Positions 1-64,000 of a DNA stretch of 64,000 nt are shown here, piece by piece. A program made the position numbers and the translations under genes. This stretch comes from an uncultured Candidatus Saccharibacteria bacterium. GTDB taxonomy: Bacteria > Patescibacteriota > Minisyncoccia > Phycocordibacterales > UBA918. Under the pieces are notes generated by a model. It worked only from the letters and a program-made list of their open reading frames with translations, was not told where the DNA came from and made no database searches. The stretch lies in the NCBI GenBank assembly GCA_964552045.1, contig CAZKFF010000001.1, positions 64,120-128,119 of the forward strand, read 5' to 3'. Within the stretch, counting starts at the first letter, position 1, and each line of letters starts with the position of its first letter.

Positions 1-61
1 CGATGAGTCTGTATAGGTTTTACAGACTTCTGGGAACAGCGTGATCACATGAAAATGCATA

Positions 62-493
62 TTAAAATAATTCTTTATATTTATTTAAAAAGAATGGGAA
101 TTGGGAATGCTGCGGATGCGGGATCTCATCAATGGCACACCAGCGCTGTTCTGTACATTTCCCCGGCTCGGTAATAGCAACTTCACTGGGATCAATGCGC
201 GCTTTAAAATCAAACGCTATCCAGTGCGATTTCTTTCCCTGTATCTCTCGGAACACCTCCCGGAAGCCTATAAGTTCGATCGCATACGCTGAAGCGCCGC
301 ACTCTTCTTTGATCTCCCGTCTTACCGCATCTTCAAGGGATTCATGCGGTTCAACACTTCCTCCTCCAGCGGGTTCCCAGCAACCCTGTTCATCTTTGCA
401 TAAAGGCCCGCGCTGCGAGATGAGATATTTTCCTTCCCCATTGTGGCACATAGTTATGACCGATACACCAGTGTAGTCGAAGCCTTTCTGCAT
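62..493 (-). CDS. NUDIX hydrolase
   Basis: 143-aa ORF with a Nudix box GGGSVEPHESLEDAVRREIKEECG (GX5EX7REUXEEXGU). ATG at 491-493. Confidence 0.8.
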   Translation of the reverse strand: MQKGFDYTGVSVITMCHNGEGKYLISQRGPLCKDEQGCWEPAGGGSVEPHESLEDAVRREIKEECGASAYAIELIGFREVFREIQGKKSHWIAFDFKARIDPSEVAITEPGKCTEQRWCAIDEIPHPQHSQFPFFLNKYKELF

Positions 494-509
494 GAATGTA
501 TACTAACAC

Positions 510-531
510 AAAACCCGCGCAGGCGGGTTTT
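510..531 (-). terminator. hairpin terminator after the rpsP-KH operon
   Basis: Perfect 9-bp stem aaaacccgc/gcgggtttt with a 4-nt loop. U-rich tail on the minus-strand RNA. Sits about 30 nt after the KH-protein stop. Confidence 0.5.
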
Positions 532-560
532 GTACCAGATTGAAAACTGGAAATTCCAAT

Positions 561-923
561 TTATATCTTAAGGTCGTCAATTGCCTGGTCGAGTGACTTC
601 GGCTCTGCAGCCATATCACTGGCTCCGCCCATATCTGTTCCCTGATCCTGTGAAAGCGCACTGCGCGGTCCGGTGCCGCCTTCCGGCTCATTGATCTTGA
701 GGTTCACGCGTGCTTCGTTCTTCATTCCCACTACGCGGAGCAATGTGCGGATCGCTTTGGCAGTATTGCCTGAGCGTCCGATGATCTTTCCCATATCCTC
801 TGCATGGACATCAAGCGTCAACAGAACGCCCATTTCGTCTACCGTGCGGGTAATGTGTACGCTGTCCGGATGGTCTACGAGTGCCTTGACTACTGTCTCT
901 AGAAATTGCTGATCTTCTTGCAT
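561..923 (-). CDS. KH-domain RNA-binding protein (YlqC/UPF0109-like), downstream of rpsP
   Basis: 120 aa with a KH-like core (GKIIGRSGNTAKAIRTL). The rpsP-KH gene order is conserved in bacteria. Confidence 0.7.
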   Translation of the reverse strand: MQEDQQFLETVVKALVDHPDSVHITRTVDEMGVLLTLDVHAEDMGKIIGRSGNTAKAIRTLLRVVGMKNEARVNLKINEPEGGTGPRSALSQDQGTDMGGASDMAAEPKSLDQAIDDLKI

Positions 924-1072
924 AGTACGTTTGTATTGAGAACTTTATGACTGATAAGCGTCCGTCACTTCTCTTTCAGTAACGTTGCCACAAACAATAG
1001 TACAAAGAATTATATATGTACGTCAACAGCGCCCGGTGCAATGCACCGGGCGCTGTTGATAAAATAATGGCT

Positions 1073-1489
1073 TTACGCAGCAGTCTCTTCCGTTTTCTCC
1101 TCTGTTGTTGCCTCATCAGGAGTTTCCGCCGTATCGGGAGTCTCCGCTTGTGCTGCAGCCGCCTCAGCTGCTGCCTTTTCCTCCTCCGCCTTCTTCAGAG
1201 CCTCCTCGTCAACAATCGGAGACTTGCGCGGCAGAGGGTTGATCTTCTTGCCATCAATCACCTTCTTGCTTACGAGCATATTGTGGAGCGTTACCGATGG
1301 TTGCACTCCCTGTGAGAGCCAGTGCTTCGCTTTCTCCTCATTGATCTGGAACGTACCTTGCTTCGGGCTGAACGAACCAAGAAGATCCACGTGCTTATTG
1401 CTTTTTGGACCTGTTCGCTTGTCAGTGACCACAATACGATATGAAGGATCGTTTTTGCGGCCGACTCGTTGTAATCGCATCATTAACAT
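1073..1489 (-). CDS. rpsP: 30S ribosomal protein S16 with Ala/Glu-rich C-terminal extension
   Basis: MLMMRLQRVGRKNDPSYRIVVTD matches the S16 N-terminus. Start chosen at the ATG at 1487-1489; the ORF track extends to 1528. Confidence 0.85.
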   Translation of the reverse strand: MLMMRLQRVGRKNDPSYRIVVTDKRTGPKSNKHVDLLGSFSPKQGTFQINEEKAKHWLSQGVQPSVTLHNMLVSKKVIDGKKINPLPRKSPIVDEEALKKAEEEKAAAEAAAAQAETPDTAETPDEATTEEKTEETAA

Positions 1490-1781
1490 AAGTGGCTGAA
1501 ACTGTATCAAAACTGCACAAAAAGTCAAATGAGCAAAGGCCAGTATGGACTATTGCGAATTTGTGCCCCGTCTTTTTTACAAGGAGAGTAAATCGCTGGG
1601 CCAAGGAACTGAGGGCGTCTGCGACATATTCTGCGACATATGTTATGTGTGTCAGAATTTACGCTTTCCGAGAGCCAATATTGACCAAAGAAATAGCAGT
1701 GCCATTGTGGAACACACTGCCCTCTTCACGAATACGGTATACTAAATAATACTCATACGTGCTAGACTCCTTCCACTTTGT

Positions 1782-3737
1782 ATGACACAGCAACAAACAT
1801 ATCAGGGGCCGATCATGGTACGGGCAAAAGGTACCGGCTTTTTGACTGTAGAGGGACTGCCTGAGGACGTCCTCATTCCGCCCGAATCACTCTCCTTCGC
1901 TCTGGATGGAGACATTGTCGAGGTCGCATTGGTTAAAAAAGTGCCCGGCAAACGACAGGAAGGCCGTGTGGTCCGTGTGGTTGAGCCGGCACATGAAGAA
2001 CTCATTGGCACAGTAAAGAAAGAAAAGGATGCCCCTAGGTTCTATCTGTCCCCCGATAACTACCGTATCCATGTCAAACCGCAGCTGCGCGAGGCAAGCA
2101 GTAACGACGAAGGCATGAAGGTGGCGGCCAAGATAATCAAATGGACCGATCCGCTGAAGGATCCCATCGCTGAGATAACTGAGACGCTTGGAAAAGCGGG
2201 TGACCATGAAACAGAAATGCAGGCCATCATCCGCTCAGGCGGATTTTCCGAGAGCTTCAATGAGGCTATACAACAGGCTGGACAGGAGCTCTATGCAAAA
2301 AAAGAAGAGATATTCAGGGAAGCTGTTGAAGCGAGCAAGGGACCACAGCCTTTTCGCCGCGATATGCGAGACCGGACAACAATGACCATTGATCCGGTGG
2401 ACGCAAAGGACTTCGACGATGCGCTCTCCTTCCATGTGCTTCAAAACGGGAATTACGAGGTGGGCATTCACATAGCCGATGTGTCGCATTATGTCCACGA
2501 GGGGGATGTCATCGACAAAGAAGCTCAGGAGCGCGGAACGTCGATTTATCTGGTAGACCGGGTCATCCCTATGCTTCCTGAGGTGCTGTCCAATGATCTC
2601 TGCTCACTGCGGCCCGATGAAGACCGCCTCGCATTCTCTGCAGTCTTTGAAATGGATGCAGACGCCCACATTGTCAGTGAATGGTACGGACAGACCATCA
2701 TCCATTCAAATAAACGGTTCAGCTATGAGGAAGCACAAGGGGTGCTCGATGCCCAGGATGGCCCCTTCCTTGCGGAGCTCTCTACCCTGATGGCCCTTGG
2801 GCGTATTCTGCGCAAAAGGCGCTACCAGGAAGGTGCTATAGCCTTTGATCAGCCGGAAGTAAAATTCAAGCTCGATGAGCACGGTAAACCGATCGCCGTT
2901 GTTGCAAAGGTGCGCACCGAAACCATGCTCATGATCGAAGATTTCATGCTGCTGTGCAATCAGCGTGTTTCAGAACATATCTATACGCTCTGTAAAGACA
3001 AGGGCCGCGATGCGGCATTCATTTACCGCATCCACGATGTACCGAACCCCGATAAGATCGAGGAGCTCTCGCTGTTCATCCATGCGCTCGGCTACGAATT
3101 CGAAACAAAACAAGGAGAGGTGCATGCAAAAGAGATCAACCGGCTTCTGAAGGACATCGAAGGTAAGCCTGAAGAGAATCTCATCAAGACAGCCACTATC
3201 CGCTCGATGGCAAAGGCTGTCTATTCAACGAAGAACATCGGACATTTTGGACTTGCATTCAAATACTATACCCACTTCACCTCTCCTATTCGCCGCTATC
3301 CCGACCTGATGGCACACCGGATGCTGCGGCGACACCTCGATGGATCGCAGATCGGCAAGCAGGAGATGCTCCGGTATGAAAAGCTCGCGATCAAGTCTTC
3401 AAAGCGGGAAATCGAGGCAGTGAAGGCAGAGCGCGATTCGATCAAGTTCAAGCAGGTTGAATACATGCTCGACAAGGTCGGACAGGAGTTCGACGGCGTA
3501 GTTACTGGCGTCACTGACTGGGGTATTTATGTCGAGGAAAAAGAATCCAAAGCAGAAGGTATGGTTCGCCTGGGTAGCCTCCGCAGCGACTATTTCGTCA
3601 TAGACCCGGGCAAATACCGCATCAAAGGAGAGAGGACGGGACAGACCTACTCACTCGGACAGGAAGTGCGCATCAAGCTGGTACGGGCAGACTTGGAAGA
3701 ACGACAGCTCGATTTCGAACTCATCGCTCGTGCTTGA
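1782..3737 (+). CDS. rnr: ribonuclease R (RNB family 3'-5' exoribonuclease)
   Basis: 651 aa. N-terminal cold-shock/OB region. RNB catalytic motif TMTIDPVDAKDFDDALS. C-terminal S1 domain. Ends at TGA 3735-3737. Confidence 0.85.
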   Translation: MTQQQTYQGPIMVRAKGTGFLTVEGLPEDVLIPPESLSFALDGDIVEVALVKKVPGKRQEGRVVRVVEPAHEELIGTVKKEKDAPRFYLSPDNYRIHVKPQLREASSNDEGMKVAAKIIKWTDPLKDPIAEITETLGKAGDHETEMQAIIRSGGFSESFNEAIQQAGQELYAKKEEIFREAVEASKGPQPFRRDMRDRTTMTIDPVDAKDFDDALSFHVLQNGNYEVGIHIADVSHYVHEGDVIDKEAQERGTSIYLVDRVIPMLPEVLSNDLCSLRPDEDRLAFSAVFEMDADAHIVSEWYGQTIIHSNKRFSYEEAQGVLDAQDGPFLAELSTLMALGRILRKRRYQEGAIAFDQPEVKFKLDEHGKPIAVVAKVRTETMLMIEDFMLLCNQRVSEHIYTLCKDKGRDAAFIYRIHDVPNPDKIEELSLFIHALGYEFETKQGEVHAKEINRLLKDIEGKPEENLIKTATIRSMAKAVYSTKNIGHFGLAFKYYTHFTSPIRRYPDLMAHRMLRRHLDGSQIGKQEMLRYEKLAIKSSKREIEAVKAERDSIKFKQVEYMLDKVGQEFDGVVTGVTDWGIYVEEKESKAEGMVRLGSLRSDYFVIDPGKYRIKGERTGQTYSLGQEVRIKLVRADLEERQLDFELIARA

Positions 3738-4051
3738 TAGACAACTTCTTAAAGCTGTTGCGCACTACAGATATCTCAAGCTCATCTGTAAGGAACGGCC
3801 ATTTGCTGCGTCACAATAAGTATATGGGTACTACCGGGCACAACGTAACATATTCACTTCCTCTCTATCTGAAGAATATGGCAGTGCTCTGTTTAATGCG
3901 CACGAAGTGGACAACGCGTGCGCTTTGTTCTAGCCGAGATTCCGTTTCTCTCCGGTAATCCCCTCTCAGAAAATGAAACCTCGGCTGGATCAAAGTCGAG
4001 GTATTTTGTACGAAAACCAGCAGCGGCTCTTTCACAGAGGGAGTATATGTC

Positions 4052-4300
4052 ATGCTCATCGACACTGTTTGCCCGGGTGCGAGCGATGCCGAAATGGACT
4101 TCACCGTCCACTTCGTCACCCATGGGAAATTCAAACTCGGGGAGTTTCTTGAGCTGGTGAACGAACGGTATCCGCTGATCGTCACCGAAAAAAGCAGGAG
4201 CGGAGTGACCACGGTCGCTATCCGCATGCGGCATTCGCACCTGCGCCTGCTCATTGCGATACTGCCCAAGTACGTGGGCGTCTCGTATGAACCTGCGTGA
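4052..4300 (+). CDS. small hypothetical protein (82 aa)
   Basis: GAGGGAG RBS-like sequence about 9 nt before the ATG. A perfect terminator hairpin follows directly after the stop. No recognisable domain. Confidence 0.4.
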   Translation: MLIDTVCPGASDAEMDFTVHFVTHGKFKLGEFLELVNERYPLIVTEKSRSGVTTVAIRMRHSHLRLLIAILPKYVGVSYEPA

Positions 4301-4335
4301 GCCTGCAAAACATCCGTATGTTTTGCAGGCTCTTC
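4301..4335. terminator. bidirectional intrinsic terminator hairpin
   Basis: gcctgcaaaaca-tccgta-tgttttgcaggc gives a perfect 12-bp stem, followed by tcttctttattt. Lies between the converging small ORF (+) and smc (-). Confidence 0.65.
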
Positions 4336-4336
4336 T

Positions 4337-6613
4337 TTATTTGGCGACAGTGACCGCCTCCTCAAACTTTACCGACAGCAGTTTCGAGACCCCGTCGCCA
4401 CCCATAGTAACGCCGTAGAGTATGCCGGCGCGACTCATGGTCTCGCGGTTGTGCGTAATGAGGATAAGCTGCGACTTCTCCGCAAGCGCCTCGATCATGT
4501 CGCCGTAGCGCCGCGAATTTGCCTCATCAAGTGCCGCATCGGTCTCATCAAGAATGATGAACAGAGGGGGGTTGACCTGGCTCATGGCGAAAATAAGCGC
4601 GATGGAAGTAAGTGCCCGCTCCCCTCCGGAAAGCATATCCAAGCCCCGCACGCGCTTGTTGGGAAGTTTGACGTCAAGCTCGATCCCTTCCTGTACCAGC
4701 TCATCCTCTTCCCCCGCTGCTGGAGCCGTTTCTTCCTCACCTTCTTCAAGTTCATCGTTCTGTTTGCGGATCTTCGGCTTCACACGGAGGAGTTTTGCCT
4801 CACCGCCCCCGAACATCAGCGCGAAGAACCGGTTGAACTCAGCTCCGATCTTTTCAATGCCGGCGACAAACTCGCTATTGAGCGAAGCAGTGAGTTCCGC
4901 GATGAGTTCCTCGAGCTTTGTGATGGAGGCTTCCAGATCGGCTATTTCCCGAACCAGGAATTCATCACGGCCTTTCACTTCCTTGTATTCCTTCTCGACA
5001 TCCTGATCAACGCCGCCAAGCTCTTCAAGGCGTATCTTGAGCTTCTCAAGCTCATGCCGGCGATCCTTCTGCACCTGCCGATCTTCGCTGACTATCTCTT
5101 TGGTACCGACCGGCTTCCCATCCTTCTCTATCTCAAGAGTGAAATATTTTGATGCGCCGCTGCCGATCAGTGCCACCGCCTCCTGCAGTTCCCGTTTGAA
5201 TTCATTGCGGTCACGTTCAAGCGCACCCAATTCTGCATCAATGCGGGAGATGAGATTTTCGCATTCGCGCTGCTCTCCGATGATACGGAACACTTCCCGC
5301 TCGGCATCCCGGCTCTCCGATTGCTCTGCCTCAATGGACCGCCGTATCTCTTCATATGCGGAGGTCAGTTCTGACTCCTCTTTCTCAATATGGACTATGC
5401 GGCTTTCGCATTCCTGTTGTTCCACCTCCAGATCCTGAAGCTCCTTTTCCTCATCCTTGGTGCTCCCGGCAGCAGACCCGGACGCATGCTGCAGCAGTTT
5501 CCGCAACATATGCACCATATCGGCAAACGACCGACGCAGAAAATGGAGGTCTTCACTTGCTGCCGCCTTCTGTGCGGCCACCTCGATCGCATCGAGTACT
5601 TTTTTGAATTCACTGCCCGGAACGGGAGCAACCTCTTCCTGCGCATGTTTCTCTTTCATCTGGGTAATGCGGCGCTTCAGGAAGAGCACCTGTCCCTCCA
5701 CCGTCCCGCTCTTGCGCAACAGTTCCTGGCGCTTCTTGCGCACAGCCGATATCTTTTCTTCAAGGTCCATCAGCGTCTTGCTCTTCTCGTCATTCTCGCT
5801 TGCAGCGAGCACTGACTTTGCTTTGCCCAGTTCCTGGGTAAGCGCGTGGAGCTTCTGCGTCGGCTCATCCTTCTGTGCGGTAAGCCTGTCGTGATGGAAT
5901 GCTATATACGTGTCCTCACGTTTGAGATATTCCGCATACACTGCCGTCAACTCCTGCCGCAGCTGCAAGGCACGCTCTATCTTCTTCAATTGCCGCTCCA
6001 AAAACTGCAGATGTGGCGCGACCTCGCGGCGCAGCGACTGCACCCGCCCAACGTTTTCACGGGTTTTCTCCAGTTTCCTTTCTGCCTCGTTCTTCTTGTA
6101 TTGATATACCTTCAGCCCCAAAGCATCCTCGATCATTTCTCTGCGCTCCTGGTTTGAAGCTGAAAGGATGCGGTCCGCCTCACCCTGGGAAATGATATGG
6201 TGGCCTGTTGAACCAATATTTGCTGCAGCGAGCAGCTCCTGAACGTCTTTCAGGCGGACCTTCGAGCTATTGATTGCATACTCATTGGTACCGTCGCGGT
6301 TGACCGTACGTTCAATGAGGATCTCATCGAAATCCATCTGGAACACTCTTTGTGTGTTGTCGAGGACCACACTGACCTGCGCACGGTTGCCGCGTGAGAC
6401 GCTGTCCGAGCCGTTGAATATGAGGTCCTCACCTCTCTTGCCGCGCATCGATTTTATGGATTGCTCACCCAATACAAAGCGAAACGCTTCAGCGACATTT
6501 GACTTGCCAGAACCATTTGGACCCACGATCGCAGTTATGGGCGCACTGAATTCAAGCTCGCTCTTCTTAGCAAATGATTTGAAACCACTGATTGTGAGGT
6601 GTTTAAGATACAT
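4337..6613 (-). CDS. smc: chromosome segregation protein SMC (short form, 758 aa)
   Basis: N-terminal Walker A FKSF...GPNGSGKSN. Long coiled-coil middle. C-terminal signature LSGGERALTSIALIFA and Walker B LFIILDETDAALD. Confidence 0.85.
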   Translation of the reverse strand: MYLKHLTISGFKSFAKKSELEFSAPITAIVGPNGSGKSNVAEAFRFVLGEQSIKSMRGKRGEDLIFNGSDSVSRGNRAQVSVVLDNTQRVFQMDFDEILIERTVNRDGTNEYAINSSKVRLKDVQELLAAANIGSTGHHIISQGEADRILSASNQERREMIEDALGLKVYQYKKNEAERKLEKTRENVGRVQSLRREVAPHLQFLERQLKKIERALQLRQELTAVYAEYLKREDTYIAFHHDRLTAQKDEPTQKLHALTQELGKAKSVLAASENDEKSKTLMDLEEKISAVRKKRQELLRKSGTVEGQVLFLKRRITQMKEKHAQEEVAPVPGSEFKKVLDAIEVAAQKAAASEDLHFLRRSFADMVHMLRKLLQHASGSAAGSTKDEEKELQDLEVEQQECESRIVHIEKEESELTSAYEEIRRSIEAEQSESRDAEREVFRIIGEQRECENLISRIDAELGALERDRNEFKRELQEAVALIGSGASKYFTLEIEKDGKPVGTKEIVSEDRQVQKDRRHELEKLKIRLEELGGVDQDVEKEYKEVKGRDEFLVREIADLEASITKLEELIAELTASLNSEFVAGIEKIGAEFNRFFALMFGGGEAKLLRVKPKIRKQNDELEEGEEETAPAAGEEDELVQEGIELDVKLPNKRVRGLDMLSGGERALTSIALIFAMSQVNPPLFIILDETDAALDEANSRRYGDMIEALAEKSQLILITHNRETMSRAGILYGVTMGGDGVSKLLSVKFEEAVTVAK

Positions 6614-6633
6614 TGCAGCTGGTCCGCTCCACC

Positions 6634-7497
6634 TTAATTGACAAAGATGATATACGCATCGTCAAGGTCGATCTCATCATTGATCCAATTGTATGCTCCC
6701 TGCGTGTAATAGGAACTCTGGGTGTAGTAAGACGTCTGGGTGTAGTAGGATGTCTGCGCATAATAATTTCCCTGGATGTAGTACGAGGTCTGCGCATAAT
6801 ATGAAGTCTGCGTGTAGTACGAGGTCTGCATATAGTACGAAGACTGCATGTAGTATGAACTCTGTACATAGTACGAACCCTGGGCATAGTACCCGGATTG
6901 TGAGTAGTACCCGCTTTGGCTGTAGTAGCCTGATTGCGAGTAGTACCCACTTTGGCTGTAGTACCCGCTCTGACCATAGTAGCCGCTCTGCCGATAGTAT
7001 CCTGACTGTGAGTAATACCCGCTCTGGCCGTAACCCGCATACGCAACCGGCAGGAACGAATCGTCTTCAAGGTTAAGCTCTTCTTCCCCGCATACATCGG
7101 TGTAGTTCCCGTTCCCTTCAGACTCCATGTTCTGGACAATGATGACATCCCTGGTTTCGCCATTGCATTCAAAATCAGAGAAATACCAATATCCGTAGTT
7201 GCTTTTATCTCCGAGTGGGTCTTTGTTTATTTCAGGCAAGAACGGAGCAAGTTCGTCATCGATCGCCTCCCCTACGCCTATCTCTACCCCGTCGCTGAAT
7301 TCAGGGTATTCACCGTTCGCTTCTTTGTAGAGGCGAACCCCGAGCTTGAGCTGTTCAAGGTCATTCACCCGCGCTGTATCACGCGCTTCTTTCCGTGCGT
7401 TGCTGAAAACAGTGAAGGCAAGCACTGCCAGAGTAATGATGATGCCGACAACAGTCATCACTTCAACAAGTGTAAAACCTGTTCTTCTCATTAGCAC
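6634..7497 (-). CDS. type IV pilin-like protein with C-terminal Tyr-rich pentapeptide repeat
   Basis: N-terminal class III (prepilin) signal RRTGFTLVEVMTVVGIIITLAVLAF. Conserved pilin-like core shared with the neighbouring gene. About 23 tandem copies of S-G/S/T-YY-x-Q. Confidence 0.75.
   Translation of the reverse strand: MLMRRTGFTLVEVMTVVGIIITLAVLAFTVFSNARKEARDTARVNDLEQLKLGVRLYKEANGEYPEFSDGVEIGVGEAIDDELAPFLPEINKDPLGDKSNYGYWYFSDFECNGETRDVIIVQNMESEGNGNYTDVCGEEELNLEDDSFLPVAYAGYGQSGYYSQSGYYRQSGYYGQSGYYSQSGYYSQSGYYSQSGYYSQSGYYAQGSYYVQSSYYMQSSYYMQTSYYTQTSYYAQTSYYIQGNYYAQTSYYTQTSYYTQSSYYTQGAYNWINDEIDLDDAYIIFVN
6690..7045 (-). repeat. 15-nt periodic coding repeat encoding (S-x-Y-Y-x-Q)n
   Basis: Visible 15-bp periodicity gtagta...ctg..., with synonymous and near-synonymous variation between units. 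Confidence 0.8.
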
Positions 7498-7543
7498 AAT
7501 AATATCATCCGTAGAGCACTAAAAAAGAGCGACCGGGGGAATA

Positions 7544-8032
7544 TCAGTCCTTCAGTACGATAATGTACGACCCTGACCCTGCCACGGTCGCATCGGGACT
7601 TGCATCTGTACAAACAGTTGCAAAGTTCGCGTTCTTTGAAAGTTCCATGTTGCGGGCAAAAATGACATGCTGGCCGGATTCAGAACAGGTGAAATCAGAA
7701 TCGTACCAGTAGCTGTATTGGGTGCCCTCCGCTGCCCGCTTCGGATCACTGTAGATATTGCCGTTGAAAAGCCGGATATCGTCATCGAGATCACCGCCCA
7801 TCCCGATTTCAACCCCATTATCGAACGATGGGTAATCCCTGTATTTCTCCTTATAGAGCGTGAGGGCGAACTGGATATTGGTCAGATCAGAGACACGTTT
7901 TTCTTCGCGCGTTTTCTGCCGTGCCTGGGACATCGAGGCAAGCACGATGGTGAGTATGATCATGATGAGAGCGATCACAACCGCAAGTTCAACAAGTGTG
8001 AACCCGTCTTTTGTCTTCGCAATCTGTCGCAT
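7544..8032 (-). CDS. type IV pilin-like / pseudopilin protein
   Basis: 162 aa. N-terminal KDGFTLVELAVVIALIMIILTIV (G|FTLVE prepilin cleavage/methylation motif). Core paralogous to the 6634..7497 gene (YP-FxxGVEIG-G...YWY-SDF-C). Confidence 0.75.
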   Translation of the reverse strand: MRQIAKTKDGFTLVELAVVIALIMIILTIVLASMSQARQKTREEKRVSDLTNIQFALTLYKEKYRDYPSFDNGVEIGMGGDLDDDIRLFNGNIYSDPKRAAEGTQYSYWYDSDFTCSESGQHVIFARNMELSKNANFATVCTDASPDATVAGSGSYIIVLKD

Positions 8033-8098
8033 GCCTTAATCCTATCATGCACTTACTGTGCAAAACTGAGATAGCCACCAGGCCCAAGGCTGCATAAT

Positions 8099-8821
8099 TT
8101 ACCAGCCTTTCTGCTCGATCGCTTTCAGCGCTGCTTCCTGTTCAGCCTCCTGTTTCGCCCGTCCCTTCCCTTCGCCTACCTTTTCTTTCCCGAGAAAAAC
8201 GCCAACAGTGAATACGCGGTCATGGTCTGGTCCTTCCTGGCTGAGCGTAGCATAGGTCGGCGTCAGGTTTGTGTGTTCCTGCGCCAGCTCCTGAAACCTG
8301 CTTTTTGGATCTTGCCACAGGCGCTTCTCCACTATCTCATCAGTTTTGCTGAACAACTGATCAGCGATGAATTTCTGGGCGATGCCGTACCCCTGATCCA
8401 CGTACAAAGCTCCAATGAATGCTTCGAATGCATTTGCCAGAATATACTGCCGTGCTCTTCCAACATCCTTTGATTCGCCTTTGGACATCAGGAGATAATC
8501 ATTGACGCCGAGCTTCGTCGAGGCATTGGAAAGCGAGACCGTATTGACAAGCGCCGACCTGATGGCGGTAAGCTCGCCTTCCGGCTTATCTGGATACTTG
8601 CGGAACAGGAAATCCGTCACCACAAGCTCCAACACTGCATCCCCAAGGAATTCGAGCCGTTCGTTGTGGTCTTGCTTAGCATCGCGGTGCTCATTGAGAT
8701 ACGAACGGTGTGTTATGGCGGTCAACAGGTGCATTTTGTCATTGAACACAAAACCGAGCACGCGTTCAAGTGCGAGCAGGTCAGCTTCAATGTTCCGTTC
8801 ATCGCTTTCTTTTTGAGCCAT
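8099..8821 (-). CDS. rnc: ribonuclease III
   Basis: RNase III signature ERLEFLGDAVLELVVTDFLF. C-terminal dsRBD with a KAKQEAEQEAALKAIE-like tail. Confidence 0.9.
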   Translation of the reverse strand: MAQKESDERNIEADLLALERVLGFVFNDKMHLLTAITHRSYLNEHRDAKQDHNERLEFLGDAVLELVVTDFLFRKYPDKPEGELTAIRSALVNTVSLSNASTKLGVNDYLLMSKGESKDVGRARQYILANAFEAFIGALYVDQGYGIAQKFIADQLFSKTDEIVEKRLWQDPKSRFQELAQEHTNLTPTYATLSQEGPDHDRVFTVGVFLGKEKVGEGKGRAKQEAEQEAALKAIEQKGW

Positions 8822-8862
8822 AGTTCTGTGTAGCTCAACGCTACCACGTTTTAAAAAATGCG

Positions 8863-9768
8863 CTACTTCCTGCTATTGTTTGCAACAAGCATCGTCACCG
8901 CCTTGGTCACAATGGGCAGAATGTCCTCATAGAAATTGAGATCGAGTATCTCGGCAACCTTGAACCATTTCGCGTCATCAAGGCCACCTTTATTCTCCAA
9001 AGTAAGCTCAGTATATCCGCTTCGGGCGAGGAAATACGTGACCTGCTTCCGCACTTTGCCGAGTTCTGGGTGCGATGCCACGTATTCATTCTTGCCAAGT
9101 TCACCTTCGAGGATAACATCGACGCCGATCTCTTCTTTGATCTCACGCATGGCGCCGGCCTCGACTGTTTCACCCTCCTCGATCTTCCCCTTTGAGAGAG
9201 TCCAGTGTCCGAAGATATCGTGAACCAGAGCCAGATAGATGTCACCATCAGACTCCGAATACACCACAGCACCCGACAGACGTTGTATCGGCATCTTTTC
9301 AAAAGGAATATCCTTCCGCGGCCGTTTGCCCGTCTCATCCTTCCCCGGCTCGCCTATCTCCTTATACACTGCACCGAGCACGCCGTTGACGAACCGGCTG
9401 CTGTTCTCGCCGCCGAACTGTTTTGCAAGTTCTATTGCTTCGTTGATGGCGACCTTCGCAGGCACCTCTTTCCGGTCAGCAAAAAGAAGCTCGTAGAGTC
9501 CCAAGCGCAATATATTTCTATCTACCGGTGAAATACGGTCAATGGGCCACTCGGGAGCAGCCTTTTCGATCACCTGGTCGAGTTCCGGCTGCTTGCCAAG
9601 TACGCCGTCAAGAAGCTTCTCAATAAACGGTGCGTCGGTCTTGTTCGGGGCAAACTCGGATATGTTGCGTTCCAAAACGTCTGCTACGCCCTTCTTTTCA
9701 ATATCATTTAAATCCCACTCAAAAAGTGTCTGAAGAACGATAGACCTGCTTAAATGTCGATTTGCCAT
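8863..9768 (-). CDS. nusB: NusB antitermination factor fused to a C-terminal NUDIX hydrolase domain
   Basis: N-terminal about 140 aa are NusB-like (ends ...RFVNGVLGAVYKE). The C-terminal half carries the Nudix box GKIEEGETVEAGAMREIKEEIGV. Confidence 0.8.
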   Translation of the reverse strand: MANRHLSRSIVLQTLFEWDLNDIEKKGVADVLERNISEFAPNKTDAPFIEKLLDGVLGKQPELDQVIEKAAPEWPIDRISPVDRNILRLGLYELLFADRKEVPAKVAINEAIELAKQFGGENSSRFVNGVLGAVYKEIGEPGKDETGKRPRKDIPFEKMPIQRLSGAVVYSESDGDIYLALVHDIFGHWTLSKGKIEEGETVEAGAMREIKEEIGVDVILEGELGKNEYVASHPELGKVRKQVTYFLARSGYTELTLENKGGLDDAKWFKVAEILDLNFYEDILPIVTKAVTMLVANNSRK

Positions 9769-9819
9769 AAAAAATGTACTAACTTCTACTGAGACCAGTG
9801 TACAACACCCCTCTCAAAC

Positions 9820-9846
9820 AAAAAACCGGCGGGGGCCGGAATTTTG
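9820..9846 (-). terminator. GC hairpin + U-tract after rpmF
   Basis: aaaaaccggc-gggg-gccgg-attttg. Stem ccggc/gccgg. U-run on the minus-strand RNA immediately after the L32 stop. Confidence 0.4.
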
Positions 9847-9855
9847 TGGATTAGG

Positions 9856-10143
9856 TTATTTCGTTTCCTGTGCAGCCGGTTCTTGCGAGACAGTTTCCGC
9901 GTCTGAAGAGCTCTGCGCCCTGATCGCCTCGCGTTTTGCCTGCATCCGTGCATCACGCTTTTCCTTTTGCGCCTTCAGGTCCATTACCTGTCGTCCTTTG
10001 TAAAAGCCGCATTCCAGGCACATGTGATGAGGACGGTGCTGGGCACCGCAGTTTGAACACACAGCCAAAGTAGGGTTCTTCAGCGCATGGTGTGATCGGC
10101 GGTTGCTTGTATGCGCCCGCGTATGTCGCATTCGTATTACCAT
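9856..10143 (-). CDS. rpmF: 50S ribosomal protein L32 with C-terminal basic/acidic extension
   Basis: [53 protein letters not shown]. Zn-ribbon CxxC...CxxC typical of L32. ATG at 10141-10143. Confidence 0.75.
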
Positions 10144-10234
10144 AGTGGGCGCAACTATAGCAGACAAAGGCTTTTTTGGCAATAAGAAAGGGCGCCAAGC
10201 GTCGGCGCCCCCTGCTTGATGCACAATCGGGAAG

Positions 10235-10525
10235 CTATTTCCCGTGGAATTGCTGCTCGCGCAACTCCGGAAGATTGGACGTGAGCGCAAGTTTCCGGTA
10301 TACACCCAGATCTTCTTGACTGCACGACATCACGAGACAAGCCGCCGCAATGCCGTGGTTCTCACAGTATTGGGCAAGTTGTTCCCGGCTCTCCTCCTTG
10401 ATGGTGTTTGTGCCATCACTTTTTGCTTGTGACAAGACTGTACCTCTTCGATTCTGTAGAAAATTGAAACGCTCTTTTGCGTTCCTCCCACACCCCCTGA
10501 TGTGGCTTCCCATACTGTACCACAC
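10235..10525 (-). CDS. hypothetical protein (96 aa) between rnhB and rpmF
   Basis: Protein-like composition in an operon position. No recognisable motif. Might correspond to the YceD/DUF177 slot upstream of rpmF, but it is much shorter than that family. Confidence 0.3.
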
Positions 10526-10527
10526 AT

Positions 10528-11139
10528 TCAGCTCCCTATCAATTTCTGACAGTAACTTTTTCTGTGCACGTCAGAAACCCCGAGGGTAAGGATGAGCTTC
10601 CGATGATGCGCGGTGCCGTAGCCCTTATGCTGCTCGAAGCAATACGGAGCATATGCGGCACGAGCGGACAATCGGGACATGTGTCGGTCACGGGTCACTT
10701 TGGCGGCGATCGAAGCGAGGCCGATCACTTTCTCCTGTGCGTCGCCGCCGATGATGGTTTCCTGGTACAAAAACTCTTCCGGGGCTCGAAGCGAGCCATC
10801 GAGCTTCACCTGGCAAAATGCTTCCTCAAAGTGAAGCTCGCTTTTGAGTTTATGGAGCGCGATCCGCATCGCTTTGCGGACAGACGGGACGATGCCGATA
10901 GCATCAATGGAAGCCGCGCTGACCATCGCCACGGCAAACGCAAGTTTCCGTTCCTGCTGCAGTACGCACGCCTGTCTAAAAATCTCTTCTCGCTTCTGAG
11001 GCGTAAGTTTTTTTGAATCATCAACGCCCGGGATATGGCTCCAATTGAAGTCCGGAGAGACACAGACCACGCCGACAGCAACCGGGCCCGCTAATGGGCC
11101 GCGCCCAGCCTCGTCTATGCCAATGAGCCATTTTTGCAT
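10528..11139 (-). CDS. rnhB: ribonuclease HII
   Basis: IGIDEAGRGPLAGPVAVGVV catalytic N-terminal motif. ATG at 11137-11139; the ORF track extends further upstream. Confidence 0.85.
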   Translation of the reverse strand: MQKWLIGIDEAGRGPLAGPVAVGVVCVSPDFNWSHIPGVDDSKKLTPQKREEIFRQACVLQQERKLAFAVAMVSAASIDAIGIVPSVRKAMRIALHKLKSELHFEEAFCQVKLDGSLRAPEEFLYQETIIGGDAQEKVIGLASIAAKVTRDRHMSRLSARAAYAPYCFEQHKGYGTAHHRKLILTLGVSDVHRKSYCQKLIGS

Positions 11140-11170
11140 GTAGATAACTATACCAAGGATTTTTGATATA

Positions 11171-14100
11171 ATGGCCATATTCATGTCCCCCAAGCCCATC
11201 GAGTCCGAATTCGTCCATCTGCACGTGCATTCGCACTATTCCCTTCTTAATGCGATCCCGACTCCCAAAGAGCTCGCACAGGCGGCAAAGGAAGACGACC
11301 AGCAGGCACTTGCATTGACCGACGCCGGAGCGCTGTATGGCATCATCGACTTCTATAAAGCGTGTGCCAAAGAGGAGATCAGGCCTATCATTGGTCTTGA
11401 TGCGTTCCTCGCACCGCGGACACGCTTTGATAAGGAGCCGCTCGACAAACCGCGCGCTCGTCTGGTTTTGCTCGCAGAGAACGACGCAGGCTACAAGAAC
11501 CTCATCAAACTGGTCACGCTCTCGAACATTGAAGGCTTCTACTACCGCCCCCGTCTGGACCGCGAACTGCTGCAAACATATGCAAACGGGCTGTTCTGTC
11601 TGATCCCTTCATTCGCCGGAGAGACGTCTCAGCACTTGAAGAACAACGATCTCGAAAAAGCACAGGCCGATGCGGATTGGTACAAGAGTGTCTTCGGCGA
11701 TCACTGCTATCTTGAGATCACGCACCACCCCGAGATGCTCGAACATCAGGAACTGCAGGAGAAAATACGTGGGTTGAGCGAACGGTCCCGTATTCCGCTT
11801 GTTGCAGCGCACGATGTCTATTACCTCAACAAAGACGACGCCACCGCGCGTGAGGTGATGATCAAGATCCAGAACGGCGGCAGTGTTGACCCGCACGAAG
11901 AGCGCAGCGAGGATTTCTCGTTCATCACGCAGACGCAGGCAAAAGAATATTTCACAGACGTCCCCGAAGCGCTGCAGAATACCGTACGTATTGCAGAACA
12001 GTGTTTTGTCGATATCCCGATCGGTACAAAGTGGTACTTTCCCAACTACATCATTGAGAGCGGCAAAAAAGCAGACGAGGAGCTTCGTGAACGTGCATAC
12101 AAAGGAGTCGCCTGGCGCGGACATGACATCAATGACCCCGCCATCAAGGAGCGCCTCGACTACGAACTTGAGGTCATCAAGAACAAAGGCTATGCGAAGT
12201 ACTTTTTGACTGTAAGCGACCTGCTGCGTGAGGCGCGCGAACGAAAGATCCTCACCACCATTCGCGGATCAGTTGCCGGTTCGTATGCCACGTACGTGCT
12301 CGGCATCACGAACGTAGATCCACTTGAATATAAGCTCCCCTTTGAGCGTTTCTTGAACCCTGAGCGTCCTTCAGCGCCTGACGTCGATATGGACTACGCC
12401 GATAATCGGCGCGATGAGATCATCGAATACGCGAAGCAGAAGTACGGCGAAGATAAAGTGGCCCAGATCGGCACGTTCGGAACAATGATGGCTCGCGCGG
12501 CAGTGCGCGATGTTGCGCGCGCATTGGGCCATCCCTATTCGGTTGGCGACCGCATCGCAAAGCTCATTCCAATGGGAAGCCAGGGATTCCCGATGACGAT
12601 CAAACGCGCTCTGGAGATCGAACCGGAACTGAAAAAACTCTACAAGGCAGACAGCGAATCCCGCGATGTGCTTGACCTCGCACAGAAGATCGAAGGGCGC
12701 GCACGGCACGTGGGCGTGCATGCAGCTGGTGTGGTGATTGCACCCGAGCCATTGGACCAGTTTGTTCCTATACAACTCGATACCAAAACCGGCAAATACA
12801 TCACACAATATGAGATGCGCTCTGTCGGCGAAGACGGGGTCGGTCTCCTTAAGTTCGACTTCCTTGGCATCAAGAATCTCTCCATTCTGGCTGACGCCGT
12901 CAAACGCGTGAAGGCTATCCGCAATATTGATGTCGATATCGAAGACATCCCGCTTGATGATCCGAAGACGTTCAAGATGCTCGCCGCCGGGGAGACGATG
13001 GGGCTGTTCCAGCTCAACGGCTCAGGCATGACTGCATTCCTCAAGCAACTGCAGCCGTCATCGATTCATGACATCAACGCTATGGTCGCCCTGTATCGTC
13101 CGGGCCCGATGGAATCGATCCCGCAGTATATTGAGCGCAAGCACAACGCGAACCTCATCACCTATCTTGACCCGCGCCTGCAGAAGATACTCGACCGTTC
13201 GTACGGGGTGATCACCTATCAGGATGACGTCATGATGATCTCGATCGAGCTCGCCGGTTATTCATGGCTCGACGCCGACAAGCTCCGCAAAGCCATGGGG
13301 AAGAAGATTCCCGAGGTGATGGAGGCGGAAAAGGAGAAACTCATGAAAGGTTTTCTCGAATACGGGAAGCTCTCTCCTTCTGTTGCTGACAAGCTCTGGA
13401 GGCTCATCGAGCCATTTGCCGCGTATGGATTCAACAAAGCACATGCGGCCAGCTACGGACGGGTTGCATACCAGACCGCGTACATGAAAGCGAACTATCC
13501 CGAGGAGTATATGTCTGCGGTACTCACTGCCGACTCCGGAGATACGGAGAAGATCGCCGAGATCATCCACGAATGCGAACGCATGGGTATTGAGGTGCTG
13601 CCGCCGGATATCAACGAGAGCTTTGCAGCTTTCTCTGTGATACCCAACACGCAAAAGATACGCTTCGGCCTGACGACCATCAAGAATTTTGGCGCCGGAA
13701 TCGCAGAAGCGATCATTTCGGAACGCAAAGAGAATGGACCATTTGCTTCCCTCTCTGACTTCCTGACGCGCGTCCATGACAAAAATCTCAACAAGAAATC
13801 ACTTGAGGCGCTCATTATGGCGGGAGCATTCGACCGCTTTGAGGTGCGCGGCAAGATGTATGAGAACCTCGACACGCTCCTTGCGTTCAATAAGGAGCAC
13901 GTTGCCGGAAAGGAAGCAAACCAGGATTCGCTCTTCGGCGGACTTACCACCGCCATCAATATGCTTGTGCTTGCTGATGCTCCTGATGTGTCGCTTGAAC
14001 AGAAACTTTTGTGGGAAAAGGAGCTTTTGGGCGTGTATGTCTCCGGGCATCCGCTTGATCGGTTCAAAGAAGAGCTTTCCAAACGCTCGACCATACAGCA

Positions 14101-14404
14101 GATAAAGAATGACGGACGCAATGGCATTCCGGTAGTCACTGCCGGCATGATCGAGACAGTACGCGAACTGCTTACAAAGAAAGGAGACCGTATGGCCTTC
14201 ATTCAACTATCGAACCACGATGACACCATTGAGATGGTCGCATTTCCTGAGGTATTCCAGGCAAACCGCGAATTTCTTACGCCCGGCTCCTGTGTTGCAG
14301 TCAAAGGCAAGCTCAATATCCGTAATGATGAGCCAAGTATACTCGTTGATAAACTCAAGCTCCTCGGAGCCTCTCCAGTTGACGCAACACCTGAAACCGC
14401 CTAA
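11171..14404 (+). CDS. dnaE: DNA polymerase III alpha subunit
   Basis: 1077 aa. PHP domain start HLHVHSHYSLL. Conserved polymerase core (GLLKFDFLGIKNL, ITYQDDVMM). C-terminal OB region. An alternative start lies at 11183. Confidence 0.9.
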   Translation: MAIFMSPKPIESEFVHLHVHSHYSLLNAIPTPKELAQAAKEDDQQALALTDAGALYGIIDFYKACAKEEIRPIIGLDAFLAPRTRFDKEPLDKPRARLVLLAENDAGYKNLIKLVTLSNIEGFYYRPRLDRELLQTYANGLFCLIPSFAGETSQHLKNNDLEKAQADADWYKSVFGDHCYLEITHHPEMLEHQELQEKIRGLSERSRIPLVAAHDVYYLNKDDATAREVMIKIQNGGSVDPHEERSEDFSFITQTQAKEYFTDVPEALQNTVRIAEQCFVDIPIGTKWYFPNYIIESGKKADEELRERAYKGVAWRGHDINDPAIKERLDYELEVIKNKGYAKYFLTVSDLLREARERKILTTIRGSVAGSYATYVLGITNVDPLEYKLPFERFLNPERPSAPDVDMDYADNRRDEIIEYAKQKYGEDKVAQIGTFGTMMARAAVRDVARALGHPYSVGDRIAKLIPMGSQGFPMTIKRALEIEPELKKLYKADSESRDVLDLAQKIEGRARHVGVHAAGVVIAPEPLDQFVPIQLDTKTGKYITQYEMRSVGEDGVGLLKFDFLGIKNLSILADAVKRVKAIRNIDVDIEDIPLDDPKTFKMLAAGETMGLFQLNGSGMTAFLKQLQPSSIHDINAMVALYRPGPMESIPQYIERKHNANLITYLDPRLQKILDRSYGVITYQDDVMMISIELAGYSWLDADKLRKAMGKKIPEVMEAEKEKLMKGFLEYGKLSPSVADKLWRLIEPFAAYGFNKAHAASYGRVAYQTAYMKANYPEEYMSAVLTADSGDTEKIAEIIHECERMGIEVLPPDINESFAAFSVIPNTQKIRFGLTTIKNFGAGIAEAIISERKENGPFASLSDFLTRVHDKNLNKKSLEALIMAGAFDRFEVRGKMYENLDTLLAFNKEHVAGKEANQDSLFGGLTTAINMLVLADAPDVSLEQKLLWEKELLGVYVSGHPLDRFKEELSKRSTIQQIKNDGRNGIPVVTAGMIETVRELLTKKGDRMAFIQLSNHDDTIEMVAFPEVFQANREFLTPGSCVAVKGKLNIRNDEPSILVDKLKLLGASPVDATPETA

Positions 14405-14431
14405 AGTACCAGGGAAACACGGAGGCCAAGA

Positions 14432-14626
14432 ATGGTTTCGAAGGGTGTAATAAGACAGATTGAGGAACTGGTCGCCCATCAATTGCCGGAACTTGAGAAG
14501 CTTGAGGCTCTCTATGCACAGGTTTTCTGTATAGAGATCATTGCTGAAGGAAAGACACCTTCTAAGGAAGGGCTTCCTTCACTTGGAGAACAACGGAGCT
14601 CCGTGAAAAGCTCAACGAACTCTTGA
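14432..14626 (+). CDS. small hypothetical protein (64 aa)
   Basis: GGAGG RBS 7 nt upstream of the ATG. Sits between dnaE and a terminator. No known domain. Confidence 0.35.
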   Translation: MVSKGVIRQIEELVAHQLPELEKLEALYAQVFCIEIIAEGKTPSKEGLPSLGEQRSSVKSSTNS

Positions 14627-14717
14627 GTACCCCATACGTCATAGAAACGCTTTTGGTTCTGTTGCCGACACTCATTGATGTCAAAAAGCGCGGATCGGGA
14701 GGTTCTTGAAATCTCAC

Positions 14718-14745
14718 CCCGGCACCTACGGTGCCGGGTTTTTTG
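14718..14745 (+). terminator. intrinsic terminator of the dnaE transcription unit
   Basis: cccggcacc-tac-ggtgccggg perfect 9-bp stem, followed by tttttt. Confidence 0.65.
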
Positions 14746-14763
14746 AATAGTTGACCTATGGTA

Positions 14764-15522
14764 TTAAAATTTCAGAGAATTCAATATCTTTTCAGTCACC
14801 GAGACATCTCCGCTTATGTGCCACATAGTCAAGCCACTACCGTTAACAAACAGATGATATTTTAAAGTATCACCCACACATTCCTCACATTCCTTCTCAG
14901 TTATATCATTTCCCTTTGCATCAAACAGAGCCGGGCTAGTGATTTGCTTTAGCAAATTTACTCCATTTTCAAGAGTGATATAAACACTATATTTGGGAAT
15001 TTCTTTAAAAGTAATAATGCCATATTTAGAACTCTCCCCCGCTAGAGATGTTCTTTCTTTTTCAAAATCTTTTAACGAAGTTATTTCTGAATAGCCGACC
15101 CCACATGGCGTGTTTGGCGTACAGATTTTCACAGCATATTTTTTTGAATTGCTGCTATCTCGAAGAATAACATCACCTTCTTTGCTGACTTCCAATTCTT
15201 TCGGATACATGAAGCTAAAACCATACTGTTCATCAGTATATGTTTCTGTAAGAGGACCGTATGAGATAGGCTGCTTTTTGGTTGCAGACTCTACCGGTGC
15301 AGCTGCTTCTTGTGTCACCTCAAGTTCGCTGCATGGTGTTGTTGTTGCAGTCAGGTCGCAGTCAGGTTGCATTTGATTTTCTGGAACAGTTGCATCTGGA
15401 GTAGATATAAATGGCAGCATACGGACAAGATCATAGCCAAATGCAGATGAAACTGAGAAAGCAACCGCAACAATTACAACAATCGCGATGAGTAATGCGA
15501 TTATTTTTTTGTTTGATTTCAT
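14764..15522 (-). CDS. membrane-anchored secreted hypothetical protein (AT-rich islet)
   Basis: Start MKSNKKIIALLIAIVVIVAVAF (signal anchor). Cys-containing extracellular region. Local GC is much lower than the flanks. Confidence 0.55.
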   Translation of the reverse strand: MKSNKKIIALLIAIVVIVAVAFSVSSAFGYDLVRMLPFISTPDATVPENQMQPDCDLTATTTPCSELEVTQEAAAPVESATKKQPISYGPLTETYTDEQYGFSFMYPKELEVSKEGDVILRDSSNSKKYAVKICTPNTPCGVGYSEITSLKDFEKERTSLAGESSKYGIITFKEIPKYSVYITLENGVNLLKQITSPALFDAKGNDITEKECEECVGDTLKYHLFVNGSGLTMWHISGDVSVTEKILNSLKF

Positions 15523-15578
15523 ATAGGTGCATTTTATCATGCATCTATTGAATTTAATTGACAAAACTGGAGAAGCTC

Positions 15579-16814
15579 ATGCATAAAAAGATCCAAGTGT
15601 TACGATTAATGTGTATGAACCACTCTAAAATTTTTCTTCTCCTAAGTCTTTTAGTTACATTTATTTCTCAATCCGCACATGCAGAAAATGTCTACTACCA
15701 ACCCACTCCTTACGCGACGACCACAACGAACGGTGTGCACCTATATGACGGCTGGGTACCTAGCGTTTTTTATGGAAAAAAATTTATCCAAGATGAGAAG
15801 CTGAGAACCGGTGGCTGGGGCGATACATACCGTACATATCTTAACTTTGATCTTGAAGGTCTCCCAACAAATGTTTCAACAACAACCCTCTGGCTTACGC
15901 CATATTTTGATGGTGCTGGTGCAACTACCACCTCACTGGATATATATAGAGTAACAAGTAGCTGGTCCCCCACTATGACCTGGACTACACAACCTTCATT
16001 AAGCTATGTCGGGCAACTCGGAAGACCTGAATACAATATCCCTTGGGGCATAAACATATCGAGTTTGTATACTAACTGGAAGAATGGTACTTATTCGAAT
16101 TATGGGTTAATGCTAAACCCAGATTTAACCAACAATAAATTTAGTGTTTTTCGTTCTTCGAGATATACAACTGATGAAGAAGATCGGCCCATGTTGCAAT
16201 TTGATTTCACTCCACCGGTTACTATTCCCGATTTTAAGATTCCTCTACCTGGAGATCTCTCATGGTTAGTTACTAACGAGACTGGCGGCTATCGTTGCCT
16301 AAACGATGGACAAACTATATCTCACACCAACAATAATTATTTCTCCATAGACTTTGACGATCTAAACAAAGATGGGAGCGGCAACCCACAGACGACTTTC
16401 ACTATAGGAAGCACAAGTACCACTTCAGTTCCAATTCTTGCTGCTGCAGATGGGAAGGTAGTTGAACGAGGTACGAATGAGAATGTGCCCAATGGTTATT
16501 ATTTGGTGTTGGATCATGACACTGACTATGATGCCGATACTGGCTTTACAACAAGGTATTTACATCTGGCATATCCTCCAGAAGTCGCTATAAACGATAC
16601 TGTTTTACAAGGTGATTTGCTTGGTTATTTAGGTAACACTGGATCAAGTACAGGTTCACATCTACACTTTGGACTTCGATATGAAAACGATGGTACAAGT
16701 TCCTCAAATGTTCAATATGCAACTATTGAAAGCTGGCTCACTAAAGGAATTCAGACCGAATGTACTAGCGTAATACTAAATCGTTATTATCTATCCTCAA
16801 ATCAGGCTTACTAG
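15579..16814 (+). CDS. secreted peptidase M23 (LytM-type) with N-terminal DNRLRE-like domain
   Basis: Signal peptide ...MNHSKIFLLLSLLVTFISQSAHA. N-domain motifs YRTYLNFDLEGLP and VTSSWSPTMTWTTQP resemble the DNRLRE domain. C-terminal M23 active-site block LGYLGNTGSSTGSHLHFGLRY. GGAG RBS precedes the ATG at 15579. Confidence 0.75.
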   Translation: MHKKIQVLRLMCMNHSKIFLLLSLLVTFISQSAHAENVYYQPTPYATTTTNGVHLYDGWVPSVFYGKKFIQDEKLRTGGWGDTYRTYLNFDLEGLPTNVSTTTLWLTPYFDGAGATTTSLDIYRVTSSWSPTMTWTTQPSLSYVGQLGRPEYNIPWGINISSLYTNWKNGTYSNYGLMLNPDLTNNKFSVFRSSRYTTDEEDRPMLQFDFTPPVTIPDFKIPLPGDLSWLVTNETGGYRCLNDGQTISHTNNNYFSIDFDDLNKDGSGNPQTTFTIGSTSTTSVPILAAADGKVVERGTNENVPNGYYLVLDHDTDYDADTGFTTRYLHLAYPPEVAINDTVLQGDLLGYLGNTGSSTGSHLHFGLRYENDGTSSSNVQYATIESWLTKGIQTECTSVILNRYYLSSNQAY

Positions 16815-16879
16815 ACGATTCGATAGTGAAGTTGACTTAATAGCTGACCTTACGCTAGGATGTAGTGACCCAGAGATTG

Positions 16880-17050
16880 TGGTGGCTACCAACCGCCAGT
16901 GCGCATGCACGTGTTATCTGATCTGGAACAGCAAAGTGCCATGCAGTATACCTGCATGGAAGCCCGGTGGAACCGCGGTACTCACGAAAGTGAAGATCGT
17001 CCGAGCGAACACACGAACTATCGTGTAGTCGCTTGGGCGATTTATTTTTA
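16880..17050 (+). promoter_or_regulatory. candidate thrS leader with T-box-like motif
   Basis: GGTGGAACCGCGG at 16967-16979 is one mismatch from the T-box core GGUGGUACCGCGG. An upstream stem contains an ACC (Thr) triplet in gctACCAacc. A weak hairpin tcgcttgggcga plus TTTATTTTT sits at 17029-17049. Weak, unconfirmed. Confidence 0.25.
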
Positions 17051-17068
17051 TTACTTAATGCAATACAC

Positions 17069-18817
17069 ATGTCAGAACAACTTCAAAACAAACGCCATAC
17101 GCTCGCGCACCTGCTGGCTGCAGCGGTTGTAGAGCAGTATCCGCATGCAAAACTGACTCTTGGTCCGGCGATCGATACCGGCTTCTATTACGACATTGAT
17201 TTTTCGGGTGGCCCCGCCCTCACCGACGATGGTCTCAAGGAGATTGAGAAGCGTATGAAGAAGCTCCTCAACTCATGGACGGAATTCACCCATAGAGAAG
17301 TGGCAAAAGAAGAGGCCACAGCTCTTTTTGCAGGGAATCCGTATAAGATTGAACTCATCGAAGAGATCGCGCAGAAAGGCGAAACGATCACGTTGTACAC
17401 CTGCGGAGGCTTCACCGACCTGTGCCGCGGAGGGCACAGCCAGCACCCGAACAAGGATATACACGCTGATGCGTTCACACTCGACAAAGTGGCGGGAGCG
17501 TACTGGCGGGGCGACGAGAAGAATCCGATGCTCACCCGCGTGTACGGGCTCGCATTCGATACGGCAGCAGACCTCCAGGCGTACCAGACACAGTTAGAGG
17601 AAGCAAAGAAACGCGACCACCGCAAGCTCGGCAAGGAACTCGACCTGTTCACCTTCTCTGAGCTTGTCGGCTCTGGTCTGCCGCTGTGGACGCCTAAAGG
17701 CACAGTTGTGCGTCATGAGCTCGATACCTACATCTGGCAGCTGCGGAGCAAGCACGGATATCAGCGGGTCACTATCCCCCATATCACAAAAAAAGACCTC
17801 TACCAGACATCAGGACACTGGGAGAAATTCGCCGATGAACTCTTCCGCATCACCACGCGCGAGGGCAAGGAGTATGCTTTAAAGCCGATGAACTGCCCGC
17901 ACCATACGCAGATCTTCAACCGCACGCCGCACAGCTACCGTGACATGCCGCAGCGCTATGCGGAAACCACTATGGTGTACCGCGACGAACAGTCAGGCGA
18001 GCTCGGCGGCCTTACCCGCGTTCTGTCCATTACGCAGGACGATAGCCACGTCTTCTGCCGGCATACTCAGGTGCGCGAGGAATTCTTCCGTATCTGGGAT
18101 ATCATCGATACTTTCTACGGGACATTCGGATTCAAACTCCGCGTCCGCCTGTCCTTCCACGAACCGACGGAAATGGAAAAGTATCTCGGCACCAAGGAGA
18201 TATGGGACAATGCAGAAAATGCGCTCCGTGAAATCGCACAGGAGCGAAAGGCCGATTATTTCGAAGCGCAGGGAGAAGCAGCTATGTATGGACCCAAGCT
18301 CGATTTCATGGCACAAGATTCCATCGGCCGTGAACACCAGGTTGCGACCATACAGCTTGATATGAACTTGCCTGAGCGCTTCGACCTTTCCTGCATCAAT
18401 GAAGCAGGGCAGAAGGAACGCATCGTCATGATCCACTGCGCCATCATGGGATCGATCGAACGCTTCAGCGCGGTGCTGATCGAACACTTGGGCGGCAATT
18501 TCCCCTTGTGGCTTTCTCCAGTACAGATCGCAGTCATCCCTGTTGCCGACACGCATAGAGCATATGCGCAACAGGTGTACGATAGCCTGAGGGCAGTCGG
18601 CATTCGTGCGACCTTTGATGATTCCAATGAGTCCATGGGAAAGAAGATCCGCAATGCCAAGAAAGAGCGCCTTCCCTACTTCATCGTTATCGGCGACAAG
18701 GAGGTTGCAGCAAAAAACGTCACTCTGGAGTCGCGTAACGGAATCTCAGAACAGGTAGAACTCGGAGTGCTTGGCAACCGCCTCCTTGCAGAAATGAGCG
18801 AAAAGCTTCTTTCATAG
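17069..18817 (+). CDS. thrS: threonyl-tRNA synthetase (no N-terminal TGS domain)
   Basis: Editing domain start HTLAHLLAAAVVEQYPHAKLTLGPAIDTGFYYDIDF. Class II core and anticodon-binding domain. ATG at 17069. Confidence 0.9.
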   Translation: MSEQLQNKRHTLAHLLAAAVVEQYPHAKLTLGPAIDTGFYYDIDFSGGPALTDDGLKEIEKRMKKLLNSWTEFTHREVAKEEATALFAGNPYKIELIEEIAQKGETITLYTCGGFTDLCRGGHSQHPNKDIHADAFTLDKVAGAYWRGDEKNPMLTRVYGLAFDTAADLQAYQTQLEEAKKRDHRKLGKELDLFTFSELVGSGLPLWTPKGTVVRHELDTYIWQLRSKHGYQRVTIPHITKKDLYQTSGHWEKFADELFRITTREGKEYALKPMNCPHHTQIFNRTPHSYRDMPQRYAETTMVYRDEQSGELGGLTRVLSITQDDSHVFCRHTQVREEFFRIWDIIDTFYGTFGFKLRVRLSFHEPTEMEKYLGTKEIWDNAENALREIAQERKADYFEAQGEAAMYGPKLDFMAQDSIGREHQVATIQLDMNLPERFDLSCINEAGQKERIVMIHCAIMGSIERFSAVLIEHLGGNFPLWLSPVQIAVIPVADTHRAYAQQVYDSLRAVGIRATFDDSNESMGKKIRNAKKERLPYFIVIGDKEVAAKNVTLESRNGISEQVELGVLGNRLLAEMSEKLLS

Positions 18818-18942
18818 CAATATTCCAAAATGAAATCTACAGCTCGGCAATTGCAGCAATTGCCGAGTTCTTGTATTTTTAAGAAAGAACACACAGTACG
18901 CAGCAGAGTATATTTCATCACGTACCTCAGAGGGAGGAACCC

Positions 18943-19242
18943 ATGAAGCATTCCAGTATCGTACATGACGGTTCGCATGCGGCGATCAAGCTCCCGCGAA
19001 GGCTCTTGTCGAGCATCTGCCAGAACTTGGGCAGGCCCGGTCCAAGCTTCTCGCATGAGAAGAATGAGCTCGGCGGCATGCAGCTTCATGTCTACTGCAC
19101 CGACGACAGCGGCACAGTCACCACGGCGGTGCACGGGACCGTCAGGCGCGTCTCGCGCAAAAGCCTGCGCCGGTGGGCGTTCGTGGGCAGCCGCATCGAA
19201 GACCTCACATCGTTCGACGCGAAAAAACTGGTCCGCATCTGA
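18943..19242 (+). CDS. hypothetical protein (99 aa)
   Basis: GAGGGAGG RBS immediately upstream of the ATG at 18943. GC-rich. No known domain. Confidence 0.4.
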   Translation: MKHSSIVHDGSHAAIKLPRRLLSSICQNLGRPGPSFSHEKNELGGMQLHVYCTDDSGTVTTAVHGTVRRVSRKSLRRWAFVGSRIEDLTSFDAKKLVRI

Positions 19243-19313
19243 ATCGTTCCAGGACGCACGAAGAAGCCGAGCATATCTGCTCGGCTTTTCCTATGATCAC
19301 ATTGATACGCACG

Positions 19314-20039
19314 TTATCCGATGATCTTTATCGCTTTCATGATCGCCATCTTTACCGCATACTCCTCGTCAGTATACGTCCCGTCGAGCGCTGAAGTGAG
19401 CGCCCTGAGTATCTCCTGCAGCTGCTCCTCAGAAAGGCGGGAGCCTTCCTTTTTGAGCATCTCTGAAATGGCGGGGTCTTCCCCTTTCTTGAAGCGGTAG
19501 AGAGCATCAAGATCGGTGGTGGCATCCGCAAGCGCCACCATAGGACGATTACTGATCATCGTATATGAAGCGGTCGTATTTCCGGCAAGGATCGCCTCTG
19601 CGAGTGACCCCGATGTTATCGGCTCCTGGGAAAGGTCGATAGCCGTATCTGCTGTCATCTCTCCTTCTTCGGTATCCATTTCTGAAAGCAGCGTTTCCAT
19701 ACGCGCGAGATTGACGACCACCCACCCGTCTTCACTTGGGAACGATATCCGCGCTTGAGCGAGCACAGTATCGAGTGCTGAACCGCGCGCATCCTCTGAC
19801 GGTACCTTCCCGATGAAATAGCGCATCGCATCACTTGAGAGGAGTACCTTTTGCGCATGTGCCTGGTTCTCAAGCGAGGTAAGGGCGGCATCCTCGCTTG
19901 CAGGACTCATCGTATCGAAGTCGAATGCTCCTGTGGGCAGATCAACCGGACCCGCTGCAGCGTGTGTGACGGAATCAAGGTACGCTTCGGCGACCGGGGA
20001 TGCCCCCTCTACGCTTACATCAGTGTACGTGGTGTGCAC
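19314..20039 (-). CDS. acidic hypothetical protein, last gene of the sortase cluster
   Basis: 241 aa. GTG start with a GGGAG RBS 4 nt upstream. Begins 20 nt after the stop of the sorted surface protein. Asp/Glu-rich. Confidence 0.5.
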   Translation of the reverse strand: MHTTYTDVSVEGASPVAEAYLDSVTHAAAGPVDLPTGAFDFDTMSPASEDAALTSLENQAHAQKVLLSSDAMRYFIGKVPSEDARGSALDTVLAQARISFPSEDGWVVVNLARMETLLSEMDTEEGEMTADTAIDLSQEPITSGSLAEAILAGNTTASYTMISNRPMVALADATTDLDALYRFKKGEDPAISEMLKKEGSRLSEEQLQEILRALTSALDGTYTDEEYAVKMAIMKAIKIIG

Positions 20040-20059
20040 TGGCTCCCTGAATCTGAAGC

Positions 20060-21211
20060 CTAAGAAACCTTTTTTTTTATGACAACAATGTATGCTACGA
20101 AGAGTGCCCAGAGGGTGAGGAGACCGTAGAAGATGAAAGTGAGCACTGGACCGGCTTCAAATCCCGTATAGGGAACTTCCGTCAGGTAAATACTTCCGAC
20201 AACCGGCTTCTGATCGCGCGTCTCAAGAACGATGATCTCGCCCTCTACTTCTACTTCAACTTTACAGGTTCTATCCTTGCTGCCTCGCTCCGCTTCGAGC
20301 GTATAGGTAGTATCCTTTGTTGGACGCAGCTTGATCTCGCCGTCAAGGAAGTCCTTCTTATCCCTGCTTGAGAGATCATCGGTATCAACAAGCGTATTGC
20401 CGTGATTGTCCTTCAGAAGGATGTCGTACGCATTGGTAGTTTCCCACTCTAGCGTTATTTCTTTCCCCCTCTTTATTTTTTTCGCAGAGATGTCGAGATC
20501 ACACTTCGGCGTCTTTGATCCGCCTCCTCCGTATGAACCCTGTGAATAGTACGAACTCTGGCTGTAATTGTTATATGAGCCCTGCGAATAGTAACTGCTC
20601 TGGGAGTAGTAACTGCTTTGAGAATATGACGGCTCATCCACGACTACCTTAGCATTGCAGGTATCGTCATCACCGGTACCTTCGGCGGTGAGCTGGAAGG
20701 TCGTATCGTCTGTAACATGGACAACCTTTGTCCCGTTAGCATTCACTTCGCCAACGCCATTATCAATGGTGACTTTCGTTGCATTCGTGGTCTTCCAGGT
20801 GAGGGTCACATCGCCGCCGCCATTCGGAAGCGAAGATGGAGAGGCGGTAAAGAGATCACAGGATGCATTCGATACATATGACGACTGCGAATAGTACGAA
20901 CTTTGAGAGTAATAAGAACTCTGGGAGTAGTAGGAACTCTGAGAATAGTAATCACTCTGGGAGTAGTAGCTTCCCTGCGAGTAGTAGCTGCTCTGAGAAT
21001 AGTAATCGCTCTGAGAGTAATAAGAACTCTGGGAATAGTAATCGCTCTGAGAATAGTAATCGCTTTGCGAGTAACAACTGCCACAGCTGGTCTGAGCCTC
21101 TGCTGTACCCAGCAAAAGCGGAGAACCGGCGACATAGCTCAGTATCCCGAACACTGCAAAAAATACCAGTGCAGCGATAAGTGTCTTGTTGATTAATGTT
21201 GTCATATACAT
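20060..21211 (-). CDS. sortase-substrate surface protein with Tyr-rich repeats and two Cys-bounded beta-domains
   Basis: Signal peptide MTTLINKTLIAALVFFAVFGILSYVAGS. (S-D/S-YY-S-Q)n repeat blocks. C-terminal sorting signal VPYTG, then the hydrophobic stretch FEAGPVLTFIFYGLLTLWALFVAYIVVI, then KKK. The ORF track extends to 21382, but that start overlaps the upstream gene. Confidence 0.65.
   Translation of the reverse strand: MYMTTLINKTLIAALVFFAVFGILSYVAGSPLLLGTAEAQTSCGSCYSQSDYYSQSDYYSQSSYYSQSDYYSQSSYYSQGSYYSQSDYYSQSSYYSQSSYYSQSSYYSQSSYVSNASCDLFTASPSSLPNGGGDVTLTWKTTNATKVTIDNGVGEVNANGTKVVHVTDDTTFQLTAEGTGDDDTCNAKVVVDEPSYSQSSYYSQSSYYSQGSYNNYSQSSYYSQGSYGGGGSKTPKCDLDISAKKIKRGKEITLEWETTNAYDILLKDNHGNTLVDTDDLSSRDKKDFLDGEIKLRPTKDTTYTLEAERGSKDRTCKVEVEVEGEIIVLETRDQKPVVGSIYLTEVPYTGFEAGPVLTFIFYGLLTLWALFVAYIVVIKKKVS
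20512..20640 (-). repeat. coding repeat (S-S-Y-Y-S-Q)n block 2
   Basis: Second, shorter block of the same pentapeptide repeat: SYSQSSYYSQSSYYSQGSY... Confidence 0.75.
20863..21073 (-). repeat. coding repeat (S-D/S-Y-Y-S-Q)n block 1
   Basis: About 14 tandem 15-nt units. Confidence 0.8.
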
Positions 21212-21253
21212 GTAGTAAATAATATACCGCCCGAATCTCTTCGGATGCCAATA

Positions 21254-21325
21254 GTTGTGCATCGCACAACTGCTCGCATCCAAATTGATAGTGGTTCCGG
21301 ACGCAAGCATGGGTGCTTGCGTCCG
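21254..21325 (-). other. two stable hairpins in the intergenic region between the secreted-protein gene and the sorted-protein gene
   Basis: gttgtgc-atc-gcacaac has a 7-bp stem. ccggacgcaagca-tggg-tgcttgcgtccg has a 12-bp stem at 21298-21325. No clear U-tract. Confidence 0.4.
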
Positions 21326-21332
21326 AAGACCG

Positions 21333-21782
21333 TCAGACCGGCGAGTAGGACCACTCCTCTCCGCCGACCCGTTCCATGACATAGGTGCCGTCCTTCGTGA
21401 TCGCCGGAGTCGAGACCCAGCCGGTGTACTCCGGACAGGTCACATAGACCGCGATCCTGGTGCCGGATGTGACGAACTGGTCGCGGCACTGCGCGTTCTG
21501 CATCGTCGCGATGCGTTCGAACGTGCCGCGCTTGTAACGCAGGTGCACCACCCACTCGTTGGTTCCGTCAGGACGAGTGATGATCCGGTGCTCACGGTCT
21601 GTGAAGCAGACCGTGACCTTGATCGTAGGGTGCACATCGCTCTGCCCATGGTAGTGCGTTTCCGGCACAACCGGACACACGACCTTCTGGGCGCAGTTGT
21701 CAGCGAATGCCGGCGATGCGATCCCGAGCGAGCCGCCAAGCAGCAGTGAAGCAGCAAGGACGGCAGCAGCATACTTGGTCAT
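21333..21782 (-). CDS. secreted hypothetical protein (high-GC gene)
   Basis: Signal peptide MTKYAAAVLAASLLLGGSLGIASPAFA. Four Cys. About 62% GC against about 48% in the neighbours. Confidence 0.5.
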   Translation of the reverse strand: MTKYAAAVLAASLLLGGSLGIASPAFADNCAQKVVCPVVPETHYHGQSDVHPTIKVTVCFTDREHRIITRPDGTNEWVVHLRYKRGTFERIATMQNAQCRDQFVTSGTRIAVYVTCPEYTGWVSTPAITKDGTYVMERVGGEEWSYSPV

Positions 21783-22123
21783 TGAAATGCGCCTCCGTAG
21801 CGCTTCGTTGTGAAAGCAGCACCATGCCGCTTTCTGTTCAATGTGCGAAGCCTCCCGTCGTGGCAATACGGAAGCTCACCGAGCTTCCGTACATACACGT
21901 GGAGAGCTTGCTTGTAAGAAGACCAACCCATCGGTTCCAAAAAGAAAGCTCACCGCCTGTGTCTCCAGTATGCATGAGATAGATATTATTGAAGAGAAGT
22001 ACTTTCGAGATACTATACCCCAAAGAACTGAGCAATACTTCACTTTAGCCCATTTATGACAATTTGTCAAGAGCTCCGTTCAGCATTGATTATAAGGGCA
22101 CGGCAATGAGGTTTTTGTGAATT

Positions 22124-22807
22124 TTAGAGCTTTTTGGTCTCAATAAGAGACGCCTCAACGACGAAACGGTCGTCTTTTGAGCCGAAACTGTTGCAGGTTG
22201 CAAGCGTCAGCTTTGCCTTCCCCGGAGTTGCAGGCACAGCGACTTCACTCGCTTTTGCCTTGTACACATTCTGGACGCGATAAATATACTCCGCATCTGC
22301 AGAACGGACGCGGATCGTGTCTCCCCAGACCAGATTCTGGATACCGTTGAAAGCCTGAAAATTCTTGTTGAAGACAGTCGGCAGATAGCTCGAATGCCCG
22401 AGGATGAACATATTGCCCTTGGTCGTAAGATCAGCTGAATCAGGATGGCGCACAGCGCCGGAAAGAAGTGCAGCATCAAGGTCCGCAACTTCATCGGAAT
22501 CCGGGTTGAGTACGGGCACTTCTTTGCCCAGTGAATCGAATATGATGCTTGTCGGCAGCGCTGAGTGCGGTTCTTCTTCAACCACGGCAACTACGCGTTC
22601 TTCTGCTGGCTCTGTGTCCGATTCTTCAATCATCTCCGTATCTGTATCTTCTGTGGAGGCATCAGCTTTGTGCGGCTCAGGATAAAAATCAAGCGCAAAT
22701 AAAAGCCCGTACGTCATGAGCACGACGATGAAGAACACCACGAGAAATGGCGCACGGTTGACCTTTATTTGAGCATAGAGCTCTTCAAACAATTCACGTA
22801 TGTCCAT
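22124..22807 (-). CDS. sortase (transpeptidase) family protein
   Basis: N-terminal TM anchor. Catalytic His context NMFILGHS and the conserved TLxTC block KLTLATCNSF. Confidence 0.75.
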   Translation of the reverse strand: MDIRELFEELYAQIKVNRAPFLVVFFIVVLMTYGLLFALDFYPEPHKADASTEDTDTEMIEESDTEPAEERVVAVVEEEPHSALPTSIIFDSLGKEVPVLNPDSDEVADLDAALLSGAVRHPDSADLTTKGNMFILGHSSYLPTVFNKNFQAFNGIQNLVWGDTIRVRSADAEYIYRVQNVYKAKASEVAVPATPGKAKLTLATCNSFGSKDDRFVVEASLIETKKL

Positions 22808-23038
22808 AAAATAGTCACGACATAATACATTATTTTTGTCAAAAGTCAACCCTTTCCTGTTCAGGTGAAGGTTGACACTAGCTACATAATATGATATGGT
22901 TCATGTGTACTATTCCAATCGGCAATTGGATCTCGTTCTCACTACTTTTGCGTCCTTTTCCCTCAGTGTATGGGGGCTTTTGTGCAATTGCATTGAGGCG
23001 GCGGCGTACGATAACGTTAGTAATAGTTTTTAATTTTT

Positions 23039-24064
23039 ATGAATCAGGTATCAGAGGATAAGAAGACGACGCTCATGAAGGTTCTAGCCATTCTGGGCTT
23101 TCTGGCGATCATCATTCTCGCTGTGTGGCTTGCGGTGAAAATCGTAAGCGTCATACCGAGTGCATTCTCGTCTTTGGCTTCGCTCGCTGACAGCGTATAC
23201 AACTACGACCGCGAAGAGAAGCTCGAGGTAGCAACTGAGAACAGCGTGGTCAATGCTGGTGAGGCGTTCACCATCTCATGGACAAACATGCGGGAGAACG
23301 GTTCGTACACGTTCTCATACTCATGTATCGACGGAGTTTCGGTGGACATCCGCGATCAGGAGGGCACTATTGAAGCACTTGCCTGTGACACGCCGCTTGA
23401 TGTGCAGCATGAAACGTCGCTTGAGATCCGTATCTCATCGGAAAAATCACGATTCGTCGATGTTCCCTATACGATCACCTTTACCGCGAGCGATGAGGAA
23501 GGATCAGCTCTCTCAAGCAAATCCACTGTTACTATCGTCAATGCCACCATACCGACTTCAGGCCTAGTACAGGAAGAGCCTGAGGAAGAAGAGACAGTTA
23601 CACCGGAAGCAGCAAAGCCGGAAGCTGCTCCAAAAGCGCCGCGTTACACTCCAGGCACGCCTGTTGTCACCAAAAAGATAATCTACACCATCCCGGTGTC
23701 TGATCCGAATGGAACGATCGACCTCCAGGTCACCTATCTTGGTGCGGGTACGCTTTCACAGTTTGGCTTTATCAAGAAATCAAGCATTGATATTGATGAC
23801 CAGGGCGCAGTGCAGTTTGAGGTCAAGAACATCGGCACCAAAACTGCAGAAGACTGGGAATATGAAGCAGAGCTTCCCGGCGACATCACCTACTCATCAA
23901 ACGACCAGAAGGCTTTGAAGCCGAACGAACGTGCGGTTATTACCCTCGGATTTGAAGGACTCAGCAATGATGGTACAGAAAAAGTAAGCGTCGAGGTCAC
24001 CGCAAAGCATGACGTGAAGAAGTCGAACAATGACTTTACACACACTGTTAAGATCACTGACTAA
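23039..24064 (+). CDS. membrane-anchored extracellular hypothetical protein
   Basis: N-terminal TM LMKVLAILGFLAIIILAVWLAV. Acidic, Pro-rich linker. Beta-rich C-terminal region. Confidence 0.5.
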   Translation: MNQVSEDKKTTLMKVLAILGFLAIIILAVWLAVKIVSVIPSAFSSLASLADSVYNYDREEKLEVATENSVVNAGEAFTISWTNMRENGSYTFSYSCIDGVSVDIRDQEGTIEALACDTPLDVQHETSLEIRISSEKSRFVDVPYTITFTASDEEGSALSSKSTVTIVNATIPTSGLVQEEPEEEETVTPEAAKPEAAPKAPRYTPGTPVVTKKIIYTIPVSDPNGTIDLQVTYLGAGTLSQFGFIKKSSIDIDDQGAVQFEVKNIGTKTAEDWEYEAELPGDITYSSNDQKALKPNERAVITLGFEGLSNDGTEKVSVEVTAKHDVKKSNNDFTHTVKITD

Positions 24065-24072
24065 CATTAAAA

Positions 24073-24103
24073 AAAGCCGCAGGAGTGATCCGCGGCTTTT
24101 TTA
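24073..24103. terminator. bidirectional terminator hairpin
   Basis: aaaaagccgc-aggagtgatc-cgcggctttttt between convergent genes. Confidence 0.5.
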
Positions 24104-25492
24104 GCGCCCAAACCACAAAACCTTTTTGTCGGGATCCTGCTCTTCGGGGAAAAGCGCATTCCAGGTTGCCCGGTCCACTGTCCCTGGTATGACCTCGGAC
24201 TCAAGCATTTCCTTGCTGAAGACGCGCTGCTGAAAATCATATACCGCTTGTCGCGTGCCGGTGCCGTACAGTCCGTCAATTGCCACGCTTTCGTCCCCGT
24301 ACTCGTAGAGTGCCATCTGCACCTTTATGGTAAGCGCTCTTTTTTGCGGAGCCTCAGCCTCATCGAGTTCCATTGAGATGATCGTCTTGACCGTATCGAG
24401 CATAGCGCCGACCACTTCCGGCCCATGAATAAGGACGATGGTGTACTTTTCCCCGCTTGGCGACATCCGGTCTATGGCACCCCATTCGATGCCCGAAGGC
24501 ATGCGCACTCCAGCAGCACAGTCGCGGTCAAGGAACACCGGCGAACCGGAAATGCCCTCAAGGTCGTAGGCATTTTGCTTCTGGTCACCGTTGGAATCGT
24601 TCATCTTTGTGAGGAACGCATACGAAGACAAGAATGCTTCCTCGTATTCTCTGCTCGCGCGTGCTCCGAACAGCGCCTCTTTTTCATCTGTGGTTAGCAA
24701 CCCTTCTGTCACCTTGAATACGACGCCGGAGAGGATGTCGGTCCCGTCACTTGCCCTGCCTCTCCGTTCATGGATCGAGGGGATATGCACGAGATTGCCG
24801 CTGATATCCTCTGACGCTTTCCTCCTATCCCACTGCAGCTGTACCTTGTCTATCTCCTCTTTTCCTTCTTCGTTGGTGACCAACTCCGATACCGCGCACC
24901 CGCCGATATCCTCCCTTCCCCCCAGAAGTTCACAGCGGAACGAATGCTCCATGACGTGCTTATTGGCGATGAGTGCGTCATTAACAAAAAATCCGTTACT
25001 GTATCCCGCAAGATACATGTCTTCATTATTGCGCTGATGCGCAAAGCGGATATGGGGAATGCGATCCTTTCCCTCATGCCTGATCTGTACCGACGGCCAT
25101 GATCCGCCCTCGCGGAAAAAACCCTCACGGTCAACCTCTGAACCCTCCAGAACAGAGCGGTCGGTGACCGGTATTCCTTCCTCTCCTTCAAGGATGCTCC
25201 AGATCTCCTCTTCAGTTATATCGATCCGGGCGAGTTCCATCTTCAATTGCTTCAGTCGGGCTTCGTATGCACGGATCGACCCCACCAAATCCTCGGCGTT
25301 TTCTGGCGAGAACGGCGACGCCTCAGCACCGTGCACGCCTGAGACACCCAATGCGCTTGCTGCAGCCAAAGCACCAGCTCCCTTTAAGAACTGGCGTCTT
25401 TGAAGACCCTGTGCATTCAGCTCATGAGCGTTATCCGCTGTCTTTGAGGTGCGGGGCGTATCTTTTTTAAAGAAAAGGCTTTCAAATCCCAT
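24101..25492 (-). CDS. Tat-secreted trypsin-like serine-protease-like protein with C-terminal peptidoglycan-binding domain
   Basis: Twin-arginine signal RRQFLKGAGALAAASALG. GISGSPVF resembles the S1 catalytic-Ser motif GxSGxPV. C-terminal LTIKVQMALYEYGDESVAIDGLYGTGTRQAVYDFQ resembles a PG_binding_1 repeat. Confidence 0.55.
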   Translation of the reverse strand: MGFESLFFKKDTPRTSKTADNAHELNAQGLQRRQFLKGAGALAAASALGVSGVHGAEASPFSPENAEDLVGSIRAYEARLKQLKMELARIDITEEEIWSILEGEEGIPVTDRSVLEGSEVDREGFFREGGSWPSVQIRHEGKDRIPHIRFAHQRNNEDMYLAGYSNGFFVNDALIANKHVMEHSFRCELLGGREDIGGCAVSELVTNEEGKEEIDKVQLQWDRRKASEDISGNLVHIPSIHERRGRASDGTDILSGVVFKVTEGLLTTDEKEALFGARASREYEEAFLSSYAFLTKMNDSNGDQKQNAYDLEGISGSPVFLDRDCAAGVRMPSGIEWGAIDRMSPSGEKYTIVLIHGPEVVGAMLDTVKTIISMELDEAEAPQKRALTIKVQMALYEYGDESVAIDGLYGTGTRQAVYDFQQRVFSKEMLESEVIPGTVDRATWNALFPEEQDPDKKVLWFGR

Positions 25493-25495
25493 GAA

Positions 25496-27598
25496 TTAGA
25501 TATCCAGGTTTGCAGTGTGGGCGTTTGACTGGATGAACAGCTTTCGGCTTTCCACATCCGTTCCCATCAGTATATCAAATACTTTGTCAGCTTCCTGCGC
25601 ATCTTCAATGGTGACCTGCCTGAGAATGCGGTTCTCAGGATTCATCGTAGTCTCCCAGAGCTCTTCGGCATTCATTTCGCCGAGGCCTTTGTACCGTTGA
25701 ATGCGGAACTTCGTGCCGCCCTTCTTCGCGGCTTCTTCCTCAGGCTCCTCATCAGCTTCCTCCTCCGTTGATTCGTCCTGCGCAATCTCATCGAGCGCTG
25801 ACGCCTCTTCACCGACAATATCGAATTTTTCCTGGTCGGAATATGCGTATGAGGTCATCTTGCCCTGCTGAATCTTGTACAGAGGAGGTTGCGCGATATA
25901 GATATATCCTTCTTCAATGAGCGGACGGAAATAGCGGTAGAAAAGTGTCAACAGAAGCGTGCGGATATGCGCTCCGTCCACGTCCGCATCAGTTGCGATG
26001 ATGATCTTGTGGTAACGCAGTTTCGAAAGATCGAACACGTCGCCGATGGCCGTCCCCAATGCAATGACAAGGTTCTTGATCTGTTCGGACACGAGCATCT
26101 TATCAATGCGCGCGCGTTCCACATTGAGGATCTTGCCGCGCAACGGCAGGATCGCCTGCGTACGCCGGTCACGGCCCATCTTCGCAGAACCTCCCGCAGA
26201 GTCTCCCTCCACGATGAAGAGCTCGGATTCCTCTGCACTCTTGGTCTGACAGTCCGCAAGTTTTCCCGGCAGCGACATGCCCTCAAGCGCACCCTTGCGC
26301 AATACCGAATCTTTTGCCGCTTTTGCAGCCTTTCGCGCTTTCACAGCGATAATCACCTTGTTGATGATCGCTTTGGCATCATCGGGATTCTCCTCAAGAT
26401 ATTCGGTGAACGCCTCTCCGAAAATGGTCTCAACGGCGCTGCGCGCTTCGACGCTGCCAAGTTTGCCTTTGGTTTGTCCTTCAAATTGGATCTCCGGCAT
26501 TTTCACTGACACAACTGCAGTGATCCCCTCGAGCACATCGTCTCCGGTAAAGCCGGCGTCCTTATCCTTCTCTTTGAAGAAATTGTTCTTTTTTGCGTAA
26601 TTGTTGAGCGTGCGGGTGAGGGCTGTCTTAAAACCCGTTATGTGCGTTCCATGCTCAGGGTTGTAAATATTGTTCGCAAAGGCGGAGATGCGCGACTGAA
26701 TGTCATCGACGTACTGCAGCGCGACCTCAACGGACATGACCGGACCCTCCATGCTGTTCTTCTCAACGTAGAAGATATTCTTGTGGACTGGCTTTTGATA
26801 CTGGTTGTTGAACGCGACAAGTGATTTCAGCCCCCCCTCGAAGTAGAAGGACATGCTCGGAACCTCAAGATGCTCGTCGGCGAGGTAGATGACCTCAGCG
26901 ATGCTGTTGGCATCAAGTCTCGCCTGGCTTTCGCGTGCATCAAGCACGGTCATGTGCAGTCCTTTCACGAGATACGCCTGCTGGCGCAGATGTCCGACGA
27001 TACGCTTCCAGTCATACTTGATCTCAGGGAAGATCGCCGGATCGGCCTGGAACAAGACGATCGATCCATTGAACGACGTCGCGCTCAATTTCTTGACCTT
27101 CGCCTTTGCCTTGCCGATAGCGTATTCCTGCATGTAGTGGCCGCCGTCCTTGTGCACGTCAACGCGCATATGTGTTGAAAGTGCATTCACCACCGACGCG
27201 CCGACGCCATGGAGTCCGCCGGAAACTTTGTAGCCCGTCCCTTCGCCGCCGAACTTGCCGCCGGCATGGAGCGTAGTCATGATCGTCTCAAGCGCGGAGA
27301 CCTTCGTCTGCTTATGGATATCGACAGGAATGCCGCGGCCGTTGTCAACCACGCGGATATAATTGTCCGGCAGCAGCGCCACTTCGACACGATTGGCAAA
27401 ACCACCCATCGCCTCGTCGCGTGAGTTGTCGAATATTTCCCAGATCAGGTGATGAAGGCCATCGAGACCGGTGGTACCGATGTACATTCCTGGACGTTTG
27501 CGCACCGGTTCCAGCCCTTCGAGTACGGAGATTGAAGAGGCATCATATCCGCTCTTTTTTTTGGCATCCTTCTGTGCAGCTACTTTTTTTACAGGCAT
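25496..27598 (-). CDS. gyrB: type IIA topoisomerase ATPase subunit (GyrB/ParE family, most likely DNA gyrase B)
   Basis: GHKL ATPase domain (LHHLIWEIFDNSRDEAMGG, GLHGVGASVVNALS), a TOPRIM domain, and a C-terminal tail ending EELWETTMNP... Confidence 0.85.
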   Translation of the reverse strand: MPVKKVAAQKDAKKKSGYDASSISVLEGLEPVRKRPGMYIGTTGLDGLHHLIWEIFDNSRDEAMGGFANRVEVALLPDNYIRVVDNGRGIPVDIHKQTKVSALETIMTTLHAGGKFGGEGTGYKVSGGLHGVGASVVNALSTHMRVDVHKDGGHYMQEYAIGKAKAKVKKLSATSFNGSIVLFQADPAIFPEIKYDWKRIVGHLRQQAYLVKGLHMTVLDARESQARLDANSIAEVIYLADEHLEVPSMSFYFEGGLKSLVAFNNQYQKPVHKNIFYVEKNSMEGPVMSVEVALQYVDDIQSRISAFANNIYNPEHGTHITGFKTALTRTLNNYAKKNNFFKEKDKDAGFTGDDVLEGITAVVSVKMPEIQFEGQTKGKLGSVEARSAVETIFGEAFTEYLEENPDDAKAIINKVIIAVKARKAAKAAKDSVLRKGALEGMSLPGKLADCQTKSAEESELFIVEGDSAGGSAKMGRDRRTQAILPLRGKILNVERARIDKMLVSEQIKNLVIALGTAIGDVFDLSKLRYHKIIIATDADVDGAHIRTLLLTLFYRYFRPLIEEGYIYIAQPPLYKIQQGKMTSYAYSDQEKFDIVGEEASALDEIAQDESTEEEADEEPEEEAAKKGGTKFRIQRYKGLGEMNAEELWETTMNPENRILRQVTIEDAQEADKVFDILMGTDVESRKLFIQSNAHTANLDI

Positions 27599-27746
27599 GA
27601 GTTCAATTTTTTCTTAAATAGTGCCTCTTAGTATAGCAAAAAACATGCTCTCATGCTTCTTGCGGAAGTGGGAAAATGAGCCTTAATTCCATTGCAAAAT
27701 CACTGTTTTTGGGTATCCTGTAAGACCGCATCAAGGAGGTCGCGGC

Positions 27747-27950
27747 ATGGGCGCAAATATGGTGATACGGACACCCAATTACGGGGAGGCTGTCCGTGAA
27801 TACAGGACACAGACAGGTGAATGGTCGCGCGATCCAGACGACGCGTTCCACACCTCAGAGGAGGACGCAAAGGCGATCGTGCGCACGCTGAGGCAGGCGG
27901 ACAGGGCGCCAGCGCTCTATGAGTACGAGGAGAAACCTGTAGCACAGTAG
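27747..27950 (+). CDS. small hypothetical protein (67 aa)
   Basis: AGGAGG RBS 8 nt before the ATG. Terminator hairpin immediately downstream. Confidence 0.35.
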   Translation: MGANMVIRTPNYGEAVREYRTQTGEWSRDPDDAFHTSEEDAKAIVRTLRQADRAPALYEYEEKPVAQ

Positions 27951-27961
27951 ATGCAGTCCGG

Positions 27962-28002
27962 GCGTCCGTTTTGGTACTGATGTATTAAAACGGACGCTTT
28001 TT
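27962..28002 (+). terminator. intrinsic terminator hairpin
   Basis: gcgtccgtttt...aaaacggacgc has an 11-bp perfect stem, followed by ttttt. Confidence 0.6.
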
Positions 28003-28003
28003 C

Positions 28004-29941
28004 TTATCGCACTTCCCACCCTCGTTCTGCGACGACTGCATACACCTTCTCCATGACGCCGTTGACCTCAGCATCGGTAAGCGTCTTTTCATGTGACTGG
28101 AACACCAGCCGGAATGCATACGATGTCCTCCCCTCTTTGGTGAAGACGTCAACCAAGGTCGTCCGCACACGCAACGGTCCTGCTGACGCATTGATGATCT
28201 CCTCGACTGCTGCCGGGTCTGTTCCCTCAGTCACCCACAGTGCGATATCGCGTGACACAGCAGGAAAAGCCGAGAACGGCTTATAGACGATCTCCTGTGC
28301 GAACGCGATCTGCTCATACGCCGTCGGCGCAGGAAGATTCGTGAACACGTCGGTAAAATTGCACTCAGCGACTCCCTTCTGTGCAGTACATCCCATTTTG
28401 GTTCCCAACTGCGCTTCGAGGGAAGCAATAACCGATGCAAGAAGCGCATCATCAGCAGGTGTGTATCCCTGCACTCTGGAACGAACGCCTACGCACAACG
28501 ATACGTGCTCGCGTATCGTGTTGGATGCTTTATGAAAAACAGTCCCTATCTCAAACACGCGCGTATCTTGCGTGCCGAGCAGATCAACAAGATTCGCATT
28601 CTTCAGAAGCACCGCTTCAATATTCTTTCGCAGCGTCGATCGGAGGTACGACTTGTCGCTTGCAAGCGCATTGCGCAGGCGTACATCATCTTTTTTGTTG
28701 AATGATGAAGTGATGACTTCTGAGAACCCAAGGGCAGTGAGTATGCCGCGCACCTGTTCACTGTAATAATGCCGGGCATTTATCTCTGCAAGCGGCACTG
28801 CCTGAGGCACTTCGGATCGTATATGGTGGTAGCCGTAGAGCCGCCCTACTTCCTCAGTGAAGTCCTCCTCGATGTTCAGGTCATTGCGTTCCCATGGCGG
28901 CACAACAGAAAGCATCCCGTCTTCCTTTTGTTCAACTGCCGTGCCGGTACGTTGTATGAAGCCGATGATCTCATCTACTGACAATGAAAGCCCGAGGAGC
29001 GCATTTACCCGTGCAGGGTCAACGTCAACCGCATGCACAGGCTTGGATACTTCCTCTTCGTCAATGGAACCGACGCATGTGCCTCCTGCGATCTCCCGGA
29101 TGAGGGTGGCCACTTCGCGCAACGCGTGCGGGATCAATTCCTGCGAGGGATCATTCTCAAACCGTTTCGAGGCGTCAATGACGATCCCAAGCCTGCGCGC
29201 AGTTTTTCTGGTGATGATCGGGTCGAAATGCGCAGCTTCAACGATGATGCGTGTGGTATGCGCATCAACACCGGCAAACGCTCCGCCTTTGACCCCGGCA
29301 AGACCGATAGGCCGGTTTGCGCTTTTATCGACGATCAGAAGCTCTGTCCCTTCAAGTACAACGATGCGGTCGCCTTCTTTCCCTCCCTCAGCAATGAGGC
29401 TCACCTCCTCCCCCAACTGCGCAAACCGGACCTCGAACTGCCAGATGCCGTCAACCTGCGGAAATTTCTCAGCATCATACGCATGGAGCGGCTGCCCCAG
29501 TGCATACATGACGTAGTTCGTGGCGTCCACGATATTGTTGATCGGGCGCTGTCCCAGCGCGATCAGACGATCCTTAAGCCACTGCGGCGATTCTTTCACT
29601 TCAATGCCCTCGATGAGTGCAGCCCCGAAGCGGGTGCAGGCGTGCATGTCCTTGATATCAACCGTAATACGGTCGAACACCGGAAGACGCTCTGTGCTCT
29701 GGAGCGGATCATGCGCAAGCGGAACACCCGTGATGCTCGCGATCTCACGCGCGATGCCGCGGTGCGAAAGGCAGTATGAGGCGCGGTCAGGAAGCACCTT
29801 CACATCAAGGACGTCATGTGCTCCAACTTTTAGGATCTCTTCCACCTCAAACACATGGAACATCAGAAGCTCCTCAAGTTTCTGTACGTCGGGAAGGTTC
29901 GGGCCGACGTAGTCTTTAAGCCACTCATGTACAACTTTCAT
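28004..29941 (-). CDS. pheT: phenylalanyl-tRNA synthetase beta subunit (short form, 645 aa)
   Basis: MKVVHEWLKDYV start. B3/4 and B5 domain region. C-terminal anticodon-binding-like domain. Directly downstream of pheS. Confidence 0.85.
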   Translation of the reverse strand: MKVVHEWLKDYVGPNLPDVQKLEELLMFHVFEVEEILKVGAHDVLDVKVLPDRASYCLSHRGIAREIASITGVPLAHDPLQSTERLPVFDRITVDIKDMHACTRFGAALIEGIEVKESPQWLKDRLIALGQRPINNIVDATNYVMYALGQPLHAYDAEKFPQVDGIWQFEVRFAQLGEEVSLIAEGGKEGDRIVVLEGTELLIVDKSANRPIGLAGVKGGAFAGVDAHTTRIIVEAAHFDPIITRKTARRLGIVIDASKRFENDPSQELIPHALREVATLIREIAGGTCVGSIDEEEVSKPVHAVDVDPARVNALLGLSLSVDEIIGFIQRTGTAVEQKEDGMLSVVPPWERNDLNIEEDFTEEVGRLYGYHHIRSEVPQAVPLAEINARHYYSEQVRGILTALGFSEVITSSFNKKDDVRLRNALASDKSYLRSTLRKNIEAVLLKNANLVDLLGTQDTRVFEIGTVFHKASNTIREHVSLCVGVRSRVQGYTPADDALLASVIASLEAQLGTKMGCTAQKGVAECNFTDVFTNLPAPTAYEQIAFAQEIVYKPFSAFPAVSRDIALWVTEGTDPAAVEEIINASAGPLRVRTTLVDVFTKEGRTSYAFRLVFQSHEKTLTDAEVNGVMEKVYAVVAERGWEVR

Positions 29942-29943
29942 AT

Positions 29944-30669
29944 TTAAAATTGATTGATGAACCTCAGGTCTCCGGAGTAAAAATGACGTACATCATCAAC
30001 TCCATATTTCATGACTCCGAGGCGGTCGATGCCCATACCGAATGCAAATCCTGAATATTCTTTCGGATCAATGCCGCAGTTGCGCAGCACGTTGGGATGC
30101 ACCATGCCGGCACCCATGATCTCGATCCAGCGGTTGGCAAGTTTGCTGTCGCTTCCCTTAAGCATCATGTCAACCTCAACCCCCGGCTCGACGAACGGGA
30201 AAAAGCTCGGACGGAACCGCACCTCAACATCGCCCCCGAAGAACTTTGAGAAGAAGTATTCAATGGTGCCCTTCAGGTGCCCCATGTGCACCCCTCTGTC
30301 GACATAGAGACCTTCGAGCTGATGAAATTGAGCTTCGTGCGTGGCATCGGTCGCTTCATTGCGGAACACCTTGCCGGGCACGATCACACGGATCGGCGGT
30401 TTGTGTGCTTCCATGTAGCGAGCCTGTACAGGTGAGGTATGCGTACGAAGGACCATTGGTTCCTGTGTATCCTCCGGAGAAAGGAAGAATGTATCCTGCA
30501 TGTCGCGCGCCGGGTGGTCCTTGGGAAAATTGAGCTGGTCAAAATTGTAGTGCTCAGTTTCAGCCTCTGGACCTTCCGCAAACACAAAACCAATCTCAGA
30601 AAAAATACTGTTGATCTCCGAGATCATCTTTGAAAGCGGATGCTGGTGTCCGTGCTGCATTGTGGCCAT
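29944..30669 (-). CDS. pheS: phenylalanyl-tRNA synthetase alpha subunit (catalytic core only, 241 aa)
   Basis: Class II motifs FPKDHPARDMQDTFFL and GFAFGMGIDRLGVMKYGVDDVRHF. Confidence 0.85.
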   Translation of the reverse strand: MATMQHGHQHPLSKMISEINSIFSEIGFVFAEGPEAETEHYNFDQLNFPKDHPARDMQDTFFLSPEDTQEPMVLRTHTSPVQARYMEAHKPPIRVIVPGKVFRNEATDATHEAQFHQLEGLYVDRGVHMGHLKGTIEYFFSKFFGGDVEVRFRPSFFPFVEPGVEVDMMLKGSDSKLANRWIEIMGAGMVHPNVLRNCGIDPKEYSGFAFGMGIDRLGVMKYGVDDVRHFYSGDLRFINQF

Positions 30670-30681
30670 ACTAACAGATTA

Positions 30682-31833
30682 TTATTGTGAAGCAATTTCG
30701 GTAAACACCTCAATATAGTATTCCCCATCCTGCACATAGATGCGTCCTCCGTCCTGCACCACATGAATATCCGTACCCGGATACAACAGCTGGGTATTCT
30801 GCCACGAACGGTCATCGACCTCTACAACGTAGAGTCCGTCCTCAAGATGCATAAGCACCAGGTCAACGCTGTCGGGAAAGAAGTCGAACCACAGGACTTT
30901 CTTGCCGAGCCGGTCGATGCGGATATCATTGCGGCAGACCCGTTCACCGATGAGCGCGTTTAAATTTGCAATCCCTTTGAACTGCTTCTGCAACGCTTCA
31001 GTGATATGCTTGCCGTACTGTGCGGTGGTCTTCTTCTCTCCCTGGTAGACCACGCAATAATAATACGGGACATCTTCAGGGTTGCCGTTCCAGGAGACAT
31101 ACACTTCTCCATCCTGTTCATAAAGTGACACATCGCGCCATGTGCGCGTAGTGGTCGCGTTCAGCAGATCAATGTACGGTATCGAAGTCGCGTGCTCTGT
31201 ATCGAAGCGGAACGGTTCGATCTCCTCTCCATGGAGCAGCTGGTGCATTTCGGTTGACGATGCGATAAGACTTGCGACATATGCATATTCCGGATTCACC
31301 ACCAGGCTCGACGTTGCTGTAGAGGACGCCAAGCGCAGCTGTGTTGTGCTCGAGGCAAAGTCGAATGCCGTTGTTGTAGCGGCATCAAAGACCACTCCAC
31401 GGCCGTCAAGCGGGTCGCTCCACTGTGTAATGATCCTGATCTGAGGAACCTTCGGCATGTTGAAGCTCGCCACCTCGGTTACAAAGTGCGCATAGACCGG
31501 CAGATTCTTCACCCATGTCTGCACGTTGTTTCCCTGCACATGAAGCCGGTGCACCCCCGCCTCAAGATTTTGGATATACGCAGCCCGCTGGAACACGCGC
31601 ATGTCATGTACCGGTTCGTTATTGACATAGATCTCGGTTGCATCAATATCATTGCGGACATAAAGTCCACCGACACTTTTGATGCTCGTGAGCTCGCTTG
31701 AGAAATCGAAGCGGTACCCGATGGCATAAAAAACAGAGAACGGGACAGCAAACAAGAACAGCGCAAGCGAGAGCAAAAAAACGAAGCGGCGCTTCTTTTG
31801 TGACAGAGGCTTCATTTCGATTGTTGGTGTCAT
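30682..31833 (-). CDS. membrane-anchored extracytoplasmic hypothetical protein, co-transcribed with the glycosyltransferase
   Basis: N-terminal TM RRFVFLLSLALFLFAVPFSVFYAIGY. Its start overlaps the GT2 stop (ATGA). Confidence 0.5.
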   Translation of the reverse strand: MTPTIEMKPLSQKKRRFVFLLSLALFLFAVPFSVFYAIGYRFDFSSELTSIKSVGGLYVRNDIDATEIYVNNEPVHDMRVFQRAAYIQNLEAGVHRLHVQGNNVQTWVKNLPVYAHFVTEVASFNMPKVPQIRIITQWSDPLDGRGVVFDAATTTAFDFASSTTQLRLASSTATSSLVVNPEYAYVASLIASSTEMHQLLHGEEIEPFRFDTEHATSIPYIDLLNATTTRTWRDVSLYEQDGEVYVSWNGNPEDVPYYYCVVYQGEKKTTAQYGKHITEALQKQFKGIANLNALIGERVCRNDIRIDRLGKKVLWFDFFPDSVDLVLMHLEDGLYVVEVDDRSWQNTQLLYPGTDIHVVQDGGRIYVQDGEYYIEVFTEIASQ

Positions 31834-33404
31834 ACGTTGCTTTTACGCGTCTTCGGCGTTACCCAGAAGCCCATGTATTTGCCGAGCATCAGGCGCGTCT
31901 GCGCATCAAGTCCGGGAATGGCGCTGAAGACGATCATGGTCGCCGGGACAAGTACCCACTGTACCGCAAGGACAATGTAACGCAAGCGGCTTTTATCTTT
32001 CGGCCGCGGCGGCAGCATTGTGAGCGAAATAATGGATGATACCACCAGACCGAACATGGCAAGAATGAGAAGGTCGCGGACCATGATCGGCAGATTATAG
32101 GAAAGCACCGTCTGATGGAACTCCTGGGTTCCGAGAAAGATTGGCGCCCAGCCGAGAAGGAAGAGCATGATGGGGTTGGTCACTAAAGACCAATAACCCT
32201 CCGCCTGCTGCAGACCGACAGTGATTCGTTTCCTGAGGGATATGTTCTTGTTCTTCGTGAAATGATAGATGATATAGGCAAAATTCTCTACGCCGTATGT
32301 CCAGCGGCGATGCTGCCTGTAAATATTCTTGATGGTGCCCCACAAGGTCGGCGCTGCATTGGCATCCATAGAGACAGGGTACGAAAGCGGTACCACGTCA
32401 TATTCTCCGTCGTTTGCCATAAGGAGATTCCAAAAGATGCGGGAATCCTCGTTGACCATATTCACCTGCCAGTACCCCACCTCATAGAGCGCCTGGAATG
32501 AAAGCGAATGGGAGGAGAATGTCGCCATGCGTTCCGGCCGCTCCTGCTGTACCATTTCCCAGAATGTCGATGACATAGCAACCACCCGGGCGATCGCAGG
32601 AGCTTCCCAAATATTGTTATTGAAGATAGGTACCGGCTGGAATGAGGTCTTCAGCGGACGCTCTGCAGTCATGAAATGCCAAATGAGGCAATTGAAGTAA
32701 TCCCTATACAGGACGGTATCAATATCGAAGATCGACACCAGTACATGGTTGTACCGTATGCCATGCGGGTCAAGAATTTTGATGCGCGCCTCTTCCGCCG
32801 CATAGGACGCGTTCGAACCTTTTCCGGCCATTTCTCCGGGCACATCTTTCGGGTGCGTGGTCACCAAGAACGAACCGAAAGTGCTCCCCCACTTCTCTTG
32901 CATTGCGCGGGCAACCTGCTGTGCCCCCTCTCCCGCGCGCTCCTCCGCAGCGAGCACGACAATAAGGCTCTTCTTGTCATACTGCACCTGTGCGAGCGAC
33001 TCGATGGTCGCATTGACGATATCCTCCGGCTCTTCATAAAAAGGCAGGATCACCATCTGATAGAGGTGGCCGTATTCAAAGCGCTCGATCATCTGCAGCC
33101 AGTTGAGCGAAAGATGGTACCGGAGGCGCTTCCAGTTGTATCGGAGATGATATGACAGGAACGCGGTCTTCAAGACCCAGTAGATGGCGAAACCGATGAT
33201 GAAATACGCTGCGGCGAACGGCGCATAGTTAGACATGAGAATGACCCCGATGAGCGTTGTCCAGGACGCAAAACCAGGCACTATCTCAAGGAAGCGGTAA
33301 AAACGACGGTCTTCCCCTACCAGTTCAGGAGCACGCCCTACTTTGAAGTCAGAACGCCGGGCATACGGAAGCAGATGCGATGAATCCTCCATAAATAATA
33401 TCAA
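31830..33404 (-). CDS. integral-membrane family-2-like glycosyltransferase (processive synthase-like)
   Basis: 524 aa. Multiple TM segments flank a cytoplasmic catalytic-like domain (VLAAEERAGEG...SIFDIDTV...), which resembles membrane GT2 polysaccharide synthases. Domain call is by resemblance only. Confidence 0.5.
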   Translation of the reverse strand: MILFMEDSSHLLPYARRSDFKVGRAPELVGEDRRFYRFLEIVPGFASWTTLIGVILMSNYAPFAAAYFIIGFAIYWVLKTAFLSYHLRYNWKRLRYHLSLNWLQMIERFEYGHLYQMVILPFYEEPEDIVNATIESLAQVQYDKKSLIVVLAAEERAGEGAQQVARAMQEKWGSTFGSFLVTTHPKDVPGEMAGKGSNASYAAEEARIKILDPHGIRYNHVLVSIFDIDTVLYRDYFNCLIWHFMTAERPLKTSFQPVPIFNNNIWEAPAIARVVAMSSTFWEMVQQERPERMATFSSHSLSFQALYEVGYWQVNMVNEDSRIFWNLLMANDGEYDVVPLSYPVSMDANAAPTLWGTIKNIYRQHRRWTYGVENFAYIIYHFTKNKNISLRKRITVGLQQAEGYWSLVTNPIMLFLLGWAPIFLGTQEFHQTVLSYNLPIMVRDLLILAMFGLVVSSIISLTMLPPRPKDKSRLRYIVLAVQWVLVPATMIVFSAIPGLDAQTRLMLGKYMGFWVTPKTRKSNV

Positions 33405-33611
33405 GTGAGTATAACGCCCTTTTTAGCATAAAAAAAGTGGCTTTTTTACAGGAATGTGTGGTTGTGCGCGTCCTAAAACTGACTTTCCTGCGTGCGGTTT
33501 CCCCTGATTATTATGGCGGCAATACGCAAATTCCTCAGAGGCACCTGTATCACCGATACAGTTCTCGTTCACTCGGTTATTTCTGCAGGCGAGCTTGCAG
33601 TATGACACTCA

Positions 33612-33667
33612 TTCGCTCGACTGTCAGACGTCAACTGACGACCCACGGTTTACTTGGACAAGCGAGC
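33612..33667 (-). pseudogene. tRNA-derived fragment (3'-half-like copy of the tRNA-Thr gene)
   Basis: ctgtcagacGTCaactgacgacccacggtttac matches the tRNA T-arm and anticodon 3' side at 33812-33844 at 30 of 33 positions (3 mismatches). It lacks a D-arm and a 5' anticodon stem. Confidence 0.35.
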
Positions 33668-33767
33668 AGACATGGAAAAGTTTACTTTTACATGTACTGC
33701 GAGTGCCGTCCAAGAAAAGATATTTACAAAATCGTTCGGAACTGTCCCGCACTTCCTTACCGCAACC

Positions 33768-33790
33768 AACTGCGCTCAGGTGGCTTTGCA
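33768..33790 (-). pseudogene. tRNA-derived fragment (5'-half-like copy: acceptor + D-arm)
   Basis: ccaactgcgctcaggtggct resembles ccaactgagctaaggtggct, the 5' end of the tRNA-Thr. It is followed by a degenerate anticodon-loop-like ACGATTTTGTAAAT. Confidence 0.3.
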
Positions 33791-33805
33791 ACATAAAAGC
33801 CTCAG

Positions 33806-33878
33806 AGCCACCTGTCAGACTTGAACTGACGACCCACGGTTTACAAAACCGTTGCTCTACCAACTGAGCTAAGGTGGC
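33806..33878 (-). tRNA. tRNA-Thr (anticodon UGU)
   Basis: Cloverleaf readable on the minus strand: acceptor GCCACCT/AGGTGGC, D-arm GCTC-AGTTGGT-AGAGC, anticodon arm ACGGT-TTTGTAA-ACCGT, T-arm GTCAG-TTCAAGT-CTGAC, discriminator U. CCA is not encoded. An 18-bp extended inverted repeat flanks the gene. Confidence 0.8.
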
Positions 33879-33951
33879 TCTGAGGCTTTTATACTCGCTC
33901 AGAAATTGAGTCGCACCATTATTGCAACTTTTTTTAAAATTGCAACGTGCG

Positions 33952-34362
33952 CTAATGTGATAACCGCTCCTTTCTCTCCTCCTGGCTCAACGCAACTTCT
34001 TCCTTATGTTCTGCAATAGCGTCAAGGTGATTCCTCGTTTTCGACTCGCGTATATCTTTGGCCACTTTCCTGTTCTTTCGGACGAGCTCTTCGACCCTGC
34101 TTTCAAGCGCCCGCAGTGCTGTAAGCAGACGCTTGAGGATCGTGTGCGCTCCGTAATGGAGCAGAAGACGCATGAATCCATGAGTGAAGAAAGAGGTCGC
34201 TTTCTGTATGTGCTGCTGTATGAACGCAAGCGCCCTGTCAAAGGATTCACGCACACGCGGAAGGAGGATCCTTCTGCCCTGTATATCCTCTACCACATAC
34301 AGCAGGGTCAGCAGCAACAGCACTGCAATACTTGTCCCCATGTATGCGAGCGCAGTTACCAT
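33952..34362 (-). CDS. small membrane-anchored hypothetical protein downstream of tsf
   Basis: N-terminal TM MVTALAYMGTSIAVLLLLTLLYVV. Overlaps the tsf stop. Confidence 0.4.
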   Translation of the reverse strand: MVTALAYMGTSIAVLLLLTLLYVVEDIQGRRILLPRVRESFDRALAFIQQHIQKATSFFTHGFMRLLLHYGAHTILKRLLTALRALESRVEELVRKNRKVAKDIRESKTRNHLDAIAEHKEEVALSQEERKERLSH

Positions 34363-34363
34363 A

Positions 34364-34948
34364 CTATTTTACAGATAGGCGGCGCACCTCTGTGAGTTGC
34401 ACGTTCTCGCCGAACTTTTGAACTGCGCCGGTTATGAGTTCACCGATGGTCGTGTCCGGATTTTTTATGAATGGCTGCTCAAGCAGTATCTGCTCCTTGA
34501 AGTAGGCATTGAGCTTTCCTTCGAGGATCTTCTCCTGCATGTCTGCGGGCTTGTCTGCGATCTCGGAAGCGAAGACCTCTTTAGCCTTCGAGAGTGCCTG
34601 TTGGTCAACCTCTGCCCGTGAGATGAACTTCGGATTGAGTGCAGCAACGTGCATTGCGATTTCGCGTGCAAGAGCGATGAACTCCTCGTTCTTGGAGACG
34701 AAGTCCGTCTCGCATGAAAGGAGGACCATCGCGGCAACCTCATTCGTATTGTGCACATAGGAACCGATCGTACCTGCCGCAAGTTCGCGGTCAGCCTTTT
34801 TCTCAGCTGCTTCGCTGCGCTTCTTCTTGAGAATGATAAGCGCCTTTTCCATATCTCCTGCTGCCTCCTCGAGCGCTTTCTTGCACTGCATGACCGATAT
34901 GCCTGTCTGGTCGCGCAGCTCCTTTATTTGTGTTGATGTGATCTCCAT
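34364..34948 (-). CDS. tsf: elongation factor Ts (short form)
   Basis: MEITSTQIKELRDQTGISVMQCKKALEEAAGDMEKALIILKKK is the UBA-like N-terminus of EF-Ts. Lies downstream of rpsB. Confidence 0.85.
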   Translation of the reverse strand: MEITSTQIKELRDQTGISVMQCKKALEEAAGDMEKALIILKKKRSEAAEKKADRELAAGTIGSYVHNTNEVAAMVLLSCETDFVSKNEEFIALAREIAMHVAALNPKFISRAEVDQQALSKAKEVFASEIADKPADMQEKILEGKLNAYFKEQILLEQPFIKNPDTTIGELITGAVQKFGENVQLTEVRRLSVK

Positions 34949-34998
34949 AGATACAAATGTACTAAAACTGGTAAGTATTCCCCTCTGTCCGGGAAATG

Positions 34999-35766
34999 CT
35001 ATCGTCGGTCAGCAGCTGGGCGGGGTGCGCGGCGCACCTCAGGGCGCGTTGTGCGCACTGGTGCAGGCGTGTAGTTCTTGCGTCCTTCAAGATACGCTGA
35101 GGTGAGTTCATCCAAAGCAAGCGCAACGCTTGACGTAAGCGCGTCGTTGAGCACAACCGGCTTCGTTACTTTGGACGCGTCGCAGTCTGAGCTCATGATG
35201 GCTACAACAGGAATTCCCATATCTGTTGCCTCCTGCACCGCTATGAAGTCATGACGAGGATCTACAACCAAAAGAATGTGCGGAAGACGATCCATTTTCT
35301 GGATGCCGCCGAAGTTGAATTCGAGCTTATTGATCTCGCGGCCGATGACCACGCGCTCTTTTTTGATGTATTTGCGTTCGAGTTCTCCTGATTCGCGCTC
35401 AGAGACGAGTGCCTTGAACCGTTCGATCCGCTTGCGGATTTCGCTGAAGTTCGTAAGAACCCCGCCGATCCACCGGTTTACGACAACTGGCATCTCCGCC
35501 TTTGCAGCATATTCGCGCACCACCGAAGCCACCTCGTCTTTGGTACCGACGTAGAGTACAGTCTTGCCCTGCTCTCCTGCCTCTTTGAGCATCTGCTTGG
35601 CGTCTTCAATAAGCGCAGCAGTCTGCTCCAGATCAATGATATCTGTGCCGAGCTTGTTGCCGAAAATATACGGGGTGATGGTCGGGTGGCGACGGCTCTT
35701 GGTAAAACCAAAATGTGCGCCGGCATTGAAAAGTCGTTCAATGAGCGATGAATTGTTTTCTGACAT
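34999..35766 (-). CDS. rpsB: 30S ribosomal protein S2
   Basis: LFNAGAHFGFTKSRRHPTITPYIFG... is a typical S2 N-terminus. Basic C-terminal tail. Confidence 0.9.
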   Translation of the reverse strand: MSENNSSLIERLFNAGAHFGFTKSRRHPTITPYIFGNKLGTDIIDLEQTAALIEDAKQMLKEAGEQGKTVLYVGTKDEVASVVREYAAKAEMPVVVNRWIGGVLTNFSEIRKRIERFKALVSERESGELERKYIKKERVVIGREINKLEFNFGGIQKMDRLPHILLVVDPRHDFIAVQEATDMGIPVVAIMSSDCDASKVTKPVVLNDALTSSVALALDELTSAYLEGRKNYTPAPVRTTRPEVRRAPRPAADRR

Positions 35767-35952
35767 GCGTAATGATTACTGATCCAAACTGTCCTTGTTA
35801 ACTAATAAACTGGTGCATAAGGATACATCGAGGTGGCTTTTCAGTGCCGCACGAGCCTTATTGACAGTTCTCAGGTGTCTGGAGATTGTATCCGGAACAA
35901 AGAAAGTGCCCGGTACAAGCGGGGGCAATACTACCACACCATATGGCGCGTT

Positions 35953-36924
35953 TCAACCCTCAAGCGCGGCTGCATCACGCAGCGCCTCGAGCATATCGTC
36001 GAGCTCTCCTGCAAACGTACTCTCAATTGAGTGCCACGATTCCTTGATCCGGTGATCCGTGATGCGGTTTTGCGGGAAATTGTACGTGCGGATCTTTTCA
36101 GAGCGGTCGCCCGTACCGATCTGGTTCTTGCGGGTGCTCGCATGGGTTTTCGCCTCTTCTTCCTCATGCAGGGCTTCAAGTTTCGCGATCAGAATAGCCA
36201 TCGCCTTTTCCTTATTCTTGAGCTGAGACCGTTCCGACTGGCTGCGGACATCGATGCCGGTCGGCTTGTGGATGAGCCGGACAGCAGTCTCAACCTTATT
36301 GACGTTCTGTCCGCCAGCGCCGCCAGAACGGGAAAATTCCATCTCTATGTCACCGGCATTGACCTCGATGGTTGGCTTCTTGCGCAGCGGCAATATGGCA
36401 ACCGATGCGGTCGATGTATGGATGCGGCCGGCTTTTTCTGTGACCGGGACACGCTGAACGCGATGGACGCCCGTTTCGTACCGGAGCGCATCATATGCAT
36501 CGGGGTGGAGTATCTCGAATGTCGCTTCCTTATAACCGCCGCTTTGGGCGAACGATTCGGAGTTCACTGTCTTTTGCCATCCTCGTTTCTCGGCGTATTT
36601 CAGATACATCGATGCGAGCTCTGAAGCGAACAGAGCTGCCTCATCGCCTCCCGCTCCTGCGCGGACCTCAAGGATGATACCGTACGGCTTTGCCTCCTCC
36701 TCTTTTGAGGATTCGATGATCGCATCCATCTCGGCGAACATGCTCTGCAGCTGCTGCTGAATCGTTGCGATCTCTTCGTTCGCGAGTTCCGCCATCTCGG
36801 GATCAGAATCCGCGAGCGCTTGCGCGTCTGCGAGCTTCTGCGTGTACGCATCGAACTGGGACGCGAGGAATTGCGTTTTGTGATTCTCCCGGAATTCCGC
36901 TAATTTTTCCTGATCAAACTCCAT
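35953..36924 (-). CDS. prfA: peptide chain release factor 1 (short form)
   Basis: GGQ motif [18 protein letters not shown]. Codon-recognition tripeptide P-V-T (RVQRVPVTE) is RF1-type, not the SPF of RF2. Confidence 0.8.
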
Positions 36925-37008
36925 AGTGAATAAACATAAGCATACAACAAAAAGCGCCCGCGTGTCGTAAAAGTCTTTGACCGTACGATGCGCGTGCGCT
37001 TTGTATCG

Positions 37009-37275
37009 TTACGCCTTCTTCTTGCGCGAAGCAAGCGATGCGCGTGCCTTGAACCGTTCAACACGTCCTGCAGTATCCATCACTTTTTCCTGTCCGGTGT
37101 AGAACGGATGTGAGGCGCTTGAAACGTCGATATACGCAATCGGATATTCCTTGCCGTCCTCCCACTTGTCTGTGGCTTCAGTATCAATGGTGGATCCAAC
37201 AAGAAAACGGGTTCCACTTGAGTTGTCGTGGAAGATCACGAGTCGGTATTTTTCCGGGTGAATGTCTGTTTTCAT
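37009..37275 (-). CDS. rpmE: 50S ribosomal protein L31
   Basis: [10 protein letters not shown]... is an L31 N-terminus. ATG at 37273-37275; the ORF track extends upstream. Confidence 0.8.
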
Positions 37276-37328
37276 GGCCAGTACTATAACAAATAAATGT
37301 ATTTTGACAAGAACGCAGGCACAGAGCA

Positions 37329-38693
37329 CTATCCGGCGTCAAGTGTGCGGATATCTCCTTCGAGCCGTGCCTTTCGTTCCATCACCTGATCCCCGTAAAA
37401 CTGGTTCTCCGACCGTGACGCGCCTCCCCACCCTGCATAGTAGCGCAGCGCCGCAAGCCGATCGCTTGCATAGCTGCCGGTTGCGCCATTGTCCCGCAAG
37501 AGAAGCGCCGCTGCCATAAAGGCATCCTGCTTATTGAACGGATTGGAGGCGGTGGAGCCTCCTGTAAGACTGCGGATGGCATCCTGCGCTTTTGAGTACA
37601 CATATCCCCCGCTGCCATTGCTGACAATACCTCCATAGATCGCCCAAGTAGACGGAATGAACTGCAGCGGACCCATCGCGCCTCCCCAGCCGATACGCGA
37701 GCCGTCTGCACGCATAAGCGGGCAGGAAACGTTCTGTGTGGATGCTTCAAAACCGAGTACATCTGCAATTGCCAGGAAAATAGGTGCATCACGTTCAGGA
37801 TGCATGACCGATTTGCCCTGGCGGATATCTCCCACCTGGCACGAGCCAGTGTTGCTGCCGTAATTCGACTCTTGCTCGACAACCGCGAGAATGAGTGCCG
37901 GACTGACACCCGTTTGAGTCCCCGCGTATTGCGCGAGCGCTACTGCCTCAGGGAATGGGATCGCGCCGCTTCCTCCGAGCAGCTGGAAGAGCTGATTGCG
38001 CAGCTGTGCGGCAGTTTTCTGTTGTGAAGCAAGCAGTTCCTGATATGCCTTTTCTTCTCCTTTGGTCACTTGAAGAATCTGTTCTTTCTGTCCTTCTTTC
38101 GCCTCGATCTGCTTTTTTTCAAGTTCCTGCAACTGCTTCATGCGTGCTTCAGCAGTCTGCTTCTCCTCAAGCGACATCTTCTGCGTCTCCGTATCGGTTT
38201 TTATTTCGGTGAGCGCCTGGAGCGAATCGTTGAGTGAATGCTTCACCGCATGGAAGCTCTCAACATCAGTGAAAAAATCCGAAAAGCTCTGGTTGCTGAG
38301 CAGCACCTCCACCAGTGAGTAATCATCGACTGCTTCGGTCTGGCGTATAAGTTCGGCAAGAGACGTGCGCTGCTTCTCCAGGCGTTCATTGAGAATGCTG
38401 ATCAGCTCTTCCTTGTCGCCGATCTGGTCAGTGAGCGACGATATAGCAAGCGCTCGCGCCTGAATGCCGAGCTGCGCTTTCTCTATCTCGGCATCAAGGA
38501 TACCGAGGTCGCGCTCCAGTGACTGCCGCTCCTGCTTTTTGCCTTCAACAAGCTGCTGCTGCACGATCATCTGCTTCTCCACCTGCTGCAGCTGCGCTTC
38601 GATGCGTGCACGCTTTTCTGCATCCGTCTCCGCCAGAGTCACCTGCGGCAGCAAATAAGCAGCGCACAGAAAAATAGCAACGTATCTTCGCAT
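37329..38693 (-). CDS. secreted coiled-coil protein with C-terminal lytic-transglycosylase (SLT-like) domain
   Basis: Signal peptide [21 protein letters not shown]. About 250 aa of heptad-like Q/E/K/L-rich coiled coil. C-terminal block [15 protein letters not shown] resembles the SLT catalytic-Glu motif. Confidence 0.65.
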
Positions 38694-38765
38694 GATACCT
38701 GTAGTATAGCATCTGCAGACAAGAAAACACCCGCGCATGCGGGTGTTTTCTTGTGGGATGCTCAT

Positions 38766-39395
38766 TTATTCTTTTGCTTCCGTCTCCTCGGACTTTCCTT
38801 TCGCCTCGACTTCCACAGCGTCCATATCAACCGGTACTGCTTCTGGCTCCGGCTCCTCCTCCACCTCCTGAACGAGTGCGACAACCTCTTCGCCGTCATG
38901 CTCTACTTTGATGCCATTCGGCACAACGAGGTTCTTCACATGGATCTGCTTCTCAAATGTATCAAGTCCGCTGATATCAACTTCGATATGCTGCGGCAAT
39001 GCGCTTGGCTTGCAGGTGATCTCTATCTCGTGAAGTACTTTTGTGAGCGAGCCTCCGGTTTTTGTAGCCGGCGCTTCGCCGACGAACTCAAGCGGCACGT
39101 GCACAGTGATCTCCTTGCCTTTCTCAATAGCATAGAAGTCCACATGTTCGACTCCTCCCTTCGCCGGGTTGAACGACACGTCATGCACCAACACCTCAAT
39201 GTCTTCACCGAGACCCACGAGATTGATGATCGTCGATTCCCCTGCTTCTTTGAGCATCTTCTCAAACACACCCTTATCAACCGCAATCGAAAGCGGCTCC
39301 TGCTTTGGACCATACACTACCGCCGGAATATTGCCGGCATTGCGCACCGCCTCAGCCCGAGTAGTCCTTTGCGTAACCTCTAATTTTACTGTCAT
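38766..39395 (-). CDS. rplY: 50S ribosomal protein L25 / general stress protein Ctc
   Basis: MTVKLEVTQRTTRAEAVRNAGNIPAVVYG is an L25 N-terminus. Acidic C-terminal extension. Confidence 0.85.
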   Translation of the reverse strand: MTVKLEVTQRTTRAEAVRNAGNIPAVVYGPKQEPLSIAVDKGVFEKMLKEAGESTIINLVGLGEDIEVLVHDVSFNPAKGGVEHVDFYAIEKGKEITVHVPLEFVGEAPATKTGGSLTKVLHEIEITCKPSALPQHIEVDISGLDTFEKQIHVKNLVVPNGIKVEHDGEEVVALVQEVEEEPEPEAVPVDMDAVEVEAKGKSEETEAKE

Positions 39396-39465
39396 AGTGC
39401 GAATACCATATCACAATTTGGGGAAAGCTCAATGCTCGTTTAGCCCCTGCTGCTATACTGTCTGT

Positions 39466-40473
39466 ATGTCTTTAGCATATGATTTTGTAGCGATCGGAGA
39501 CCTGGTCATTGATGCATTTATTGAGCTTTCCAAGGATGAAGCCGACGTATCCATCGACCTCGATACCGGCAGGAAGACCCTCCTGATGAAATTCGGGGAG
39601 AAGATACCGTATGAGAACGTGACGGTAGTGAACGCCGTCGGAAATTCCTCGAACGCCTCGGTCTCAGCACGGCGACTCGGACTGCAATCCGCCCTTATTT
39701 CAAGCGTGGGGCATGACCGGTACGGCAATGACTGCCTGCAAACGCTCCGCGAAGAAGGCGTCCATACCGATTACGTGAAGGTCCATGAGGGCAAATCCAC
39801 CAATTATCACTACGTTCTCCGTTATGGGCCTGAACGGACGATCCTTATAAAGCACGAGAAATTTCCCTACCTGCTGCCCAATTTCGAAAAGCCGCCGCGG
39901 TACATTTATTTCTCTTCCATCGGCGAGCACGGACTGCCTCACCATTTTGAGATAGCGAAGTTTGTGCGCGAACACCCGGAATCAAAGCTCGTATTCCAAC
40001 CGGGCACGTTCCAGATCAAGCTCGGAGCTGAAAAGCTGCAGGAAGTGTACGAGCAGACCGAGATATTCTTCTGCAACAAGGAAGAGGCGCAGACCATACT
40101 GAAGACAACACAGCAGCACATTCCCACGCTGCTGCGTGACTTCAAGAAACTCGGGCCGAAGCTTCCGGTCATCACCGACGGTCCCGGTGGTGCGTATGTG
40201 GTTGATGAAAATGACCAGGCGTGGCATATGCCTATGTACCCCGATCCTGCGGATCCGGTTGACCGAACTGGCGCAGGCGACGCATTCTCCTCAACCTTCA
40301 CTGCCGCAATAGCACTCGGGTTATCGCCAAAGGAGGCGCTCGCATGGGGACCGATCAATTCCATGTCGGTGGTCCAATACATTGGCGCACGAAAAGGGCT
40401 TCTGACAAAAGACCAGCTGTTGCAGTACCTGCAAAATGCGCCTGCGACATACACAGCCAAAGAGATTGACTAG
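39466..40473 (+). CDS. PfkB-family carbohydrate/nucleoside kinase (ribokinase-like)
   Basis: C-terminal anion-hole motif DRTGAGDAFSSTF. N-terminal GG-like region. ATG at 39466; the ORF track begins at 39169 without a start. Confidence 0.75.
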   Translation: MSLAYDFVAIGDLVIDAFIELSKDEADVSIDLDTGRKTLLMKFGEKIPYENVTVVNAVGNSSNASVSARRLGLQSALISSVGHDRYGNDCLQTLREEGVHTDYVKVHEGKSTNYHYVLRYGPERTILIKHEKFPYLLPNFEKPPRYIYFSSIGEHGLPHHFEIAKFVREHPESKLVFQPGTFQIKLGAEKLQEVYEQTEIFFCNKEEAQTILKTTQQHIPTLLRDFKKLGPKLPVITDGPGGAYVVDENDQAWHMPMYPDPADPVDRTGAGDAFSSTFTAAIALGLSPKEALAWGPINSMSVVQYIGARKGLLTKDQLLQYLQNAPATYTAKEID

Positions 40474-40487
40474 ACTGCATACATAAA

Positions 40488-40522
40488 GGAAAAGGCCGAA
40501 AGCTTCGCTTTCGGCCTTTTCC
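40488..40522. terminator. bidirectional terminator hairpin
   Basis: aaaaggccgaaagc-ttc-gctttcggcctttt is a perfect palindrome between convergent genes. Confidence 0.6.
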
Positions 40523-40524
40523 TT

Positions 40525-41514
40525 TTAGCGCTCTACGGCGGCCCTAACCGCTGCAATAATGGAATCTGTATCCATGCCGTAATGAGCAATGAGTTCTTCC
40601 GGATCGCCTGATTGCCCGAACTGATCCTCAACACCGACCCTGATGATCCGCTTGGGGGCATGCGCACTGTAGTACTCCGCAATAGCCCCGCCCAATCCTC
40701 CGGCAACCTGATGCTCTTCGACAGTCACAATAAGATCATGAGCTTCCCCGAATTGGTCGAGCGCCGCCGTATCGAGCGGTTTGACCGTCGGCATGTGGAG
40801 CAGAGAGGCGCCGATTCCCTCCTCATTGAGTCGCTGCGCGGCAGACAATGCATTGTGCGCCAAAATCCCTGTGCTGATTATCCCGACTGTTTTTTCGTGA
40901 GCAGGGTTCTTATGGAAAAAAGTGTATGCTTTGCCGATCTCAAAGGGCGAGGACTCAGTTGTCACCACAGGAGATTTATCCCGGGCGATGCGAATATACA
41001 CCGGCCCGTCGTACTCCGCAGCGGCAAGCACCGCCTTCTGTGCCTCATGCACATCGCACGGGGCTATGACCACCATGTTCGGCATTACACGCATGAGTGC
41101 GATGTCCTCTATCGCCTGATGTGTTGCTCCGTCCGGTCCCACAGAGACGCCGGCATGAGCGCCGATGATCTTCACATTGCGGTTGTTGTAAGCAATGGTC
41201 GTTCGCACCTGTTCCCAGCTTCGTCCGGGAGAGAACATCGCATATGAAGCGATAAACGGTATCTTCCCGCAGGCAGCCATGCCCGAAGCTACCGAAGCCA
41301 TGTTCTGCTCGGCGACACCCACCTGCACAAACCGCTCAGGGAACGCCTCTGCAAACAGATTGGTGCGCGTCGATTCTGTGAGATCAGCGCATAAGGCGAC
41401 AACGCGCGCATCCTTTTCTGCCGCCTCTTTCAGACCTGTGCCGTATCCGTCCCGGTTCGGTATTTTTTCTACCTGATCGGTGCATATTCTTTTGTCGAGA
41501 TGATCTGCAAACAT
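40525..41514 (-). CDS. transketolase, C-terminal subunit (split transketolase)
   Basis: Pyrimidine-binding and C-terminal domains. Directly follows the N-terminal subunit gene with a 2-nt gap. Confidence 0.85.
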   Translation of the reverse strand: MFADHLDKRICTDQVEKIPNRDGYGTGLKEAAEKDARVVALCADLTESTRTNLFAEAFPERFVQVGVAEQNMASVASGMAACGKIPFIASYAMFSPGRSWEQVRTTIAYNNRNVKIIGAHAGVSVGPDGATHQAIEDIALMRVMPNMVVIAPCDVHEAQKAVLAAAEYDGPVYIRIARDKSPVVTTESSPFEIGKAYTFFHKNPAHEKTVGIISTGILAHNALSAAQRLNEEGIGASLLHMPTVKPLDTAALDQFGEAHDLIVTVEEHQVAGGLGGAIAEYYSAHAPKRIIRVGVEDQFGQSGDPEELIAHYGMDTDSIIAAVRAAVER

Positions 41515-41516
41515 AC

Positions 41517-42410
41517 TTATGAGTCTGATGGGATTATGGTCCCTCCGAGCGTGCGCAGCCGCTGGAGCGCTATTTTCGCCTGCTCACTTCGCGGCACCCG
41601 GTCTTCCGGTCCCTTGCCCGGAGGATTACCGTGCCATTTGAAGTCGCGCTCGAACACATCCACGCCTTTTGAAGGGATGGTGTTGGCGATGATAACCGAT
41701 GGCTGGGAATAGATCGCCTGTGCTTTTCCGATGGCGTCATTGACCGCACGGATATTGTGTCCGTCCACTTCCTGCACATCGAAATTGAATGATTCAAATT
41801 TTTCCCGCAGCGGCTCGAGCGGCATTACGTCCTTGGTAAAACCGTCTATCTGAATGCCGTTGCGGTCGATGATGACCACGAGATTATGAAGCCCCTCCTT
41901 CCCCGCAAGCATAGCCGCTTCCCATATCTGCCCTTCGTTGAGTTCGCCGTCCCCGCAGATGCAATAGATGAACCGGGAGGTATACGGATTGTCCATGCGC
42001 TGCGCAATGGCCATGCCCACCGCCTGCGAGAGGCCCGAGCCTAAAGGTCCGGAACTCGTTTCGAGGCCCGGAAGCGACTCCCGATGCGGATGCCCCTGCA
42101 GACGCGAACCGAATTTGCGCAGTGTCAGCAGCTCCTCAATGGGAAAATAGCCCGCGTGCGCCATGGTCGCATACAGTACCGGACAGATGTGTCCTGCTGA
42201 AAGTACGAGACGGTCGCGGTCCTCCCAGTCCGGGTTCTTTGGGTCATGCTGCATGACGCTGAAATACAAAAGCGTGAAGATATCTGCCATATCAAGCGGA
42301 CCGGCAGTATGGCCGCTGCCGGCCGCAACCAGCATTTCTATTACGCTCTGACGTATCTCGTTCGCTTTCAATTCGAGCGCTTCTATCTCGGAAGTGGAAA
42401 GATAATGCAT
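41517..42410 (-). CDS. transketolase, N-terminal (TPP-binding) subunit
   Basis: GHTAGPLDMADIFTLLYF and GDGELNEGQIWEAAMLAG are the TPP-binding motifs of the transketolase N-terminal section. Confidence 0.85.
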   Translation of the reverse strand: MHYLSTSEIEALELKANEIRQSVIEMLVAAGSGHTAGPLDMADIFTLLYFSVMQHDPKNPDWEDRDRLVLSAGHICPVLYATMAHAGYFPIEELLTLRKFGSRLQGHPHRESLPGLETSSGPLGSGLSQAVGMAIAQRMDNPYTSRFIYCICGDGELNEGQIWEAAMLAGKEGLHNLVVIIDRNGIQIDGFTKDVMPLEPLREKFESFNFDVQEVDGHNIRAVNDAIGKAQAIYSQPSVIIANTIPSKGVDVFERDFKWHGNPPGKGPEDRVPRSEQAKIALQRLRTLGGTIIPSDS

Positions 42411-42430
42411 AACTACCCTTTAGTATATCC

Positions 42431-43576
42431 TTAGGAGAGACCAATGAGGCGTGCGAGCTGTTTATAGGCGGCGGCAGGATCCTTTGCGCGTGCGATCGCT
42501 GAACCGGGAGCAAAACGATTTACTCCCGCGTCGCGCAGACGCACGATAGTGTCCGCATTGACCGCGCCGTCGACTGCGATCTCCAGAGAAGGATGCGCTG
42601 TACGGAGCGCGGACACAGTCGCAATAGTCCGTTCGTCGAACGGCTCCCCTTGGACGCCGACATGCGCAATACCCATCACCTGCACAAAGTCTATCTCCGG
42701 GATATATGGCTCAAGCTCCGCATGCGGAATGTCATTGGTGACCGCAATACCGATTGAGTACCGATGCTCGCGCGCATGCGCGATGCATGCGGTGTATTCC
42801 TCTGTGCTGCCGAAGTGTATGACCACGCGCTTGACTCCCATGGATGCGCACAGGTCTAAAAAACGTTCGGGGTGCACGCACATACAGTCGATCTCAAGAT
42901 CAAATTGTTTTGTATAGCGCTGCAGCTTACCCAATTCTGCCTCGGCATTGGTCACCAGAAATGGCCACGAAGTGTGCGGCACGAATACTCCATCGACGAT
43001 ATCTATCTGGACCGCGTCTGCCGTTCCCGCAAGGGCATCAAGCAGTGTGGTAATTTCCTCAAAGGATGAGGCAGGAAGCGACGGCGCAAGAGCCAGGGAT
43101 GTATTCGGCGCGTGCACGCTGCTCAGCGTCTCGAGTTCCTCTATGCGGCGGTCATATTTCTCTTTTGGCTCATGCGCAGAAGCGAGCCAGAGCGCCACCG
43201 CCTTCTTGGCGGTCTGCTGGTCGAGGAATCGTGCGCCGAGCGACAGCACATTTGCGTCATTGTGCTGCCGTGAAAGCTTCACGATCTCATCACTTCCGCC
43301 GTAATAGACCGCAGCGCGGACGTCATGGAACCGGTTGGCCATCATGGCCTCCCCCTGCCCTGAGCCGCCGAGAATGATCGCCTTGGTCTGAAGCGGCCGC
43401 GCACTTACTTCCCTCGCAGCTTTCGCTATAAAGTCAGTGAAGTCATCCTCCGCATCGTACGCGTATGCGCCGCAGTCAACAACCTCATACCCGAGCTCAT
43501 CTCTGACATAGTCGATGAGCTTGTCTTTGAGTTCGAATCCGGCATGGTCAGAAGCAAAATAAATTGTATCCTCCAT
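42431..43576 (-). CDS. fusion protein: ribose-5-phosphate isomerase B (N-terminal) + ribulose-phosphate 3-epimerase (C-terminal)
   Basis: N-terminus IYFASDHAGFELKDKLIDYVRDELGYEVVDCG...ILGGSGQGEAMMANR is RpiB/LacAB-like. C-terminus IDIVDGVFVPHTSWP...VMGIAHVGVQGEPF is an Rpe TIM barrel. Confidence 0.75.
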   Translation of the reverse strand: MEDTIYFASDHAGFELKDKLIDYVRDELGYEVVDCGAYAYDAEDDFTDFIAKAAREVSARPLQTKAIILGGSGQGEAMMANRFHDVRAAVYYGGSDEIVKLSRQHNDANVLSLGARFLDQQTAKKAVALWLASAHEPKEKYDRRIEELETLSSVHAPNTSLALAPSLPASSFEEITTLLDALAGTADAVQIDIVDGVFVPHTSWPFLVTNAEAELGKLQRYTKQFDLEIDCMCVHPERFLDLCASMGVKRVVIHFGSTEEYTACIAHAREHRYSIGIAVTNDIPHAELEPYIPEIDFVQVMGIAHVGVQGEPFDERTIATVSALRTAHPSLEIAVDGAVNADTIVRLRDAGVNRFAPGSAIARAKDPAAAYKQLARLIGLS

Positions 43577-43585
43577 AGAAAAAGA

Positions 43586-44626
43586 TCACATGCCCGTTTT
43601 TGCATTGAAGAATCGTGAGACTGCAGCCACGTGAGTGACAAGCGTGTGGGTATAGCTTGACTCGTTGTCGTACCACGCAAGTACCTTCACGAGGTTGCCG
43701 TCAACCACGCGGGTCATGGCCAGGTCAGCAATAGCGCCATATCGTGCGCCGATGATATCGGAAGACACGAGCGGCTCGTCCGTCACCGCAAAAAGATCCT
43801 TCCAGTTATCGGTTACAGCGGCTTTTTTGAGCGCTTCATTGACCTCTTCAACACTGGTATTGCGGGACGCGATGAAGGTGACGTCCACGATCGAACCGAC
43901 CGCCACTGGAACGCGGATGGCAATGCCATCAAACTTATTGGACAGGTCCGTGTGCGCAAGCGTTGTTGCTTTTGCAGCGCCGGTAGATGTCGGCACGATA
44001 TTCATAGCAGCTGCCCGTCCTGCCCGGAGATCCTTCTTGTTCGGACCGTCAACAAGCGACTGGGACGCGGTATAAGCATGGGTGGTGTTGAGTATTGCCT
44101 TTTCAATACCGATCGCTTCCTTGAGGATTGCGATAAGCGGGCTGGTTGCATTGGTGGTGCAGGAGGCATTGGAGCTTATGGTGCAGGTTGCGAGCATGGC
44201 GTCATTGACGCCCATGAGCACAGTAGCCCCGGTTACGCCCGCAGCAGACGGGTCGTCCTTTACCGGGCCAGAGATCACCACGCGCTTCGCGCCGGCATCG
44301 AGATGGGCCTTGGAGCCTTCATAGCTGGTGAAAAATCCGGTTGATTCGACCACCACATCAATGCCCATATCATTCCATGGCAACGCCTTCGGATCTTTTT
44401 CCTGCAGGAAGGTGATCTTCTTGCCGTCGATCAAAAGCGCTCCTTCCTTTACTTCAATATTCATCTGCGCATGGCCGTAGACGGTATCGTACTTCAAAAG
44501 ATATGCCAGGCTTTCGAGCGAGCCGAGATCATTGATGGCCACTATCTCAAAATCGGGATGACCGAACGCCATTCTGAAGAACGTGCGGCCGATGCGACCA
44601 AAACCGTTGATTGCTACTTTCGCCAT
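43586..44626 (-). CDS. gap: glyceraldehyde-3-phosphate dehydrogenase
   Basis: MAKVAINGFGRIGR Rossmann start. Active-site block ASCTTNATSPLIAIL. Confidence 0.9.
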   Translation of the reverse strand: MAKVAINGFGRIGRTFFRMAFGHPDFEIVAINDLGSLESLAYLLKYDTVYGHAQMNIEVKEGALLIDGKKITFLQEKDPKALPWNDMGIDVVVESTGFFTSYEGSKAHLDAGAKRVVISGPVKDDPSAAGVTGATVLMGVNDAMLATCTISSNASCTTNATSPLIAILKEAIGIEKAILNTTHAYTASQSLVDGPNKKDLRAGRAAAMNIVPTSTGAAKATTLAHTDLSNKFDGIAIRVPVAVGSIVDVTFIASRNTSVEEVNEALKKAAVTDNWKDLFAVTDEPLVSSDIIGARYGAIADLAMTRVVDGNLVKVLAWYDNESSYTHTLVTHVAAVSRFFNAKTGM

Positions 44627-44706
44627 GGATCATTGAAAATTATATTGCTAACTGCATATAACTATACGCCATCATCCTTCCTTCATACAGGGGTATTATC
44701 CTCACG

Positions 44707-46407
44707 CTACTTCCGCTTTGCGAGCACTGCGAGGATGAAAACCACGCAACACAGCGCGATGCACGCCAGGAAGAACGGGTGCACGAAGAACAAGGGCAGG
44801 CCGGAGATGACCGCAGCCCCGGTAGTACTGCTCTCGATGAAGACAAAAGATGCACAGAGCAAACCGGTACAGAACAGCACGATACACAGTACTTTCAGGG
44901 CAGCAACGGCTGTGTGACGAGTCATCTTTTTACGCACGATCACATACACAAGCAATAACAGAAGCCCGAGGGCAATCGCCCAAAAGAAAGGCCCTGTAGT
45001 GTAGAAAATCCGCTCCGTACTTCCCGACAAGCCTGTGGGCGATAATGGTGCGCCTGCAAGGAAACGGTACGAGCCTTCAACCTGCTGCATCTTCTGAGTC
45101 TTGTGGTCAAACACGGTAACGACAACCGGATAGACTCCGGCTGTGCGAAGCGGTGCTATATGTGCTTCATAGTCTGTCTTGTCCTTGTTGATGCGCAGGA
45201 GGAACGAGAACGTGAGATTCTGATCCACCGGATGCGTGAACGTCACGCGGACGGTCTTCAGATGTTCCGGGAGCTTTTCATATGCTATGCGCAGAAGAAA
45301 CGGTGCATTCGCATCAAGCGTGCCGCCCTGAACCTGTGCGCCATTCTGTATGACTTCGATATCGCTAAACGACAGCGGGAATGCCGGATAATGCTCGGTG
45401 TCACCGCTGGTTGCAATGGCCTGTTGCGCTGCGGCAACCACCGCGCCTGAGGAAATGTTGCCCTGCGTGTCGTACGCAAATACCGTATAGTACTGCGCGT
45501 CATATTTTGAAAGTGCCCGGCTGTCTGAAAAGACTTCGGCATCTCCCTGATACGCGATGAACCCGTCATACGGATCATCCGGATAGAACAAGTGGCTCCG
45601 CACAATGCGCACAAAGGCGAAATCGGGATCGCTTGGGTTCTCCCATGAAAGCTCCACATCATTGCCAGACAGAGCCGCGCGCAAACCGGAGACATTCGAC
45701 GGCGGCGTTATGTCGGGTGCTTCAAGTGTTTTGAATTCTCCTGATGAAAGCGCGTGCCTGCGCCCGTCGCGGTCAAAGCCGAGCAGCTGATAAGAATAGG
45801 TCGTACCGGGCTCCAGATCGGTGATTACAGTCGAGTGGGTATGCTTGAAGAGCTCGTTTGAGACGAACCCGAGTTCATATGCTGCGGTCCTGCCCCAGCG
45901 CAGTTCAAACTGTGCATAGCCTCTTGTCTGCCATTCCACCTGTACGGTTCGGATATCCGGGATGACATCAAAATGGATCAGGTACAGATCGCTTCCACCG
46001 CCTCCATCGTCAGACACAGGCGCAGGTATGTCCAACGTAGTGGTGGAAACTGCCGCTGACGATGACGAGAAGTTTTCGGATGTATCGAAAGCGGTCACAA
46101 AATAGCTGTACAAGGTGTCCGCAGTCAGGCCGGTATCCGCATAGGTGGTCAAAGATGTGGTTGCAATCTGGATTGCATCACGGAAGACCTGGTATCCGCC
46201 AAGCACGGTATCGTCAGTTGCGGCATTCCATGAAAGGTCGATCTGCGAAGAAGCAACCGGCGTTGCGCTTAGTCCTGTCGGAGTCGTGGGCGGATTGGCG
46301 TCCCCCACTATACGCATGCGTACATTGAACTCGTCCGTCTGTGCCTGCGCTGCAAAAACGCAGACGAAGAGAAATACAGCCACATGTATGCAGAGTCTGG
46401 AGATCAT
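44707..46407 (-). CDS. surface protein with fibronectin-type-III-like domains and C-terminal membrane anchor(s)
   Basis: Signal peptide MISRLCIHVAVFLFVCVFAAQA. FN3-like PPTTPTGLSATPVASSQIDLSWNAATDD...YSYFVTAFD. C-terminal FYTTG, then TM, then RKK, then further TM segments. Start overlaps the upstream gene stop. Confidence 0.6.
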   Translation of the reverse strand: MISRLCIHVAVFLFVCVFAAQAQTDEFNVRMRIVGDANPPTTPTGLSATPVASSQIDLSWNAATDDTVLGGYQVFRDAIQIATTSLTTYADTGLTADTLYSYFVTAFDTSENFSSSSAAVSTTTLDIPAPVSDDGGGGSDLYLIHFDVIPDIRTVQVEWQTRGYAQFELRWGRTAAYELGFVSNELFKHTHSTVITDLEPGTTYSYQLLGFDRDGRRHALSSGEFKTLEAPDITPPSNVSGLRAALSGNDVELSWENPSDPDFAFVRIVRSHLFYPDDPYDGFIAYQGDAEVFSDSRALSKYDAQYYTVFAYDTQGNISSGAVVAAAQQAIATSGDTEHYPAFPLSFSDIEVIQNGAQVQGGTLDANAPFLLRIAYEKLPEHLKTVRVTFTHPVDQNLTFSFLLRINKDKTDYEAHIAPLRTAGVYPVVVTVFDHKTQKMQQVEGSYRFLAGAPLSPTGLSGSTERIFYTTGPFFWAIALGLLLLLVYVIVRKKMTRHTAVAALKVLCIVLFCTGLLCASFVFIESSTTGAAVISGLPLFFVHPFFLACIALCCVVFILAVLAKRK

Positions 46408-47165
46408 AAGGGCAGTGCGGTTACTGTTGTTGTGGCAACATACGAGCCGGGCGCCTGGATGACCGACCCCCCCACCCCAACACGGAAGCGGATCGATGTC
46501 GTCGCGCCTGTGGGATGATTGGCGCTTCCGTGAGACGCAATTATTTCAGGTGCGGTAGAAAGACCGTCCCAGCATGCAAATGGCGTTTCTCCGGAGCCGG
46601 TATTGCAGGACGACCCATTGTCCTTAAAGCGCTGCACAACGTCAGCGCCTTCGGGAGTGTAGCCCAAATGCGCGTCAGCTGCGCCAGTTTCGAACGAGAA
46701 GTCCGGATCGCCCTGCGGTGCATAATCTGCGATCGCATCGGGTCCTTTCTGCATAGCCGGACTGTCTGATGCGGCAATGGAAAGCGCATAGCCGGAAGGA
46801 CTGTCGGTGATGACCGTAACAGTGGTCGATCCGTTCGCTATGCCGCCTGACACACCCGGAATCGACGGAGAGAGCGCAATATCCGATGACGCGCTGAGCG
46901 CGATGTATACCTCCTGCATCTGCTGATATCCCGCCTTCAATGCGTAGTTCGTACTCGTGGACACACCGCTTGCAAGTTCTCCCGCAGTGGATTCCAAGAC
47001 ATAATTGGTTGAAGTGGAAAGCCCGCCACTGAAGTTGATGCTGTCGCTCTGGATCTGAAAGTTACTGCTCTCCATCACCTGCGCGCCGGCACAATGAAGG
47101 CTGGCTACGACCAAAAGTGTAGCGATACTTGCTTGAGATAATGGCGAGAATAATTCTCTCCACAT
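46404..47165 (-). CDS. secreted beta-rich protein, paralog A
   Basis: Signal peptide. Shares the blocks DNGSSCNTGSGETPFACW and ATTSIRFRV with the 48278..48964 gene. Confidence 0.55.
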   Translation of the reverse strand: MWRELFSPLSQASIATLLVVASLHCAGAQVMESSNFQIQSDSINFSGGLSTSTNYVLESTAGELASGVSTSTNYALKAGYQQMQEVYIALSASSDIALSPSIPGVSGGIANGSTTVTVITDSPSGYALSIAASDSPAMQKGPDAIADYAPQGDPDFSFETGAADAHLGYTPEGADVVQRFKDNGSSCNTGSGETPFACWDGLSTAPEIIASHGSANHPTGATTSIRFRVGVGGSVIQAPGSYVATTTVTALPL

Positions 47166-47173
47166 GGCACAGG

Positions 47174-48262
47174 TTACTTAGACTTTCGTTTAAACTCGAA
47201 ATTTCGTGCAAAGAAGCGAATTATGAAGAAGACGAGGAAGAGTCCGAGGAATACCGGCAATACGATCTTCCACGGAAGCACCCAGAAGGTTATGGTCTGC
47301 GTATCGATAATGTCATCATACCCGCGGTTGATGTGTGCAGTTGCTGTGTACTTGCCGATGAGCAGCTCACGGTTCCAGGAGATCTCCCGCGAACGCAGCG
47401 ATTTCGGCAATGCAAACCACGGATCAAGCTCAACGAAGCCGACCTCCTCATTGAAGAGGTTCGTAATCCTGATCTCTCCGTACGGATTCAGGTGGAGGTC
47501 TCCTTTGTTCTCGTACAGTATCTGAAAATTGATCGGGCCTTCAGTGAAGAACTGCTGATCGGGTACCGTAGCAAAACTGTGCAACTCTCCTGCTATCTCC
47601 GTTTCTCCAGGAATGGTCAAGAAAAAAAGCGTTCCTACACGGGAAATGATAGCTGAAGACGGTGAGGCACCATTCGTTTCAGCAATGTCGGCCTTCTTCG
47701 AAACGGTTGTAACAAGCACACTGCCGTAGCGTCCGCCCGGTTCAGCATTTGGAGGGACTGCAACAGTTACTGGAATACGAGCCCGTTGATTGTGTTTAAG
47801 CGTCAGCTTCTTGGTCGGAAGCTGTATATAGTCTTTGAGCGTATAGGGACCCCTGTCATCACCGAGAAGCACGACAGGTGTCCGAGGATCATCGGAGCCG
47901 GTTGCGTCTTCAACAAACAGTTCAAACTCGCGTTCCTCGCCTGTTCTGTTTGAGACGATGATCTCAACAGTCTTAGATGAGCCGGGAGCGACCGTGAGTT
48001 CAGTCTTGCCCGGTCCGACCACAAAGTCACCAGGAACCTCGTCCGACGCAGAGGTGAGCATTTCGGTTGAGTATCCGGCCTGGGCAGGAGTTTGAACGGT
48101 TCCGGCCTCCTGGGTAGGATCCCCTTCCATAGCGTCTGTGCCAGTTGCTGTTTCCTGTGCAGAAGCCGGAAGGCCGCCGAGCAGCATGGCTGCAAACAAA
48201 ACAACAACTACCGCACACACAGAGGCGGTAGTTGCTGTCTTAAAGGAGTGACCATTCATCAT
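47174..48262 (-). CDS. cell-surface protein with N-terminal signal peptide and C-terminal TM anchor + basic tail
   Basis: Signal ...VCAVVVVLFAAMLLGGLPASA. C-terminal LPVFLGLFLVFFIIRFFARNFEFKRKSK. Architecture resembles DUF916/DUF3324-type surface proteins (inference). Confidence 0.55.
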   Translation of the reverse strand: MMNGHSFKTATTASVCAVVVVLFAAMLLGGLPASAQETATGTDAMEGDPTQEAGTVQTPAQAGYSTEMLTSASDEVPGDFVVGPGKTELTVAPGSSKTVEIIVSNRTGEEREFELFVEDATGSDDPRTPVVLLGDDRGPYTLKDYIQLPTKKLTLKHNQRARIPVTVAVPPNAEPGGRYGSVLVTTVSKKADIAETNGASPSSAIISRVGTLFFLTIPGETEIAGELHSFATVPDQQFFTEGPINFQILYENKGDLHLNPYGEIRITNLFNEEVGFVELDPWFALPKSLRSREISWNRELLIGKYTATAHINRGYDDIIDTQTITFWVLPWKIVLPVFLGLFLVFFIIRFFARNFEFKRKSK

Positions 48263-48277
48263 TAGAATGATTTTATG

Positions 48278-48964
48278 CTAGTTAGTTGTGGCGGTCAACG
48301 TAGCAGTTGCTGTGTAAAATCCGGTTGAAACTGCAGGACTTGGATTGGAAGGCACCAGAACGCGGAAGCCGATTGTGGTTGTTGCTCCTGAAAGCGGTGT
48401 TGCGGTACTTCGACTAATGATCGTTTCTGCTGCGTCATCAGGATCGAGCCAACATGTGTTTGCCGTATCCCCGGAACCAGTATTACATGCAGAGCCATTG
48501 TCTGCGAACGAAGGATCAAGATCAGAAGATGATGAGGCTGCGACCGTATAACCAAACTGTGCATACGTCTCAGCGCCGAAACCATAATCCGGTACGCCGA
48601 CAGCTGTTGGATTGTAGTTTGAGATATATCCTCCGCCGCCATCCTTTGTCATGGCAGTCGTGCTTGAAAATGCGATGGTCATATTATAGCCGGCTGTATT
48701 GTTGGTATTCACGCGGACCGTATACGAACCGTCTGATTGACCTCCAGTGAGACCAGCAATGTTTGGAGACATAACCACATCAGTTGATGTTGCGATGAAG
48801 GCGATCTCAGCAGTGATCTCCTGGGTCACTTCAAATGTATCGGTTGCCTGAGCCAGTCCTACCTGCGGCTCAAGCATGAAGAATGAAGCAAGCGCCAACA
48901 GCGACGCGAGCGTTGCGGCAACCAGTGCGCCAAAGGTTGAATGCCTGATAAGTGTAAGGGTCAT
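48278..48964 (-). CDS. secreted beta-rich protein, paralog B
   Basis: Signal peptide. Conserved blocks DNGSACNTGSGDTANTCW and ATTTIGFRV are shared with paralog A. Confidence 0.55.
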   Translation of the reverse strand: MTLTLIRHSTFGALVAATLASLLALASFFMLEPQVGLAQATDTFEVTQEITAEIAFIATSTDVVMSPNIAGLTGGQSDGSYTVRVNTNNTAGYNMTIAFSSTTAMTKDGGGGYISNYNPTAVGVPDYGFGAETYAQFGYTVAASSSSDLDPSFADNGSACNTGSGDTANTCWLDPDDAAETIISRSTATPLSGATTTIGFRVLVPSNPSPAVSTGFYTATATLTATTN

Positions 48965-49065
48965 ACGTTGTTGTGTGTTTATGATTAACTTCCTTTAATT
49001 ATAGGGTGGATTTGCTCTCTCTTCCCTCTCTTTTTGGCTCTTCTGTGGATTACTTTGCAGGCAAT

Positions 49066-49099
49066 AAATAAGGACACTTTATAAAGTGTCCTTATTTTG
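49066..49099. terminator. palindromic terminator hairpin
   Basis: aataaggacacttTATAaagtgtccttatt is a perfect palindrome. T-runs on both sides. Lies downstream of the 49120..50355 gene. Confidence 0.55.
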
Positions 49100-49119
49100 T
49101 GGCCCAATCCTACTACGGA

Positions 49120-50355
49120 TTATGTCTCCTGCGAGGTCGGCAAGACCTTGACCGTTGCCTCAGCCGATCGCGTTGTGGAGCCAAGTGTGCATTCGAGCGT
49201 GTACGTTGATTCCGAAGTGATGCCGACCACTGTTCCCTCTCCTTTAACCTCTGTTACAGACATGCCAGGGCCTTTCACGGTACAATTTTCCGCATTGCCT
49301 CCGTCCCAAGTGACCGTCACCTCACCTCCATAACGGATAAGTCCAGGCACAGCACTGATAGATATGTTGGACATCGTCAATGGATTATCTACCGCACAAG
49401 ACAAGTAGGTATATGCGCTGCTGCCGGAAAGTGTACCGTCGGTACAGGTACGGTTTATTGAGCTGCATGTTTCGCCGTCCGGAACCAGATTTTCATCGTA
49501 CAGTTTGCGGGTCGAACCATCGGCTATAGTGACGCCATTGACCGAACAATCTCTTTTGACCGTCGGGGTCGGCGACGAAGGCTGCGCTGGCGTCTGCGTT
49601 GCTGGTGTCGGGGTTGTCTTTGGAGTTGTTTTCGGCGTCGGTGCCGGGTCAATGGTACATGAGGAGTACTTGAACTTGTTCTTTCCGGAAAGATCGCCAT
49701 CGTCACATGTGCGTTTTATGAATTCGCATGTCTTTCCATAGTCAACATTCCGGTCCTTGTAGAATTTCCTCGATTTCCCGTCCTTTACCGTGACGCCATC
49801 AAGTTTGCAATCCTTCGGTTTTTCGCACACGAGCTCAGTGGTGCTCCAGGAGAAGAAGAATAATTGGTGCTTTACTGTCTTCTGTTCGCACCAGCTCTCC
49901 TTATAACAGGTTCCTTGGTAGAGGACGTATCCATTTTTACATTGCGGCGTCGGTGTGCGGGGTGTGGGATTATTCGGCGTCGGATCATCATTATTCAAAC
50001 CACAGGGGTCGTTTGGACCAGAACAGGCACTCGGTGTGCCACCATATGAGGCCTCTGAGGGACTCTGCGAGTATGAACCCTGACGGTAATATGAACTCTG
50101 CGAATACCCACTGGGAAGTGTCGCAGATATGGGCGAGGGAACGCCGAAACCTGTATCTGTTCCGGTTAAACCACCCGCATTGCATGACGGACAGCCCGAA
50201 TCAGAGAGTGCACCCGATGGATTGCCCGCCGTGCCACTATTGACCAGTGCCCGCTGATCCTCGTCGGTAAGCCGCGCGTTAGCAATTATGGGCATCGCGT
50301 ATAGCAATACGAGGGCGAAGCAAATGTAAACGTACGGACGTAAATATTTATTCAT
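49120..50355 (-). CDS. secreted Cys-rich protein with tandem Cys-bounded domains, Pro/Thr linkers and a short Tyr-rich S-Y-Y-x-Q segment
   Basis: Signal peptide MNKYLRPYVYICFALVLLYAMPIIANA. SGYSQSSYYRQGSYSQS. Two homologous modules C..DGVT..DG..RK.Y.....G.TC....RTC.DG.LSG. Linker TPKTTPKTTPTPATQTPAQP. C-terminal beta-domain ending C-T-L-G. Confidence 0.55.
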   Translation of the reverse strand: MNKYLRPYVYICFALVLLYAMPIIANARLTDEDQRALVNSGTAGNPSGALSDSGCPSCNAGGLTGTDTGFGVPSPISATLPSGYSQSSYYRQGSYSQSPSEASYGGTPSACSGPNDPCGLNNDDPTPNNPTPRTPTPQCKNGYVLYQGTCYKESWCEQKTVKHQLFFFSWSTTELVCEKPKDCKLDGVTVKDGKSRKFYKDRNVDYGKTCEFIKRTCDDGDLSGKNKFKYSSCTIDPAPTPKTTPKTTPTPATQTPAQPSSPTPTVKRDCSVNGVTIADGSTRKLYDENLVPDGETCSSINRTCTDGTLSGSSAYTYLSCAVDNPLTMSNISISAVPGLIRYGGEVTVTWDGGNAENCTVKGPGMSVTEVKGEGTVVGITSESTYTLECTLGSTTRSAEATVKVLPTSQET

Positions 50356-50366
50356 ATGATCAGGGG

Positions 50367-51440
50367 TTATTCGATCCAGTCACTTACAATGATACTCGAC
50401 TGCGGGAATGCATTGAGCGGTGTCACGGTAGTCACCACTCCGGAAAGCAAGTTCAAAAGTGTCAGTCTCCTATTTTCTGCTTCCGCTCCTGATGCTGGTG
50501 CCCAATCGACCTGTTCGAACGCAAGCCATTGGCTGTCCGGAGAAAAGACCGGCCAGAAAGCCTGTATATCATGAACCTCGCTTTCTCCCAGCGTGAACGG
50601 AGCCCATGAGGTGATGGCAGATACCGATACTGTCTGCACGAATGCATCGGTCATAGCCAGCATTTTCCCATCCGGAGATATATCGAACATGCGTTCAGTC
50701 GAAACCAGATTTTCATCCAAAACTACAGCGAGTCTGTCCTGTTTGTTTGTCACGGAGTACGCATGCACACCGTCATTCGCCAGATAAACAATCTGCGAAC
50801 CATCCGGAGAGAAGCGCGCATTATACCCGTGCGCTATAAATTGCGGTTCTTGTACATCCTGCACCAGATATATGCTCCAAGTGCTCGGCAAGTAGTACGC
50901 TTTTGTGTCTGTCGATTTCTCGGGCGGAACTTCGAAAGTGTATGACGCGCCTGTTGGTGCCTGCCGGACATTCCAGAAAGGTCTCTGTGCTGTTGTGGAC
51001 GCATACAAGACCTCATCACCGAGAGTGTCTTTAAGGGTACGGAACACAGCTACTTCGGGCGTGGCGCTCTTTACGAGAAAACCTGACCCAAGTGCGGTCT
51101 GTTTGTCGTTTGACACACTTGGCATGAAGTAATTGAAGAGTGAACGTTCGAGAGTTGACTTACCCAGGTCGAAGACAGCGAATATCGTTCCACTCGCATG
51201 TGGTTCCTGCAGGTTAAGCAGTATCTGACCCGACGGTGGCTCCATAGACTCTTCTGGAAGATCTGTATCCTCATCCATTTCAGAATACGTGTTCGTGAGT
51301 ACTGGCCCGGCAGGATTCCAGACGATCTTGATACCGATCACAATAGAAAGCAGGAGCAGAAACAACAAGAAGCATACGAGAACTATACCCAAGATGTTGC
51401 GTGTGGGCTCTTGCGGCTCTCGTGTATAGAGAAGGCTCAT
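50367..51440 (-). CDS. membrane-anchored PD40/TolB-like beta-propeller repeat protein
   Basis: TM ILGIVLVCFLLFLLLLSIVIGI. Repeated F/I-SPDG-x-x-L/I blades (FSPDGSQIVYL, ISPDGKMLAM, FSPDSQWLAF). Confidence 0.6.
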   Translation of the reverse strand: MSLLYTREPQEPTRNILGIVLVCFLLFLLLLSIVIGIKIVWNPAGPVLTNTYSEMDEDTDLPEESMEPPSGQILLNLQEPHASGTIFAVFDLGKSTLERSLFNYFMPSVSNDKQTALGSGFLVKSATPEVAVFRTLKDTLGDEVLYASTTAQRPFWNVRQAPTGASYTFEVPPEKSTDTKAYYLPSTWSIYLVQDVQEPQFIAHGYNARFSPDGSQIVYLANDGVHAYSVTNKQDRLAVVLDENLVSTERMFDISPDGKMLAMTDAFVQTVSVSAITSWAPFTLGESEVHDIQAFWPVFSPDSQWLAFEQVDWAPASGAEAENRRLTLLNLLSGVVTTVTPLNAFPQSSIIVSDWIE

Positions 51441-51599
51441 AAAGTATGTAGCGCACCTACAGACAGCACAATCAATGATAAGCATCGCTGTGGGTATTCT
51501 GCATCTGCGCTTAAACTCTCCCTATAGTATAAGCCACATCCCTAACTCATGCGCTGTAAAAGGAAGGGCGGATGTGGATTACTCCCAAAGTGAGTGGGG

Positions 51600-54500
51600 C
51601 TATATTTCGCCGCCGCCGCCGCCACCGCCGCCGCCTGCCTGGGTATACGGCTTTACCTGAATGGCATCGACCTTGACCGTATTCTGATCCGGCTGGTCAA
51701 TGACACGGACGAAGAAGTTGCCGCCTGAGAGGTCACTTGGACTCCAGCTGCGGCCCCAGGTATCGGACGCACCGCCGAGCGTATAGACTGCGTCGCTTCC
51801 CGTGAGCACGGATGTTGCCTTTGTCGCCGTCACACTTTCGTCGCCATTCCAGGAAAGTGCCACCTGAATCGTTCCCGCCCCGGTTGAACCGGACGCTTCA
51901 AGCTTCACTTCGATACCGGTCACCGTATTCCCTGCCGGCACATTGAAGCCGAAGACACTGTACGACTGACGAAGGTCCGCCGATGCAGCCGTTGCGTAGA
52001 CGTCGTCGGAGGTAAGCGCATTGCTGCCGTTTGTCCACTCATTGTAGAGTTCTCCGGTTGCGGTCGGCGCTTTGAAGCCGGGTTCGTTGCCAATCTGCTC
52101 TCCATTATCCTCTTCCCCTACTCCGCCGCCGCCGTTGTTGCCGCCGCCGCCGATGTCACCATCACCTTCTGGTGCATCGTCTCCCACTTCAGCGCTGAAG
52201 AGACTGCCGCCGCCCTTATTGCCGCCGCGGATATGCTGCACTGAGGTCACACCTCCGAGCGGGACAACAACTCCTTCAGTCGTCGCGCCCGTGCCGGTAA
52301 CACCGTTACGATTGAGGTCAATGGTCAGATACTCATTGGTATGTACGCCCGTGACATCTCCCGTAAGGACATAGTCTTTGGTCGTCGTTGCATCCCATGA
52401 TGTTGAGAATGTTATTGTCCCTGATTGTCCCGTGATGGCTAACACGCCAGTGCCGCCGATCTGGTTGTCAGAAGCGTCTGCCGTACCGTTGCTGTTATTG
52501 TCGCGGTAGAGCTTAAAGTCCCCAATATTACTGCTATCGATACGATGGATGCCGGAGAGTGTAAATACAGCTGACGTGATCGTTGCATTCTCTCCAACAG
52601 GTGCAAGATTAAAGGCAAACAATGGTTCGTCGCTCTTGTTCTGGTAGCTGAATGCATTGTCGATCTGACCAGCGGTGTGATCTGCAAGGTTTGCTGCACC
52701 ATAGATAGCCACAGTCTTATCATCATGAACGCCAGTAGCTGCCACAGGATCAAGTGTATAAGCGTTGATATCGTCACCCGTATAACCCATCACATAGAGC
52801 GTGGTACCGTCGTTGTTGAAGAGTGCCGCAGCAGGAGCAGATTCCTGTGCGGCGACCGAGAACGCGATCTCGTCGAAGGTCGCCGTTGAGATGTCGTACG
52901 GAGTGGAGAGCGTATAGGCATTGATGTCTTGTCCTGTTAAGCCCACAACATACAATACAGTACCGGTGTTGTTGAAGAATATATCAGAGGGGGCGTTTTC
53001 TTCTGAAAGGACCGAGAACGCGATCTCGTCGAAGGTCGCCGTTGAGATGTCGTACGGAGTGGAGAGCGTATAGGCATTGATCTCCCCACCAGATGCTTGC
53101 ACAACATACAGGACGGTACCGGTGTTGTTGAATTCCATATCATAGGGGAAGGATCCCTCTGCCGAAACCGAGAACGCGATCTCGTCGAAGGTCGCCGTTG
53201 AGATGTCATACGGAGTGGAGAGCGTATAGGTATTGATGTCGAGACCAGAAGTACCCATCACATAAAGAACGGTGCCGGTGTTATTGAAGAGCATTGAACG
53301 GGGGTTGATTTCCTGTGCGGCGACCGAGAGAGCGATCTCGTCGAAGGTGGCAGTTGAGATGTCATACGGAGTGGAGAGCGTATAGGCATTGATGTCATCA
53401 CCGGTAGAACCCATCACATAGAGCGTGGTACCGTTGTTGTTGAAGAGCATTGCACGAGGAGCGTCTTCTTGTGAAGAGACAGAAAGGGAGATTCCATTGA
53501 AGATGGCAGTTGAGACATCGTATGAACCTGACTCTTGATCAACAACAAACGACAGCGTCGATGTTGGCGCAGCAAGTGCGTTAAATTGTGTAAATGAAAG
53601 CCCCGAAATAGTGAGGGTATCCCCTCCTGAGAAGTCATTCGAGACGGGTACGACGAGTGTGGCACCGCTGTCCTCATACGAAACAGGATTAGAGACTTTG
53701 CCTGAGGCGGTTCCTCCAAAGACTGCAGTGGTATCGGTCGTATCCCACTTCATATTTGTCTTTGTAGTGTCAATGGTAATACGAAGGTCATTCGCTGCCG
53801 TAATCGTCGGGGTCTCGGCGTCGGTTATGGTAATGGCGGCAATAGACGTGGTCGCCTGGCCGTATCCAAAGATCTGGTTCGATGCTGAGGAAATCGTCCC
53901 CGCCCCGCCTCCACCTGCTGGCGCTGTGATGTCCCAGCAGTCGTTATTGCCGCTGTCGGTCGAGCTGGCTGCAGTGATGGTGCTTGCGCTGTCGCATGCG
54001 TTTGAGTCCATCACATCGACATACGTAACGGATATCTGGGTATCTGCATCGAGGCCCCACTGGGTTCCGTCCTGTGTTGAACGGAGTACGATCTCGTCAT
54101 TCTCTGCGCCGTCTATCTGTATAGAGGCGAAGGTTGAGGTCGCATCCGCAGGGAATTCCAGAGTAATACCGGGAGTGATCGCTACCAATTTTGCAGCCTC
54201 TACCGGATCAGTGAAGGTGGTGACCGGAACTCCGCCAGTATTGCCGGGCGAAGTCATCACGAGATCGGTACCAGATTGCGCTACCGCAACAAACGTACCG
54301 TTGCCGTAGGTCACTGACCGCCAAGAACTCGCTGCTCCTTCTTGTCGAGCAGTCCACGTGATTCCGTCAGGCGAGGTCATCACTTGATCAGTGCCACCGA
54401 GAGATACCGCAACAAACAGGCCGTTGCCGTAGGAAACGGAATGCCAGAAGGAAGCTTCTGTCGCCGAATGCGAGGTCCACGTGATGCCGTCCTCTGAGCT

Positions 54501-57500
54501 CATGACTCGGTTGGTGCCGGCTTGCGCGACGGCCACGAACGTGCCATTGCCATGCACCACGGAAATCCATGAACTTGCTTCAGCAGCACGTGCCGTCCAG
54601 GTGATGCCGTCAGGAGAGGTCATGACGCGGTTGGTGCCATCTTGAGAAACAGCGACAAATAAGCCATCGCCGTAGGTTACAGAAGTCCATGTGTTCGCCT
54701 CCGTTGCGGATCGTGCCGTCCACGTAATGCCGTCAGGAGAGGTCATGACGCGGTTGGTGCCGTCGGAAGAAACAGCGACAAACAGGTCGTCGCCGTAGGT
54801 GACTGATCGCCACTGGTTCGCTTCTGCGGCTGTGCGTACAGTCCAGGTAATGCCGTCGGGCGAGGTCATGACGCGGTTGGTGCCATCTTGAGAAACAGCA
54901 ACAAATAAGCCATCGCCGTAGGTGACTGATCGCCACTGGTTCGCTGCTGCGGCTGTGCGTGCAGTCCAGGTAATGCCGTCGGGCGAGGTCATGACGCGGT
55001 TGGTGCCCGTGAGTGCTACCGCGACGAACTGGCCGTTGCCGTAGGTGACTGAGTGCCACTGGTTCGCTTCTGCGGCTGTGCGTACTGTCCATGTTTGTCC
55101 GCCTTCGACCACTGGCGTATCCACTGAAGCGACCTCAAGCGTACCGAAGCTGGAGCTGCCGGTCAGGTTCCCACTGAAGGTTTGTGTGCCTCCATGTATG
55201 GTCGTCGTACCGTTCCCCCAGTCTATGGTCCCATTGTTCTCATAATCACCCGCAATCGAGAACTGCGACGGTGCTGTTACATACGTGTCCTCTGTAATGC
55301 TCAAGTCACTGGTCGAAGCATTGTTGGCAAACACCACTTCGCCGAGGAGCTCCCCGTCTGCAGAAGTCATGACGCAGTTTGTGGTACAGGTCGCTCCTGC
55401 GCTTGTCTGCTGTGCAATCGCGACAAATTTATTTTCTCCGTAAACAATATCCCACCATTTATTGACATTTATCGATGCGCGAGGTGTCCAATTTGCTCCA
55501 TTGTCACTAGAGGTCATGATCTGGTTTGTGCCGTCAGGTGAGACCGCAACAAAGAGGCCGCCGCCGTACGTGACTGACTGCCAGCTGTTCGCTTCATATC
55601 CGCTCGATACAATACTCCATGTGATGCCATCCTCTGAGGTCATGACATTATCATAGGCAACCGCGACAAACGTGCCACCGCCGTATCCCAAGCCGTACCA
55701 TGTACTACCCGGCACATTGCGCGATGTCCACGTGATGCCGTCGGGCGAGGTCATGACCAGATCGGTCCCCGTCGATGCGATCGCCACGTAGAGGCCTTCT
55801 CCGTAGACCACTCTCTCCCATTTGTTTGCCGCCGCAGCAGTACGTGCAGTCCACGTGATGCCGTCGGGCGAGGTCATGACGCAGCTGGTGCTGCAGGTGG
55901 CCGTACCATCGATATTGTTGTGGGCAATCGCAACAAACTGCCCTCCTCCATACGTTACCGAGTACCATTCGTTCTGCGCAGCTGCTGACCTGTTGGTCCA
56001 CGTGACTCCGTCAGGTGAGGTCATCACCTGATTGGTGCCGTTGCCAGCAACCGCAACAAACAGGCCTTCGCCATAGGTCAGGCTATTCCACGAGTTCGCC
56101 TGCGATGCTGAACGAGAGGTCCACGTGATGCCGTCAGGCGAGGTCATGACGCGGTTGGTGCCCGTGTATGCAAGCGCAACAAATGTGCCGTTGCCGTAGG
56201 TTATCGCAGACCAGGTACTGTTCTCCGATTGATTTTGTGCTGTCCAGTTCGCCCCGTCCGGTACGAACAGCTGCGGGGCATCAATGGTAATATCGTTGAA
56301 TGCCGAGCTTCCCGTCATGTTGCCCGAGAGAGTTGTCGTACCCGTGTAGGTTGTGGTTTCTGAGTAATCAAGACTGTACGGGAAAATATCCGAGGCAGAC
56401 TCTCCGTGGACATACATCTTCGAACCGTCGGGTTTGAACTCAAAACCATCAGGGAAGTCCTCCTGACTCGTAACCGAGATTGAAGTTCCGTCATATACTG
56501 CCGTGGTGACATCCCACGGGGTTGAAAGCGTGTATGGGGAGATATAGTCGTTGAGATAACCGCTGACGAACATCTTCGTTCCATCGTCGTTGAAGGCCAC
56601 ATCCTGGATATTCGTCTGCTGTGTATTGACCGAGAAGGACTTGCTGTCGTAGCTCGCACTTGAGATATCCCACGGGGTTGAAAGCGTATACGAATAGACC
56701 CGATTGTTTGCATCACCGCCGATGTACATGCGCGTGCCATCCTGCTTGAAGGTCATACCGAATGGTGTTGCATCCTGCGTCGTTACTGAAAAACTGACAC
56801 TGTCGTAGCTTGCTGTGGTGACATCCCATGCAGAAGACAGTGTGTACTGGAAGACGCGGTCATTGCCGGAACCGAGCGCAAACATCTTCGTACCGTCGCT
56901 TGAGAACGAGACTTTTTCGACAAAGCTATCCTGGGATGCAGTTGAGAATTCATTGACGTAACTCGCTGTGGTGACATCCCATGCAGAAGACAGCGAGTAT
57001 TCGGCAACGGCATCGCTGTTGTAGCCGTTGATGAAGAATTTCGTGCCGTCAGGCTTGAATGCGAGGCTTGTCACCTGCGACTCCTGCGAGGTCACCGAGT
57101 ACGCCACACCATCATAGGTTGCGGTGGTGATGTCCCAACTGGCAATCGCTGTTGTTGACGCTGTGGTGGTCCCGACAATATAGGTGAGGCCGCTTCCGCT
57201 GTCGAAGGTGCCGTTATTGGTGTAGTCGCCGGTTATGGTGAGCACCTCCGGCGCTTCCACAGTCGCGCCCGAAGCGATCGTAAAGTCGCTCGTCGAGGCA
57301 TTATCAGAGAACGTCTTAGTGCCATTTCCGGAGAAAGAGACTGCATTGAATGCGCTCGATCCGGTCATGCCGCCCGAAAACGCTTGTATGCCTGAACCGT
57401 CGAAATTGACGATACCGTTATGATGCGCGAAGACGCCGGTGTTCGCATAGTCGCCAGAGATCGTCAATTCAGCCGGAGCGATAAGCGTCGTCTGTCCGCC

Positions 57501-60500
57501 GATGGTGAGATCAGTTGTGGATGCTGTGGAACTAAGACTGATCGTATTGCCGTATGTACCGTCGCTGGAGTAGAGAACCTGATTGGTCCCATCCGTACTT
57601 GCCGACACAAACTTCCCCTCACCATAGGTCATCGAAATGAAGAAGTTCGTATTGGGAGTCGTGACCTCAGTCCACGTGATGCCGTCAGGCGAGATCATAA
57701 GGTATGTACTGCCCGTGAGCGGGTCTCCCAGTGCGGCAAAATATCCACCGCCGTACGCAAGTCCATACCAATCGGAATTGCCCGGAGTTATTCTCGTAGT
57801 CCACGTGATGCCGTCCTCTGAGGACATAGCGGTATCGGTCTCACTGACCGCAACGAATCTCCCTTCTCCATACACAACCCGCTGCCATCCGCTCGCGCTA
57901 GCCGCACTGCGGCTGGTCCAGGTAATGCCATCGGGTGAGGTCATCACGCGGTCAGAACCGGTACTCGCGACCGCCACGAAGAGGCCGTTGCCATAGGTCA
58001 CGTTTTTCCATTGATTTGCCTCAGGCGCGACCACCCCCGTCCAAATGATGCCATCTTCAGAGACCATCACGCGATATCCGCCGCCAGTAGTGTTACAGCT
58101 TGATGCATTCACGCCGCAGGCCACTGCTACGAAGAGGCCATTGCCGTAGGTGACGCTACTCCAGTTGTTCATCGCAGCTGCGGTACGGCTGGTCCAGGTA
58201 ATGCCGTCAGGCGAGGTCATGACGCGATTCGATCCAGTACTGGCGACTGCCACAAACAATCCGTCTCCATAGGTAACCCACTGCCATGAGTCTCCAACCG
58301 GCTGGGTTCGCGTAGTCCAGGTGACCCCGTCTGGAGATGACATGACATCTCCGTCCCATGAGACCGCTACGAAGGTTCCCCCACCGTACGTGATTGCGCT
58401 CCATTGTGATGATTTTGATGCGCTTCCCTCTTGCCATACGGCTGCACTATTAAAGAATTCACCCGATGAGGTGGCGGTCACATTGCCGAGTGTAGATGAG
58501 CCAGTGAGTGTTCCTGACACCGTACTGCTGCCCGTGATCACCAGTAGGCCATCATTTGAAAAGGTTCCGTTATTGATGAGGTTGCCGTTGACGGTGAGCG
58601 TTCCCGACGGGGCATTCAGTGCAGCCGTACCGCCGATGGTGAGATCGGAGGTCTCCGCGTCGTCCGCGAAGGTGATGTCGCTGTCCTCTGCACTGATTGT
58701 GAACACATTGAAGGCGTTCTCCCCCGTCATATTCCCTGCAAAGACCTTATCAGTGTCCGGCGTTCCGGTGCCTTCTGTTCCTGTCGTGTACTGGTACACC
58801 GCATCATCATCAATATCGAGTATGAACATCTTTACGCCGTCATCGCTGAACTTCACCTGCAATCCTCCACTGACCTGTGCTATTGGCGAGAAGCTGTTCG
58901 TGTAGCTTGCAGTACTGATATCAAAAGGCGTAGAAAGTGTATATCCGTACACATCCTGCCACCCGAAGAAAAAGAGTTTGGTTCCGTCAGTACTGAAATG
59001 TATACCTGAAACACTCGTATCCTGTGCCGAGAAAGAGAAACTCTCTTCATATACGGCAGTTGATACATCCCATGCCGGAGAAAGGGTGTATGCATGGATA
59101 CTGTCGCTGTTATCGCCAGCGATATACAAGCGTGTTCCGTCTGCGTTGAATGCAAGACCAAAAGGTTTTGTTTCTTCTGTGAAGAAGAACGCGTCTACAT
59201 AGGTTGCAGTAGTGATGTCGTACGGGGTGGAGAGCGACAGTTCTGCGACCGCATCACTTGAGTCCCCAGTGAAATACACTTTTGTACCGTCGTCCTTTAC
59301 GTATACCGCATTCGGAAAATCATCAAGTCCACCCACATTGAATGCGCCCTGGTATGAAGCGGTGCTGATATCCCACGGGGTACCCAGCGTGTACCAGCGG
59401 ATATTGTCAGCATCATAGCCAAGCACATAAAGATGTTCCCCATCACGGCTAAAATCCATTCCGTAGGCATTGGTTTCAGTAACGCCGAGCGAGACCGCGT
59501 CATACGAAGCGCTTGAGAGATCGTAGCCAACTGTATTGTTCTCCACCGCGACAGTCACTGTTCCATCGCCAGCGGTAAATACGCCGTCATTGGTGTAGTC
59601 TCCGTTGATCGTCAATACGGACGGAGCTACGACAGTCGAGGTTGCGGTGATAGAAAGATCGTTCACTTCCGCATCTGTTGAAAATGTCTGTGTCGTCAGG
59701 GCGTACGAACCGCTCTCTGAGGTCATGACTCGATCAGTACCATCAAGCGAGACCGCGACGAACTTCCCTTCCGCAAAGGTGACCGAACTCAGTGAATTTG
59801 CAACAGGCGTAGTTGCAAGCGACCACGTGATGCCGTCGGGTGAGGTCATGATACGGTCGTTTGTCGTATGGAAGCTTGAGACCGCTACATAGACCCCACC
59901 TCCGTATGCCACATCAACAACATTGCTGATGTCCGGCTTCGTGCGCGAGGTCCAGGTGGTGCCGTCTTGCGAGGTCATGATGTCTCCCCCCCATGAAGTG
60001 GCCACGAAGAGGCCGTTGCCGTAGCCGAGTCCGACCCATTGTTGGGCCGACGCAGCGGTGCGATTCGTCCAGGTGGTGCCGTCAGGTGAGGTCATAACGC
60101 GGTTCGTACCATCCTGAGCGACGGCGACGAAGATGTTGTTCCCATATGCCACACTATTCCATGTGTTCGCCTGGGAAGCGCTCTTCATGCTCCAGGTGAT
60201 GCCGTCGGGCGAGGTCATGACACGATCGGTCCCCGAGCCCGCGACTGCGACGAAGGTGCCGTTGCCATAGGCGACGGATTTCCACGCGCTCAGGCTGACG
60301 CTCGTCGTATCCCATGTAATGCCGTCGCTCGAATATGCCGCCCGATCGGTTCCGTCGCTCGAGACGGCGACAAACGTATCATTTCCGAATGTGACGGATT
60401 CCCACGTGTTGTCAGGGAGTGAATCGTCGTGCTCTACCCAATTCTCGCCATCAGTTGAAGTCATAACGCCCGTGCCGCTTCCGACTGTCACAAACAGTCC

Positions 60501-62690
60501 ATTACCGTAGGCGATGGATCTCCATGTCCAGGTGGGGACGTTGTGCGTTGCCCATGTCTCTCCGTCATGTTCAAAACTTGAGACCAACAAACGCCGCGCT
60601 CCGTCTGCAGTCATCACGCGGTTGGTTCCGGAGTCTGCAACCGCAACCAGCAATCCGTCTCCGTAGACCACGGATACCCACGAGCTTGCGTTCGCATCAT
60701 CAACGGCCGTCCACGTGATGCCGTCGGGCGAGGTCATGACCTGATCACTAACATCTGCCACTGCAACAGCCACGAAGTAATCTCCTGTATGCGTCACTGC
60801 TGTCCACGATCCGGTTTCGGGAACAGTACGGACTGTCCACGTGATGCCATCAGGAGAACTCATGACGCTATGGGTACCCTCGTTGAGAGAGCCTACCGCT
60901 ACATACATGCCGTCGCCGTAGGCTACGCTATTCCACCAGTTGTGTTCGGCTGCGGTTTGATTCGTCCATGTGATGCCGTCGGGCGAGGTCTCGACACGAT
61001 TGTCACCCACAGCCACAAACTGTCCATTGCCGTACGTCACAGAGTAGATACCATTCCCCGAGGAAGCCGTTCCTGAAACCCACGAAAGGCCGTCATCTGA
61101 ATACATTGCCGTACCCGTGAATGAGAGCGCCACAAATCTGCCCTCGCCATAACTGATCGAGGACCAGGCTTGCGCTGAAGCGGCACTGCGTGACGTCCAC
61201 GTGATGCCGTCGGGTGAGGTCATGACGCGGTTGGTGCCGTCTTCAGACACTGCCACAAATAAACCTTCCCCGTAGGTCACTTGTGTCCAGGTATTTGCTG
61301 CAGCAGCAGTGCGGTTCGTCCACGTGATGCCGTCGGGCGAGGTCATGACGCGGTTGGTGCCGCTTTCAGCCAAAGCAACAAACAGGCCTTCACCATAGGT
61401 GACTGATTTCCACAGATTGGCCTGTGATGCGCTGCGTGCAGTCCAATGCGTACCATCGTGTATCACCAGTTCCGTTGAGGAGCCAGTTATCAGGTTCCCC
61501 ATTTCGACAGCATCGCCGCTTATGGTGGAGTCTGTCGGCATCTGCGTTTCACCGGAAGACAGGTCAAGTGTACCGTTGTTTCCCAGGTCTCCCCCGAACA
61601 CTGTGGTGGTGGCACCAGTGAACGAGTCTCCATCACCCACATAGAATTTCTGTCCCTCTTCGATAAAGAGCATGCCTTCAACTTCATTGGCTATGAATGG
61701 AACATCACTATCTTGTAGCCCATCGTAAATAGCCATGTCGTCGATGGTCACCGCATCGGTGTCCTCATTGCGGACTATGACATGATCCTTATAGAGATCC
61801 AATCCCGATACAGCATTGGAGGCATCTGCGAGCGTAGTTATCACGGCAGCTCTGGTAGCCGGATCGCCATCGACCCATGTGACCACCGGCGTGCCCGCGG
61901 TAATGCCGGATGAGTTTGGTGTTATGGTCCAGTCTCCACTGCTGTCTGTTGTCGCAGACGCAACAGTCACTGGAGTGGTTGTACCTATGGCGATCTTAAT
62001 GGTCTTTCCAGATGTAATAGCCGTACTGCCTTCATCGGAATACAGAGTTCCCGATAAGCTCAGCGGAGGAAGCGTATAGTCGACCTCAATAGTGACATAG
62101 TCCACGTCGACATCAGCATTTGCAGCGGTAGCGAGTACGCCGAGCGCAATCCCGAAATCTGGATCTTTTATCCAGCTTGCTGTCAGCGTATTTCCCCACA
62201 GATTGGACGAACCTCCTTTCGTGATAACGGTGGAATTCGTGGTCGTCAGTGCCGTTGGGGTCGAGCACAGATTTGTGCCGACTTTTGCCCCGGAAGCATT
62301 GAGCAGCTGGCAGAGATCGAGCGAGCCGGACCCGTTTCCTGACCTGTAGAATGCATTGACACGTACGGTTATTCCATTGATGGTCGAGCCATCCGGAATG
62401 GAGCTGAAGTCAAAACCGGTCGCTTTAAGTACAGTGGTCTGGTCTCCGCTATCGTACTGCGATGCTGTCACATTGGCGGTGGCTCCATCATCTGCATAGA
62501 TGTTCGTTGGGGTGACCCAGTCATTGTCTGACCACGGTGATTCAGAAACGCCTGTACCCGAGGTCGGAAATACTGCACCAGTGGTTGCCGCTTCTGCTGT
62601 ATGCGTTCCAAAAAAGAACAGCGCGCTGAGCAGGAGCACATATATATGCATCTTTGCCTGCGTATTCTGTTGTAATAAATGAGTTTTCAT
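51600..62690 (-). CDS. giant secreted surface protein (3696 aa) built from Asp-box/BNR and beta-propeller-like repeats
   Basis: Signal peptide; a more likely start is the ATG at 62649-62651, giving MHIYVLLLSALFFFGTHTAEA. Dozens of S-x-D-G-x-T-W Asp-box units in repeats of about 40 aa (NRVMTSPDGITWT.R.AA.AN.W.SVTYGNGLFVAV). Blocks of about 50-aa repeats (YTLSTPWDISTASYD..SFSV..Q........F..DGTK.Y). Related N- and C-terminal domains. Gly-run at the C-terminus. Confidence 0.8.
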   Translation of the reverse strand: MKTHLLQQNTQAKMHIYVLLLSALFFFGTHTAEAATTGAVFPTSGTGVSESPWSDNDWVTPTNIYADDGATANVTASQYDSGDQTTVLKATGFDFSSIPDGSTINGITVRVNAFYRSGNGSGSLDLCQLLNASGAKVGTNLCSTPTALTTTNSTVITKGGSSNLWGNTLTASWIKDPDFGIALGVLATAANADVDVDYVTIEVDYTLPPLSLSGTLYSDEGSTAITSGKTIKIAIGTTTPVTVASATTDSSGDWTITPNSSGITAGTPVVTWVDGDPATRAAVITTLADASNAVSGLDLYKDHVIVRNEDTDAVTIDDMAIYDGLQDSDVPFIANEVEGMLFIEEGQKFYVGDGDSFTGATTTVFGGDLGNNGTLDLSSGETQMPTDSTISGDAVEMGNLITGSSTELVIHDGTHWTARSASQANLWKSVTYGEGLFVALAESGTNRVMTSPDGITWTNRTAAAANTWTQVTYGEGLFVAVSEDGTNRVMTSPDGITWTSRSAASAQAWSSISYGEGRFVALSFTGTAMYSDDGLSWVSGTASSGNGIYSVTYGNGQFVAVGDNRVETSPDGITWTNQTAAEHNWWNSVAYGDGMYVAVGSLNEGTHSVMSSPDGITWTVRTVPETGSWTAVTHTGDYFVAVAVADVSDQVMTSPDGITWTAVDDANASSWVSVVYGDGLLVAVADSGTNRVMTADGARRLLVSSFEHDGETWATHNVPTWTWRSIAYGNGLFVTVGSGTGVMTSTDGENWVEHDDSLPDNTWESVTFGNDTFVAVSSDGTDRAAYSSDGITWDTTSVSLSAWKSVAYGNGTFVAVAGSGTDRVMTSPDGITWSMKSASQANTWNSVAYGNNIFVAVAQDGTNRVMTSPDGTTWTNRTAASAQQWVGLGYGNGLFVATSWGGDIMTSQDGTTWTSRTKPDISNVVDVAYGGGVYVAVSSFHTTNDRIMTSPDGITWSLATTPVANSLSSVTFAEGKFVAVSLDGTDRVMTSESGSYALTTQTFSTDAEVNDLSITATSTVVAPSVLTINGDYTNDGVFTAGDGTVTVAVENNTVGYDLSSASYDAVSLGVTETNAYGMDFSRDGEHLYVLGYDADNIRWYTLGTPWDISTASYQGAFNVGGLDDFPNAVYVKDDGTKVYFTGDSSDAVAELSLSTPYDITTATYVDAFFFTEETKPFGLAFNADGTRLYIAGDNSDSIHAYTLSPAWDVSTAVYEESFSFSAQDTSVSGIHFSTDGTKLFFFGWQDVYGYTLSTPFDISTASYTNSFSPIAQVSGGLQVKFSDDGVKMFILDIDDDAVYQYTTGTEGTGTPDTDKVFAGNMTGENAFNVFTISAEDSDITFADDAETSDLTIGGTAALNAPSGTLTVNGNLINNGTFSNDGLLVITGSSTVSGTLTGSSTLGNVTATSSGEFFNSAAVWQEGSASKSSQWSAITYGGGTFVAVSWDGDVMSSPDGVTWTTRTQPVGDSWQWVTYGDGLFVAVASTGSNRVMTSPDGITWTSRTAAAMNNWSSVTYGNGLFVAVACGVNASSCNTTGGGYRVMVSEDGIIWTGVVAPEANQWKNVTYGNGLFVAVASTGSDRVMTSPDGITWTSRSAASASGWQRVVYGEGRFVAVSETDTAMSSEDGITWTTRITPGNSDWYGLAYGGGYFAALGDPLTGSTYLMISPDGITWTEVTTPNTNFFISMTYGEGKFVSASTDGTNQVLYSSDGTYGNTISLSSTASTTDLTIGGQTTLIAPAELTISGDYANTGVFAHHNGIVNFDGSGIQAFSGGMTGSSAFNAVSFSGNGTKTFSDNASTSDFTIASGATVEAPEVLTITGDYTNNGTFDSGSGLTYIVGTTTASTTAIASWDITTATYDGVAYSVTSQESQVTSLAFKPDGTKFFINGYNSDAVAEYSLSSAWDVTTASYVNEFSTASQDSFVEKVSFSSDGTKMFALGSGNDRVFQYTLSSAWDVTTASYDSVSFSVTTQDATPFGMTFKQDGTRMYIGGDANNRVYSYTLSTPWDISSASYDSKSFSVNTQQTNIQDVAFNDDGTKMFVSGYLNDYISPYTLSTPWDVTTAVYDGTSISVTSQEDFPDGFEFKPDGSKMYVHGESASDIFPYSLDYSETTTYTGTTTLSGNMTGSSAFNDITIDAPQLFVPDGANWTAQNQSENSTWSAITYGNGTFVALAYTGTNRVMTSPDGITWTSRSASQANSWNSLTYGEGLFVAVAGNGTNQVMTSPDGVTWTNRSAAAQNEWYSVTYGGGQFVAIAHNNIDGTATCSTSCVMTSPDGITWTARTAAAANKWERVVYGEGLYVAIASTGTDLVMTSPDGITWTSRNVPGSTWYGLGYGGGTFVAVAYDNVMTSEDGITWSIVSSGYEANSWQSVTYGGGLFVAVSPDGTNQIMTSSDNGANWTPRASINVNKWWDIVYGENKFVAIAQQTSAGATCTTNCVMTSADGELLGEVVFANNASTSDLSITEDTYVTAPSQFSIAGDYENNGTIDWGNGTTTIHGGTQTFSGNLTGSSSFGTLEVASVDTPVVEGGQTWTVRTAAEANQWHSVTYGNGQFVAVALTGTNRVMTSPDGITWTARTAAAANQWRSVTYGDGLFVAVSQDGTNRVMTSPDGITWTVRTAAEANQWRSVTYGDDLFVAVSSDGTNRVMTSPDGITWTARSATEANTWTSVTYGDGLFVAVSQDGTNRVMTSPDGITWTARAAEASSWISVVHGNGTFVAVAQAGTNRVMSSEDGITWTSHSATEASFWHSVSYGNGLFVAVSLGGTDQVMTSPDGITWTARQEGAASSWRSVTYGNGTFVAVAQSGTDLVMTSPGNTGGVPVTTFTDPVEAAKLVAITPGITLEFPADATSTFASIQIDGAENDEIVLRSTQDGTQWGLDADTQISVTYVDVMDSNACDSASTITAASSTDSGNNDCWDITAPAGGGGAGTISSASNQIFGYGQATTSIAAITITDAETPTITAANDLRITIDTTKTNMKWDTTDTTAVFGGTASGKVSNPVSYEDSGATLVVPVSNDFSGGDTLTISGLSFTQFNALAAPTSTLSFVVDQESGSYDVSTAIFNGISLSVSSQEDAPRAMLFNNNGTTLYVMGSTGDDINAYTLSTPYDISTATFDEIALSVAAQEINPRSMLFNNTGTVLYVMGTSGLDINTYTLSTPYDISTATFDEIAFSVSAEGSFPYDMEFNNTGTVLYVVQASGGEINAYTLSTPYDISTATFDEIAFSVLSEENAPSDIFFNNTGTVLYVVGLTGQDINAYTLSTPYDISTATFDEIAFSVAAQESAPAAALFNNDGTTLYVMGYTGDDINAYTLDPVAATGVHDDKTVAIYGAANLADHTAGQIDNAFSYQNKSDEPLFAFNLAPVGENATITSAVFTLSGIHRIDSSNIGDFKLYRDNNSNGTADASDNQIGGTGVLAITGQSGTITFSTSWDATTTKDYVLTGDVTGVHTNEYLTIDLNRNGVTGTGATTEGVVVPLGGVTSVQHIRGGNKGGGSLFSAEVGDDAPEGDGDIGGGGNNGGGGVGEEDNGEQIGNEPGFKAPTATGELYNEWTNGSNALTSDDVYATAASADLRQSYSVFGFNVPAGNTVTGIEVKLEASGSTGAGTIQVALSWNGDESVTATKATSVLTGSDAVYTLGGASDTWGRSWSPSDLSGGNFFVRVIDQPDQNTVKVDAIQVKPYTQAGGGGGGGGGEI
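54300..55100 (-). repeat. near-identical ~120-nt tandem coding repeats inside the giant gene
   Basis: ccaggtaatgccgtcgggcgaggtcatgacgcggttggtgcc... recurs about every 120 nt. It encodes TVRTAAEANQWRSVTYGDGLFVAVSQDGTNRVMTSPDGITWT units. Looser copies appear elsewhere at 55700-61400. Confidence 0.8.
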
Positions 62691-62700
62691 ACGTTATGCG

Positions 62701-63984
62701 TTATGCAGTGGGGGTCTGTTGCGGTTCTTCCTGCGGGCTTTCTTCGGCCGGTGCTTCTGCTGTCGCTTCTTCCTGTGGTTCTTCCGGCTGTACCTGTTCT
62801 TCTTCTGTGATTTCTTCAGATGCTTCCTGCGGCGGTTCAATCTCTTCTGTAGGTGTTTCTTGTTCCTGCGGTTGCTCCTGTTGCGGTTCTTCAGTTTCTG
62901 GTTCTTCCTGCGGCGGTGTTTCTGGCTGTTCCTGTTCCCCTGTACTGCTTTCTATCTGCGTATCTTCTTCCTCCTGCGCCGCTGCTTCGCCGCTTCCCTC
63001 TGGGGACGCGGGCGCTTCCTGCGGCGGCGGTGCTACCGGTTCTCCTGAACCCGAACCGCCTTCTGGACGATTAACCTCCTGCAGAAGCGCGCGCAAATCA
63101 TCGGCAGTGAGACACACGCCGTCAACGCAGAGCTGATTCTCGACGTACACATTCTCTGCACGCAAGCCCGTGATCGAGAGGACGCCATCGACGAATCCCT
63201 GCGCAAGCGTCTTAATGCGGCTCCAGAGTGTCTCTTCACCGTCGCCGTCAAGCACGAGATTAGTCGATGTGGAAGTCAGCTCCGCAAGGATCGTTTCGGT
63301 GTTTGCAGGCTGCCAGCCCAAGTTCACAAACATAAGCGCCTGTCCCACACGCACCTCTTCTCCGTCTGCAGTCTCCATCTCTGCAGCATCTTCGCGAGCA
63401 AGTTTACGAAGCGCCTGCTGCATGTTTTCGTGCTCATCAGAGATCGCCGACTCAACGGATTGGAAGCGTTCAACATCGCGCGGCGTGCATTCCTCTTCTT
63501 TCTCACCAAGTGCGCCGCCGCCGCCGAAGTAGCAGCCGTCATTGATGCGCTCGTCTTGCTCAACAGAGTCAGGCGTGGTGTCAGGTTCAGCGATGTCATC
63601 GCCGAACTGATCGATGAATCCCTCCGAGTAGGCATAGTCGCCGTTGAAGTCCTCAAGCGCAACGCCGACCACAGTGCCGCTCTCTGTTGCTTTCATGCCG
63701 ATTCCCGGAATAGACGAGAGCATGATCTTGTCTCCGGCGTTGATCGGTCCGTTCTCTGTTGAGAGCTTGACCGGAACACGTCCCTTAAGTGCAACTGGAT
63801 ATCCTTCCTGGCCGGAGATAAGCGACGAGTCATCGAATCCGAGCGTGAGGCCCGGTTTGGTCGAGACCACTCCGATGATATTGCCTGCATTGGTGCTGTC
63901 TGCCTTTTCAATACTGAGGATTCCTGCGGTTGCGATGATCTCGCCCGGCTGCAGGTCTTGTGACGAGAAGTACATTTCGGCCAA
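62701..63984 (-). CDS. hypothetical protein with Glu/Pro/Gln-rich C-terminal tail, immediately upstream of the giant gene (N-terminus may lie beyond the window)
   Basis: Long ORF ending 10 nt before the giant-gene start. Structured N-terminal part. C-terminal 110 aa of low-complexity EEPQQEQ repeats. Confidence 0.5.
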   Translation of the reverse strand: MAEMYFSSQDLQPGEIIATAGILSIEKADSTNAGNIIGVVSTKPGLTLGFDDSSLISGQEGYPVALKGRVPVKLSTENGPINAGDKIMLSSIPGIGMKATESGTVVGVALEDFNGDYAYSEGFIDQFGDDIAEPDTTPDSVEQDERINDGCYFGGGGALGEKEEECTPRDVERFQSVESAISDEHENMQQALRKLAREDAAEMETADGEEVRVGQALMFVNLGWQPANTETILAELTSTSTNLVLDGDGEETLWSRIKTLAQGFVDGVLSITGLRAENVYVENQLCVDGVCLTADDLRALLQEVNRPEGGSGSGEPVAPPPQEAPASPEGSGEAAAQEEEDTQIESSTGEQEQPETPPQEEPETEEPQQEQPQEQETPTEEIEPPQEASEEITEEEQVQPEEPQEEATAEAPAEESPQEEPQQTPTA

Positions 63985-64000
63985 GTCTGAGTTGCCGACT

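Follow-up and report, generated by a model that had tools for sequence, protein, structure and literature searches.

A type IV pilin with a loop array of tyrosine-rich YYxQ hexapeptides, a module shared with other surface proteins

We found that the window, the whole 64,000-nucleotide stretch of DNA analysed here, holds a real gene whose product has pilin sequence features and a predicted pilin fold, and that, as read from its sequence, this product carries an insertion of tyrosine-rich hexapeptides (YYxQ units) between Cys136 and its conserved last beta-strand. The array is conserved among orthologs and shared with other surface proteins, and it is a portable, lineage-restricted, extracellular low-complexity module. 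The YYxQ module is undescribed, and a pilin carrying an extra module is of an already known kind, the modular pilins. Given that YYxQ units occur on other pilins and on surface proteins of related organisms, the repeat is probably a sticky or spacer element shown on the pilus. Our preferred reading, to which we give a probability of about 0.5, is that of a modular type IV pilin whose low-complexity, tyrosine-rich loop array would act as a multivalent sticker.

The gene (6634..7497, minus strand), which belongs to an uncultured bacterium of Parcubacteria/Patescibacteria-like affiliation, is complete, as judged from the open reading frame (ORF) list, contig L084 and the orthologs P0001, L087, L133 and L165. 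It encodes 287 amino acids from a GTG start; an in-frame ATG two codons into the ORF would give an alternative product of 285 amino acids. Direct reading of the sequence yields the leader peptide MLMRRTG (7477..7497, minus strand), which ends at Gly-1 of the prepilin cleavage motif and is followed by FTLVEVMTVVGIIITLAVLAF. This is a class III signal, with a short basic leader, Gly-1, Phe+1, Glu+5 and about 20 hydrophobic residues, and F8, L10 and E12 are invariant in the pilin family alignment. The first-pass annotation had recognised a type IV pilin N-terminus here (FTLVE after a cleavage-site Gly), and these residues bear it out; processing by a prepilin peptidase would be expected from such a sequence. 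The profile searches it had proposed gave a divided result: the window pilin scored below the cut-offs of PF07963 N_methyl (15.6 bits, cut-off 21.2) and TIGR02532 (10.7 bits, cut-off 16.3) and had no Pfam match besides N_methyl at E values up to 1, whereas an adjacent paralog (26.1 bits) and the homolog P0002 (31.6 bits) passed the N_methyl cut-off. The motif is therefore present in the window pilin, in a copy that scores weakly.

The mature pilin core, residues 8-139 (7081..7476, minus strand), was delimited using AlphaFold2, alignment, PDB matches and Foldseek, and comprises FTLVE, the hydrophobic alpha1, the beta-sheet and two cysteines, Cys111 and Cys136, that form invariant columns of the family alignment. 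AlphaFold2 predicted the long N-terminal alpha1 helix (residues 10-61) packed against an antiparallel beta-sheet (strands 102-111, 114-122 and 282-285), as in the pilin fold, with pLDDT of about 87-94 in these elements. For this model Foldseek ranked C. difficile PilA1 (probability 0.98, though E 0.08) and gonococcal pilin highest, and a profile of the family found PDB chains of geopilin, GspG and PilA with E values from 1e-10 to 1e-3, mainly via alpha1. Identity as a GspG major pseudopilin was rejected: the equivalog TIGR01710 scored 31.9 bits, with 88.85 required, and covered residues 7-96 only, so the likeness is confined to the N-terminal half. The adjacent paralog (7544..8032, minus strand; 162 amino acids), assigned by BLASTP and its N_methyl score, has no insertion; it is 38% identical to the window pilin over 136 amino acids (E 2e-33), its Cys-to-last-strand loop has about 14 residues, and the gene pair is syntenic in L087, L133 and L165. 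The pilin-like core proposed from the sequence alone is thus upheld by the paralog, by the predicted fold (pLDDT about 90) and by the PDB and Foldseek pilin matches. Prepilin peptidase and pilus assembly genes (PilD, PilB, PilC) were not found in a Pfam scan of the larger ORFs of the 64-kb window. At another locus (L088), a pilB-pilT-pilC-pilD operon contains relatives of the window pilin together with a YYxQ-tailed pilin (P0014). We infer that the window pilin is incorporated into pili.

Downstream of the core lies an acidic lead-in with a junction motif, residues 140-158 (ELNLEDDSFLPVAYAGYGQ; 7024..7080, minus strand), recognised by the conservation of AYAGYGQ, which is kept in P0001, L087, L133 and L165 and also in a non-pilin protein (P0038). 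The array itself, residues 159-266 (6700..7023, minus strand; 108 amino acids), was mapped with Tandem Repeats Finder and a table of units and codons. It consists of 18 in-register x-x-Y-Y-x-Q units, all perfect, the first eight being SGYYxQ and the remaining ten [S/T/G][S/N]YYxQ, a length that far exceeds chance. Tandem Repeats Finder reported a DNA period of 18 nt, with super-periods of 36 and 54 nt, so that the unit is a hexapeptide and not the pentapeptide of the first reading. The long Tyr/Ser/Gly/Gln repeat seen in that reading is otherwise as described: Tyr makes up 33% of the array (36 Tyr per subunit), Ser 23%, Gln 17%, Gly 10% and Thr 8%, and the 108 residues include one Arg and neither Asp nor Glu.

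The repeat had been called a tail; however, a further 21 residues follow it. This exit segment, residues 267-287 (GAYNWINDEIDLDDAYIIFVN; 6637..6699, minus strand), was identified from the family alignment and AlphaFold2 and ends in AYIIFVN (pLDDT 87, DSSP strand 282-285); every family member, whether or not it has an insert, shows a C-terminal strand that aligns with this segment. Because the AYIIFVN strand lies beyond the array, the array is a loop insertion: the loop from Cys136 to the last strand is enlarged to about 145 residues, with acidic segments flanking the hexads. In the AlphaFold2 model of the homolog P0002, an all-beta domain and a short YYxQ array occupy this loop and the last strand rejoins the core, so the loop is a tolerated display site; both P0002 and another pilin homolog, P0004, have an Ig-like insert beside their YYxQ array. 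The loop before the last strand is thereby seen as a conserved display site of a small PilA-like pilin, which in relatives is either empty or filled by an Ig-like domain or by a tyrosine-rich array. The array is predicted to be disordered, with pLDDT below 30 in two models and, in the window pilin, no strands in residues 140-268; the low pLDDT may reflect a shallow alignment (11 sequences) instead of true disorder.

An assembly or frameshift artefact, against which the first-pass annotation had itself warned beforehand, or the remnant of a decaying gene, is an extremely improbable source of the array. Short-read contigs of two runs do stop inside it, within the SGYYSQ block, and the exact protein, looked up at both 287 and 285 amino acids, is missing from the gene index while its neighbours are present in the protein collection. 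However, an independent assembly, Logan contig L084 (run SRR11843834), runs through the entire array and shows 0 mismatches to window positions 7478..4301, the frame stays open through the conserved C-terminal strand, and the complete syntenic orthologs L133 and L165 and the homolog P0001 share the architecture of the window pilin (the L087 contig ends early).

The DNA units differ from one another at synonymous sites, as had been noticed at first reading: Ser is encoded by all six of its codons, no exact DNA repeat exceeds 17 nt, and YY and Q do not vary within the array although its codons have been randomised, with serines switching between AGY and TCN. This had been taken as selection to keep the array stable. 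We compared the units with random synonymous recodings drawn from the codon usage of the window's own genome and found a mean unit-to-unit DNA identity of 0.618, with 0.610 +/- 0.010 expected; the diversity therefore equals the expectation of neutral saturation and is no higher. This test ruled out selection for DNA-level diversification, and indicates that the array is old and under selection at the peptide level, with no extra selection for DNA stability. A slipped-strand contingency locus was likewise ruled out for the window pilin because the longest exact DNA repeat is so short. The six-residue register has stayed perfect even though synonymous sites are saturated, a hint of regular structure or of a periodic ligand.

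The YYxQ module is rare, with 109 matches among 1.84 billion representative proteins, and 189 pooled units give the consensus [S/G/A][S/T/A/G]YY[S/A/G/T][Q>E]. Other pilin-like carriers look unrelated to the window pilin; these are P0011, P0014, L184 and two adjacent minor pilins in L153/L167, whose tails of 6 and 7 units both end in GYK. In another carrier, P0010, the units form an 18-residue super-repeat. Elsewhere the module adjoins Bact_surface_Ig-like, PG_binding_1, Laminin_G_3, PKD, Peptidase_S8 and Hint domains, and in many carriers the array lies between domains or directly after a signal anchor, the position expected of an inert linker. The window itself encodes a second YYxQ protein (20060..21382, minus strand, with the parts described here at 20060..21205), found by a six-frame motif scan and translation and with orthologs P0093, L127 and L139. 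It begins with an N-terminal signal or anchor and ten S[D/S]YYSQ units (20885..21064), continues with a predicted all-beta domain, about five more units and a second domain, and ends in a sortase-type sorting signal (VPYTG, a hydrophobic stretch and KKK). Its first array is more homogeneous than that of the pilin, with a unit identity of 0.741, where 0.631 was expected. A sortase gene lies nearby (22124..22849, minus strand; PF04203 Sortase 67.2 bits, with a TLATC motif in the translation).

In the sticker reading, the pilin fold is intact and the short loop between Cys136 and the last strand is expanded by 18 uncharged hexads. The loop is tethered to the globular domain at either end, so that once subunits polymerise the array should stand out from the surface of the pilus. 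The 36 tyrosines per subunit, together with the hydrogen-bonding groups of Gln and Ser/Thr, could then make many weak contacts; partners may be other YYxQ arrays, in pilus bundling or contact between pilus and cell surface, or glycans of host or partner cell walls. In multidomain proteins the module could additionally serve as a stalk or linker. Both surface display and adhesion would follow from this arrangement. A bolder version, which we regard as doubtful, holds that YYxQ arrays are an extracellular self-association code of Parcubacteria-like bacteria, in which arrays on pilins recognise those of sortase-anchored and secreted proteins. The arrays would be loops on shaft subunits and tails of equal length on minor pilins at the tip; reversible cross-beta or pi-stacking contacts between these tyrosine-ladder or prion-like arrays would let pili, cell surface and matrix proteins cohere, velcro-like, or grip a periodic glycan of the host cell wall.

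The array might instead be an inert flexible spacer or entropic bristle, a stalk or linker in other proteins and on the pilin only padding or shielding of the filament (hiding from phage, anti-sticking). Multidomain carriers do have arrays that follow the signal anchor and precede the first domain, or that lie between Ig-like or Cys-rich domains, arrays adjoin the Ig-like insert of P0002 and P0004, the window array is predicted to be disordered, and the number of units varies from 11 to 18 among orthologs. We nevertheless consider this account unlikely. Inert linkers are usually rich in Pro, Thr, Ser and Gly and avoid aromatic residues, whereas one residue in three of the array is Tyr, and YY and Q never change in the 189 pooled units; moreover, the window pilin, P0001, L133, L165 and the tail-type pilins have no domain to space out, and the register has stayed perfect although synonymous sites are saturated. 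Another account makes the array a scaffold for post-translational modification, with dense O-glycosylation of Ser, Thr or Tyr, or oxidative cross-linking of Tyr (dityrosine, DOPA-type). O-glycosylation is frequent in pilins and, in some S-layer proteins, is known on tyrosine, and cross-linking is common among structural proteins rich in tyrosine; each unit has two or three hydroxyl residues beside YY, and the module is confined to secreted and surface proteins. Yet neither YYxQ gene of the window adjoins a gene for a glycosyltransferase, tyrosinase or peroxidase, the only glycosyltransferase found (31830..33404, family 2) lying some 24 kb away from the pilin gene and some 10 kb away from the gene of the second YYxQ protein, and we judge such a scaffold quite unlikely.

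The strict hexad register with its invariant YY and Q would also suit an array that folds, alone or paired with other arrays, into a tyrosine-ladder (a beta-solenoid, cross-beta sheet or coiled fibre) that AlphaFold2 missed. The array would then form a rigid spike or take part in a co-assembled fibre, for instance one made of tails of equal length on minor pilins that neighbour each other, such as the adjacent, GYK-ended pair in L153/L167. The 36- and 54-nt super-periods of the DNA and the super-repeat of P0010 are consistent with such a structure, and as the array is a loop, its chain goes out and returns, which fits an antiparallel arrangement. Against it stand the lack of AlphaFold2 secondary structure at pLDDT below 30, the freely varying array length among orthologs, and searches in which neither the Pfam hexapeptide-repeat family nor another repeat family matched and the PDB yielded no sequence relative; on this balance a ladder seems very unlikely. 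The left-handed beta-helix (Hexapep, PF00132, [LIV]-[GAED]-x2-[STAV]-x), which the six-residue period had brought to mind, was rejected, with no profile match and no predicted strands.

Among known systems, modular type IV pilins such as S. sanguinis PilB and PilC, CofB and GspK are the closest, in that an N-terminal pilin module is joined to a module that is not specific to pili (PMC8179133). Modular pilins are widespread and common in monoderm and candidate phyla radiation bacteria, and in GspK the extra domain is inserted inside the pilin beta-sheet and not appended (Raynaud et al. 2021, PMC8179133). In the window pilin the second module also occurs on a sortase substrate, a subtilase and PG_binding, lectin-, PKD- and Hint-domain proteins. 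It differs from the modular pilins described in being a low-complexity hexapeptide array, predicted to be disordered, instead of a folded vWA or lectin domain, and in being inserted before the last beta-strand instead of fused C-terminally by a linker (PMC8179133). A folded domain grafted onto the C-terminus via a short linker is thus not what we see; the module is low in complexity, has pLDDT below 30 and precedes the last strand. The window pilin core resembles short PilA/GspG-type pilins and not large tip pilins.

The prion-like character suggested at first reading holds for composition. The array is uncharged (one charged residue in 108), rich in Ser, Gly, Gln and Tyr and of very low pLDDT, as expected of prion-like or FUS-type low-complexity domains; its strict hexad with invariant YY and Q does not fit. 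As in the SYGQ-rich domains of FUS, EWS and TAF15 and the oligopeptide repeats of Sup35, Ser, Gly, Tyr and Gln (plus Thr) dominate an almost uncharged sequence, and as in FUS-type domains the Tyr residues are set among small polar residues, an arrangement thought to drive multivalent self-association there; EWS has been described with degenerate SYGQQS hexapeptide repeats. The array differs in being extracellular and bacterial, in its far higher Tyr content (33%) and in lacking sequence homology, and where FUS- and Sup35-type domains have irregular repeat spacing, it has an invariant Tyr-Tyr doublet in a perfect six-residue register. Gram-positive adhesins have stalks of Ser-Asp repeats (the Sdr/Clf family), serine-rich repeats or Pro/Thr linkers. 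YYxQ arrays share with these the short low-complexity tandem units between anchor and functional domains, the secreted or sortase-anchored setting and the variable copy number; unlike them, they are aromatic and uncharged instead of acidic or built of glycosylated Ser, and they also occur where there is no domain to project (pilin loop, pilin tails). In flagellin, conserved polymerisation ends flank a hypervariable central region that is inserted on the outer surface of the filament; the window pilin likewise has conserved ends around an insertion, though in a different filament family, and flagellin inserts are folded domains. Like curli CsgA and FapC, the array is an extracellular, Gln/Ser/Gly-rich repeat with a proposed adhesive or matrix role. 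Curli-type repeats, however, have about 19-23 residues (strand-turn-strand), are not tyrosine-rich and rely on dedicated secretion and nucleator genes; the array is hexapeptide, Tyr-rich and without sequence similarity to them in Pfam and PDB searches. Identity as a curli/Fap functional amyloid was rejected: the pilin had no Pfam or NCBIfam match to these families, the window ORFs scanned against Pfam had none, and CsgA/FapC-type repeats and their secretion or nucleation genes were not found in the scanned ORFs.

The array had no family match in Pfam or NCBIfam, no relative among PDB sequences and no description in the searchable papers; literature searches on peptide strings of the array and on candidate phyla radiation pilins rich in tyrosine returned nothing relevant. 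A repeat of this kind had been called unfamiliar on pilins, which these searches support, but it is not unique to this protein, occurring on other pilins and surface proteins. A 2026 preprint on a novel candidate phyla radiation pilus system was set aside because it concerns a different, donor-strand-exchange system. YYxQ arrays were absent from 80 mostly unrelated pilin loci in a family-alignment profile scan of genome contigs, which relied on generic pilin N-terminal patterns, and the 25 matches to four in-register YY-x-Q units in viral contigs were all AT-rich simple repeats or unrelated PYYNQ stretches.

[quoted passage not shown] If the YYxQ array is adhesive or self-associating, it would give an uncultured lineage a simple mechanism for pilus-mediated attachment or aggregation and would be a bacterial, extracellular addition to the biology of tyrosine-rich low-complexity domains. 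A self-association code, if true, would make it the bacterial extracellular counterpart of eukaryotic FUS-type domains. Even as a mere linker it would represent an unusual aromatic chemistry, meriting a family definition that would end the annotation of its carriers as "hypothetical".

Finally, we compared the locus across related genomes. Three syntenic orthologous loci (L087, L133 and L165) retain the array; the two complete ones, L133 and L165, carry 15-18 units, and L087 ends three units in, at the end of its contig. Across the three loci the pilin core is 52-59% identical, compared with 85-93% for flanking housekeeping genes, and dN is 0.34-0.41 for the pilin cores and 0.05-0.11 for the flanks, so that the cores have evolved 4-7 times faster; dS is saturated between these orthologs, and dN was therefore used without dN/dS. 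The lineage is placed by L023 (Kaiserbacteria) and L066 (Parcubacteria), which are syntenic with window positions 34-45 kb at 38-67% amino-acid identity.

The ORF at 6634..7497 (minus strand, 287 aa; the repeat pilin) begins, as read from its translation, with MLMRRTG and continues FTLVEVMTVVGIIITLAVLAF. The short, basic leader is followed by Gly-1, Phe+1, Glu+5 and a hydrophobic helix, a class III (prepilin) signal, which bears out the type IV pilin N-terminus named in the first-pass annotation. The Pfam N_methyl profile, proposed there as a check, does match residues 3-27, but its 15.6 bits fall under the cut-off of 21.2. The top NCBIfam match was GspG (1e-7, residues 7-96), far under the equivalog cut-off. 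Directly upstream lies a paralog of 162 aa (7544..8032, minus strand; the short pilin), which passes the N_methyl cut-off and shares 38% identity with the repeat pilin over 136 aa (E 2e-33), in agreement with the conserved pilin-like core that had been claimed. We consider it established that the gene at 6634..7497 is real, conserved and of the pilin family. The exact 287-aa product was not found in the gene index, though its neighbours on a 134-kb NCBI contig are present in the protein collection. The repeat also gives rise to spurious long ORFs in another frame (6603..7172, minus strand, 189 aa) and on the opposite strand (6693..7076, plus strand, 127 aa), which could mislead gene callers.

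The array (6700..7023, minus strand; residues 159-266) consists of 18 perfect in-register hexads: eight SGYYxQ units, then ten [S/T/G][S/N]YYxQ units. Tandem Repeats Finder reported an 18-nt period with super-periods of 36 and 54 nt; the unit is therefore a hexapeptide and not, as first described, a pentapeptide. The array comprises 33% Y (36 tyrosines), 23% S, 17% Q, 10% G and 8% T, with one Arg and zero acidic residues, and is bordered on both sides by acidic segments.

The description of this array as a tail has to be replaced, since it is an internal insertion: 21 residues follow it, terminating in AYIIFVN, and in an 11-member family alignment all members have their C-terminal strand at this position. 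This includes the repeat-free members, such as the short pilin (ending SYIIVLKD) and the similar homologs P0006-P0009; in insert-free members, only about 6-14 residues separate the second invariant Cys from the last strand. AlphaFold2 predicted a confident core (pLDDT ~90; helix 10-61, strands 102-111 and 114-122) and terminal strand (282-285, pLDDT 87), with residues 140-268 at pLDDT <30 and without secondary structure. The top Foldseek matches in the PDB were type IV pilins (C. difficile PilA1, gonococcal pilin), with weak E-values, and the family profile found sequences of geopilin, GspG and PilA (1e-10 to 1e-3), chiefly via alpha1. Four homologs, P0002-P0005, carry a Cys-containing domain of ~100 residues in the equivalent loop, with short YYxQ-like stretches beside it in P0002-P0004. 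In P0002, AlphaFold2 predicted this insert to be all-beta (residues 187-285, pLDDT 60-77), the YYxQ stretch to be disordered and the last strand to rejoin the core. Because another domain is accommodated there and the P0002 strand is modelled as returning to the core, the loop preceding the last pilin strand is a tolerated display site.

We performed a six-frame scan of the window and found a second YYxQ protein (20060..21382, minus strand; also given as 20060..21205). A signal or anchor is followed by 10 units (20885..21064), a domain, ~5 units (about 20560..20650), a second domain and a C-terminal signal; both domains are predicted to be all-beta. Its C-terminus, VPYTG followed by a hydrophobic stretch and KKK, resembles an LPXTG-type sortase signal in non-canonical form, and a sortase gene (22124..22849, minus strand; PF04203, 67 bits) is 0.7 kb distant. 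Synteny at this locus extends to two other contigs (L127 and L139), and a further one, L158, has MPYTG at the corresponding position.

Searching the pilin array with phmmer against 1.84 billion representative proteins yielded just 109 matches (E up to 1e-3). At least three in-register units were present in 24 of 129 proteins (these matches plus earlier homologs and window proteins), giving a pooled consensus of [S/G/A][S/T/A/G]YY[S/A/G/T][Q>E], and a degenerate four-unit DNA pattern matched 73 stretches in 241 million metagenome records. True copies were absent from the viral contigs scanned, and nothing on the module emerged from Pfam, NCBIfam, the PDB sequences or the literature open to search. 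Pilin-type carriers include P0011; P0014, inside a pilB-pilT-pilC-pilD operon (contig L088, 7001..7744); a pseudopilin-like protein without Glu+5 (contig L184); and two adjoining minor pilins in contigs L153 and L167, whose tails (6 and 7 units) both end in GYK. In non-pilin carriers, the module stands alongside Bact_surface_Ig-like, PG_binding_1, Laminin_G_3, PKD, Peptidase_S8 and Hint domains. It is established that the loop before the last strand of the repeat pilin owes its expansion to a portable, low-complexity extracellular module.

Several further features of the carriers were observed. The two tailed minor pilins measure 238 and 221 aa in L153, and L167 carries identical ORFs; their tails are of almost the same length. 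Proteins with tail-type arrays (L153, L088/P0014, P0011, L169, L184), which are minor pilins and small secreted proteins, nearly always end in Lys (GYK, SYK, SYLK or GGSGK); this residue could serve as a signal for processing, cross-linking or pairing. A family of ~255 aa (P0016, P0017, L125, L137, L145, L146, L159, L183) has a signal peptide, then a YYxQ array and a well-conserved domain with the motif FVIDHPLDPxNKLLFHSFVESPDVKNIYDG, and the two members scanned (P0016, L183) had no Pfam match. P0010, which has an 18-residue super-repeat, and L123 carry arrays of at least 27 units directly ahead of a Hint/pretoxin-HINT autoprocessing domain, an arrangement suggesting that cleavage of the protein-splicing type could release or transfer the array. 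The [S/T]GYYPQ arrays of L162 and L180 (GC 65-66%), found in small Gly/Trp- or Gly/Tyr-rich proteins, are probably convergent tyrosine-rich repeats unrelated to the module.

Three syntenic orthologous loci (L087, L133 and L165) share the gene order NusB-NUDIX, RNase III, short pilin, repeat pilin and SMC. Flanking proteins are 85-93% identical across these loci and the two pilins only 52-59%; the pilin cores have a dN of 0.34-0.41, compared with 0.05-0.11 in the flanks, a non-synonymous rate 4-7 times that of NusB-NUDIX, RNase III and SMC for both paralogs (dS is saturated, hence no dN/dS ratio). This fast evolution at 6634..8032 is consistent with either diversifying or relaxed selection acting on pilins exposed at the surface. 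In L133 and L165 the AYAGYGQSGYY junction is nevertheless retained, together with 15-16 array units and the YIIF[V/I]D exit; the L087 contig ends three units in, and the homolog P0001 has the same architecture with 11 units.

Synonymous variety among the pilin units had been read as selection for array stability. The variety is real, with all six Ser codons (including AGY <-> TCN switches), both Tyr and both Gln codons in use, but the selection is not borne out. When the same peptide was recoded 5,000 times at window codon usage, mean unit identity was 0.610 +/- 0.010 (observed 0.618) and the longest exact repeat 14.7 +/- 2.8 nt (observed 17 nt). Diversity is at the neutral saturation level and not above it, which suggests that the array is old and is maintained by selection at the peptide level. 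The array at 20885..21064 is more uniform (0.741 observed, 0.631 recoded) and was duplicated or homogenised more recently. A slipped-strand contingency locus at the pilin array was rejected, given the longest exact repeat of 17 nt.

We consider an adhesive or cohesive displayed loop the best explanation for the array, with a probability of about 0.5. The repeat pilin would be processed and polymerised, the loop would stick out from the filament surface, and its 36 tyrosines may make multivalent weak contacts, with other YYxQ arrays or cell-wall glycans as candidate partners; at least one further surface protein of the same cell carries such arrays. In multidomain carriers the module could also serve as a stalk. 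These bacteria are not known to possess an outer-membrane secretin, and its absence would remove the size limit on pilin cargo. A purely inert linker sits poorly with the strictness of the hexad register and with YY and Q being invariant, and we find it unlikely that the array is an inert spacer or bristle. A scaffold for glycosylation or tyrosine cross-linking seems less likely again. The same register and invariant residues keep alive a regular tyrosine-ladder structure missed by AlphaFold2, to which we give slightly less credence still. An assembly or frameshift artefact, a concern of the first-pass annotation, is highly improbable: an independent Logan contig (L084, run SRR11843834) covers the whole array and is identical to window 7478..4301. 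Contigs of two other runs end within the most homogeneous SGYYSQ block, as expected of short-read graphs.

[quoted passage not shown] Unlike the folded domains of modular pilins, the module here is a tyrosine-rich low-complexity array, and it forms an internal loop of a small PilA-like pilin. Its composition resembles the SYGQ domains of FUS/EWS; it differs from them in its extracellular location, its much higher tyrosine content and its strict periodicity.

The window (GC 52%) also encodes housekeeping proteins (SMC, RNase III, DNA polymerase III alpha, ThrRS, PheRS, RF, GAPDH), and its ~34 to 45 kb portion shares synteny with genome bins of Kaiserbacteria and Parcubacteria (38-67% amino-acid identity), which suggests a Parcubacteria/Patescibacteria-like organism. 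In scans of the larger window ORFs, neither pilus machinery nor a prepilin peptidase turned up. A NusB-NUDIX hydrolase fusion (8863..9768, minus strand) also occurs in L087 and L165. The N- and C-terminal parts of transketolase are encoded by separate genes (40525..42410), and RpiB is fused to Rpe (ribulose-phosphate 3-epimerase; 42431..43576, minus strand); in a Kaiserbacteria locus (L023), the RpiB and Rpe halves match ~1 kb apart. A giant ORF of 3,696 aa (51600..62690, minus strand), with beta-propeller-type matches (Lactonase 7-bladed propeller, EPTP, DUF6242), probably encodes a very large surface protein, and after it come several ORFs that match fn3, WxL-interacting PGBD and PD40 (44707..51485).

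Follow-up and report, generated by a model that had tools for sequence, protein, structure and literature searches.

The 64-kb stretch of DNA analysed here (the window) carries on its minus strand the gene order rnhB - rpmF - nusB::nudix - rnc, in which the third gene encodes a NusB domain and a Nudix domain in one open reading frame (Table 1). The frame starts with ATG, runs for 301 codons to a TAG stop and contains no internal stops or frameshifts. The first-pass annotation had described a complete NusB domain followed, without an intervening stop, by a complete Nudix domain, and this description holds, since both Pfam domains match within the single 301-aa frame. The sole correction to that observation is the strand, which had not been given and is minus.

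Table 1. Features of the nusB::nudix locus and the second Nudix gene of the window, numbered from the first position of the window.
Feature	Position	Strand	Basis
nusB::nudix, complete ORF, 301 aa + TAG stop	8863..9768	minus	Single frame; both domains above curated cut-offs
NusB domain, residues 1-138, all-helical	9355..9768	minus	Pfam, TIGR01951, AF2, Foldseek, alignments
Inter-domain linker, residues 139-160, charged, predicted disordered	9289..9354	minus	Low pLDDT
Nudix-fold domain, residues 161-301, ApnA-hydrolase-like	8866..9288	minus	Pfam, Foldseek, alignments
Nudix box, G194-V216, GKIEEGETVEAGAMREIKEEIGV, canonical in the window copy	9121..9189	minus	Motif match; E209 varies in relatives
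rnc (RNase III), 41 nt downstream of nusB::nudix, same strand	8099..8821	minus	Pfam Ribonucleas_3_3, Ribonuclease_3, dsrm
rpmF (ribosomal protein L32 with C-terminal extension), upstream; start codon approximate	9856..10143	minus	Pfam Ribosomal_L32p
Terminator-like GC hairpin and T-run in the rpmF/nusB::nudix gap, CCGGCCCCCGCCGG then TTTTTTGTTT	9826..9839	minus	Consensus match only
Stand-alone Nudix gene, 143 aa	62..493	minus	PF00293, E 8.7e-16; canonical box GGGSVEPHESLEDAVRREIKEECGA

NusB is a core transcription factor and the boxA-binding partner of S10 (NusE) in the rRNA and lambda-N antitermination complexes. It is usually a stand-alone protein of ~130-150 aa, whereas here it is followed by 160 residues of linker and Nudix domain. 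By score, fold and alignment, the N-terminal part of the fused protein is a full-length NusB. The Pfam NusB family (PF01029) matches residues 7-136 (E 9.4e-38, 130 bits against a cut-off of 23.1) over model positions 3-133 of 133, and NCBIfam TIGR01951 (nusB) reaches 134.9 bits against a cut-off of 88.35 over model positions 2-130 of 131. This part can be aligned end to end with the solved NusB structures of T. maritima, A. aeolicus and E. coli, and the alignments reveal conserved residues R4, R8, F16, F126 and N128-G132, including an invariant F126/G129 core. In the AF2 model of the window protein, computed from a 73-sequence alignment (mean pLDDT 88), seven helices cover residues 4-138, mostly with pLDDT above 85, and Foldseek matches this half to Aquifex NusB (3r2d_B, TMt 0.87, rmsd 1.8 A). 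The combination of a NusB-fold RNA-binding domain with an enzyme domain recalls RsmB/Sun, a 16S rRNA m5C methyltransferase whose models also match the NusB part. However, the NusB-like domain of RsmB is a paralogue and not an antitermination factor, the RsmB models were not passed (62.1 against 319 bits, with the N-terminal domain alone aligned), and the window protein has no methyltransferase domain and no Pfam match to one.

Between the two domains lies a linker of about 20-30 residues, both the length and the sequence of which differ among deep relatives. In the AF2 model, residues 141-150 are disordered (pLDDT ~40), and the inter-domain orientation is of low confidence (pTM 0.58 for the window protein and 0.69 for P0184, a relative with a fully degenerate Nudix box). 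A seemingly conserved linker motif in the deep relatives, RKDIPFE, was rejected as an artefact of counting gap columns; the linker is variable outside the close clade.

The C-terminal part is modelled as a Nudix alpha/beta/alpha domain (residues 161-300) and is matched by Pfam NUDIX (PF00293) over residues 167-281 (E 6.9e-16, 58.9 bits against a gathering threshold of 21.1). The intact catalytic box reported earlier is indeed present in the window copy and fits the pattern GX5EX7REUXEEXGU exactly. When compared with the PDB using Foldseek, the domain is most similar to the Aquifex Ap4A hydrolase aq_158 (3i7u, TMt 0.90, rmsd 1.9 A), followed by M. tuberculosis Rv2985 / M. smegmatis MutT1, the T. 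thermophilus Ap6A hydrolase Ndx1, Chlamydia CT771, and the C. elegans and human (NUDT2) Ap4A hydrolases. The top entries (3i7u, 9cxx, 1vc8, 1ktg, 4mpo and 3u53) share just 22-31% sequence identity with the domain, and there is no curated ApnA model; for 3i7u and 1vc8 the fits fall at TMt 0.85-0.90 and rmsd 1.9-2.4 A. Sequence searches agree with these matches, as the fused domain and the ApnA hydrolases have in common a W-x-x-[PS]-K-G motif before the box and equivalents of Y229, Y245 and W268. On the other hand, the ApnA hydrolases occur as separate enzymes, apart from MutT1, whose Nudix domain is joined to a histidine phosphatase, whereas the domain described here is attached to NusB and in most relatives lacks the glutamate of the "RE" pair in the box (E46 in Ndx1).

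All of the curated enzyme models, including RppH, YtkD, NudC, MutT, MutT1 and NudI, scored far below their cut-offs. The RppH/YtkD models (NF001936, NF001938 and TIGR02705) were not passed (29.7 against 118 and 20.2 against 116 bits) and aligned with the box region alone; a rescan of the isolated domain gave 31.2 against 118 bits for an RppH/YtkD model, still below the cut-off. NudC (NF001299) reached 29.4 against 158 bits, and the N-terminal and zinc-binding domains of NudC are absent from the protein, in which a linker joins NusB to a minimal Nudix domain. MutT1 (NF052459) reached 42.3 against 475 bits, with only the Nudix domain aligned (positions 4-115 of 292). Thus, judged from the model, the fold of the Nudix domain is nearest to that of the ApnA hydrolases, a likeness that does not extend to a claim of membership in a specific family. 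The first-pass annotation had suggested NAD-capped RNA or Ap4A as substrates. Because of the ApnA fold matches and the failure of the curated models, an Ap4A-like ligand appears to be the better guess of the two, and the NAD-RNA suggestion loses ground with the low NudC and RppH scores.

A second Nudix gene had also been noted near the start of the window, and it is real, with its own Pfam match and canonical box (Table 1). Its similarity to the fused Nudix domain is weak (phmmer E 5e-4).

We searched 5.8 billion proteins and analysed the best 120 clusters, which come from JGI, ENA, NCBI and Logan assemblies and are 81-95% identical to the window protein; all are ~300 aa in length and each contains both Pfam domains. 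In a scan of one genome per species, relatives of nusB::nudix were detected in at least 541 species-representative genomes. The best 80 of these at least 541 loci were kept, and they are 65-98% identical to the window protein. Their labels are mostly from the Patescibacteria group (Kaiserbacteria, Nomurabacteria, Paceibacteria/Parcubacteria and many bins named "uncultured Candidatus Saccharibacteria"), with a few clearly foreign labels. Two of the 80 are exceptions to an otherwise unbroken frame through the NusB-Nudix junction: one is truncated at the edge of its contig and the other has a frameshift within the NusB part, away from the junction. An exhaustive HMMER search of 1.84 billion cluster representatives added ~60 further full-length fusions (clusters at 50% identity), down to 33% identity. 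The NusB-Nudix fusion is real and ancient. We found no publication describing it among 8 million full texts, from which the co-mentions retrieved were irrelevant, and a review of the Nudix clan does not mention NusB (PMC5389931). This agrees with the first-pass remark that no description of such a fusion had been seen. The architecture itself is nevertheless common, as hundreds of Patescibacteria genomes in public databases encode it under the plain annotation "NusB".

The genomic context is constant as well. Among the best 80 loci, rnc lies directly downstream in 78, rpmF upstream in 70, and rnhB is a neighbour in 73; the order rpmF - nusB::nudix - rnc is also found in relatives that are only 37-41% identical. 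The nearest NusB proteins without a fusion share 44-55% identity with the NusB half and are encoded in the same place, with rnc immediately after the plain nusB gene, and no second NusB is encoded within the 64-kb window. Since the locus order is kept and unfused relatives have a plain nusB at this position, the fused gene appears to be a nusB orthologue with an added C-terminal domain, not a paralogue. A consensus-level scan for promoters and terminators placed a promoter-like site upstream of rpmF (10182-10154) and detected no clear promoter before nusB::nudix. No rRNA operon, leader or boxA was found in the window, where the Rfam scan matched one tRNA only.

We then compared the Nudix box across the family, scoring seven residues (G194, E200, R208, E209, E212, E213 and G215). 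The full canonical set is present in 88 of the 120 near clusters, in 21 of 69 species loci and in 8 of 55 deep representatives, and the canonical box pattern is matched by ~10 of 61 deep full-length representatives. Of the seven, E209 aligns with E46 of Ndx1, and we take it to be the equivalent of E53 in MutT and RppH. In canonical Nudix enzymes this glutamate of the RE pair is essential for metal-dependent catalysis. In the nusB::nudix family it is replaced even in clusters that are 81-91% identical to the query (giving RG, RC, RA, RS or RK), and the substitutions seen among relatives are A, S, K, G, C, I or V. Within the species-level clade 31 sequences have E in this column and 28 have A, with S and K found in 7 each. 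On a rough NJ tree, E209 has changed ~18 times within the 65-98% identity clade, from an inferred root state of E; it ranks 26th of 115 Nudix sites in variability, within the most variable quarter, where the median is 5 changes per site. By the same rough tree, E213 (0 changes), R208 (1) and E200 (1) are nearly invariant in the close clade. Taken together, the alignments show that the nusB::nudix family can do without the canonical catalytic glutamate.

Despite the repeated loss of E209, the Nudix domain is not decaying. Pairwise dN/dS is ~0.06 for NusB and ~0.12 for Nudix, ratios that should be read as rough upper-level indications because, according to region, 70-94% of pairs have a saturated dS; they nevertheless point to strong purifying selection on both halves. 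Outside the box, the ratio of Nudix identity to NusB identity is much the same in members with an intact box (0.96) and in members with a degenerate one (0.89). Moreover, D184, F186, W189, T190, K193, Y229, Y245, W268 and Y280 are invariant in species loci of both kinds. For P0184, which has no Pfam NUDIX match, the model still consists of NusB and the same Nudix fold (pLDDT 92.9; Foldseek 3i7u, TMt 0.85).

We propose that nusB, in a large clade of Patescibacteria (mostly with Parcubacteria/Kaiserbacteria labels), would have gained a C-terminal Nudix fold of the ApnA-hydrolase type by way of a flexible linker. The NusB half would bind boxA RNA together with S10 in the rRNA antitermination complex. 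For the tethered Nudix domain, the explanation that we favour, with modest confidence, is a non-catalytic binding or scaffold module on the NusB/boxA complex. Because E209 has been lost repeatedly while the domain has been retained, the conserved role is probably binding rather than hydrolysis. What it binds could be a partner protein, the phosphorylated 5' end of the nascent leader, or a small ligand in the form of a nucleotide or dinucleoside polyphosphate. Copies in which the box is complete, that of the window included, may have kept an accessory pyrophosphohydrolase activity of the ApnA type, or on 5'-triphosphates or Np4 caps. The fused protein would act on a leader RNA that is later cleaved by RNase III, the product of the neighbouring gene: boxA is located immediately behind the rrn promoter and boxC overlaps with the RNase III site (PMC10250234), so that the 5' end, NusB and RNase III would meet on one leader RNA.

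There are precedents for Nudix folds that act in this way inside a larger machine, and the Nudix clan includes a recognised non-enzymatic class (PMC5389931). CF Im25 binds ATP and Ap4A without hydrolysing them in the mRNA 3'-processing complex (PMC2425470), and the NUDT9-H domain of TRPM2 binds its ligand with an inactive box (PMC4974056). These two and the NrtR regulators, which were among the Foldseek matches of both the window protein and P0184, resemble the fused domain in placing a Nudix fold with a degenerate box within a larger assembly. They differ in that they show no specific sequence kinship to it, and in that its degeneracy is partial and lineage-dependent, with a canonical box in the window copy.

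The same canonical box speaks for the alternative that the fused protein is an active bifunctional enzyme. NusB would dock on boxA, close to where the leader begins, and at that 5' end the Nudix domain would strip a pyrophosphate or a nucleotide cap, of the Np4A type or possibly NAD, coupling antitermination to 5'-end processing or decay. Removal of Np4 caps and 5' pyrophosphate is known for RppH and other Nudix enzymes (PMC7044304, PMC8833179), and the best structural neighbours of the domain are real ApnA hydrolases. In addition, since boxA adjoins the promoter (PMC10250234), the ~20-30-residue linker could plausibly reach the 5' end. With a perfect box in the window copy and in ~30% of species-level relatives, the family may well include active enzymes, and hydrolysis by the window copy is possible. 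The Glu inferred as the ancestral state of E209 in the close clade agrees with this.

However, most relatives lack E209 and many of the deep ones lack several box residues, and all of these keep the domain, so hydrolysis cannot be the conserved function of the family. The first-pass proposal that antitermination is coupled to NAD-RNA or Ap4A hydrolysis thus fails as a family-wide mechanism, given that the RE glutamate is replaced in most relatives of a domain still under selection. An enzyme acting on capped 5' ends is also at odds with the RppH, YtkD and NudC scores and with the missing NudC-type extra domain. On balance, we regard the active bifunctional enzyme as a less likely, though plausible, account of the window copy. 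Certain genuine Nudix enzymes, GDP-mannose mannosyl hydrolase among them, use modified boxes. The near-invariance of E200, R208 and E213 in the close clade favours an active enzyme and could mean that metal or phosphate chemistry is still selected, with altered or reduced catalysis in the variants without E209.

A bolder form of the binding-module explanation, which we consider unlikely as it stands, is that the Nudix fold is a built-in and largely non-catalytic subunit of an rRNA antitermination/processing complex specific to Patescibacteria. In one version, it would sense an Ap4A-type alarmone or the 5'-triphosphate or Np4 end of the leader and gate the loading of NusB/S10 on boxA. In the other, it would serve these reduced genomes as a structural substitute for an accessory factor like SuhB. 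In E. coli, SuhB is an accessory subunit needed for the integration of NusB/E into the rRNA antitermination complex (PMC6614801). As an enzyme-fold accessory subunit (an inositol monophosphatase) of the rrnTAC, it offers a functional analogy for a Nudix domain tethered to NusB. SuhB nevertheless has an unrelated fold and is a separate polypeptide, and contacts of the Nudix domain with NusA, RNAP or leader RNA would be hypothetical.

We also considered whether the two activities could be joined without being coupled, a house-cleaning ApnA/NTP Nudix gene located between nusB and rnc having fused to nusB, with the domain either continuing its separate job or slowly decaying. Fusions of neighbouring genes are common in reduced genomes, and the long, variable, disordered linker and the low-confidence domain orientation would suit such an origin. 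Yet no unfused three-gene arrangement of nusB, nudix and rnc was found among the relatives examined. Two candidates for a stand-alone Nudix protein (P0215 and P0238), which could have represented the unfused ancestral state, were rejected, as one locus (L081) is a contig-end fragment and in the other (L082) the fused frame is merely interrupted by one in-frame stop, at the Y135 codon. Over the whole range of 33-98% identity the fusion has been kept, and its synteny has stayed constant. A decaying domain would not be expected to show the dN/dS and the invariant non-box residues described above, nor would a house-cleaning enzyme be expected to lose its catalytic Glu repeatedly under conservation; an uncoupled fusion is accordingly quite improbable. 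Finally, an artefact, in which an overlooked stop, a frameshift or chimeric assembly would have joined two genes, is effectively refuted: although two public loci carry lesions (the L082 stop and a frameshift near residue 50 in L073), the frame is continuous in 78 of the best 80 species-representative loci and in the best 120 clusters from four data sources, locus L001 is 98% identical to the window protein over its whole length, and purifying selection appears to continue in frame through the linker.

The repeated loss of the catalytic glutamate calls for caution in annotation, since a domain match alone is insufficient to name these fusion proteins hydrolases. The loss of E209 combined with retention of the domain provides a natural series of active-looking and inactive-looking variants, which makes it directly testable whether Nudix activity is needed or binding alone suffices. 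Under the bolder and less likely reading of a built-in subunit, the Nudix domain would be an enzyme in transition to a pseudoenzyme, and Nus factors would have an accessory module of a new class. More broadly, a nucleotide-binding fold carried on NusB across a whole lineage suggests that Patescibacteria may build an rRNA antitermination/processing complex unlike that of model bacteria.

The nusB::nudix gene lies within a dense cluster of RNA-metabolism genes spanning positions 62-11199 of the window (see table), in which RNase R/II is followed in order by RNase III, NusB::Nudix, L32, and RNase HII. In L084, a distant relative, a KhpA homologue is also encoded close downstream of rnc. The SMC_N/AAA-type ATPase gene downstream of rnc is retained in most related loci, and its product (758 aa) is much shorter than a canonical SMC. 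The L32 encoded upstream has a C-terminal extension of ~35 residues, rich in Lys, Glu and Ala; the true start of its gene is uncertain, since the mechanical ORF reaches back as far as a GTG at 10305. Positions 10182-10154 resemble a promoter (TTGCCA-17-TATAGT, with TG).

Features of the window, with positions and strand
Feature	Position	Strand	Remark
Stand-alone Nudix	62-493	-	first in cluster order
KhpA KH-domain protein	561-923	-	
S16	1073-1528	-	
RNase R/II	1782-3737	+	
SMC_N/AAA-type ATPase	4337-6613	-	
L32	9856-10143	-	
Giant ORF	51600-62690	-	3696 aa

Genes 77-85% identical to the fused gene were found in L002, L012, and many loci deposited as “uncultured Candidatus Saccharibacteria” (e.g., L009, L016, L019). 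These bins are labeled Acidimicrobiales, Azotimanducaceae or Saccharibacteria and share the synteny of the Kaiserbacteria- and Paceibacteria-labeled loci. The three former labels probably reflect wrong taxonomic assignment or contaminated bins in public records.

The fused frame is interrupted in two relatives. At L082:542-1459 (GCA_013565675.1, JACCDV010735530.1), a single in-frame stop takes the place of the conserved codon for Tyr135 (GAV*KELGEP), so that gene callers list a NusB of 133 aa and a Nudix of 141 aa as separate proteins. A sequencing error, a pseudogene or a natural split might each account for this. In the species-representative locus L073 (4001-4899), two HSPs in different frames indicate a frameshift near residue 50, within the NusB half.

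Within the NusB half of the window ORF, the Asn at residue N122 (nt ~9403-9405) coincides with the site altered by the gain-of-function allele nusB101 of E. coli (D118N), and the top-scoring E. coli PDB sequence is the NusB101 mutant entry 3imq. Asn is likewise found at the equivalent position of T. maritima NusB. Around the Nudix box, the alignment of related loci shows G194S together with E209A (the “SKSKV...RAL” subgroup) and K195G together with E209K (“KGGI...RKI”). Each pair may be an alternative state of the box region particular to one lineage, or shared ancestry alone may explain it.

Elsewhere in the window, the giant ORF has beta-propeller-type matches (EPTP, DUF6242, lactonase 7-bladed propeller), and it probably encodes a large protein with a surface or adhesion role.

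Follow-up and report, generated by a model that had tools for sequence, protein, structure and literature searches.

The window analysed here, a stretch of 64,000 nucleotides from a Paceibacteria (CPR) genome, carries an insertion of two divergent genes between dnaE and thrS. One gene specifies a protein in which a DNRLRE/CBM96 domain is joined to an M23 metallopeptidase domain; the other, its partner, specifies a protein with a predicted membrane anchor. The interpretation to which we incline is that both form a horizontally acquired, mobile cassette consisting of a secreted lysin, for which lytic activity is predicted, and a cognate protein that would bind it and serve in immunity or control. 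The features of the locus are compiled in Table 1.

Table 1. Features of the dnaE-thrS region (positions in the window)
Feature	Position	Strand	Remarks
Spacer downstream of dnaE	14405..14763	+	64-aa ORF 14432-14626; intrinsic-terminator hairpin 14718-14738, then T-run
Partner gene	14764..15522	-	252 aa; alternative start 15540 gives 258 aa (NCBI call)
Divergent promoter region	15523..15578	.	Promoter-like hexamers on both strands: + 15513-15540, - 15564-15536
DNRLRE/CBM96 + M23 metallopeptidase gene	15579..16814	+	411 aa in public data (P0001, 100% identical)
Sec-type signal peptide (predicted)	15579..15683	+	Ends SQSAHA; mature protein from ENVYYQPTPY; predicted cleavage site
DNRLRE/CBM96 beta-sandwich	15759..16199 (ORF residues 68-214)	+	Putative glycan-binding targeting module
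M23 (LytM-type) zinc endopeptidase domain + C-terminal extension	16230..16811	+	PF01551, Foldseek
thrS T-box-type leader	16852..17057	+	Host backbone, outside cassette; marks right insertion edge

Loci for comparison were obtained from 80 relatives by a scan for thrS, the best ThrRS identity to the window being 81%. In 63 of these genomes dnaE is located directly upstream of thrS (median gap 412 nt), and both cassette genes are absent there in 63 out of 63, so the islet represents an insertion. They were also absent in all 80 relatives when 10 kb on either side of thrS were considered. The right flank aligns in blastn comparisons with the thrS leaders of the relatives from about 16852 onwards. 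This leader gave 24.4 bits with the Rfam T-box model (E = 0.01), which is under the gathering score; compensatory changes are found in 25 of 35 pairs, an ACC in a hairpin loop is invariant, and the leader core GGTGGAACCGCG is present upstream of thrS in 36 of the 80 relatives. The left insertion edge lies somewhere within the spacer downstream of dnaE, which has an intermediate GC content (0.46-0.48) and yielded neither blastn nor tblastn matches in the loci of the 80 relatives. A second pair of filled and empty sites is provided by L117 and L080. The closest homolog (L084, 74% identity) adjoins rplB rather than the dnaE-thrS junction.

Integration at a tRNA gene or an att site was considered and rejected: the sole tRNA gene of the 64-kb window is located at 33805, 17 kb away, and flanking direct repeats beyond chance were not found around the islet. 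Genes for integrases, transposases or other mobility functions were not detected in the 64-kb window either. Among the features by which genomic islands are recognized, deviant composition and syntenic absence are displayed by the islet, but not an integrase, a tRNA gene or direct repeats. The locus is a clean example of gene insertion into a reduced CPR genome without a recognisable integrase.

The islet (14750-16850) is the strongest compositional outlier of the 64 kb. In 400-nt windows, GC content is 0.365-0.43 at about 14600-16900 and 0.52-0.58 in both flanks. The 2-kb window 14751-16750 has the lowest value of the whole stretch, 0.396 versus a background of 0.527 +/- 0.018 (z = -7.5). Its GC-normalised tetranucleotide correlation with the 64 kb is 0.32 compared to 0.73 +/- 0.10 (z = -3.9); by this measure only the window 15001-17000, which overlaps it and likewise covers the islet, is lower, by 0.005 (0.314). 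GC3 is 0.31 in the ORF 14764-15564 on the minus strand and 0.34 in the ORF 15558-16814 on the plus strand, while all 43 other long ORFs have values of 0.45-0.75. Both ORFs are below all others, and therefore the dip concerns codon usage and goes beyond an amino-acid effect. The compositional edges are at about 14747 on the left, directly past the terminator hairpin, and at 16815-16851 on the right, directly before the thrS leader.

These results bear on several claims of the earlier note, which had described a sharp GC drop coextensive with two divergent genes, proposed horizontal acquisition, and named a check of the tetranucleotide signature against the genome background. The GC drop is confirmed: both z-scores are outlying, the two ORFs fill the dip, and its edges could be refined to the positions given above. 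Horizontal acquisition is supported by the syntenic absence, which the note had considered decisive, and by the deviant tetranucleotides. The islet is AT-rich as stated, but AT-richness alone is a weaker argument for foreign origin than had been assumed, because in low-GC hosts the M23 gene family has a higher GC content than the host.

For the enzyme gene several starts are conceivable. The longest ORF begins at 15558 (418 aa), the ATG at 15579 is preceded by a GGAG at a distance of 6 nt, and 15618 is a further possibility. Two strings quoted in the earlier note, VTSSWSPTMTWTTQP and GNTGSSTGSHLHFGLRY, are both located in the 418-aa ORF. The N-terminus is predicted to be a signal peptide, as had been suggested, judging from its hydrophobic helix; the consensus of the family comprises about 20 hydrophobic residues, A-x-A, and TVYYQPTPYP, and the AlphaFold (AF2) model, with a pLDDT of 93.4, shows a helix at residues 16-29 at low pLDDT. 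The profile searches proposed in the note confirmed both domains that it had named. The N-terminal domain reached 72.3 bits with NF033679 (DNRLRE_dom, cut-off 34) and 35.2 bits with PF24517 (CBM96, cut-off 26), and in Foldseek its model matched a chondroitin-sulfate CBM (8wab, TM 0.74-0.77) and the alginate CBM96 7vbo (TM 0.68). The M23 domain reached 61.1 bits with PF01551 (Peptidase_M23, cut-off 28.7) at residues 289-377, and the corresponding part of the model matched ShyA, Csd2, DipM, LytU, lysostaphin and LytM with a probability of 1.00; target TM-scores were up to 0.7 for isolated M23 catalytic domains. The best sequence match in the PDB was zoocin A (E = 1.6e-7). All NCBIfam equivalogs scored far under their cut-offs, DipM for example with 38 versus 900.

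Active-site residues are invariant or nearly so across 59 family members. The HxH motif (H368-L-H370) and the central H336 are present, conserved in 57-59 of the 59 members, and align with zoocin A, Csd1 and DipM. H256, D265 and H370 are putative zinc ligands, and H336 and H368 are the catalytic histidines; H320 and the pair Cys247/Cys402 of the M23 domain are also conserved. The first zinc-ligand motif departs from the canonical H-x3-D spacing, which is absent; H256 and D265, the presumed ligands, form an H-x8-D motif that is invariant in 59 out of 59 sequences. Rare overall, the family is represented by about 70 clusters in 5.8 billion proteins.

In the partner, residues 3-27 are predicted to form a transmembrane or signal helix; a disordered linker of about 55 residues connects it to an ectodomain of PsbP/Mog1 fold (about residues 85-252). 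The hydrophobic N-terminal helix is consistent with the membrane-anchored secreted protein that had been proposed for this gene. Four cysteines are invariant across the partner family. Searches of Pfam and NCBIfam, Fem families included, gave no family above threshold; the PsbP profiles PF18933 and PF01789 stayed under their cut-offs (18.2 bits versus 27 and 15.3 versus 23.5). The structural model, which is of moderate quality (mean pLDDT 64), matched the PsbP/Mog1 fold, and the second-best structural match was Tsi3, which confers immunity to a secreted muramidase. PsbP/Mog1 is a generic binding scaffold that is also found in chaperones, lipoproteins and photosystem subunits, so the match to Tsi3 proves neither homology nor function. 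The promoter region between both genes is partly conserved with L084, as seen in the aligned blocks TTTCATATA and ATTTTATCATG.

The enzyme and partner genes are inherited together as a cassette. The earlier note had overlooked this, as well as the partner's fold, which immunity proteins share, and the occurrence of cassette relatives in gene sets resembling conjugative elements. Of about 26 loci whose flanks were adequate, 18 have the partner or a remote homolog of it next to the M23 gene. A homologous partner adjoins in ten loci, in differing orientations, and a remote homolog in eight (hhalign probability 97.3%, E = 2.7e-11, 149 columns). The M23 neighbour in four more loci has only a short N-terminal motif in common. 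An initial impression that many M23 family members are devoid of a partner was revised accordingly, the downstream gene being a remote homolog or sharing the N-terminal motif. In L086 the partner was undetected and GC content is host-like. Six of ten partner clusters are on contigs equal in size to M23-bearing contigs, and the other four are on contigs of less than 2.2 kb. Divergence of enzyme and partner is correlated (Mantel r = 0.80, p = 1e-4), the partner evolving faster, as it is more diverged than the enzyme in 35 out of 36 pairs. The cassette is located at unrelated chromosomal sites, even among close homologs.

At seven distinct loci, relatives of the cassette are situated within gene sets resembling conjugative elements. 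Genes found there specify TrwB/VirD4-like ATPases, a coupling protein with DUF8128 and TraG-D_C, a Replic_Relax relaxase, and a large serine recombinase; flanking genes common with named genomes were not found at these loci. A clear partner is present in five of the seven (L001, L002, L085, L094, L095). The order M23 gene, partner, a gene of about 230 aa, and coupling protein is observed in L001, L085 and L094. L002 maintains the order of M23 gene, partner and coupling protein, but a shorter, unrelated gene of 147 aa replaces the one of about 230 aa; L095 is without the latter and without recombinase markers, and in L088 and L099 the coupling protein is on the other side. In these loci GC3 of the cassette is 0.51-0.62 versus 0.73-0.86 for backbone genes, and cassette divergence is uncorrelated with that of the backbone ATPase, coupling protein and recombinase (Spearman -0.11 to 0.14). 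From the low GC3 and a divergence not following the backbone it appears that the cassette is exchangeable cargo rather than a co-evolving part of the element core. Regression of M23 GC3 on host GC3 across hosts gave a slope of 0.39 +/- 0.12, significantly below 1. A constant offset of the cassette of about 0.2 under host GC3, which held in the first seven loci, failed with 22 loci.

The arrangement may be compared with the class III bacteriocins zoocin A (with Zif) and lysostaphin (with Lif/Epr), with which it would share a Sec-type secreted M23 enzyme, a separate wall-targeting domain and a neighbouring, here putative, self-protection gene. It differs from them in the reversed domain order, with the targeting module at the N-terminus, in the type of this module (DNRLRE/CBM96 rather than SH3b or TRD), in the H-x8-D spacing of the first metal motif, and in the hosts, which are CPR bacteria instead of Firmicutes. 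Immunity to known M23 bacteriolysins is of the wall-modifying Fem type and not conferred by a binding protein (PMC7476776); the neighbour in the cassette is predicted to be a membrane-tethered, extracytoplasmic protein with a PsbP fold and not a cytoplasmic enzyme of the FemABX type (PMC7476776). Judged from the structural model of the partner, a resemblance to the T6SS hydrolase effector-immunity pair Tse3-Tsi3 of Pseudomonas aeruginosa may also be considered. Identity of DNRLRE domains to the founding CBM96, TM6-N4 of the alginate lyase Dp0100, is about 30% (PMC9971899). The domain of the enzyme scores over the cut-offs of this sequence family and has a matching fold. Known CBM96 modules are attached to polysaccharide lyases and bind alginate, whereas here the module is fused to a peptidase and a wall glycan is the presumed ligand.

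The seven loci with conjugation-type genes would fit equally well with a different role, that of a hydrolase opening the wall for a T4SS or conjugation apparatus, in which the partner would tether the soluble enzyme and the copy in the window would be a remnant or act in trans. Monoderm T4SS hydrolases are usually membrane-anchored, and the partner would supply the anchor in this case. As in monoderm VirB1-type systems (CwlT, PrgK, TraG of pIP501), a peptidoglycan hydrolase gene is found in these loci among genes for coupling proteins, ATPases and recombinases, and in a neighbour-joining tree, calculated without support values, the clade from conjugative elements is placed beside that of the window. 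VirB1-like hydrolases of Patescibacteria can bear M23 domains, with virB4 association mainly in Paceibacteria (PMC12102498). Nevertheless, we regard this role as unlikely. T4SS, relaxase or recombinase genes were detected neither in the 64-kb window nor within 8-10 kb on either side of most other family members. Unlike VirB1-type proteins, the enzyme lacks a membrane anchor of its own as well as lytic transglycosylase, CHAP and NlpC/P60 domains, and the cassette, with GC3 about 0.2-0.3 under that of the backbone, does not co-diverge with the elements as a core hydrolase would.

Even less probable is that the enzyme serves the cell itself as an autolysin, in separation or wall remodelling, with the partner as its regulator, comparable to EnvC or NlpD-type LytM factors and their controllers. 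Housekeeping wall remodellers are known among M23/LytM enzymes, for example ShyA, DipM, Csd1/2 and MepM; enzymes of this kind were matched in the structural and NCBIfam searches, and the pair in L003 is located after a division cluster (mraZ-rsmH-PBP-murE). Absence of the gene from the locus in all 80 relatives, the rarity of the family, its unrelated sites even in close homologs, the foreign codon usage and the low equivalog scores argue against it, and the cell-separation enzyme offered as an alternative in the earlier note fits poorly with such a patchy, mobile distribution. That the islet is a chimera of a metagenome-assembled genome, or a functionless, decaying remnant, might be suspected from the uncultured source and from the missing integrase, att repeats and tRNA gene, but is very improbable: host sequence is present on both sides on one contig with dnaE terminator and thrS leader intact, an identical partner protein (P0084) was assembled independently in another data set, the pair architecture recurs in many independent assemblies, and neither ORF is disrupted or lacks a conserved residue. 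Other origins were rejected. For a phage endolysin, full-length relatives were not found in IMG/VR or INPHARED, and matches in PHROGs cover only the M23 domain, the partner having none. For a plasmid origin, PLSDB yielded only partial M23 matches of less than 30% identity, and PADLOC gave no match to an anti-phage defence system for either protein.

For the favoured reading, a self-contained lysin cassette that a Paceibacteria chromosome acquired between dnaE and the thrS leader, the following mechanism is proposed. The enzyme would be secreted and most likely dock on cell-wall glycan, the presumed ligand, through its DNRLRE/CBM96 domain, and the M23 domain would cut peptide cross-links of peptidoglycan. 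Through its N-terminal helix and linker the partner would be anchored on the outside of the membrane, and its ectodomain would most likely bind the enzyme and neutralise or confine it in the vicinity of the producer's wall; released enzyme would thereby act on other cells, either competitors or, as the earlier note had suggested, a host. More tentatively, and with considerable doubt, the partner could be the founder of a new family of membrane-tethered proteinaceous immunity proteins for M23 lysins, in a cassette exchanged among CPR/Patescibacteria, partly on conjugative elements, to breach the walls of hosts or rivals.

Much of bacterial diversity belongs to the CPR/Patescibacteria, whose members in culture to date grow attached to other bacteria. 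The means by which their own walls or those of their hosts are opened or remodelled are little understood, and the cassette is a compact, testable candidate for this function. If the partner is a direct inhibitor, it would represent a new mechanism of self-protection against M23 lysins and might offer a possible control of M23 enzybiotics. If the wider proposal is true, ultra-small epibionts would possess in the cassette a Sec-dependent equivalent of the effector-immunity pairs of T6SS/T7SS.

The GC content, determined in 400-nt windows, is 0.365-0.43 at about 14600-16900 and 0.52-0.58 on either side. Among all 2-kb windows in the 64 kb, 14751-16750 represents the minimum (0.396 versus 0.527 +/- 0.018, z = -7.5). 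Its GC-normalised tetranucleotide correlation with the whole window is 0.32, compared to a background of 0.73 +/- 0.10 (z = -3.9), and only the overlapping segment 15001-17000 is marginally lower (0.314). The sharp drop coincides with two divergent genes, as claimed in the earlier note, and the islet is distinguishable from the background by the tetranucleotide check proposed there. These genes specify a predicted secreted M23-type enzyme and a membrane-anchored protein of 252 aa, termed partner here. GC3 values of the two ORFs are 0.31 and 0.34, below all of the other 43 long ORFs (0.45-0.75), and the anomaly is therefore one of codon usage, beyond the effect of proteins rich in Asn, Thr, and Ser.

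To define the insertion, species-representative genomes were scanned for ThrRS, yielding 80 loci with 61-81% identity, all of them from Patescibacteria of Paceibacteria, Kaiserbacteria or Parcubacteria type. In 63 of these loci dnaE is located directly 5' of thrS, and the wider backbone rnhB-dnaE-thrS-orf241-orf440 is retained in closer relatives. In the relatives, 34 nt to 4.8 kb (median 412 nt) separate dnaE from thrS, and homologs of either islet gene were detected within 10 kb on both sides of thrS in none of the 80 loci. Since 16852-17057 aligns with the thrS leaders of relatives, the right end of the insertion must fall within 16815-16851. At the other end, no counterpart of 14405-14763 was found in the 80 loci; this stretch holds a strong terminator hairpin, and the composition changes at about 14747. 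Searches of the window for a tRNA, a flanking repeat, an integrase or a transposase revealed none accounting for the insertion. Horizontal acquisition, proposed from the sequence before, is strongly supported by the distinct tetranucleotide signature and by the lack of islet orthologs in syntenic position in the relatives, the two points on which the note had offered refutation.

Coordinates of features in the window
Feature	Position	Strand	Remarks
NusB-NUDIX ORF	8863-9768	-	single 301-aa ORF, NusB fused with NUDIX hydrolase domain
dnaE	11171-14404		left neighbour of the islet
64-aa ORF	14432-14626	+	between dnaE and the terminator hairpin
Terminator hairpin	14718-14738
Partner ORF	14764-15564	-	coincides with GC dip, divergent from enzyme ORF
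Inverted repeat	15519-15531 and 15736-15748		perfect, 13 nt, TCATATAGGTGCA / TGCACCTATATGA, arms 204 nt apart
Enzyme ORF	15558-16814	+	coincides with GC dip, divergent from partner ORF
thrS leader	16852-17057	+	5' of thrS
Leader ACC (Thr codon)	16888-16890
Leader core	16966-16977		GGTGGAACCGCG
Leader terminator	about 16998-17043		19 bp, followed by a T-run
thrS	about 17072-18817		right neighbour of the islet
PG_binding_1 ORF	24101-25492	-	TAT-signal protein
SLT_2 ORF	37329-38765	-	lytic transglycosylase
Probable surface-protein genes	44.7 to 51.5 kb		matches to fn3, WxLIP_PGBD, PD40
3696-aa ORF	51600-62690	-	ends the surface-protein run; beta-propeller-type matches (Lactonase, EPTP, DUF6242)

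Across Paceibacteria (L004-L083, the thrS relatives), the cargo between dnaE and thrS varies, with ORFs that are unrelated between loci and mostly of host-like GC. Five ORFs are found in L064, one 385-aa ORF each in L048 and L051. The 64-aa ORF is without counterpart in the 80 relatives and may thus be inserted DNA or lineage-specific. The thrS leader is of a conserved yet atypical T-box type. Of 80 Paceibacteria relatives, 36 share its core, and compensatory changes occur at 25 of 35 consensus pairs, but it scores only 24 bits in Rfam (gathering score 93). The invariant ACC is exposed in CUACCAA, a terminal hairpin loop of 7 nt, and not in an internal specifier loop within a long Stem I. Within the islet, one arm of the inverted repeat covers the partner start codon and the other lies within the M23 coding sequence. 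About 0.06 perfect 13-mers of this kind are expected in 2.9 kb by a rough count, and the repeat may act as a pair of operators or form a structure in the RNA. The PG_binding_1 and SLT_2 genes belong to the backbone and show host-like GC3, so that wall enzymes native to this genome exist alongside the acquired one.

The enzyme ORF comprises 418 aa; the protein in public data (P0001) has 411 aa and starts at ATG 15579, preceded by GGAG 6 nt upstream. The DNRLRE-like N-terminal domain and the M23 block that had been read from the sequence were both recovered, with scores of 72.3 bits for NF033679 DNRLRE_dom (curated cut-off 34), 35.2 bits for PF24517 CBM96 (26), and 61.1 bits for PF01551 Peptidase_M23 (28.7). 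The enzyme is therefore a member of M23 with a DNRLRE/CBM96 domain. An AlphaFold model built from a 59-sequence family alignment (pLDDT 93.4, pTM 0.87) agrees with this assignment. Its N-domain superposes on the chondroitin-sulfate CBM 8wab (TM 0.74-0.77) and the alginate CBM96 7vbo (TM 0.68), its C-domain on ShyA, Csd2, DipM, LytU, lysostaphin, and LytM. By sequence, the best relative of solved structure is the bacteriolysin zoocin A (E = 1.6e-7). H336, H368-x-H370, and the invariant H256 and D265 are conserved in 57-59 of the 59 family members, and the predicted catalytic inventory is intact. As the first motif reads H-x8-D in place of the canonical H-x3-D, zinc binding by H256 and D265 is a putative role. 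The conserved pair Cys247/Cys402 suggests a disulfide. The N-terminus (...SQSAHA, then ENVYYQPTPY) and the family consensus, a hydrophobic stretch followed by A-x-A, are as expected for a Sec signal peptide with a predicted cleavage site.

In the partner model (mean pLDDT 64, 55-90 in the globular part), a disordered linker, about 55 residues long, connects an N-terminal helix (3-27) with an alpha/beta domain of PsbP/Mog1-like fold. On the sequence itself, Pfam PsbP models remained below threshold. Tli4, DcrB, and SciW are among the lower-scoring structural matches, and the likeness is at the level of the fold only, with 5-16% identity. This fold is a common protein-binding scaffold, so that the matches suggest, without proving, a binding role. 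Four cysteines are invariant in the family, consistent with a predicted extracytoplasmic location.

The two genes form a cassette, which extends the earlier reading, since no linkage between them had been named there. A word-based search gave no more than two relatives of the partner, but the unannotated genes next to M23 homologs on long contigs turned out to encode partner homologs (BLASTP E 2e-32 to 5e-5). The partner gene is divergent and upstream of the M23 gene in the window, in L084, and probably on the P0004 contig, co-directional and upstream in L003, and convergent and downstream in L001, L002, L085, L087, L094, L095, and L100. In loci seemingly lacking a partner at first, a gene of 180-280 aa directly follows on the same strand; in eight of them it encodes a remote partner homolog (hhalign probability 97.3%, E = 2.7e-11, 149 columns), and in four more it shares only a 24-residue N-terminal motif. 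Beside the M23 gene of L086, which has host-like GC, no partner was detectable. Six of ten partner clusters are on contigs equal in size to those carrying the M23 family, the other four on contigs below 2.2 kb. The partner family is rare: when 1.84 billion representatives were searched exhaustively with a profile, only 26 matched at E <= 1e-10. Identities of enzyme and partner correlate across nine pairs (Mantel r = 0.80, p = 1e-4), with the partner being more diverged in 35 of 36 comparisons (mean identity 0.37 versus 0.55).

The genomic surroundings of the cassette are diverse. The closest homolog (L084, 74% identity) adjoins DUF2200 and rplB, a homolog of 56% identity lies between a sigma factor gene and recA, and the L003 pair follows the mraZ-murE cluster. 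L117 and the Paceibacteria locus L080 have the same gene order along some eight genes, but in L117 the pair is inserted between two genes that are neighbours in L080, which provides a second comparison of a filled with an empty site. In seven loci, L001 (same contig as L093), L002, L085, L088, L094, L095, and L099, the M23 gene is found amid conjugation-type genes, including those for TrwB/VirD4-like ATPases, a DUF8128 + TraG-D_C coupling protein, a Replic_Relax protein, and a large serine recombinase. The partner is clear in five of these, a weak match (23 bits) in L088, and matched by the short motif only in L099. This clade is adjacent to that of the window in a neighbour-joining tree without support values. 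The seven loci share a family of conjugative-element-like gene sets, made up of the DUF87/TrwB ATPase, an HTH regulator, the coupling protein, the large serine recombinase, and Ser/Thr kinases that have TPR or FHA domains. The GC of their hosts is about 60%, and several elements are at contig ends. An ORF of L106 (contig Ga0207707_10000002, 1.14 Mb; 4824-9146) spans about 1440 aa and has an M23 family member as its C-terminal part (family HMM score 393), which suggests that one lineage has the enzyme fused to a long N-terminal region.

In the conjugative-element-like loci, cassette GC3 is 0.51-0.62, far below the 0.73-0.86 of backbone genes. Pairwise divergence of the cassette shows no correlation with that of the ATPase, the coupling protein or the recombinase of the backbone (Spearman -0.11 to 0.14); between L085 and L099, for example, the ATPases are 83% identical, but the M23 proteins only 47%. 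The cassette thus behaves as exchangeable cargo, which is suggestive given the small sample and possible confusion of paralogs. Over 22 non-redundant loci, the slope of M23 GC3 on host GC3 is 0.39 +/- 0.12 (different from 1, p = 7e-5), and the line meets y = x at about 0.47. Relative to the host, the M23 gene is shifted towards AT where host GC is high and towards GC where it is low, and the window is the most extreme case (-0.26). Such a pattern is expected of a gene pool moving between hosts faster than it ameliorates, and argues against a single low-GC donor and against an intrinsic AT bias.

On balance, the best-supported reading, held with moderate confidence, is a mobile lysin cassette. 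The enzyme would be secreted from the producer, docked on wall glycan by its CBM96-type module, and cut peptidoglycan cross-links with its M23 domain, while the membrane-tethered partner would bind it and protect against it or confine it at the producer surface. A lysin directed at a host or at rivals, as considered before, would be covered by this reading, with either as a candidate target cell. As a whole, the earlier interpretation is partly supported: horizontal acquisition stands by synteny and composition, and the cassette goes beyond it. The main rival, a wall-opening hydrolase and its tether serving a T4SS, draws on the seven conjugative-element contexts. According to a published survey, the T4SS of Patescibacteria is related to monoderm conjugation machinery, and their VirB1-like hydrolases can carry M23 domains, with virB4 association mainly in Paceibacteria (PMC12102498). 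However, the window contains no T4SS gene and the pair does not co-diverge with the element backbones, making this rival rather unlikely. Still less probable is a housekeeping autolysin, with which rarity, mobility, and foreign codon usage fit poorly. An assembly artefact is very unlikely, because host signals are intact on both flanks and the same proteins occur in independent assemblies.

For a mobile lysin cassette, the closest analogy in mode of action may be the bacteriolysins zoocin A and lysostaphin. M23 bacteriolysin systems of this type are defined by a Fem-type immunity gene (PMC7476776), whereas the cassette has an unrelated, probably extracytoplasmic protein instead and falls outside this type. 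In logic and partner fold it resembles T6SS effector-immunity pairs, but lacks a T6SS. The CBM96 modules characterised to date are parts of polysaccharide lyases (PMC9971899). No description of a cassette of M23 enzyme and PsbP-fold partner was found in the literature searched, the coverage of which was incomplete, so that one may exist. The locus, known here from sequence and models, represents a clean and testable candidate for a lysin cassette.
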